In this document: piece after piece, positions 1 through 64,000 of the stretch | How the letters are laid out: each line of letters begins with the position of its first letter | How positions within the stretch are numbered: position 1 is the first letter of the stretch | NCBI GenBank assembly: GCA_002269645.1 | Contig: NIVC01000302.1 | Location: forward strand, 564,303-628,302 | Source: Macrostomum lignano | Taxonomy: Eukaryota | DNA: 64,000 nt | Direction of reading: 5' to 3' | Notes under the pieces: model-generated | Database searches by the model: none | Seen by the model: the letters and a program-made list of their open reading frames with translations, nothing else | What the model was told of the DNA's origin: nothing | Made by a program: the position numbers and the translations under genes

Positions 1-1085
1 GAGATAAGGGGGCACAGATAAAACCGATTGACAAGAGATAAGGGGACACAGATAAAAGCGGCTGACCAGAGATAAGGGGGCACAGATAAAAGTGGCTGAC
101 CAGAGATAAGGGGGCACAGATAAAACCGATTGACAAGAGATAAGGGGGCACAGATAAAAGTGGCTGACCAGAGATAAGGGGGCACAGATAAAACCGATTG
201 ACAAGAGATAAGGGGGCACAGATAAAAGCGGCTGACCAGAGATAAGGGGGGCACAGATAAAACCGATTGACAAGAGATAAGGGGGCACAGATAAAACCGA
301 TTGACAAGAGATAAGGGGGCACAGATAAAAGTGGCTGACCAGAGATAAGGGGGCACAGATAAAACCGATTGACAAGAGATAAGGGGGCACAGATAAAAGC
401 GGCTGACCAGAGATAAGGGGGCACAGATAAAAGCGGCTGACCAGAGATAAGGGGGCACAGATAAAAGCGGCTGACCAGAGATAAGGGGGCACAGATAAAA
501 CCGATTGACAAGAGATAAGGGGACACAGATAAAAGCGGCTGACCAGAGATAAGGGGGCACAGATAAAAGCGGCTGACCAGAGATAAGGGGGGCACAGATA
601 AAACCGATTGACAAGAGATAAGGGGGCACAGATAAAAGCGGCTGACCAGAGATAAAGGGGCACAGATAAAAGCGGCTGACCAGAGATAAGGGGGCACAGA
701 TAAAAGCGATTGACAAGAGATAAGGGGGGCACAGATAAAACCGATTGACAAGAGATAAGGGGCACAGATAAAAGCGGCTGACCAGAGATAAGGGGGCACA
801 GATAAAAGTGGGTGACCAGAGATAAGGGGGCACAGATAAAAGCGATTGACAAGAGATAAGGGGCACAGATAAAAGCGATTGACAAGAGATAAGGGGCACA
901 GATAAAAGCGATTGACAAGAGATAAGGGGGCACAGATAAAAGCGATTGACAAGAGATAAGGGGGCACAGATAAAAGCGATTGACAAGAGATAAGGGGGCA
1001 CAGATAAAAGCGATTGACAAGAGATAAGGGGGCACAGATAAAAGCGAGTGACCAGAGATAAGGGGGCACAGATAAAAGCGAGTGA
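1..1085. repeat. ~34-bp minisatellite GAGATAAGGGGGCACAGATAAAAGCGGCTGACCA
   Basis: About 32 copies with two alternating variants; runs off the window start. Confidence 0.95.
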
Positions 1086-1308
1086 CAAGGGAGCTGAGGG
1101 CATTAGAGCTATTTGAATTTGGAGGGCTACAGGTAGATGTGACGCGAATACTTTGAGTGGGGACAGAAATCCAATAATTAACCATCGCTGGCTAGCAGAA
1201 AAAATATCAATTATCATACCTGGGTTCCCCATACTCAGACTGGGAATCTTTCCTCACAAATATTTTTCAAATTGCCTTCCAGAAGCGGCCACCTGGAACC
1301 GCCCGGAG

Positions 1309-1848
1309 TCACAGCGCGGTGATCTGGCAGGCCGGGCCCTGTCCGCTGATGTCACAGTTGTCCAACAGCAGACGCTGCGCCGCCCGTCCGGACACGTCCG
1401 AGTCCGAGTCCGAGTTCCGCTTGCGACTGGCGCCGCCGCCCACGGCTGACACGGCCGTAGCGGCTCGCTCCATCTCGGCCTCATCGGAGCGTCCGGGCTG
1501 CTGCTGCGGCTGCTGCTGCCTGCGGCCGCCAGCTTTGGCTCCGCGCTGCTGGCAGAAAGTCGGGAACTGCTTGGCTATGGCGGCCCTGAACGAGCCGCTC
1601 AGCATGGAGTACACGATGGGGTTCACGCAGCAGGAGGCATAGTGCAGAGCGGTGGCGCAGATCTTCACCACCAGCATGGCGTTGCTGAATGGGAAAGTGT
1701 GCCGGAGCACGTGGTACCAGAAATTGATCAGCTCGGTGGGGAACCAGCAGATGCCGTATAGTGACGTCACCACCATCACCATCTTCGTCACTTTGGTGCG
1801 CTGACGGCGCTTGTTCTCGCGGCGCTTGTCCGAGCTGGCCTTGGAGTC
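1309..1848 (-). CDS. GPCR exon 4 (ICL3, TM6, TM7, C-tail with polyQ)
   Basis: ATCCCAG|DSKASSDKRRENKRRQRTKVTKMV...CWFP...NPIVY...stop. Confidence 0.9.
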   Translation of the reverse strand, partial: DSKASSDKRRENKRRQRTKVTKMVMVVTSLYGICWFPTELINFWYHVLRHTFPFSNAMLVVKICATALHYASCCVNPIVYSMLSGSFRAAIAKQFPTFCQQRGAKAGGRRQQQPQQQPGRSDEAEMERAATAVSAVGGGASRKRNSDSDSDVSGRAAQRLLLDNCDISGQGPACQITAL

Positions 1849-4800
1849 CTGGGATTGGGGAAAAGTGGATTGCTAGTCTATGCTCTGGGATTGGGGAAAA
1901 GTGGATTGCTAGTCTGTGCTCTGGGATTGGGGAAAAGTGGATTGCTAGTCTGTGCTCTGGGATTGGAGAAAAGTGGATTGCTAGTCTGTGCTCTGGGATT
2001 GGAGAAAAGTGGATTGCTAGTATGTGCTCTGGGATGGGGGAAAATTGGATTGCTAGTATGTGCTCTGGGATTGGAGAAAAGTGGATTGCTAGTATGTGCT
2101 CTGGGATGGGGGAAAATTGGATTGCTAGTATGTGCTCTAGGATTGGGGAAAAGTGGATTGCTAGTATGTGCTCTGGGATTGGGGAAAATTGGATTGCTAG
2201 TATGTGCTCTGGGATTGGGGAAAATTGGATTGCTAGTATGTGCTCTGGGATTGGGGAAAATTGGATTGCTAGTCTGTGCTCTGGGATTGGGGAAAATTGG
2301 ATTGCTAGTCTGTGCTCTGGGATTGGGGAAAATTGGATTGCTAGTCTGTGCTCTGGGATGGGGAAAAGTGGATTGCTAGTCTGTGCTCTGGGATTGGGGA
2401 AAATTGGATTGCTAGTCTGTGCTCTGGGATCGAGGAGCAGATTGAAATAGTATATTATTTAAATCGCTACCATGCATTGTTAGCCAAGCACGTAAATGGA
2501 CTAATATAAAAAGTCTGTGCAAAACGCATCTCTAACCCTTACTGAGCAGTTTTTCAGAAACGCTTAATCTCTCGTCTATATTTGTTGAACTCATCCCAGC
2601 CTAAAGCCACTTTTTAGGCCTTTCGGTCTGGGTAAAAGACCCCCTCCTCAAATATACAGAATCTCTACCATTTGTCTCCCGGGCCGATCTTCCCCTCATT
2701 TCCCTTGATGAGCTAAAAAATATCCCACAATTCAATCCACTTCCATCATTTTCCCCAGCCATCCCAAATACGGTTGGCCATAAAAATAGGGTTTTATTGC
2801 TTAGCCAGCCATTGCGGCTTCCGTCTCCTGGAAGTTGCAGATGAAGATCTTGCTCGCCTACAGAATCCTCTTCCCCTTCTCCTAAGCGGATGCAAAACAT
2901 TTCTTGAGCACTTGGGATTTGGGAGTCAGAACAGCTGTTTTATTCAAATCCCATCTCTAAACACTGGCTCCGGGTCGTTCCTCTCGAGGCGATTTGTGAA
3001 TTTTTTGTGAATGGTTTGTGAATGTTTTGTGAATGGTTTGTGAATGGTTTTTGAATGGTTTGTGAATTGTTTGTGAATGGTTTGTGAATGGTTTGTGAAT
3101 GGTTTGTGAAGGGTTTGTGAATGGTTTGTGAATGGTTTGTGAATGGCTTGTGAATGGTTTGTGAGTGGTTTGTGAATGGCTTGTGAATGGTTTGTGAATG
3201 GTTTGTGAGTGGTTTGTGAATGGTTTGTGAGTGGTTTGTGAATGGTTTGTGAATTGTATGTGAATGATTCGTGAATGAGCAGTGCTCTGCATGCACTAGT
3301 AAGCACAGATAAAGTGCAATGCAATACTTCACAGAGGGAACTGGAATTCTCTAACTGTTTTTTAAACCTAATTGAATTTGAGACACTGGCTGACCAGGTG
3401 AAATCACAAGTGTTTAACCGGATTAGTTGAAATTAGCCAATAATGTCTCTCTGTAACAGTCCGTCTGTCCGTTTGTCCGTCTGTCTGTCTACTCAGTTAT
3501 CCCCAAGTCACTGACTGACAGCTCGAAAGTGACGGAGGCCCTTATGAGTCAATCTCATAAGCAATCGGCTCAGCTACTCTCCTCTATTATATTACCAACT
3601 CCCTCGTCGCCTGCTGCTTCTCTCACCTCTCTTCCTGTCTGCTTTCTTTAGCGTTTCTTTCGCCACTTCTCTCTTTCCTTCTCCTGCTGCTTGGCACCCA
3701 GTGTTTCCTGCACAGCTTTTTTCGCTGGCTTGGTGAGACTGGGACTGAGTACAGAGTTGCGAAATAGTGATAAGGAGGCCAAGTAATCAGATTGCTGTTC
3801 ACTAATTTGCATTTTTATGGCTTTGAAACAGTAGGGAAAGAGATGGCGGAGACAGTATTGTGAAGCAGGAACTGCAGAGGCTGTCCCCAGGTTTATTTAG
3901 ACTAAATAAATAATGCTTTAAAAGATGACAAATTTCAATCAGAAGAATGAAAATAAAGCATCAATTTGCGGCATTCAATCAGACAAAATATAATTTATTA
4001 ATTGCTAGTTTAAGTGAGGCAGTTTTTGGTGGGAACACATTTGAAAAATCTATATATTTGTTGACAAGCTAAAATTTAATATTTTAAAGAGCCCGTTATC
4101 CATAATTTATGTGGCTTGGTGGGGAATGAGAATTGCTAGACAGTCAAATAAATTGATTATCTGATTGAAATTAACTGAGAAAGCCAGCCCCAAAGTGACT
4201 GAGTGGGGAGGCCAGCCTCCAAAGTGACTGAGGGGGAGGGTAGACCAGCCCCAAAGTGACTGAGGGGGAGGGTAGACCAGCCCCAAAGTGAGTGAGGGGG
4301 GAGCCAGCCCCAAAGTGAGTGAGGGGGGAGGGGAGGCCAGCCCCAAAGTGACTGAGGGGGAGGGGAGGCCAGCCCCAAAGTGACTGAGGGGGGAGGGGAG
4401 GCCAGCCCCAAAGTGACTGAGGGGGAGGGGAGGCCAGCCCCAAAGTGACTGAGGGGGGAGGGGAGGCCAGCCCCCAAAGTGACTGAGGGGGGAGGCCAGC
4501 CCCAAAGTGACTGAGGGGGGAGGCCAGCCCCAAAGTACTTAGTCAACAGCACCAGTCGCTTCTCACCTCCCGCTTGAGCTTGCGAACAATCAGGCAGTTC
4601 ATGACCACGATGGCGAAGAACGGCAGCACGTAGGAGAACAGTAGGATCGCCACGGAGTAGGCCACTCGCTGGGACTCCGTGTACGAGTCCTGGCACACGT
4701 AGTAACCGTCCGGGGACAGGGACACCTTGAACACCAGCGGGTTCGGGATGCTGACGATGGCGCCAACTGCAAACGATGAAGCCGATGATGCATGTTGGTG

Positions 4801-7800
4801 CTCAGTAATGGAACTGGGAGACCTGACATCAGTTCTGACACTTCTAATGTACAAGTTCTGACGCTACTCCTGACACTAATTCCGGTGCTACTCCTGACAA
4901 TAGTTCTGGGGCTACTCCTGACACTAGTTCCTGGGCTACTCCTGACACTAGTTCTGGGGCTACTCCTGACACTAGTTCTGGTGCTACTGACACTAGTTTT
5001 GGCTCCTGACACTAGTTCTGGGGCTACTCCTGACACTAGTTCTGGTGCTACTGACACTAGTTTTGGCTCCTGACACTAGCTTCTCCTGACACTAAATTTA
5101 CTTCTGGCGCTACTCCTGACACAAATGGAAGTGTGTCTGATACAGTTGACTCAATATCGATAAATTTGTCAATTTGCCTAAAGTCCTAAAATGATAGCAG
5201 ATCATGCAGAAAAACATTTAGCAATCATAAAGCGTGGTGCGCAGTGTTTAGAAAACTCCAATCGACTGTGCAGTCATAAATTATCGTCACAGATATTGCG
5301 CATTTATTGTTTATTATTTACTGTTCCGGCTTAAAAAATAGGGAGCAGGAATTGACTAATTGGAAAATCGAGGCACTTCTGTCGGGGACAAGGCCTGATT
5401 TATGGCATTCGCCCTCCTCCCTATCCGCCTCTCTTTCTTCCCCCAAGTCAGCCACGAGCGATCCAAGGACCACCTCGAATCAGTAACCTGGACTGCTGAC
5501 TCATGCCCGGATCCCCGTGTTAAGCCACTTTAGCTATGTTCTCGTAGACACTTAACTCAGCGACTCCCCCATGGCAACTCAGCGACTCCACCATGGCAAC
5601 TCAGCGACTCCCCCATGCATCTCAGCAACTCCCCCATGGCATCTCAGCAACTCCCCCATGGCATCTCAGCAACTCCCCCATGCATCTCAGCAACTCCCCC
5701 ATGGCATCTCAGCAACTCCCCCATGGCATCCCAGCAACTCCCCCATGGCATCTCAGCAACTCCCCCATGCATCTCAGCAACTCCCCCATGGCATCTCAGC
5801 AACTCCCCCATGGCATCCCAGCAACTCCCCCATGGCATCCCAGCAACTCCCCCATGGCATCTCAGCAACTCCCCCATGGCATCCCAGCAACTCCCCCATG
5901 GCATCCCAGCAACTCCCCCATGGCATCTCAGCAACTCCCCCATGCATCTCAGCAACTCCCCCATGGCATCTCAGCAACTCCCCCATGGCATCCCAGCAAC
6001 TCCCCATTGGCATCCCAGCAACTCCCCCATGGCATCTCAGCAACTCCCCCATGGCATCCCAGCAACTCCCCCATGGCATCCCAGCAACTCCCCATTGGCA
6101 TCCCAGCAACTCCCCCATGGCATCCCAGCAACTCCCTCATGGCATCTCAGCAACTCCCCCATGGCATCTCAGCAACTCCCCCATGGCATCCCAGCAACTC
6201 CCCATTGGCATCCCAGCAACTCCCTCATGGCATCTCAGCAACTCCCCCATGGCATCTCAGCGACTCCCCCATGGCATCCCAGCAACTCCCCCATGGCATC
6301 TCAGCAACTCCCCCATGCATCTCAGCAACTCCCCCATGGCATCTCAGCAACTCCCCCATGGCATCCCAGCAACTCCCCCATGGCATCCCAGCAACTCCCC
6401 CATGGCATCTCAGCAACTCCCCCATGGCATCCCAGCAACTCCCCCATGGCATCCCAGCAACTCCCCCATGGCATCTCAGCAACTCCCCCATGCATCTCAG
6501 CAACTCCCCCATGGCATCTCAGCAACTCCCCCATGGCATCCCAGCAACTCCCCATTGGCATCCCAGCAACTCCCCCATGGCATCTCAGCAACTCCCCCAT
6601 GGCATCCCAGCAACTCCCCCATGGCATCCCAGCAACTCCCCATTGGCATCCCAGCAACTCCCCCATGGCATCCCAGCAACTCCCTCATGGCATCTCAGCA
6701 ACTCCCCCATGGCATCTCAGCAACTCCCCCATGGCATCCCAGCAACTCCCCATTGGCATCCCAGCAACTCCCTCATGGCATCTCAGCAACTCCCCCATGG
6801 CATCTCAGCGACTCCCCCATGGCATCTCAGCAACTCCCTCATGGCATCTCAGCAACTCCCCCATGGCATCTCAGCAACTCCCTCATGGCATCTCAGCAAC
6901 TCCACCATGGCAACTCAGCAACTCCCCCATGGCATCTCAGCAACTCCCCCATGGCATCTCAGCAACTCCCTCATGGCATCTCAGCAACTCCCCCATGGCA
7001 TCCCAGCAACTCCCCCATGGCATCTCAGCAACTCCCCCATGGCATCCCAGCAACTCCCCCATGGCATCTCAGCAACTCCCCCATGGCATCCCAGCAAATC
7101 CCCCATGGCAACTCAGCGACTCCCCCATGCATCTCAGCAACTCCCCCTTGGCATCTCAGCAACTCCCCCCTTGGCATCTCAGCGACTCCCCATTGGCATC
7201 TCAGCAACTCCCCCATGGCATCCCAGCAACTCCCCCATGGCATCTCAGCAACTCCCCCATGGCATCCCAGCAACTCCCCCATGGCATCTCAGCAACTCCC
7301 TCATGGCATCTCAGCGACTCCCCCATGGCATCTCAGCAACTCCCCCATGGCATCCCAGCAAATCCCCCATGGCAACTCAGCGACTCCCCCATGCATCTCA
7401 GCAACTCCCCCATGGCATCTCAGCAACTCCCCCATGGCATCTCAGCAACCCCCATGGAATCTTAGCAACCCCCATCTCAGCAACTCTCCATGGCAACTAC
7501 AAATCTATTTGGCTTTTTAAAATCGCTTTGAGCTTGTTAAAAAAAAGGTGTTGAGTAATATTTTCAGTCCAGATTTTGACTTTGGGTGTCCTTGAGCGCT
7601 GCTAGGACGAGGCGGCACAAAACCTCTGCCTCCCCCCGCCCCCAACCAGCATGGCTCAGTCAATCGGGCGATTTCCTACAGGCCGTGGCTTCGAACTATT
7701 CGATCGCAACCTACGCTGCAGTTGTTGGCTCACTATGCTAATCTCGCCGCCAGAGATAAACTACGATTGATAGACAGATGGGATAAAAGAATATTGCAGA

Positions 7801-10800
7801 GCAACTTTCATAACGCCCACACACTAAGGGCTCAAAGTCTAGTAACCCGCCTCATTGATTTCCAGATAGAGACGAGAGTCAACATAGCCGACTCTGTGTC
7901 GGTTAATAAGCCCGTCTAGCTTTATCTGTCGCTGATTATTCCCAGCTTCTTTCATCTGCATCTTTCAGCTGTAATTAGCTGGTTGCCCCCACCGCCCACC
8001 ACTTGTAAATCCAGTGCTAGTGGGCTTGACAAAGTCTCTGGCTTAACTGCCTCGGCCAGGCAATTAAGCTCCACCTGACGCTAATCTCACTATTGCCCAC
8101 TTTCTCTTTTTGTTTGCCACGCCCTAAATTTCCCCAGCTCGCCTAATCCCCTTTCACTTTGTCCTAGGTTAGCTCAATTCAAACTGGCCAGATTGACAGG
8201 GAGGGGATTGCAACTGAAGTTGAGCTCCGGTATCGATTTCAGTGCAGCTGCAGCCTTCTTGTCAGTCCGGGGGGGGGCGAGTCGGACTTTTCAAGAGAAA
8301 GCTGTAGTGCTATTTTTCTAACATTTTTTCCTGTCAGCAGAGGTCTTTTTGTTTTTTTCAAGTCACTTTCCCCAATATGGCGGCAGGTATAACTTGATTA
8401 TCAACTGCATAAAATGATGTTGGACGGCTAATTGGCAACCAATACAGAGGAAGGGGAAATTAAAATGAGAAGAAGGGGAAAGGAATAGGAAGCGGAAGGG
8501 AAAAGGAAGCGGAAGGGAAAAGGAAGCGGAAGGGAAGAGGAAGCGGAAGGGAAGAGGAAGCGGAAGGGAAAAGGAAGCGGAAGGGAAAAGGAAGCGGAAG
8601 GGAAAAGGAAGCGGAAGGGAAAAGGAAGCGGAAGGGAAAAGGAAGCGGAAGGGAAAAGGAAGCGGAAGGGAAAAGGAAGCGGAAGGGAAAAGGAAGCGGA
8701 AGGGAAAAGGAAGCGGAAGGGAAGAGGAAGCGGAAGGGAAGAGGAAGCGGAAGGGAAAAGGAAGCGGAAGGGAAGAGGAAGCGGAAGGGAAAAGGAAGCG
8801 GAAGGGAAGAGGAAGCGGAAGGGAAGAGGAAGCGGAAGGGAAGAGGAAGCGGAAGGGAAGAGGAAGCGGAAGGGAAGAGGAAGCGGAAGGGAAGAGGAAG
8901 CGGAAGGGAAGAGGAAGCGGAAGGGAAGAGGAAGCGGAAGGGAAGAGGAAGCGGAAGGGAAGAGGAAGCGGAAGGGAAGAGGAAGCGGAAGGGAAGAGGA
9001 AGCGGAAGGGAAGAGGAAGCGGAAGGGAAGAGGAAGCGGAAGGGAAGAGGAAGCGGAAGGGAAGAGGAAGCGGAAGGGAAGAGGAAGCGGAAGGGAAAAG
9101 GAAGCGGAAGGGAAGAGGAAGCGGAAGGGAAGAGGAACAAAGAGAGAGAAGACGAACAATAATGAAAGGGGAAGGAAAGAGAAAAAGAGAGAAACAGGAA
9201 AGGGAGAAAACCCAAGTCAATGCTTTCCAAAATATTCACAGTGGTGACCCCCAGTTGAAAATGTCACAACAAACGAGACCAGAGCTCACAGATCCAAGCC
9301 ACCAGACAGGCGATTTTGGCTCTGGCGGGATTGATTTTCCGGTTCTCCCACGGGTGAACAACGGCCAGGAAGCGGCTGCTCGTGAGGCCCAGCAGCATGG
9401 TGGCGGAGGACACCACCGTCATCTGGAATTGGCGGGCGGCGGTGATTGAAAGAGAATGGGTTGTCCAGAAAACTAATTTTCATGAACTGAGTCAAACTTT
9501 CACAGACTTTCACAAACCTTCACAGACCATCCTGGGACCATCGCAGACTTTCACAGATCTTCATTGATCTTTATCACTGACCTTCACTGACCTTCCCAAA
9601 CCTTCACAGATCCCTCACTCATATACCTTCATAAACATTTACAGACCTTTACAAACTTCACAAACCTTCAGACCACCACATACCTTCAAAGACCTTCTTC
9701 ACAAACCTTCATAAACCTTCCCAAATTTTCACGCCAAAATTCACAGACTTTCTTCATATACCCTAATAAACATTCACAAACCTTCATATACCTTTAAAAA
9801 CTTCACAAACCTTTACAAACCTTCCGATACCTTCACATACCTTCACAAACCACCACATACCTTCACAGACCACCACATACCTTCACAGACCACCACATAC
9901 CTTCACAGACCACCACATACCTTCACAGACCACCACATACCTTCACAGACCACCACATACCTTCACAGAGCACCACATACCTTCACAGACCACCACATAC
10001 CTTCACAGAGCACTACATACCTTCACAGAGCACCACATACCTTCACAGACCACCACATACCTTCACAGAGCACCACATACCTTCACAGAGCACCACATAC
10101 CTTCACAGACCACCACATACCTTCACAGACCACCACATACCTTCACAAACCACCACATACCTTCACAGACCACCACATACCTTCACAGAGCACTACATAC
10201 CTTCACAGAGCACCACATACCTTCACAGACCACCACATACCTTCACAGAGCACCACATACCTTCACAGACCACCACATACCTTCACAGACCACCACACCT
10301 TCACAGACCACCACATACCTTCACAGAGCACCACATACCTTCACAGACCACCACATACCTTCACAGAGCACTACATACCTTCAAAGACCTTCTTCACAAA
10401 CCTTCACACATCCTTACAGACCTTCACAGACTTTCAAAGACCTTCGCAGTGCTGGAGTGACGCCCCATCTAAACCGTGCTATCGAAGCATTAATCTGGAT
10501 CAATGGTCCGAAACTGAATAAGACCGAAATCCCAGCAAAATGCACTCCGAGCAGCCTAATTCTTATCTTATCTCGGCTGGACTGAAAAGTCAGCTCAAAA
10601 CCAAGCTCGGGGTAGCAACGGGAGAAGAGAAAATGAGTCGCACTTCAACTCAACGCGACCACCCGATTGAATATGCTGCTTCTCCTCGGACAGAAAACGG
10701 CAGCGAGAGTTCGATCAGACCTTCGGGCGATAGCGCCTCATCTCAATTTCGAGCTACTAGACCTAGAGAGAAAAGTTGAAGAGTGAGCTTATACAGAACT

Positions 10801-12743
10801 GGGCTATGGGGTTCCAGCTAGAGGCAGAACGTCAATCCAAAATCCGCTTTTTTGCTCTGAATAAGCTAAGGACCGGCTCAAGCGGCCGATGAAAGATGAA
10901 GAACGGACCGAAAGAGACTGCAGCTGGGCCTTGTCACCGGCTGCCCCAGAGATGGTAATAAGTGCTGACAAGCGGGGGCAGCCTCCGCGCAGAGAGTCGG
11001 GGGTGGCCATGGAGGCAGTGTTTCGCGCTACGCATTCCAAAAAAATCATAACCACCTTTATTTCTCATTCTCCCTGTCCCCCGGAGCCAAAGTTGCCCTC
11101 TGTTTTTTCTTGTTTTCTACCCCGCTGAAGACCTGGTAAGCTCACCCGGCAAGCCTCTCTTTAGCCTGCTACTATGCAAGTGCATTCATTCCAGCTTGTC
11201 CGCTTTTAAGCGATTTCTGTTTCCATCTCTGCCTGGGCCAGAGCTACAAATATTTCGATTTATCAATGCCCCACGCGAATTGCTAAGCCGCTCTGAGTCC
11301 TGCAGTCCCTCTCCCGCGTGTGTACCGTAGCTTTTTCTATTTCTAAACTTCACTCTCTGCTACTCTCCCTCACTCTCTGCTACTCTCCCTCACTCTCTGC
11401 TACTCTCCCTCACTCTCTGCTACTCTCCCTCACTCTCTGCTACTCTCCCCCACTCTCTGCTACTCTCCCTCACTCTCTGCTACTCTCCCTCACTCTCTGC
11501 TACTCTCCCCCACTCTCTGCTACTCTCCCCCACTCTCTGCTACTCTCCCTCACTCTCTGCTACTCTCCCCCACTCTCTGCTACTCTCCCTCACTCTCTGC
11601 TACTCTCCCCCACTCTCTGCTACTCTCCCCCACTCTCTGCTACTCTCCCTCACTCTCTGCTACTCTCCCTCACTCTCTGCTACTCTCCCTCACTCTCTGC
11701 TACTCTCCCCACTCTCTGCTACTCTCCCCCACTCTCTGCTACTCTCCCTCACTCTCTGCTACTCTCCCCCACTCTCTGCTACTCTCCCTCACTCTCTGCT
11801 ACTCTCCCCCACTCTCTGCTACTCTCCCCCACTCTCTGCTACTCTCCCCCACTCTCTGCTACTCTCTTTCGGCCGATTGCCTAAAAGTGAGCCTATCCCC
11901 AGCATAAAAGTGAGCTCTTGAATTGGAGTACTCGGTACCCCCGATTCCCAGAAATGGAGACAGAAGCAGCTGAGCAAAGGAGCAGTTGAGAACACAGCAA
12001 GTCAATCAAGACTAGCATTGTACACACAACCAACAATATAGCTTGTTATGCAGTCCAGCCAGGGTTCAGTGGGTTGGACCGCCAGCTCACAAGCGTTGGT
12101 AAAAGTTTAGCACAGGATTACTCGTAGAATAGAATCAAGTTAAGTTTTTTTGCCACATTTGACCAGTCCGCTGGGCTCCTCGGGGGAGCGTTCTGGCATT
12201 AAACTTTCATAGCGACAAGAGCATAGCAAGGCATGTACCGGAGGCTATTGGGGGGGGGGGGCGGAGCTGAGTGTATGCTCACAGACTTGGCTTCCCAGGA
12301 GTTTCCCAAGTTGCAAACCAATTTGGTGATTTAATTCAATTTCTGTGGCCCTCGGAGTGGCGGCAGCGGGTTCGATTCGCTTCTCACACTTTGCAGTCAG
12401 ATTCGGATTTGGTTAGCTCTTCGAATTTACGGTCCAGATAACGCAGAGTCCTGCTTTCTTAGAAACGCATAGTGCCTACTTCCTGGAGTACTTCTTTTGC
12501 ACTTGATTGAATGCATTTTGCTTGTGTATTACAAATAAAAACACGGTAGGCCTTTCATAGAGATCTAGTAGCTCTCTAGAGACGTCTGAGGTTTCTAAGA
12601 AATCAGCAATAGGTTTCTTAGAAACACGCATGAATTCCTTCACATTTCTTAGAAATAAGCAATAGGTTTCTTTGAGACAGAATTTCTTAAATTTTTTTCG
12701 AAATCTATTACAAAAACTATTCTAAAGACAACAAAGAAGTTTT

Positions 12744-12777
<34 letters not shown>

Positions 12778-14851
12778 CACAGCTTTCTTAGAAACGCATA
12801 GTGCCTACTTCCTGGAGGGGTGATGCTATTACTTCTTTTGCACTTGATTGAATGCATTTTGCTTGTGTATTGCAAATAAAAACATGGAAGGCCTTTCATA
12901 GAAATCTAGTGGCTCTCTAGATGCGTCTGAAGTTTCTTAGAAATCAGCAATAGTTTTCTTAGAAACACGCGCATGAATTCCTGTACGTTTCTTAGAAATC
13001 AGCCATAAGTTTTTTAGAAACACGCATGAATTCATGTACGTTTCTTAGAAACCAGCAATTTTTTTCTTAGAAACACGCATGAATTCCTGTACATTTCTTA
13101 GAAAGCATCAATAGTTTTCCTAGAAACACGCATGACTTTCTTGACAATTCTTAGAAACCCATTTTTAAAATATTCTAAAGAAAAAAAGAAGTTTTGAGAG
13201 AGAGAAGCGCAGCTTTCTTAGAAAGTGTTGATTCTTTTCATGAGTTTCTTGTACAAGTACTTAGTAGTGCCATGGCCAAAATGCAAGAACCAAGATGCAT
13301 TAGCAAGATTAGAATGTTTGATTTTCTATAGCACTGAATTCCCAAAATAACACCTTTTGAACTTTCGATATACGAATGAAGCAAGTTATGTCAGAGGTTG
13401 TTGCAGAGCTTAAAATACAACAATGTTTTATAAATGAGAGCATTTTTGGACAGCGCTGAAAGGTGTTCCGCCATGTACCTAATGGATTGAGAGAAAACAC
13501 ACTAAAGAGATTGCTTCACCTGTGTCCGTTTAACTTCAACAAAACCCGCATTCTATTTGGACAAGCTGACATTCGAGTTTTTTTAAATTGAAGGTGACCC
13601 AAAAGGTGTAGAATTTAATGAGAAAAATATCTAGTGCTATAATATACCAGCCCGTAGTCCATAAGTAAGGTATAGAAATGCGGGATTATCTTTCATAGAA
13701 CTCTGCCTTCTATTGAAATCACTGCACGCTCGTAAGAAATCGTGACTTTTGCCTTAGAGATAAACTCACGAAGATTTATTTTGGAATGGCTCGATCTTTA
13801 AGAAAAATTTTAATCTTCTCTGCATGCGGAAAATAATTTGAAACATATTTTTGCTGCAGCATCGCGGGGTGGAGCAGCTCAATGTCGGTCGAGTTCTGAA
13901 ATATTTTCTCAATCCTTACCCAAAATGTTTGTAAACCGCGAGGAAGTGTCTCCAAATATATGTAGATATTTCTGATTATCAGAGAGTCGAAAGCTTCAAA
14001 TATTGAAAATGTTCAAAAAACCTTCTATTCATTATGCGGGACGTTGAATTTCAGAAATTTCAGGGATTTTCCTGTTTTTATAGTAAAAATTATGGTTGAT
14101 GGCACCTGCCCTATTGGGCAGATGTGCAACCGACAGCTCAGCCGCAGCTATTGCGCGGCGCATCTGAAGGCTGCGTACGGCTGTTCAGTCCAAGGACTGG
14201 GAGGTCGTCACACACAGCCTCAATTACCCCAGCTAATGCTGGCACCCATTTTACAGCTGGGTGAACTGAAGCAATGCAGAGTTAAGTGGTCAGCGGAATG
14301 AGCAGAAATTGCCGCCAGCGCTGTTTGCGGGAGGATTTCGCCGAAAGCGTTGGGCCAGGATTCCCACTGCCCTTGCTGCGAATGCTTATATTTATTCACT
14401 CCTGTGTACTGCCAAAGGTATCCAAAATACAACTGAAAATCGTGTTAGAAAACCTGAACAAGTCCCATCACGCCAGCGGTCTCTGATGCATGTGGTTTTG
14501 GAGTTAGTCAACTTAGTAAATCGCACTCACATTAACTACAAAGAAGGTGAACTTGCACATCACGGATCCGAGTAGCCAGGAGTCCATCACGTACTGCAGG
14601 GTGGTGATGGGCACCGTGAGCGTCAGGAAGATCAGATCCGTGATGGCCAGGCCGGTACAGAAGATCTCGTACACCTGCTTGCTCTCGTTTCGGAGGAGCA
14701 CCACCAGCACGAAGACATTGGCCAGAATGCCGACAATGTCCACGCTGATGAACAGGCCGACAGCCAGCAGCAGGAACGGGTCGCTCTGTCGGGTTTGATT
14801 AGCAAAGCTGTCGTTATCGACACTCGACAGGCTCGAGACGGTGGTTGCCAT
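1309..14851 (-). CDS. Class A (rhodopsin-like) neuropeptide GPCR, galanin/allatostatin-A receptor-like; 4 coding exons, 397 aa
   Basis: Exons 14851-14531, 9422-9290, 4766-4567, 1848-1309 join in frame (phases 0,1,0; 1194 nt) with GT..AG introns. Motifs: TM1 GILAN, TM2 LAITDL, TM3 C...SRFLAVVHP, TM4 AW..GA..SIP, ECL2 Cys, TM5 FSYVLP, TM6 CWFP, TM7 NPIVY, helix 8 SFR. Subfamily is a recalled resemblance, not a search result. Confidence 0.92.
1849..2430. repeat. 36-bp minisatellite CTGGGATTGGGGAAAAGTGGATTGCTAGTCTGTGCT (GPCR intron 3)
   Basis: About 16 copies; the terminal copy supplies the exon 4 acceptor. Confidence 0.95.
2993..3275. repeat. 11-bp minisatellite TTTGTGAATGG
   Basis: About 25 copies. 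Confidence 0.95.
4183..4535. repeat. ~30-bp G-rich minisatellite GCCAGCCCCAAAGTGACTGAGGGGGAGGGGAG
   Basis: About 11 copies next to the GPCR exon 3 donor. Confidence 0.9.
4567..4766 (-). CDS. GPCR exon 3 (TM4-ECL2-TM5)
   Basis: TTTGCAG|(F)GAIVSIPNP...YVCQD...FSYVLPFFAIVVMNCLIVRKLKRE|GTGAGA. Confidence 0.9.
4855..5120. repeat. 24-bp minisatellite CTCCTGACACTAGTTCTGGGGCTA
   Basis: About 10 copies. Confidence 0.9.
5555..7490. repeat. 22-bp minisatellite GCAACTCCCCCATGGCATCTCA
   Basis: About 1.9 kb; source of three spurious >600-aa ORFs. Confidence 0.95.
8478..9137. repeat. 17-bp purine-rich minisatellite GGAAGCGGAAGGGAAGA/AAA
   Basis: About 38 copies. Confidence 0.95.
9290..9422 (-). CDS. GPCR exon 2 (TM3-ICL2-TM4); not in the ORF track
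   Basis: TTCCAG|MTVVSSATMLLGLTSSRFLAVVHPWENRKINPARAKIACLVAWI|GTGAGC. Confidence 0.9.
9490..10430. repeat. 20-bp minisatellite CTTCACAGACCACCACATAC with degenerate ACCTTCACA flanks
   Basis: Homogeneous core about 9835-10380. Confidence 0.9.
11349..11868. repeat. 20-bp minisatellite TACTCTCCCTCACTCTCTGC
   Basis: About 26 copies. Confidence 0.95.
12450..13225. repeat. Local ~200-bp duplication plus degenerate TTCTTAGAAA-based repeat and (GA)n
   Basis: 12455-12650 recurs at about 12783-13000, separated by (GA)n. Confidence 0.8.
14085..14380 (-). mobile_element. CORE-SINE-like (MIR-core-like) fragment in GPCR intron 1
   Basis: 14245-14288 CCCATTTTACAGCTGGGTGAACTGAAGCAATGCAGAGTTAAGTG resembles the recalled MIR core CCCATTTTACAGATGAGGAAACTGAGGC...GGTTAAGTG; hairpin CTGCCC-TATT-GGGCAG near 14105 at the putative tail; tRNA head not clear. 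Confidence 0.55.
14531..14851 (-). CDS. GPCR exon 1 (N-terminus, TM1, TM2, start of TM3)
   Basis: MATTVSSLSS...CKFTFFVVN, then donor GTGAGT. Confidence 0.9.
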
Positions 14852-15357
14852 GGGGGAGAGTTGCTCTACTGCAGGATGGCTGGAGTCAGTTCGGGACAGT
14901 GGGGGCAGCGCGGAGGTCTGCCCGATGCCGTGGGTTTTTACTTGGCTGACGGACCAATCAGGACAGAGCAGCTGGGATTCCCTCTGGCACCGACTGCTGA
15001 CTGGCTGATTGAGTAGTACAAGAGTTCATTAGGACACAGAAATCCTCGCTCAACTTTTTCTTCCTTTAATTTACTGCCAATCGAAGCTCCCTTCTCCATT
15101 CGCCTACGCAAGGTTCACGATCCCCTTTGAATGCTTCCCCTGTCGGCCGTTCGAGCTCAAAGATTCCTTAATTACTCATCTTCTCTGCTCTATTATCTCT
15201 GTCTTTGTCTCGAAGCCCAAAAAAATCTTGTCGGTTATGAGCATTCACGGGCAGTTAAGAGCGAACTGCAGTGAATCAAATTAATTGTCAATTTTCCAGC
15301 TACTAAGCTGCCGCACCAGTCACTTTTCTTTGTGAGTACTTTAATAGGGTGAACATC

Positions 15358-15947
15358 TCCCAATGCAGAGTCCATCTTTCTCATGGCTTGATCTGCTCCT
15401 ACCGATGCAGAGTCCATCTTTCTCATGGCTTGATCTGCTCCTGCCGATGCAGAGTCCATCTTTCTCATGGCTTGCTCTGCTCCTGCCGATGCAGAGTCCA
15501 TCTTTCTCATGGCTTGATCTGCTCCTGCCGATGCAGAGTCCATCTTTCTCATGGCTTGCTCTGCTCCTGCCGATGCAGAGTCCATCTTTCTCATGGCTTG
15601 CTCTGCTCCTCCCAATGCAGAGTCCATCTTTCTCATGGCTTGATCTGCTCCTCCCAATGCAGAGTCCATCTTTCTCATGGCTTGATCTGCTCATCCCGAT
15701 GCAGAGTCCATCTTTCTCATGGCTTGATCTGCTCCTCCCAATGCAGAGTCCATCTTTCTCATGGCTTGCTCTGCTCCTCCCAATGCAGAGTCCATCTTTC
15801 TCATGGCTTGATCTGCTCATCCCGATGCAGAGTCCATCTTTCTCATGGCTTGATCTGCTCCTCCCGATGCAGAGTCCATCTTTCTCATGGCTTGCTCTGC
15901 TCCTCCCAATGCAGAGTCCATCTTTCTCATGGCTTGATCTGCTCCTC
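15358..15947. repeat. 42-bp minisatellite GATGCAGAGTCCATCTTTCTCATGGCTTGATCTGCTCCTGCC
   Basis: About 14 copies. Confidence 0.95.
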
Positions 15948-16779
15948 ATTACTCGTACACACAGTCCTCACTTTTCAAGCGCTCAATTGTAAACGCAATA
16001 CTTACAATTTAACGATCTTAAATCTCCATAAAAATGCGTTGATGCAGCTCAAGCGCTCCTTGAACCATCACAATATGCAGTAACTGCCGGCCACCGTAAA
16101 CCTCTCAGACAATATTGATAATAAAAATACGAAATAGGCACAAGCTGAATAACAATACATGTAGCCTGCTGAAGTAGCAAAATGCAAAGATTGCAAGCAA
16201 TCAAGTTGTAAAAAGAGAGTAACAGTCATACAGGAATAGCACTTTGCCTACTTTAGTCTGAGCACACTGACTATCAAATCGATGTTGAACTTTATAGTCA
16301 TCAATCATCTTGCAGCACCTGAAAGGATGAAGCGCCTGCACGGCGCTCCCAGCCTCCCCCCTCTCTCTCCCACATCTCTCGCGCTCTTTCCTTCCGCAAC
16401 AGAGCTGGCGGCAAACAAAACTCCCAGAACCCGTCACAGCAGCATCACGGAGTCGCCATCCGGCCAGGCAGCTGACAGGCCCCCGACCCAATCCCAGGCT
16501 TTCCGTCCGGCCCTGTCACCTCTGACCCGCTGGCCAGGGACTTCGCAATAAGTGTTGTCATGACAACAAGAAGTCCCTCCGTGCAGTATAAATCTATGCG
16601 CAACTTATTCTCAATGAAAATCGATGCATCCAATCAATTTGTTTCGATGCACTAAATTGTACGCAATGGATGAAAGTAAAATTAGGTGAAGTAATTTAGG
16701 CGTAAGAAGGAATTGGGAAGCCTATGGTTTGCAAAAGTTGATGCTAGACACTACAGCAGAGGTATTATATTATTATGCG

Positions 16780-17445
16780 TATAGACAGACACTGAGACAC
16801 ACAGACAGACACCGAGACACACAAAGAAAGACACCGAGGCACACAAGACACCGAGAGACAAAAAGACAAAAACCGAGACACACAAAGACAGACATCGAGA
16901 CACACAAAGACAGACATCGAGACACACAAAGAAAGACACCGAGGCACACAAGACACCGAGAGACAAAAAGACAAAAACCGAGACACACAAAGACAGACAT
17001 CGAGACACACAAAGACAGACATCGAGACACACAAAGACAGACATCGAGACACACAAAGACAGACACCGAGACACACAAATAAAGACATCGAGACACACAA
17101 AGGCAGATACTGAGACACACAAATAAAGACACCGAGACACACAAATAAAGACATCGAGACACACAAAGGCAGACACCGAGACACACAAATAAAGACACCG
17201 AGACACGCAAAGACAGACACCGAGACACACAAATAGACACAGAGACACACAAAGACAGACACAGAGACACACAAAGACAGACACAGAGACACACAAAGAC
17301 AGACACAGAGACACACAAAGACAGACACAGAGACACACAAAGACAGACACAGAGACACACAAAGACAGACACAGAGACACACAAAGACAGACACAGAGAC
17401 ACACAAATAGACACAGAGACACGCAAAGACAGACACCAAGACACA
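16780..17445. repeat. 22-bp minisatellite GACACACAAAGACAGACACAGA
   Basis: About 30 copies. Confidence 0.9.
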
Positions 17446-18384
17446 TACGAGCTATAGAATGTGCTTCAGCCGTTCGCAAGCAAGTATTCTATCTCAGATT
17501 CTCACAACATGGTCCGCATAAAAGTACAAACGAAAAAAGCAGGAATTTCCTATTTCCAAAATTCACCTGAGCGCAATTCATCATATCGCAGGTGTGACGT
17601 CATATTCTATTTAATTATAGACTAGCCTTCGAGAAACAATTTCAACACTAGAAGGCCCTTGTGGAGGCAGAAAAGGCAGTGGTTGATTCCGATAGACACT
17701 CGGCAGGCAGTGAGGGCTTCATTAGCCAGGAATTAGTGGCCGAATCGCGCATACAGATCTAGCAGTGTCCGATCCGCCCACATGCTTCATAACTGAGAGG
17801 CCTCCACTCAAAGACAGACTGCCAATTAATACCGTAGAAGCTTGAATTGTCCAGTTTGAGCTCGAGTTGAGAGACAGAAGGGGGAGCTGAGCAGCCCGTC
17901 ACCAGCTGAGTCCGCCTCCGAATGTGTGTTAGATTGCTTCTACATCTCTAGGAAATGCGATATCCGGCAAGCAGATTCTGAGAAATCGCCCGCAGATGGC
18001 GCCCAGTTCTGTCAGTTCCACCGCCGAAAAAAAAATAAATGAACAAGAAAAAGACACTGAGCCAAAATCTACATTTTACTAAATTTGCATATCAGTGGGA
18101 GAAAGATGGAACTGGCTCTGCTGCTGCATCCGATTGAGAAATGTCTGTTGCACAGATTCCCGCTAAACAGCATGGCTGCCGCTGATGGGCAGCAAGAGGA
18201 ACTGCTAGCTAAAAAGACAAGATTAGAGATTTTCTTCTTCTTCTTCTTGTTACTTTCGGCAGGCAGATGCTATCTCAATCCGTCAGTGCCAAAATCTCCG
18301 CGGAAGCAGCCACTGACTGAATCCGGGAAGCGGAAGTCGAATGCACTTCTGATGAACGTCAGGACATTGCTATATCAAGCTCGT

Positions 18385-19582
18385 GTGAGGCTGGCCCAGC
18401 AACTGAAGATCTGGGAGGCTGGCCCAGCAACTGAGGATCAGGGAGGCTGGCCCAGCGACTGAGGATCTGGGAGGCTGGCCCAGAGACTGAGGATCTGGGA
18501 GGCTGGCCCAGCGACTGAGGATCTGGGAGGCTGGCCCAGCGACTGAGGATCTGGGAGGCTGGCCCAGCAACTGAGGATCTGGGAGGCTGGCCCAGCAACT
18601 GAGGATCTGGGAGGCTGGCCCAGCAACTGAGGATCTGGGAGGCTGGCCCAGCAACTGAGGATCAGGGAGGCTGGCCCAGCGACTGAGGATCTGGGAGGCT
18701 GGCCCAGCGACTGAGGATCTGGGAGGCTGGCCCAGCAACTGAGGATCTGGGAGGCTGGCCCCAGCAACTGAGGATCTGGGAGGCTGGCCCCAGCAACTGA
18801 GGATCTGGGAGGCTGGCCCAGCAACTGAGGATCTGGGAGGCTGGCCCCAGCAACTGAGGATCTGGGAGGCTGGCCCAGCAACTGAGGATCTGGGAGGCTG
18901 GCCCCAGCAACTGAGGATCTGGGAGGCTGGCCCAGCAACGGAGGATCTGGGAGGCTGGCGGTGGCCCAGCAACTGAGGATCTGGGAGGCTGGCGGTGGCC
19001 CAGCAGCTGAGGATCTGGGAGGCTGGCGGTGGCCCAGCAACTGAGGATCTGGGAGGCTGGCCCAGCGACTGAGGATCTGGGAGGCTGGCCCAGCAACTGA
19101 CACTCTGGGAGGCTGGCCCAGCAACTGACACTCTGGGAGGCTGGCCCAGCAACTGACACTCTGAGAGGCTGGCCCAGCAACTGACACTCTGGGAGGCTGG
19201 CCCAGCAACTGACACTCTGGGAGGCTGGCCCAGCAACTGAGGATCTGGGAGGCTGGTAGCACACCAACTGAGGAGTCTGGGAGGCTGGCCCAGCAACTGA
19301 CACTCTGGGAGGCTGGCCTAGCAACTGACACTCTGGGAGGCTGGCCCAGCAACTGACACTCTGGGAGGCTGGCCCAGCAACTGACACTCTGGGAGGCTGG
19401 CCCAGCAACTGAGGATCTGGGAGGCTGGCCCAGCGACTGAGGATCTGGGAGGCTGGCCCAGCGACTGATGATCTGGGAGGCTGGCCCAGCAACTGAGGAT
19501 CTGGGAGGCTGGCCCAGCAACTGAGGATCTGGGAGGCTGGCCCAGCGACTGAGGATCTAAGAGGCAGGCCCAGCAACTGAGG
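18385..19582. repeat. 28-bp minisatellite CTGAGGATCTGGGAGGCTGGCCCAGCAA (array A)
   Basis: About 42 copies in variant domains. Confidence 0.95.
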
Positions 19583-19857
19583 CGTATAACTGAAGTACGC
19601 AAGTGCGACGTTTATTTGCACATTTTGTCCCAATTCACTCAGTAAATAGTCGTTACAATCCTTACGGACAATTTTTTAAGTAACAAATACCGAAAATGAA
19701 CACAGAATCATTTGCTTTTCAATTTCTTGGGCTTTGAGAAATGCATGGCTGCAATGGCATATTAGTTATGGTATATTTGCAGAGCGCAAAGTTAAGCTGA
19801 AACTTGGCGACAGCCAAAACAGATTCTAGCAACTGAGTCTGCTAAGCTGTCAATCAA

Positions 19858-21317
19858 TCAATCAATGTCATCAGGTGTCTCCTCCAGGCCGTAATCCAGC
19901 TTTGTTGCCTCTGTCTCATTTAGTTCTGAAGTGATAATTATTCAAAAATGTACTCAAAAAGGAGTTGAGAGGGCGATTCTCAAAGGGCGATTCTAAAGTG
20001 CGATTTTCAAAGGGCGATTCTAAAGTGCGATTCTCAAAGGGCGATTCTCAAAGGGCGATTCTCAAAGGGCGATTCTCAAAGGGCGATTCTCAAAGGGCGA
20101 TTCTCAAAGGGCGATTCTCAAAGGGCGATTCTCACAGGGCGATTCTAAAGTGCGATTCTCAAAGGACGATTCTCAAAGGGCGATTCTCACAGGGCGATTC
20201 TAAAGTGCGATTTTAAAGAGCGATTCTCAAAGGGCGATTCTCAAAGGGCGATTCTCACAGGGCGATTCTAAATAGCGATTCTCAAAGGGCGATTCTCAAA
20301 GGGCGATTCTCACAGGGCGATTCTAAAGTGCGATTCTCAAAGGACGATTCTCAAAGGGCGATTCTCACAGGGCGATTCTAAAGTGCGATTTTAAAGTGCG
20401 ATTCTCAAAGGGCGATTCTCAAAGGGCAATTCTCACAGGGCGATTCTAAATAGCGATTCTCAAAGGGCGATTCTCAAAGGGCGATTCTAAAGTGCGATTC
20501 TCAAAGGACGATTCTAAAGAGCGATTCTCAAAGGGCGATTCTCAAAGGGCGATTCTCAAAGGGCGATTCTAAAGAGCGATTCTCAAAGGGCGATTCTCAA
20601 AGGGCGATTCTAAAGTGCGATTTTAAAGAGCGATTCTCAAAGGGCGATTCTCAAAGGGCGATTCTAAAGAGCGATTCTCAAAGGGCGATTCTCAAAGGGC
20701 AATTCTCACAGGGCGATTCTAAATAGCGATTCTCAAAGGGCGATTCTCACAGGGCGATTCTAAAGTGCGATTTTAAAGAGCGATTCTCAAAGGGCGATTC
20801 TCAAAGGGCAATTCTCACAGGGCGATTCTAAATAGCGATTCTCAAAGGGCGATTCTCACAGGGCGATTCTAAAGTGCGATTTTAAAGAGCGATTCTCAAA
20901 GGGCGATTCTCAAAGGGCGATTCTCAAAGGGCGATTCTCAAATGGCGATTCTAAAGAGCGATTCTCAAAGGGCGATTCTCAAAGGGCGATTCTAAAGAGC
21001 GATTCTAAAGTGCGATTCTAAAGAGTGATTCTCAAAGGGCGATTCTCAAAGGGCGATTCTCAAAGGGCGATTCTCAAAGGGCGATTCTCACAGGGCGATT
21101 CTCACAGGGCGATTCTAAAGTGCGATTGTCAAAGTGCGATTCTCAATTGAAACCCACCTTTTGACAGCATAGCGTTAACATCCTGCTGAATAGCCCGACA
21201 GTTCTCGATGACCTTCTTGTAGTCGCAGGCGCCCTGGTCATCGCCAATGACGCGGTCCAACTTTTTAACAGCATCTGAGCCGGAGTTCAGCGAGATGCTG
21301 ATCTGAACTGCCGACAT
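19858..21317 (-). CDS. Small 2-exon gene, 75-aa protein, tentatively GON7-like (KEOPS/EKC subunit)
   Basis: Exon 21317-21158 (MSAVQISISLNSGSDAVKKLDRVIGDDQGACDYKKVIENCRAIQQDVNAMLSK, donor AG|GTGGGT) splices in phase 1 to exon 19925-19858 (acceptor TCACTTCAG; ELNETEATKLDYGLEETPDDID*). The exons are non-repetitive islands between arrays. Gene existence is better supported than the family call. Confidence 0.6.
19968..21145. repeat. 14-bp minisatellite GCGATTCTCAAAGG (intron of the GON7-like gene)
   Basis: About 80 copies. Confidence 0.95.
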
Positions 21318-21367
21318 TGCAGCAGTTCCGGATGGGAAGGATTAGTGAGGGTTTCGATGGGAGATTA

Positions 21368-22270
21368 GATAGCGATTCTAGATAGGTGATTCTAGATAGG
21401 TGATTCTAGATGGGTGATTCTAGATAGGTGATTCTAGATGGGCGATTCTAGATAGGTGATTCTAGATGGGTGATTCTAGATAGGCGATTCTAGATAGGCG
21501 ATTCAAGATGGGATATTCTAGATGAGTGATTCTAGATGGGTGATTCTAGATGGGAGATTCTAGATGGGAGATTCTAGATAGGAAATTCTAGATGGGCGAT
21601 TCTAGATGGGCGATTCTAGATGGGAGATTCTAGATGGGCGATTCTAGATGGGCGATTCTAGATGGGCGATTCTAGATGGGAGATTCTAGATGGGAGATTC
21701 TAGATGGGCGATTCTAGATGGGCGATTCTAGATGGGCGATTCTAGATGGGCGATTCTAGATGGGAGATTCTAGATGGGCGGTTCTAGATGGGCGATTCTA
21801 GATGGGCGATTCTTGATGGGCGATTCTAGATGGGCGATTCTAGATGGGCGATTCTAGATGGGCGATTCTAGATGGGCGATTCTACATGTAGATGGGCGAT
21901 TCTAGATAGGTGATTCTAGATGGGTGATTCTAGATGGGCGATTCTAGATGGGCGATTCTACATGTAGATGGGTGATTCTAGATGGGAGATTCTAGATGGG
22001 AGATTCTAGATGGGAGATTCTAGATGGGAGATTCTAGATGGGGGATTCTAGATGGGAGATTCTAGATGGGAGATTCTAGATGGGCGATTCTAGATGGGAG
22101 ATTCTAGATGGGCGATTCTAGATGGGAGATTCTAGATGGGAGATTCTAGATGGGAGATTCTAGATGGGCGATTCTAGATGGGCGATTCTAGATGGGGGAT
22201 TCTAGATGGGTGATTCTAGATGGGTGATTCTAGATGGGTGATTCTAGATGGGTGATTCTAGATGGGTGAT
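21368..22270. repeat. 14-bp minisatellite GCGATTCTAGATGG
   Basis: About 64 copies; shares GGGCGATTCT with the previous array. Confidence 0.95.
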
Positions 22271-22661
22271 GATTTAGAACTTATCTCAGAAGTCCGTTTC
22301 TATAAAAAGACAAAATAATCAACACGACACTGCAAAGCCAACTAAATTCAAGTAAAGCATAGTTTATTAGTCATAAAAGTAAAAGATTAACTAAATTTTT
22401 GGTCAGAATTTCGCAGTAACTTATTGGAATGTGGCCCAAGGATGCCTAGAAATGTTTAAGAGTGCACAAAGGCTGAGTAAAAAAGGTTACAGACCACAGC
22501 ATGAGCTCACAACAATTTGGATCAAAAATGTTTAAAATTATAAAATCACAGCCCAGATTAAAAAAATTCATTCAAAAATGGGCAAAGAAGATCTTTAAAT
22601 TGAAATTGGAGCCGTGTAGCCCGGGGTCATGGATGCTGCATGGACTGCTGTGTGCAGCCTT

Positions 22662-22992
22662 GGCTGAGGATCTGAGAATCTGGGAGGCTGGCCCAGCAAC
22701 TGAGGATCTGGGAAGCTGGCCTAGCAACTGACACTCTGGGAGGCTGGCCCAGCAACTGAGGATCTGGGAAGCTGGCCTAGCAACTGAGGATCTGGGAGGC
22801 TGGCCCAGCAACTGAGGATCTGGGAAGCTGGCCTAGCAACTGAGGATCTGGGAGGCTGGCCCAGCAACTGAGGATCTGGGAGGCTGGCCCAGCAAGCGAG
22901 GATCTGGGAGGCTGGCCCAGCAACTGAGGATCTGGGAGGCTGGCCCAGCAAGCGAGGATCTGGGAGGCTGGCCCAGCAACTGAGGATCTGGG
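22662..22992. repeat. 28-bp minisatellite, same family as 18385-19582 (array B)
   Basis: About 12 copies, same orientation. Confidence 0.95.
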
Positions 22993-23624
22993 GTTGGTCT
23001 GCCTAACAGACTCGGGCACACAGTTAGAACATTAAAAGACAAAAAAGAATCCAGTTATTCATCCAGTGTGACACTAATTAATAAAGTGTGCATCGCAGAC
23101 TCCCTCAGTCTTGAGTCGCCGGATTTCAGTTTATCCCTCAGCCGATTGTCCAATTAAAGGTAAGCACATAAGACAGGCATTTATATTGTAATTAATAATC
23201 ATAATTCAGGATATCTAAACCTAATCAAGTAAGAGTTCAAAACGTCATATAAATAGTAAAAATCCAGATTATCGAACTTCTCAAGATTTGAGTAATAGCC
23301 AAATATGTACATACACATTAACAGCCATTTGTATAATAAGCAGTTGATATAAACATCAGCACAATAGTTTTCTGGCTAAGTTAGAAAATTCAATAAATCA
23401 GGTTAAATTAATGTAGTATCGCTTGATCAAAATTAAGAATATCTAATAAATATTTTATTGACACAGCCACTTGGAGCCAGCCCACGGTGGGATAAATATG
23501 TTTAATTAGATTGTATTGTTTAATAGCTAAAATAAAAAATAAAAAGTTCATTTTAAATTTAAATATAGCAGCTCAAGAAGGCTAGCGGCTTCGAACTTTG
23601 AGATGACCGAATTTTGTTCCTGGG

Positions 23625-52481
<28,857 letters not shown>

Positions 52482-53189
52482 TTATCTTCTTAAAGCATAC
52501 GACGGTTATTATGAGCTCATTATGGGATATTATGGGTAATGTGACCAATGTGACCTCAGGAATTCCTGAAAAACGACGCTGTTAAAAAATTGTGCGACAA
52601 AAACAGCATGCCTAAAAAGCATTAAAAATTAAGAGTTTCAAGAAATGAGTATATTATTTCGTAACATTCTGACAGTTTTTACATCATTTATACACAGTAT
52701 ACTATATATTATTATCACATTTTGTTAATCATAACACCACCGGAAAATTGCATCTATAAACTGTTTTTACTGATTCAGTAATCATCATATTTTTCGGGTT
52801 TATTTGCATGTACAGTTTTGCTATTGAGTAAGGTACATTTGCTGTCCGAGGTACTTTTTACTCAAGTGAAAATCAAGGATCACTAGCTGCTAGTATATCT
52901 GCTAGTGTACTGCTAGTGGTCCTTGGTGGAATTCGAGAGCGACGCACACACAGACCGTACCAGTACACATGTAGAGACCAGTGATATGTCAAATCGATCA
53001 TGTCTCTGACGTTTTCCTGTTTGTAGCCTGACTTTATCAACATGGATGTATCCCCCTAAAAAGTTTTCATTTTTTACATTATTTAAACACACTTTTTATT
53101 GTCTCGTCCTACGTACATCGTAATCACGTGGTAGATTTTTTACGAGGATGTGTCCTTTTTTCGAAATGAATCTTGTACATTGAGTCAGC

Positions 53190-54060
53190 AATGTCAGATT
53201 CCGAATGCACAATGGACCAAGGTTGGTTGTGATCTGCTGGACTTCAATGGCGACAACTGGCTATTAGTCGAATTACCCGCTATTACAGCAACTGGATCGA
53301 ACTGGCAAAGTTATAGATCAACAGTCTGGAGCTCAGGTGATTGCTCGCATAAAGTCGATGTTCGCCAGGTTCGTTATCGTCGAAGAACTGATCAGTGATA
53401 ATGGTCTCCCATTCAGCTGGTTTAAGTTTCAAGAGTTTTTTGCTGCACAGTTTGGTTTCGTGCACACGCGCTCGTCCGGATATGCACAATTCAAAGGGAT
53501 GGCTGAGAAGGCAGTCAAACAGGCAAAGAATATCCTGAGGAAGTCCTATCAGCCCGAAATTGCGCTAATGGAATATCCAGCTTCACCAATTAGCGTGATA
53601 CGAGCACCAGTCCCAGCGAGCTGATCATGCTCGGTCGCTTGATTCGGACGAAGCTGCCAGCATATGAGAAGGCGCTGCTAAAAGACAGAACTTACAAGAA
53701 GGGAAACGGATTCTCCAAAGCCCCGCTGCAGGCTGCTAAAAAACGGAACTACTACCAGCAAGCTTGACCGCTCTCTTGATCAATACTGATTCGACAGGCC
53801 GGGAAATGCAGTTCGTTTTCGGCACCCGGTTTCAGATGGGGAGCCAGCTGTAGTGACGCAAGCCGACCTGGATCATCCGCACCTACCGACTGCTGACTCA
53901 AAGCGGCAGGGAGCTGATTCGCAATCGCCAGGGCCTCAGCAGTCCACTGCTGAGGCCGAAGAAGTACAGTTAGAGCGGCCCAGGCGGCTCCGGCCGGCGA
54001 TGAATCGGCGGCATCAGATTTGCCTGGAGAGCCACTGCGCCGCTCTGCTAGGGCCACCCA
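53190..54060 (+). pseudogene. Decayed Ty3/Gypsy LTR-retrotransposon integrase (rve) and pol C-terminus
   Basis: Frameshifted blocks WTKVGCDLLDFNG..WLLV and IARIKSMFARF..VEELISDNG.PF...GFVHTRSSGYAQFKGMAEKAVKQAKNIL match the DDE integrase core pattern; stops and frameshifts present. Confidence 0.85.
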
Positions 54061-54962
54061 GGGCTACAGATATGACTTGTGAGTGATACGAACAGTAAAT
54101 TTTGATGTTTTTTCAAGGACTGTTACATGAGCTTTCAAGACAAATATTAGCGTTAAACCGACCGACTTTGTTGCTGAGAAAAATATTCCAAATATTTTTA
54201 TTCCCTGTTCAAATCGAATGATTTCTGCCTCCATTTCTCTTAGGGCTCCTTTGTGAGCCTGGAGTGAAAGGGGTGTTAGCCATCCACCCCTCGCGCTGTA
54301 CATTGTGCCGCCTTTGTTCGAGTAATTGATTTTAATTCCTTTCAATTTTTTGCTATATCAGAAGAGAGATGTCAGTGATGTATTTGTAATTGTATTTTTA
54401 TCGTACGCTCACCCGCACCCCCAATCATCCTGCACCCAAATCATGTACGTTTGCTATCGATTGCTATCGAAGGCTGTTTAGACTAAATTGGTGGCTGGTT
54501 TTCTGCACAAGTCCATGACAAACCATGTCTTTCGGCTTGGCTCGTTTCCGCTGCGTATGTTGCACCAAACTGAACGCAAAAGGGATATATAATACATTTA
54601 CATTTAAAACTGACAAATTAAATAGAAAGTGCCGTTTTGAAAGTCCTGAAGTTTGCGCGGTGTTTTGATAGCACCAGCATGCAATATTACGAATATGTTG
54701 CTGTCTTATCCAAGTTAAACGAATTCATCGCGTGATATTTTATCGAATAAATCTTTTGGCATACATTTTCAATTCGCAAGTTACTGCATGACAGCTGATT
54801 CCAAAACCTAGTTTATGAGTGCATTTTGTAATCCGAAATGATGCAGATGTAATTTAAATACCAAGAAAGGTCGTCACAGTCCACTTATCTGCAATATTCT
54901 GCCTTTTCACCCCTGATCTGATCTCTGATTTAATACGGATTTAAAGATTCAACAACATCCGC

Positions 54963-55665
54963 CATAGGCGTAGGAACGGGGGGGGGGGCAGTGGGGCCAT
55001 GCCCCCCCCCACTTTTTAAAATGGGGGGCAGTAATGGTATCTGGCCCCTCCACATTTTAAATGTAAAATGTAGACTTCTTGCTTATTTTGGTTTTTGCTG
55101 CTTTGCATAAATGCATTTTGCTGCAGGGCGACAAAACATAGCGCCTGCAGCGCCAAAATGAGTGCCTGTAGCTCCAAAATGAGTGCCTGCAGCGCCAAAA
55201 TGAGTGCCTGCAGCGCCAAAATGAGTGCCTGCAGCGCCAAAATGAGTGCCTGCAGCGCTAAAATGAGTGCCTGCGACGCTAAAATGAGGGACTGCAGCGC
55301 TAAAATGAGTGACTGCAGCGCTAAAGTGAGTGACTGCAGCGCTAAAATGAGTGCCTGTGGCGCTAAAATGAGTGCCTGCGGCGCTAAAAATGAGTGCCTG
55401 TGGCGCCAAAATGAGTGCCTGTGGCGCTAAAATGAGTGCCTGTGGCGCTAAAATGAGTGCCTGTGGCGCCAAAATAAGTGCCTGCGGCGCTTTATAAAAT
55501 GAGTGCTGACAAGATGGATTCTGAAAATAATCGGTACATGATAATGTGCATTTTCCATATAAAAAATCAAACTCGACGGGGGCGTGCGCCCTGTGCGCCC
55601 CCCCCCCCTAAATCCGTCACTGAACCTGCCCCCCCCCCAGTTTTTGAAACGTTCCTACGCCTATG
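54963..55665. mobile_element. 703-bp hAT-type MITE
   Basis: Perfect 16-bp TIR CATAGGCGTAGGAACG / CGTTCCTACGCCTATG; 8-bp TSD ACATCCGC at 54955-54962 and 55666-55673; internal 21-bp array. Confidence 0.92.
55140..55500. repeat. 21-bp minisatellite CAGCGCCAAAATGAGTGCCTG inside the hAT MITE
   Basis: About 16 copies. Confidence 0.9.
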
Positions 55666-55757
55666 ACATCCGCTCCACTCATCGCGCGGTCAAAAGTGAT
55701 GAGAAAAGCAGAATAAAAAGTTGACTGTTTATTCTGCAGATACAACTGCAAAAGAAA

Positions 55758-58141
55758 ATGGAGATTGAGCGGGAGTCATCGCCACACGCGGTGAGTAGAG
55801 CCGAGTGTACTTAAAACCAATTATTTAAGATTTAAGATCTGTAAGTTAAATACGATATTACTGTAACAATACGCTCGTACCTGTCTTTGAGTGCAGTAAA
55901 GCAATTTTGGGATAAAATTTTGTGAAGTAGCATTTTTGAGGGACGTAGGCATTTGGCATTTGGCAATTGCCTGCTTCACGGTCACGCGTACATTGGCTGA
56001 CGTTCCACTCCAGCAAGAGACAACTTCTCTGTTGCCTCCAATCCAAATGATAATATTATCCTCAAGCACTCTCTGCGATCAAATGCTGACGAGAAAAGAA
56101 TCTAAATCTGTTGGTAAGCACCCAATGCACATGGCTACCAACTAAAAGTAAAAAAACAAACAAGAAAGAAGGGAGGGATCCGAAGACATTTTCCTGGGGT
56201 TGCCTTCTACCTTTTCTTGAGTTGTACTAGCTACTTCTAATTCAATAATTACTTCAAACACACCCCACGGGACAGAACTCTGAGGCGACTCGCCAGTCTC
56301 AGCAGCACTCCTCTGAGCATCCGAGCAATAATGAGTTGTGGGAGGAGCAGCAGCCGTTGCTAAGCGAGACGCAGACGCAGAGCCTATTAGTAGAGCCAGT
56401 CGTCAAGCTGCGATGCGTCATGTACCTGCTGAGCCTGGTCGCTGTCGGATTCATAACTTCTCTCATTGAAACCGAGGAGTTCAAAAAGTCGAACTGTCAC
56501 CAAAATCGGACATTGACATACGAATCAACCGTTACAAAATTCGAGCGAACTTTCAGTCCAAACGAGTGGGTCTGCTGGACAGTTAAGAATGCCTATTCAA
56601 TCTCGGCTATCGGCGTGATTTTCTACCTGGAGAAGTTCGTGTTCAGTCAGAGCACAATTCCCAGGGCGAGCATGCCGCATCCGTTAGGAAATCATCGCAT
56701 CGTATTAACCAATGTTCTCAGCTACATAAAAGCCCCCAAGAACATGAGAAGCTACCCGTCCGGACTGTTCCTGATCACCTTCATCATTTTCGCAGTCTCG
56801 CTGTGCCTCTGCGGCGCGGTGGAGATTGTGTGCGGCATTGTTGGCGCCGCGGACGGCAACCCGCAGATGCAGCTGGCCGAACTGTTTCGGCGCCTTCTGC
56901 TGGTGATTTTCTGCTTGCTGCAGACGCGACTGTTTGTCGTTCACCGACGCCATTCGGTCCAGTGGAAGCTGTCGGCCACCTGGCTCTGCGGCTGCCATCT
57001 ACTAGGCATGAACATCGCCTCCTGGTTCTTCTACGTTGGCCTGGAAATCCGGCAGATTGGACCTGCCTGCGCGGAGAACGCGTCAGTTTGGAAAGACTCG
57101 TACTGCGAAAGGCATCACATAACAAGGTTTATCGAGTTGCTCTACCCATTCGGTATTGAGTACTACGTAATGGGGGCATTCCTCGCTTACACCCTATTGG
57201 CCAACACCAGCCGTCTCGTGCTGCTTCTACGCAGCCACATCAGCGAGCTGACTGGCAGCGCGGATCGAGCTCTGGGCGCTAGGATTCGCTCTCTGCTTCG
57301 GCAGAGGTCTGAGCAGGATGCCAACGGCCACGCTAGGAGTTCAGATTTCAGCATTATTCGCAGACACTCATTTAGCTTTGCTCTGGGCCTAGGATTTGTC
57401 GTGCTGTCACTAACTGTGTCTATTTTTGCTTCGAGCATTAAAGATGGACAAGAAACAGACCTGGAAAGCAGAGCAAAATGCGCATTTTACTGCACCCTGC
57501 TAATTCTATATAGCAGCAGCCTTGCGTGCACGAAGGTACTGCTGCAGTCGTTGAACAAGGCTAATAGGGCTCAATTAGAAGCAACTCACCTCACCGACCG
57601 GCTGCTATTGTGGCTGGGCGCTGCCGCAATCGTCGTAAACGATTCGTACAACTTATGGACTACGTGGACACATGTACAGTCGGAGACGGGACTTTTGCTG
57701 GCTAACAGCATCCTGCTGGGCAGCGCCTGCTTGCTGAACATTGTCCAGAGCCTGGCGCAGGTCTACGCAGTGGAATGCGCGCTACTGAGAAAGTTCTGCA
57801 CATCCAGCCAGCAGGGCAGAGCCGCCCGAGCCCTGCTCAACGTGCTCATCTCGTTGAACATAGCCGAATGGCTCATCAACACTGTGTGCTTCAGCATGTT
57901 CTTCCCCGACCAGACGCGAGCAGGGCTGGTGCTGTCCTGCGTGGCAATACCCCTACAGGTGTTCTTCCGCTTCCACTCGGCCGCCTGCATCCACGAGTTC
58001 AAGCGGCACTGCGAAGCTCGATCGTCGGACGCCGACAGAGGCTCCGGTGGAAACCAGGGCGACCTGGAGCTGGCCTTCCCAACGATGGCGTCCTTGATGG
58101 ACTCGATTAGCATCGTACAGGACGACTGTGAAGTGGAGTAA
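55758..58141 (+). CDS. Otopetrin-family proton channel; 2 coding exons, 632 aa
   Basis: Exon 55758-55790 (MEIERESSPHA, donor GTGAGT) plus exon 56276-58141 (acceptor GGGACAG, phase 0, open frame). The ORF-track start at 56336 is a TTG. About 12 hydrophobic segments; motifs HLLGMNIASW, LYPFGIEY, QSLAQ, LNIAEW, PLQVFFRFHS are typical of otopetrins. Confidence 0.88.
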
Positions 58142-58647
58142 GACTGACAGGACTGTTACCACACTGACAAGTTGCCTGCTGTGTGCTGCAATCGATCCAA
58201 TATCATTATTTTATATTTAAGTCCGAAATTGGCAAATAGATTTTACTGTCGATTTTACGGTCGATTCGTACTACACTACTGCCAGTGGCACATAGAGAAA
58301 GTTTCAATTGGAATGCCTCCACGTCTTCGATATATCCAACTGTTTTTAATAGTTTGGTAGAAAATTAGATTATTCGCTAAATTGAGAAGCAACCCGGTTC
58401 AGTATTTTAGATTGTCAATTGACAAGCTTTGACAGCTAAAGCGGCAAAACTCACCTCAGATAAGCGCTTATCTGTGCACAAGAGAAGATAAGTTCAAACA
58501 GAAGCCAAATCTCTCGCAGCGGATGCCGCTGAGTAAACCCGGTCTGATTGACAGGCTTGCAAACAGTTTCAATACTTGACTGAAAGAAGTTAAATTCCCT
58601 TTTTCTAAAAGAATTAAATATTGCTGCATTACTTTCTGCCTTCTTAG

Positions 58648-60852
<2,205 letters not shown>

Positions 60853-62034
60853 CGAACTTGACAGCCCACTAACAGCTGGTGCAGCCGCAGCTCGGAGGCC
60901 CCGCAACGCAGATTCCGCTTGGCCGCATTGCATACGAGTACGAAACCTGACACCTCGAGCAGCAGCTCGACTTTCAATGCCAATATGTTTGAAGTTTGCC
61001 CAACTGTTATAGTTCTTGGAGGTTTCCAATCCACGCCATTTTGATTGAGTAGTCCTTGCAAAAACTCTGGGACAGATGGTCGCTGAGAGTGGGGTTGCTT
61101 CGCTATATGGGGGATCTTGCTGCTGGGATAAATGGGATTCCCTGCCCTGTTGGCCCTCGCCTAGTAGGCATAAAGTCTTGTGTTGCGTGAGCTGCCTTCG
61201 AAAACGCCTGAGCACAGATTGAGAATAGCGATTTTCGACCGGTGCCACAAGAAGCGTCGTAAATTTTTTTTCGTCGGAGGAGAAGGGGACTGTCGAGGAA
61301 CAGAACTTGGCAGCCGAAAATTTATATTTTATGCTCTCGGAGTTATTGCCGAGCGCTTGCGAACTTAATTAAAACTCTGAGCATAAATTTGAGCTCTGCT
61401 TATTGTTGAGTTCTCTACAACTGGTCATAAAGTTTGGGCTTTGAGTTTTCCTATCATTAATTGATACCGTGGTGCCAAGCCAACCAGCACGGCGGTGACC
61501 TATGCTGCTGCTCGGCCTGGATTAACTCAAGTGGAAACCAAATTTTTGCTTATCGCTGGCCAGCAACGGGAAGCGTCAAAGCAAAGGAAGTGGCGTCATC
61601 TTGATGTAGGGAGAAAGAAGAACAAGCGGTCCCGCCCTCGGAGACTGCCTGTCAGGGCCTTAGATACGTCTCTAGCAATGTCAGGAGACCAACAAGAGGG
61701 ACAGCTCTGATGAAACACTTTGGGGGGGAGGGTTTGAGCAGCTCTTCGACTTTGTAATCACACCGGTTGCTGACTGATATGCCGAGCGTTGGATCGGGTT
61801 TGTGGATTATTAATGAATGAATTTATAGATGAATGACTTGATAGGTTCGGGCGCCTGGTTTCCGGTCCAGTGATCGATGGGCCCAGAGACCCATGCTGTG
61901 AGGTGGACTGACTAAAACTAAGCTGTGAAACAGAATTGAGAAAATTAATATAAGAACTCATTTCGGCTTGTGGGAGAAAAACTGGGGGAGAGACAGGGAA
62001 AAAGACGCAAGGAGACAGGGAGAGAGAGAAAGGG

Positions 62035-63640
62035 GAAGAGAAAGTGAGAGTGGAGGGGGAGAGACGGGGAGAAAAGTGAGAGTGAAGGGAGAGAGGCAGG
62101 GAGAAAAGTGAGAGTGAAGGGAGAGAGGCAGGGAGAAAAGTGAGAGTGAAGGGAGAGAGACAGGGAGAAAAGTGAAGGGAGAAGAGACAGGGAGAAAAGT
62201 GAGAGTGAAGGGAGAGAGACAGGGAGAAAAGTGAAGGGAGAAGAGACAGGGAGAAAAGTGAGAGTGAAGGGAGAGAGACAGGAAGAAAAGTGAAGGGAGA
62301 AGAGACAGGGAGAAAAGTGAGAGTGAAGGGAGAGAGACAGGGAGAAAAGTGAAGGGAGAGAGACAGGGAGAAAAAGTGAAGGGAGAGAGACAGGGAGAAA
62401 AGTGAGAGTGAAGGGAGAGAGACAGGGAGAAAAGTGAAGGGAGAAGAGACAGGGAGAAAAGTGAGAGTGAAGGGAGAGAGACAGGGAGAAAAGTGAAGGG
62501 AGAGAGACAGGCAGAAAAGTGAGAGTGAAGGGAGAGAGGCAGGGAGAAAAGTGAGAGTGAAGGGAGAGAGGCAGGGAGAAAAGTGAGAGTGAAGGGAGAG
62601 AGACAGGGAGAAAAGTGAAGGGAGAGAGACAGGCAGAAAAGTGAGAGTGAAGGGAGAGAGGCAGGGAGAAAAGTGAGAGTGAAGGGAGAGAGACAGGGAG
62701 AAAAGTGAAGGGAGAAGAGACAGGGAGAAAAGTGAGAGTGAAGGGAGAGAGACAGGGAGAAAAAGTGAAGGGAGAGAGACAGGCAGAAAAGTGAGAGTGA
62801 AGGGAGAGAGGCAGGGAGAAAAGTGAGAGTGAAGGGAGAGAGGCAGGGAGAAAAGTGAGAGTGAAGGGAGAGAGACAGGGAGAAAAGTGAAGGGAGAAGA
62901 GACAGGCAGAAAAGTGAGAGTGAAGGGAGAGAGGCAGGGAGAAAAGTGAGAGTGAAGGGAGAGAGACAGGGAGAAAAGTGAAGGGAGAAGAGACAGGGAG
63001 AAAAGTGAGAGTGAAGGGAGAGAGACAGGGAGAAAAGTGAAGGGAGAAGAGACAGGCAGAAAAGTGAGAGTGAAGGGAGAGAGGCAGGGAGAAAAGTGAG
63101 AGTGAAGGGAGAGAGGCAGGGAGAAAAGTGAGAGTGAAGGGAGAGAGACAGGGAGAAAAGTGAAGGGAGAAGAGACAGGCAGAAAAGTGAGAGTGAAGGG
63201 AGAGAGGCAGGGAGAAAAGTGAGAGTGAAGGGAGAGAGGCAGGGAGAAAAGTGAGAGTGAAGGGAGAGAGACAGGGAGAAAAGTGAAGGGAGAAGAGACA
63301 GGGAGAAAAGTGAGAGTGAAGGGAGAGAGACAGGGAGAAAAGTGAAGGGAGAAGAGACAGGGAGAAAAGTGAAGGGAGAGAGACAGGCAGAAAAGTGAGA
63401 GTGAAGGGAGAGAGGCAGGGAGAAAAGTGAGAGTGAAGGGAGAGAGGCAGGGAGAAAAGTGAGAGTGAAGGGAGAGAGACAGGGAGAAAAGTGAGAGTGA
63501 AGGGAGAGAGACAGGGAGAAAAGTGAGAGTGAAGGGAGAGAGGCAGGGAGAAAAGTGAGAGTGAAGGGAGAGAGGCAGGGAGAGAGGCAGGGAGAGAGAC
63601 AGGGAGAAAAGTGAGAGTGAAGGGAGAGAGACAGACAGAT
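62035..63640. repeat. 26-32-bp purine-rich minisatellite GGGAGAAAAGTGAGAGTGAAGGGAGAGAGGCA
   Basis: About 1.6 kb; the minus strand is almost pure pyrimidine. Confidence 0.95.
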
Positions 63641-64000
63641 AGAGAGACGAGCAGTGAGACAGGCCGAGACAGACAGAGACCGCGAGAGCAAGCATTGAGA
63701 CTTCAGAATGCGTGCCTGCACAAAGCAGAACTGTTGCATTTCAACACAATGGTACTGTATGATTAGACTCAAAAAATCTCTAGCGAAAGTTTTGGCACCG
63801 ATTGCTTGACTCGGAAGAAAAAGCACGCAGACAAAGAGACAATAATATTGGTACATATTGATTCTGGGGTGTCGCGCGGACCAGCCGTGTTGATGAGGGG
63901 GGATATTTAATGAAAAAAATGAATCGAATCCTCATAGAGACAAGCCTGGCAGTGGGTTTAGCTGGTCTCCGGGTGAAATGATAAAAAAGCAAGTCCCAAG

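What the first reader, a model, noticed from the sequence alone, without database searches (positions are those of the whole stretch)
19858..21317. Hidden 75-aa microprotein with a GON7 (KEOPS fifth subunit)-like layout
Seen: two short unique exons buried between arrays splice cleanly into MSAVQISISLNSGSDAVKKLDRVIGDDQGACDYKKVIENCRAIQQDVNAMLSKELNETEATKLDYGLEETPDDID. The layout is strand-Gly turn-strand, then an amphipathic helix, then an acidic tail. The helix IQQDVNAMLS resembles the recalled yeast Gon7 LQDDINEFLT. Established: GON7 is a fast-evolving KEOPS (t6A tRNA modification) subunit best known from fungi and vertebrates. Inference: a divergent invertebrate ortholog that gene finders would miss. 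Caveat: the 55 nt before the ATG look like an AG-free branch region, so the first exon could be internal.
Basis: partly seen in the sequence, partly recalled or inferred. Interest (0 to 1): 0.72.

Follow-up and report, generated by a model that had tools for sequence, protein, structure and literature searches.

The report
Small flatworm gene, database-named GON7
The two short exons are a real, selected gene of the flatworm Macrostomum lignano that is already in GenBank and that UniRef already calls GON7, but none of my tests could confirm that it is the fifth subunit of the KEOPS tRNA-modification complex.

Summary
On the minus strand, ATG 21317 to 21158, a 1232-nt intron that is almost entirely a 14-nt tandem array, and 19925 to TGA 19858 give the quoted 75-aa protein.

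The gene is real. A second genomic copy has the same architecture and differs by 8 synonymous and 1 non-synonymous change (dN/dS 0.03, P = 4e-5).

It is not hidden. Window 9858-31308 is 100% identical to GenBank NIVC01000302.1 of Macrostomum lignano. The gene is BOX15_Mlig031083g1, from an annotation built on RNA-seq. UniRef already names the identical protein 'EKC/KEOPS complex subunit GON7'.

I could not reproduce that identity:
- Neither Pfam family (PF15387, PF08738) gives a hit.
- Profile and pairwise scores are no better than shuffled sequences. Human versus yeast GON7, which are true structural homologues, fail these tests too, so the tests lack power.
- Single-sequence AlphaFold2 finds the GON7 beta-hairpin in a primate control but not in this protein.

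What does fit is the size, pI 4.3, an amphipathic helix and an acidic tail.

Verdict: a real, already annotated microprotein gene. I put GON7 identity at about 0.5. Interest is low.

The parts
21158..21317 (-). Exon 1 coding part (M1 to first base of codon 54), 160 nt
   Evidence: Translation. There are 8 synonymous and 1 non-synonymous differences from homeolog L001. It lies within GenBank CDS PAA85882.1, which starts at 21308.
19926..21157 (-). Single intron, 1232 nt, GT...AG. Its interior (19970-21146) is an 86-copy 14-nt tandem array (unit AGGGCGATTCTCAA on the + strand).
   Evidence: The homeolog has the same array in the same intron but only about 494 nt of it.
19858..19925 (-). Exon 2 coding part (rest of codon 54 to D75, then TGA): the acidic tail
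   Evidence: It is identical in the homeolog L001.
19595..19857 (-). 3' UTR with the AATAAA poly(A) signal at 19616-19611. The 3' end coordinate is approximate.
   Evidence: It aligns with the homeolog at 3.7% mismatch and the AATAAA is conserved. The end was not mapped.
21318..21377 (-). Unique 5' flank, 63% pyrimidine, AG-free, with CTCACTAAT branch-like motifs and an in-frame TAA 27 nt before the ATG. It is a putative 5' UTR or the end of an outron.
   Evidence: It is conserved in L001 (3 of 54 mismatches), where a CAG lies 2 nt before the ATG.
21372..22270 (.). Upstream 14-nt tandem array (GCGATTCTAGATGG, about 63 copies). It shares the core GCGATTCT with the intron array.
   Evidence: The same array lies upstream of the homeolog.
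18387..19582 (.). Downstream 28-nt tandem array (about 42 copies) that abuts the 3' end of the gene. The same unit recurs upstream at 22672-22992.
   Evidence: The same array follows the homeolog.

Best explanation
This is the Macrostomum lignano gene BOX15_Mlig031083g1. It is a two-exon gene whose exons sit as unique islands between satellite arrays. It encodes a 75-aa acidic microprotein (8.2 kDa, pI 4.3) kept under strong purifying selection. All of that is shown.

The following is inferred. The leading reading is that it is the flatworm counterpart of GON7/C14orf142. On that reading it is disordered alone. Its N-terminal ~50 residues (VQISISL - NSGSD - AVKKLDRVI, then the amphipathic helix Y33-K53) fold onto Pcc1/LAGE3 at the Pcc1 dimer surface. 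This would cap KEOPS as a monomeric five-subunit complex and stabilise it. The acidic tail (54-75) would stay free near the tRNA.

Expression probably involves spliced-leader trans-splicing at the end of the AG-free tract. This too is inferred.
For: Evidence that the gene is real:
- The coordinates and splice signals are as described.
- dN/dS is 0.03 and P is 4e-5 against a homeolog with the same architecture.
- The window is 100% identical to GenBank NIVC01000302.1, which carries a CDS at this locus.
- That annotation derives only from RNA-seq and transcriptome evidence (PMC5730564).

Evidence for GON7:
- UniRef names the identical 75-aa protein 'EKC/KEOPS complex subunit GON7'.
- Size, pI 4.27 and net charge resemble human GON7 (pI 4.08) and yeast Gon7 (pI 4.72).
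- The C-terminal tail has 9 of 22 acidic residues and low pLDDT. This matches the conserved acidic disordered tail of GON7 (PMC8565320).
- A confident long helix starts at residue 33 (pLDDT 83-90). That is the same position as the helix in the primate control, which starts at residue 29.
- hhalign's own human-yeast equivalence (DMVTELF with DDINEFL) puts the Mlig stretch QDVNAML in the same register.
- GON7 is known to be undetectable by sequence between fungi and animals (PMC9889334).
- From memory, not tested: the conserved neighbour is an EML5/6-like gene, and human EML5 and GON7 both lie on 14q31-q32.
Against: - No Pfam hit to PF15387 or PF08738 for any of the three M. lignano copies, while the human, marsupial and yeast controls hit at 1e-26 to 1e-43.
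- hhalign against 23 mammalian GON7 sequences gives probability 0.09%.
- An HMM of 98 mammalian GON7 sequences scores the protein at -0.5 bits, rank 432 of 502 among its own shuffles.
- Smith-Waterman scores against human and yeast are not above shuffles.
- Exhaustive phmmer over 1.84 billion representatives finds only M. lignano copies.
- Single-sequence AlphaFold2 gives no beta-hairpin: residues 1-30 have pLDDT 47-55 and a weak helix at 15-26. Foldseek against the PDB gives 0 hits.
- The same procedure on a primate GON7 gives E2-8, E14-20 and H29-57 and retrieves 9fl9_E and 6gwj_D.
- The basis of the UniRef name cannot be seen. The sibling copy, which differs by one residue, is 'Uncharacterized protein'.
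- C. elegans KEOPS has only four subunits, and Drosophila has no known Gon7.
Confidence: 0.5

Rival explanations
1. It is a lineage-restricted (Macrostomum or flatworm) orphan microprotein unrelated to KEOPS. It would be a small acidic helical protein whose likeness to GON7 is only generic (short, acidic, one amphipathic helix). The UniRef name would then be an over-reaching automatic label.
For: - No homologue outside M. lignano in 1.84 billion representative proteins.
- No family hit in Pfam.
- No similarity to GON7 above shuffles.
- AlphaFold2 predicts helix-loop-helix rather than hairpin-helix, where the GON7 control succeeds.
- The nearly identical sibling protein is left 'Uncharacterized' by the same source.
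Against: - A rare and specific name was attached to the exact sequence by a public source.
- The size, pI, helix position and acidic tail all fit GON7.
- The negative sequence tests also fail on a true GON7 pair.
- The AlphaFold2 model has low confidence over residues 1-30, so it is closer to no prediction than to a contrary one.
Confidence: 0.42
2. Exon 1 is an internal exon of a longer coding gene (for example the EML-like gene upstream), so the 75-aa reading is only a fragment.
For: - There is a 68-nt AG-free pyrimidine-rich tract before and over the ATG, with the first AG at 21309.
- The GenBank CDS at this locus is 5'-partial and starts at 21308.
- The EML-like gene lies on the same strand and ends about 2.3 kb upstream.
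Against: - An in-frame TAA lies 27 nt upstream, with no AG between it and the ATG.
- The homeolog's public model is complete and starts at the same ATG.
- The EML model is a complete 1993-aa protein with its own end.
- In M. lignano about 30% of genes receive a spliced leader at such acceptors (PMC8629364). That explains the tract without needing an upstream coding exon.
Confidence: 0.05
3. It is a chance ORF or non-coding transcript between satellite arrays.
For: It is short (75 codons), about half of the region is tandem arrays, and there are no homologues.
Against: - 8 synonymous against 1 non-synonymous difference, P = 4e-5, and frame-specific.
- Conserved splice sites and poly(A) signal in the homeolog.
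- Transcript-based gene models at both loci.
Confidence: 0.03

Closest known systems
Metazoan GON7 / C14orf142 (Pfam PF15387; human structures 6GWJ chain D and 9FL9)
   Same: - It is a small acidic protein (75 against 100 aa; pI 4.3 against 4.1).
- A long amphipathic helix begins near residue 30.
- The C-terminal tail is acidic and has low confidence.
- A public source gives it the same name.
   Different: - No PF15387 match and no profile or pairwise similarity.
- The N-terminal hairpin is not predicted, where the primate control predicts it.
- The tail is much shorter (22 against 50 residues).
- The conserved mammalian motifs (MEL..EY, C21, the C-terminal SAKRPK) are absent.
Fungal Gon7 (Pfam PF08738; yeast structures 4WX8 and 4WXA)
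   Same: - The helix motif is similar: Mlig IQQDVNAMLS against yeast LQDDINEFLT, and also yeast IQEEINQLLD.
- The C-terminus is acidic.
- The protein is expected to be disordered alone.
   Different: - No PF08738 match.
- Smith-Waterman score 30, reached or exceeded by 27% of shuffles.
- Yeast Gon7 has a ~40-residue disordered insert between hairpin and helix, plus a second helix. Both are absent here.
Archaeal Pcc2 (the Pcc1 paralogue that acts as fifth KEOPS subunit)
   Same: If this protein is a GON7, it has the same proposed role: capping the Pcc1 dimer surface so that KEOPS stays monomeric.
   Different: Pcc2 has the Pcc1 fold (three strands and two helices) and recognisable Pcc1 homology. 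Nothing of that kind is seen here.

Membership tests
Metazoan GON7 / C14orf142 (PF15387) | Significant match to the family profile | tested here: not met
   No Pfam hit at E <= 10 for P0001, P0003 or P0106, and none is precomputed. Controls: human 7e-43 and marsupial 1e-26. The profile is dominated by vertebrates, so its power for a flatworm is unknown.
Metazoan GON7 / C14orf142 (PF15387) | Profile-profile or HMM similarity to bona fide GON7 sequences | tested here: inconclusive
   hhalign probability is 0.09%. The HMM of 98 mammalian sequences gives -0.5 bits, rank 432 of 502 shuffles. Yeast Gon7, a proven structural homologue, also fails: 1.0 bit and probability 0.24%.
Metazoan GON7 / C14orf142 (PF15387) | Structured N-terminal ~50 residues made of two antiparallel strands plus one helix (PMC8565320) | tested here: inconclusive
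   Single-sequence AlphaFold2 gives a helix at 33-62 with pLDDT up to 90. There is no hairpin: residues 1-30 have pLDDT 47-55 and a weak helix at 15-26. Foldseek gives 0 hits. The primate control gives E2-8, E14-20 and H29-57 and hits 6gwj_D. The result leans negative, but the model has low confidence and no alignment was available.
Metazoan GON7 / C14orf142 (PF15387) | Acid-rich, disordered C-terminal tail in a small acidic protein | tested here: met
   The tail 54-75 has 9 D/E and 1 K. pLDDT there is 53-57. The whole protein has pI 4.27. This feature is generic and not specific to GON7.
Metazoan GON7 / C14orf142 (PF15387) | Binds Pcc1/LAGE3 at its dimerisation surface and co-purifies with KEOPS | not testable with these tools
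Fungal Gon7 (PF08738) | Significant match to the family profile or to yeast Gon7 | tested here: not met
   No PF08738 hit, while the yeast control hits at 5e-43. Smith-Waterman against yeast scores 30, with 27% of shuffles at least as high.
Spliced-leader trans-spliced genes of M. lignano | [quoted passage not shown] | tested here: inconclusive
   The AG-free tract is followed by CGGCAG (exon start 21307) and GTTCAG (exon start 21302). The public 5'-partial model starts at 21308. Each acceptor matches the motif at 5 of 6 positions. No reads were available.

The most novel reading that the evidence does not exclude
The protein is a genuine platyhelminth GON7. That would show that the fifth KEOPS subunit was present in the bilaterian (at least spiralian) ancestor and was lost or replaced in nematodes and flies. 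Its helix motif is closer to the fungal Q-D-D-I-N-x-F-L than the mammalian one is, so it would supply a bridging sequence between the two Pfam families that cannot currently be linked by sequence.
Probability: 0.45. Interest if true: 0.4.

Novelty: already known. Interest (0 to 1): 0.22.

Why it matters
If the GON7 reading is right, this is a data point on how widely the fast-evolving fifth KEOPS subunit occurs in animals. The literature says Gon7 is known only from certain fungi and metazoans. C. elegans KEOPS has four subunits, and Drosophila has no known Gon7. M. lignano has transgenesis and RNAi, so the question is testable there.

As it stands, the gene model and the name are already public, and I add no positive evidence for the function. 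The practical value is twofold:
- It shows that the automatic name has no reproducible signature behind it.
- It shows that the sequence tests usually proposed for GON7 have no power.

Tried and rejected
- Pfam scans of all three M. lignano copies: nothing.
- phmmer against PDB sequences: only noise with E > 0.1 (HMG-CoA reductase, Z-DNA-binding domain).
- Word-indexed homologue search: only the protein itself.
- Exhaustive phmmer over 1.84 billion representatives: only M. lignano copies, plus two hits at E about 5e-4 to giant bacterial proteins made of FN3/Ig-type repeats. I rejected these as repeat and composition matches.
- Searches with human GON7 and with a 23-sequence profile: the listed rows were all mammals. 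Only the best 120 of 174 hits were shown, so no invertebrate GON7 could be obtained to build a broader profile.
- BLASTP, Smith-Waterman with shuffles, hhalign and hmmsearch --max: no signal, and the controls show no power.
- AlphaFold2 and Foldseek, with controls.
- Looking for spliced transcripts or other contigs by exact protein look-up: nothing on record beyond the two GenBank contigs.
- Supplementary files of the KEOPS and M. lignano papers, searched for invertebrate GON7 sequences or for gene ids Mlig031083 and Mlig011157: nothing.
- Literature search for GON7 in flatworms: nothing relevant.
- Rejected readings: a chance ORF and an N-terminal extension of the ORF.

Full report
**1. What is in the sequence**

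On the minus strand an ATG at 21317 opens 160 nt of coding sequence that ends at 21158, followed by the donor AAAAG|GTGGGT. The next 1232 nt are an intron. Positions 19970-21146 of it are an 86-copy array of a 14-nt unit. The unique 44 nt before the acceptor read ...TTTTTGAATAATTATCACTTCAG|. Exon 2 runs from 19925 to the TGA at 19860-19858.

An AATAAA lies at 19616-19611, just before a 28-nt array.

**2. Where it comes from**

The 75-aa sequence is already in public databases. It appears as UniRef100_A0A1I8J647, 'EKC/KEOPS complex subunit GON7, n=2, Macrostomum lignano'. Its 90% cluster also holds two GenBank proteins:
- PAA85882.1 (BOX15_Mlig031083g1, 72 aa, 5'-partial)
- PAA76723.1 (BOX15_Mlig011157g1, 75 aa, K34T)

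Looking up PAA85882.1 returned contig NIVC01000302.1 of assembly GCA_002269645.1. Window 9858-31308, reverse-complemented, is identical to it over all 21,451 bases. So the window is the published Mlig_3_7 assembly of this flatworm.

The paper describing that assembly states that the GenBank annotation was built from RNA-seq-guided transcript assemblies (StringTie/TACO, the TBONE boundary pipeline, TransDecoder) and not from ab initio prediction (PMC5730564). The existence of the two gene models is therefore indirect transcript support for the junction.

**3. Is it a real coding gene?**

The second copy (locus L001, NIVC01000799.1) has the same layout:
- the same 14-nt array upstream
- exon 1
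- the same array inside a shorter intron of about 494 nt
- exon 2
- a 3' UTR with the AATAAA
- the same 28-nt array downstream

The two coding sequences differ at nine positions. Eight are synonymous third-position changes and one is non-synonymous. By Nei-Gojobori, dS = 0.18, dN = 0.006 and dN/dS = 0.03. The binomial P for at least 8 of 9 synonymous is 4e-5. In the other two frames the same changes would be 8:1 and 7:2 non-synonymous, and those frames contain stops. This shows purifying selection on exactly this frame, including the N-terminal half.

**4. The 5' end**

The frame is closed by a TAA 27 nt upstream of the ATG. There is no AG anywhere from 21377 to 21310. So no acceptor can lie between that stop and the ATG, and the ORF cannot be extended.

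The tract is 63% pyrimidine and contains CTCACTAAT. The first AGs after it are inside codons 3-7. M. lignano trans-splices a 35-nt leader ending in ...TTGCATG onto about 30% of its genes, at YTNCAG acceptors (PMC8629364).

The GenBank CDS for this copy is 5'-partial and begins at 21308. That base is the G of the first AG after the tract. In the homeolog, whose model is complete, a CAG lies 2 nt before the ATG. The window copy has CTG there.

My inference, which is not shown, is that the tract is the end of an outron and that the two copies use different leader acceptors:
- If the leader joined at 21307, the leader's AUG would open a 7-codon out-of-frame ORF.
- If it joined at 21302 (GTTCAG|ATC), the leader's AUG would be in frame and give M-ISISLNS..., 71 aa.

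Only reads can settle this.

**5. Is it GON7? Sequence tests**

- Pfam holds both relevant families. Human GON7 hits PF15387 at 7e-43, a marsupial GON7 hits it at 1e-26, and yeast Gon7 hits PF08738 at 5e-43.
- None of the three M. lignano copies hits either family, or anything else, at E <= 10.
- phmmer against all PDB sequences finds no GON7.
- BLASTP against human GON7 finds nothing.
- hhalign against an alignment of 23 mammalian GON7 sequences gives probability 0.09%.
- An HMM of 98 mammalian sequences, run without filters, scores the protein at -0.5 bits, rank 432 of 502 among 500 of its own shuffles.
- Smith-Waterman scores against human and yeast are matched or exceeded by 63% and 27% of shuffles.
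- An exhaustive phmmer of 1.84 billion representative proteins finds only M. lignano copies. It also gives two hits at E about 5e-4 to giant bacterial repeat proteins, which I regard as spurious.

These negatives carry little weight. The same tests fail on a pair known to be structural and functional homologues:
- Human against yeast Smith-Waterman is matched or exceeded by 33% of shuffles.
- Yeast Gon7 scores 1.0 bit against the mammalian HMM.
- Yeast Gon7 gets probability 0.24% in hhalign.

The literature says the same: sequence searches failed to connect fungal Gon7 with C14orf142 (PMC9889334; PMC5314774). I could not obtain invertebrate GON7 sequences for a broader profile.

**6. Is it GON7? 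Structure test**

Single-sequence AlphaFold2 of the M. lignano protein gives mean pLDDT 64. One confident helix spans 33-62 (pLDDT up to 90). There is a weak helix at 15-26, and residues 1-30 have pLDDT 47-55. No hairpin is predicted. Foldseek against the PDB returns nothing.

As a control I ran the same procedure on a primate GON7 (P0005). It gives strands 2-8 and 14-20 with pLDDT 81-85 and a helix at 29-57. Foldseek retrieves 9fl9_E and 6gwj_D, although that is helped by over 90% sequence identity.

So this test has power and the flatworm protein did not pass it. Its N-terminal model is too low in confidence to count as a contrary prediction. GON7 is disordered until it binds Pcc1/LAGE3 (PMC6722078; PMC8565320).

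**7. What does fit**

- The protein is small and acidic: pI 4.27, against 4.08 for human and 4.72 for yeast.
- The tail 54-75 has nine acidic residues and one basic residue and is predicted to be disordered. The review gives an acidic C-terminus as the conserved hallmark of Gon7 orthologues.
- The confident helix starts where the GON7 helix starts.
- By eye, its hydrophobic positions (Y33, V36, I37, C40, I43, V47, M50, L51) have the same spacing as human F30, L33, L34, V37, M40, V44, L47, F48. That spacing is generic to amphipathic helices.
- hhalign's own human-yeast pairing (DMVTELF with DDINEFL) places the flatworm QDVNAML in that register.
- The UniRef name is the only direct positive evidence. 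Its basis is invisible here, and the sibling entry that differs by one residue is 'Uncharacterized protein'.

**8. Verdict**

The gene is real, expressed according to a transcript-based public annotation, and selected. It is already annotated and already carries the proposed name. Whether it truly is the fifth KEOPS subunit remains open. I put that at about 0.5, against about 0.4 for a lineage-restricted acidic microprotein with only generic likeness.

If it is GON7, the mechanism follows the solved complexes. The N-terminal segment and helix would add to the Pcc1 sheet and helix layer on the face that otherwise makes the Pcc1 homodimer, so KEOPS would stay a five-subunit monomer and be stabilised. 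The acidic tail would remain free.

Novelty is 'already known', because the model and the name are public. Interest is low.

**9. Surroundings**

About half of the 64 kb lies in more than 35 different tandem arrays. Exons of several genes sit as islands between them:
- a rhodopsin-type GPCR on the minus strand (1312-15025)
- an EML5/6-like gene of 1993 aa on the minus strand (about 23625 to beyond 52481)
- an otopetrin-like ORF on the plus strand (56249-58138)

The EML-like gene is the same-strand upstream neighbour of the small gene in both homeologous loci.

Noticed in passing
window 21297-21377 (minus strand); L001 9946-10001: The GenBank CDS of this copy is 5'-partial and starts at 21308, the G of the first AG after a 68-nt AG-free pyrimidine tract. 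The homeolog has a CAG 2 nt before its ATG and a complete model. The spliced leader ends in ATG. Joined at 21302 it would be in frame (71 aa, M-ISISL...). Joined at 21307 it would be out of frame. The two copies may therefore differ in how, or whether, they are translated.
   Followed up: partly
window 23625 to beyond 52481, minus strand (exon ORFs e.g. 52269-52481, 46640-47053, 43848-44198): This is an EML-like gene (HELP motif plus EML beta-propellers; the public model has 1993 aa, the size of EML5/6). It is the same-strand upstream neighbour of the small gene in both homeologous loci. About 1.1 kb of non-array DNA lies between them, close to the 1-kb repeat-adjusted operon threshold used for M. 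lignano. From memory only: human EML5 (14q31.3) and GON7 (14q32.12) lie a few Mb apart.
   Followed up: partly
window 1312-1872, 4546-4863, 9267-9479, 14516-15025 (minus strand): Four exon-sized ORFs together cover a rhodopsin-family GPCR (PF00001 profile positions 2-67, 65-114, 104-185 and 186-260). Its introns are filled with unrelated tandem arrays. No gene was listed for 9858-19857 in the locus returned for the public record.
   Followed up: partly
window 56249-58138 (plus strand): A 630-aa open frame matches Otopetrin (PF03189, 6.8e-13, profile positions 168-434), apparently as one long exon.
   Followed up: no
window 18387-19582 and 22672-22992; 19970-21146 and 21372-22270: The small gene is nested symmetrically. 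The same 28-nt array lies on both outer sides. Two 14-nt arrays that share the core GCGATTCT flank exon 1, one of them being the intron. The arrangement is conserved in the homeolog with different copy numbers (intron 1232 against about 494 nt). Each intron unit carries a CTTTGAG that looks like a weak acceptor.
   Followed up: partly
whole window: About 50% of the 64 kb lies in more than 35 distinct tandem arrays (units of 4-120 nt, including 550 copies of GATA at 58648-60852). This is much more than the 15% simple and tandem repeat share reported for the genome as a whole.
   Followed up: no
window CDS and UTRs compared with L001: Synonymous sites differ by 16% (8 of 49.7). The 3' UTR differs by 3.7% and the 5' flank by 5.6%. 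So the untranslated flanks are better conserved between the homeologs than silent coding sites are. All nine CDS changes are in exon 1 and none is in exon 2.
   Followed up: no
protein P0106 (135 aa, not in the window): This is a further M. lignano version of the protein. Residues 11-22 are frame-shifted (LKLRPQMLLKSM), and after K53 it reads into the translated 28-nt array instead of exon 2. It is probably an artefact of an earlier, error-prone assembly or model rather than an isoform.
   Followed up: no
window 53268-53621 (plus strand): An ORF of 118 aa looks by eye like a retroelement integrase fragment, but it has no Pfam hit at E <= 0.01.
   Followed up: partly
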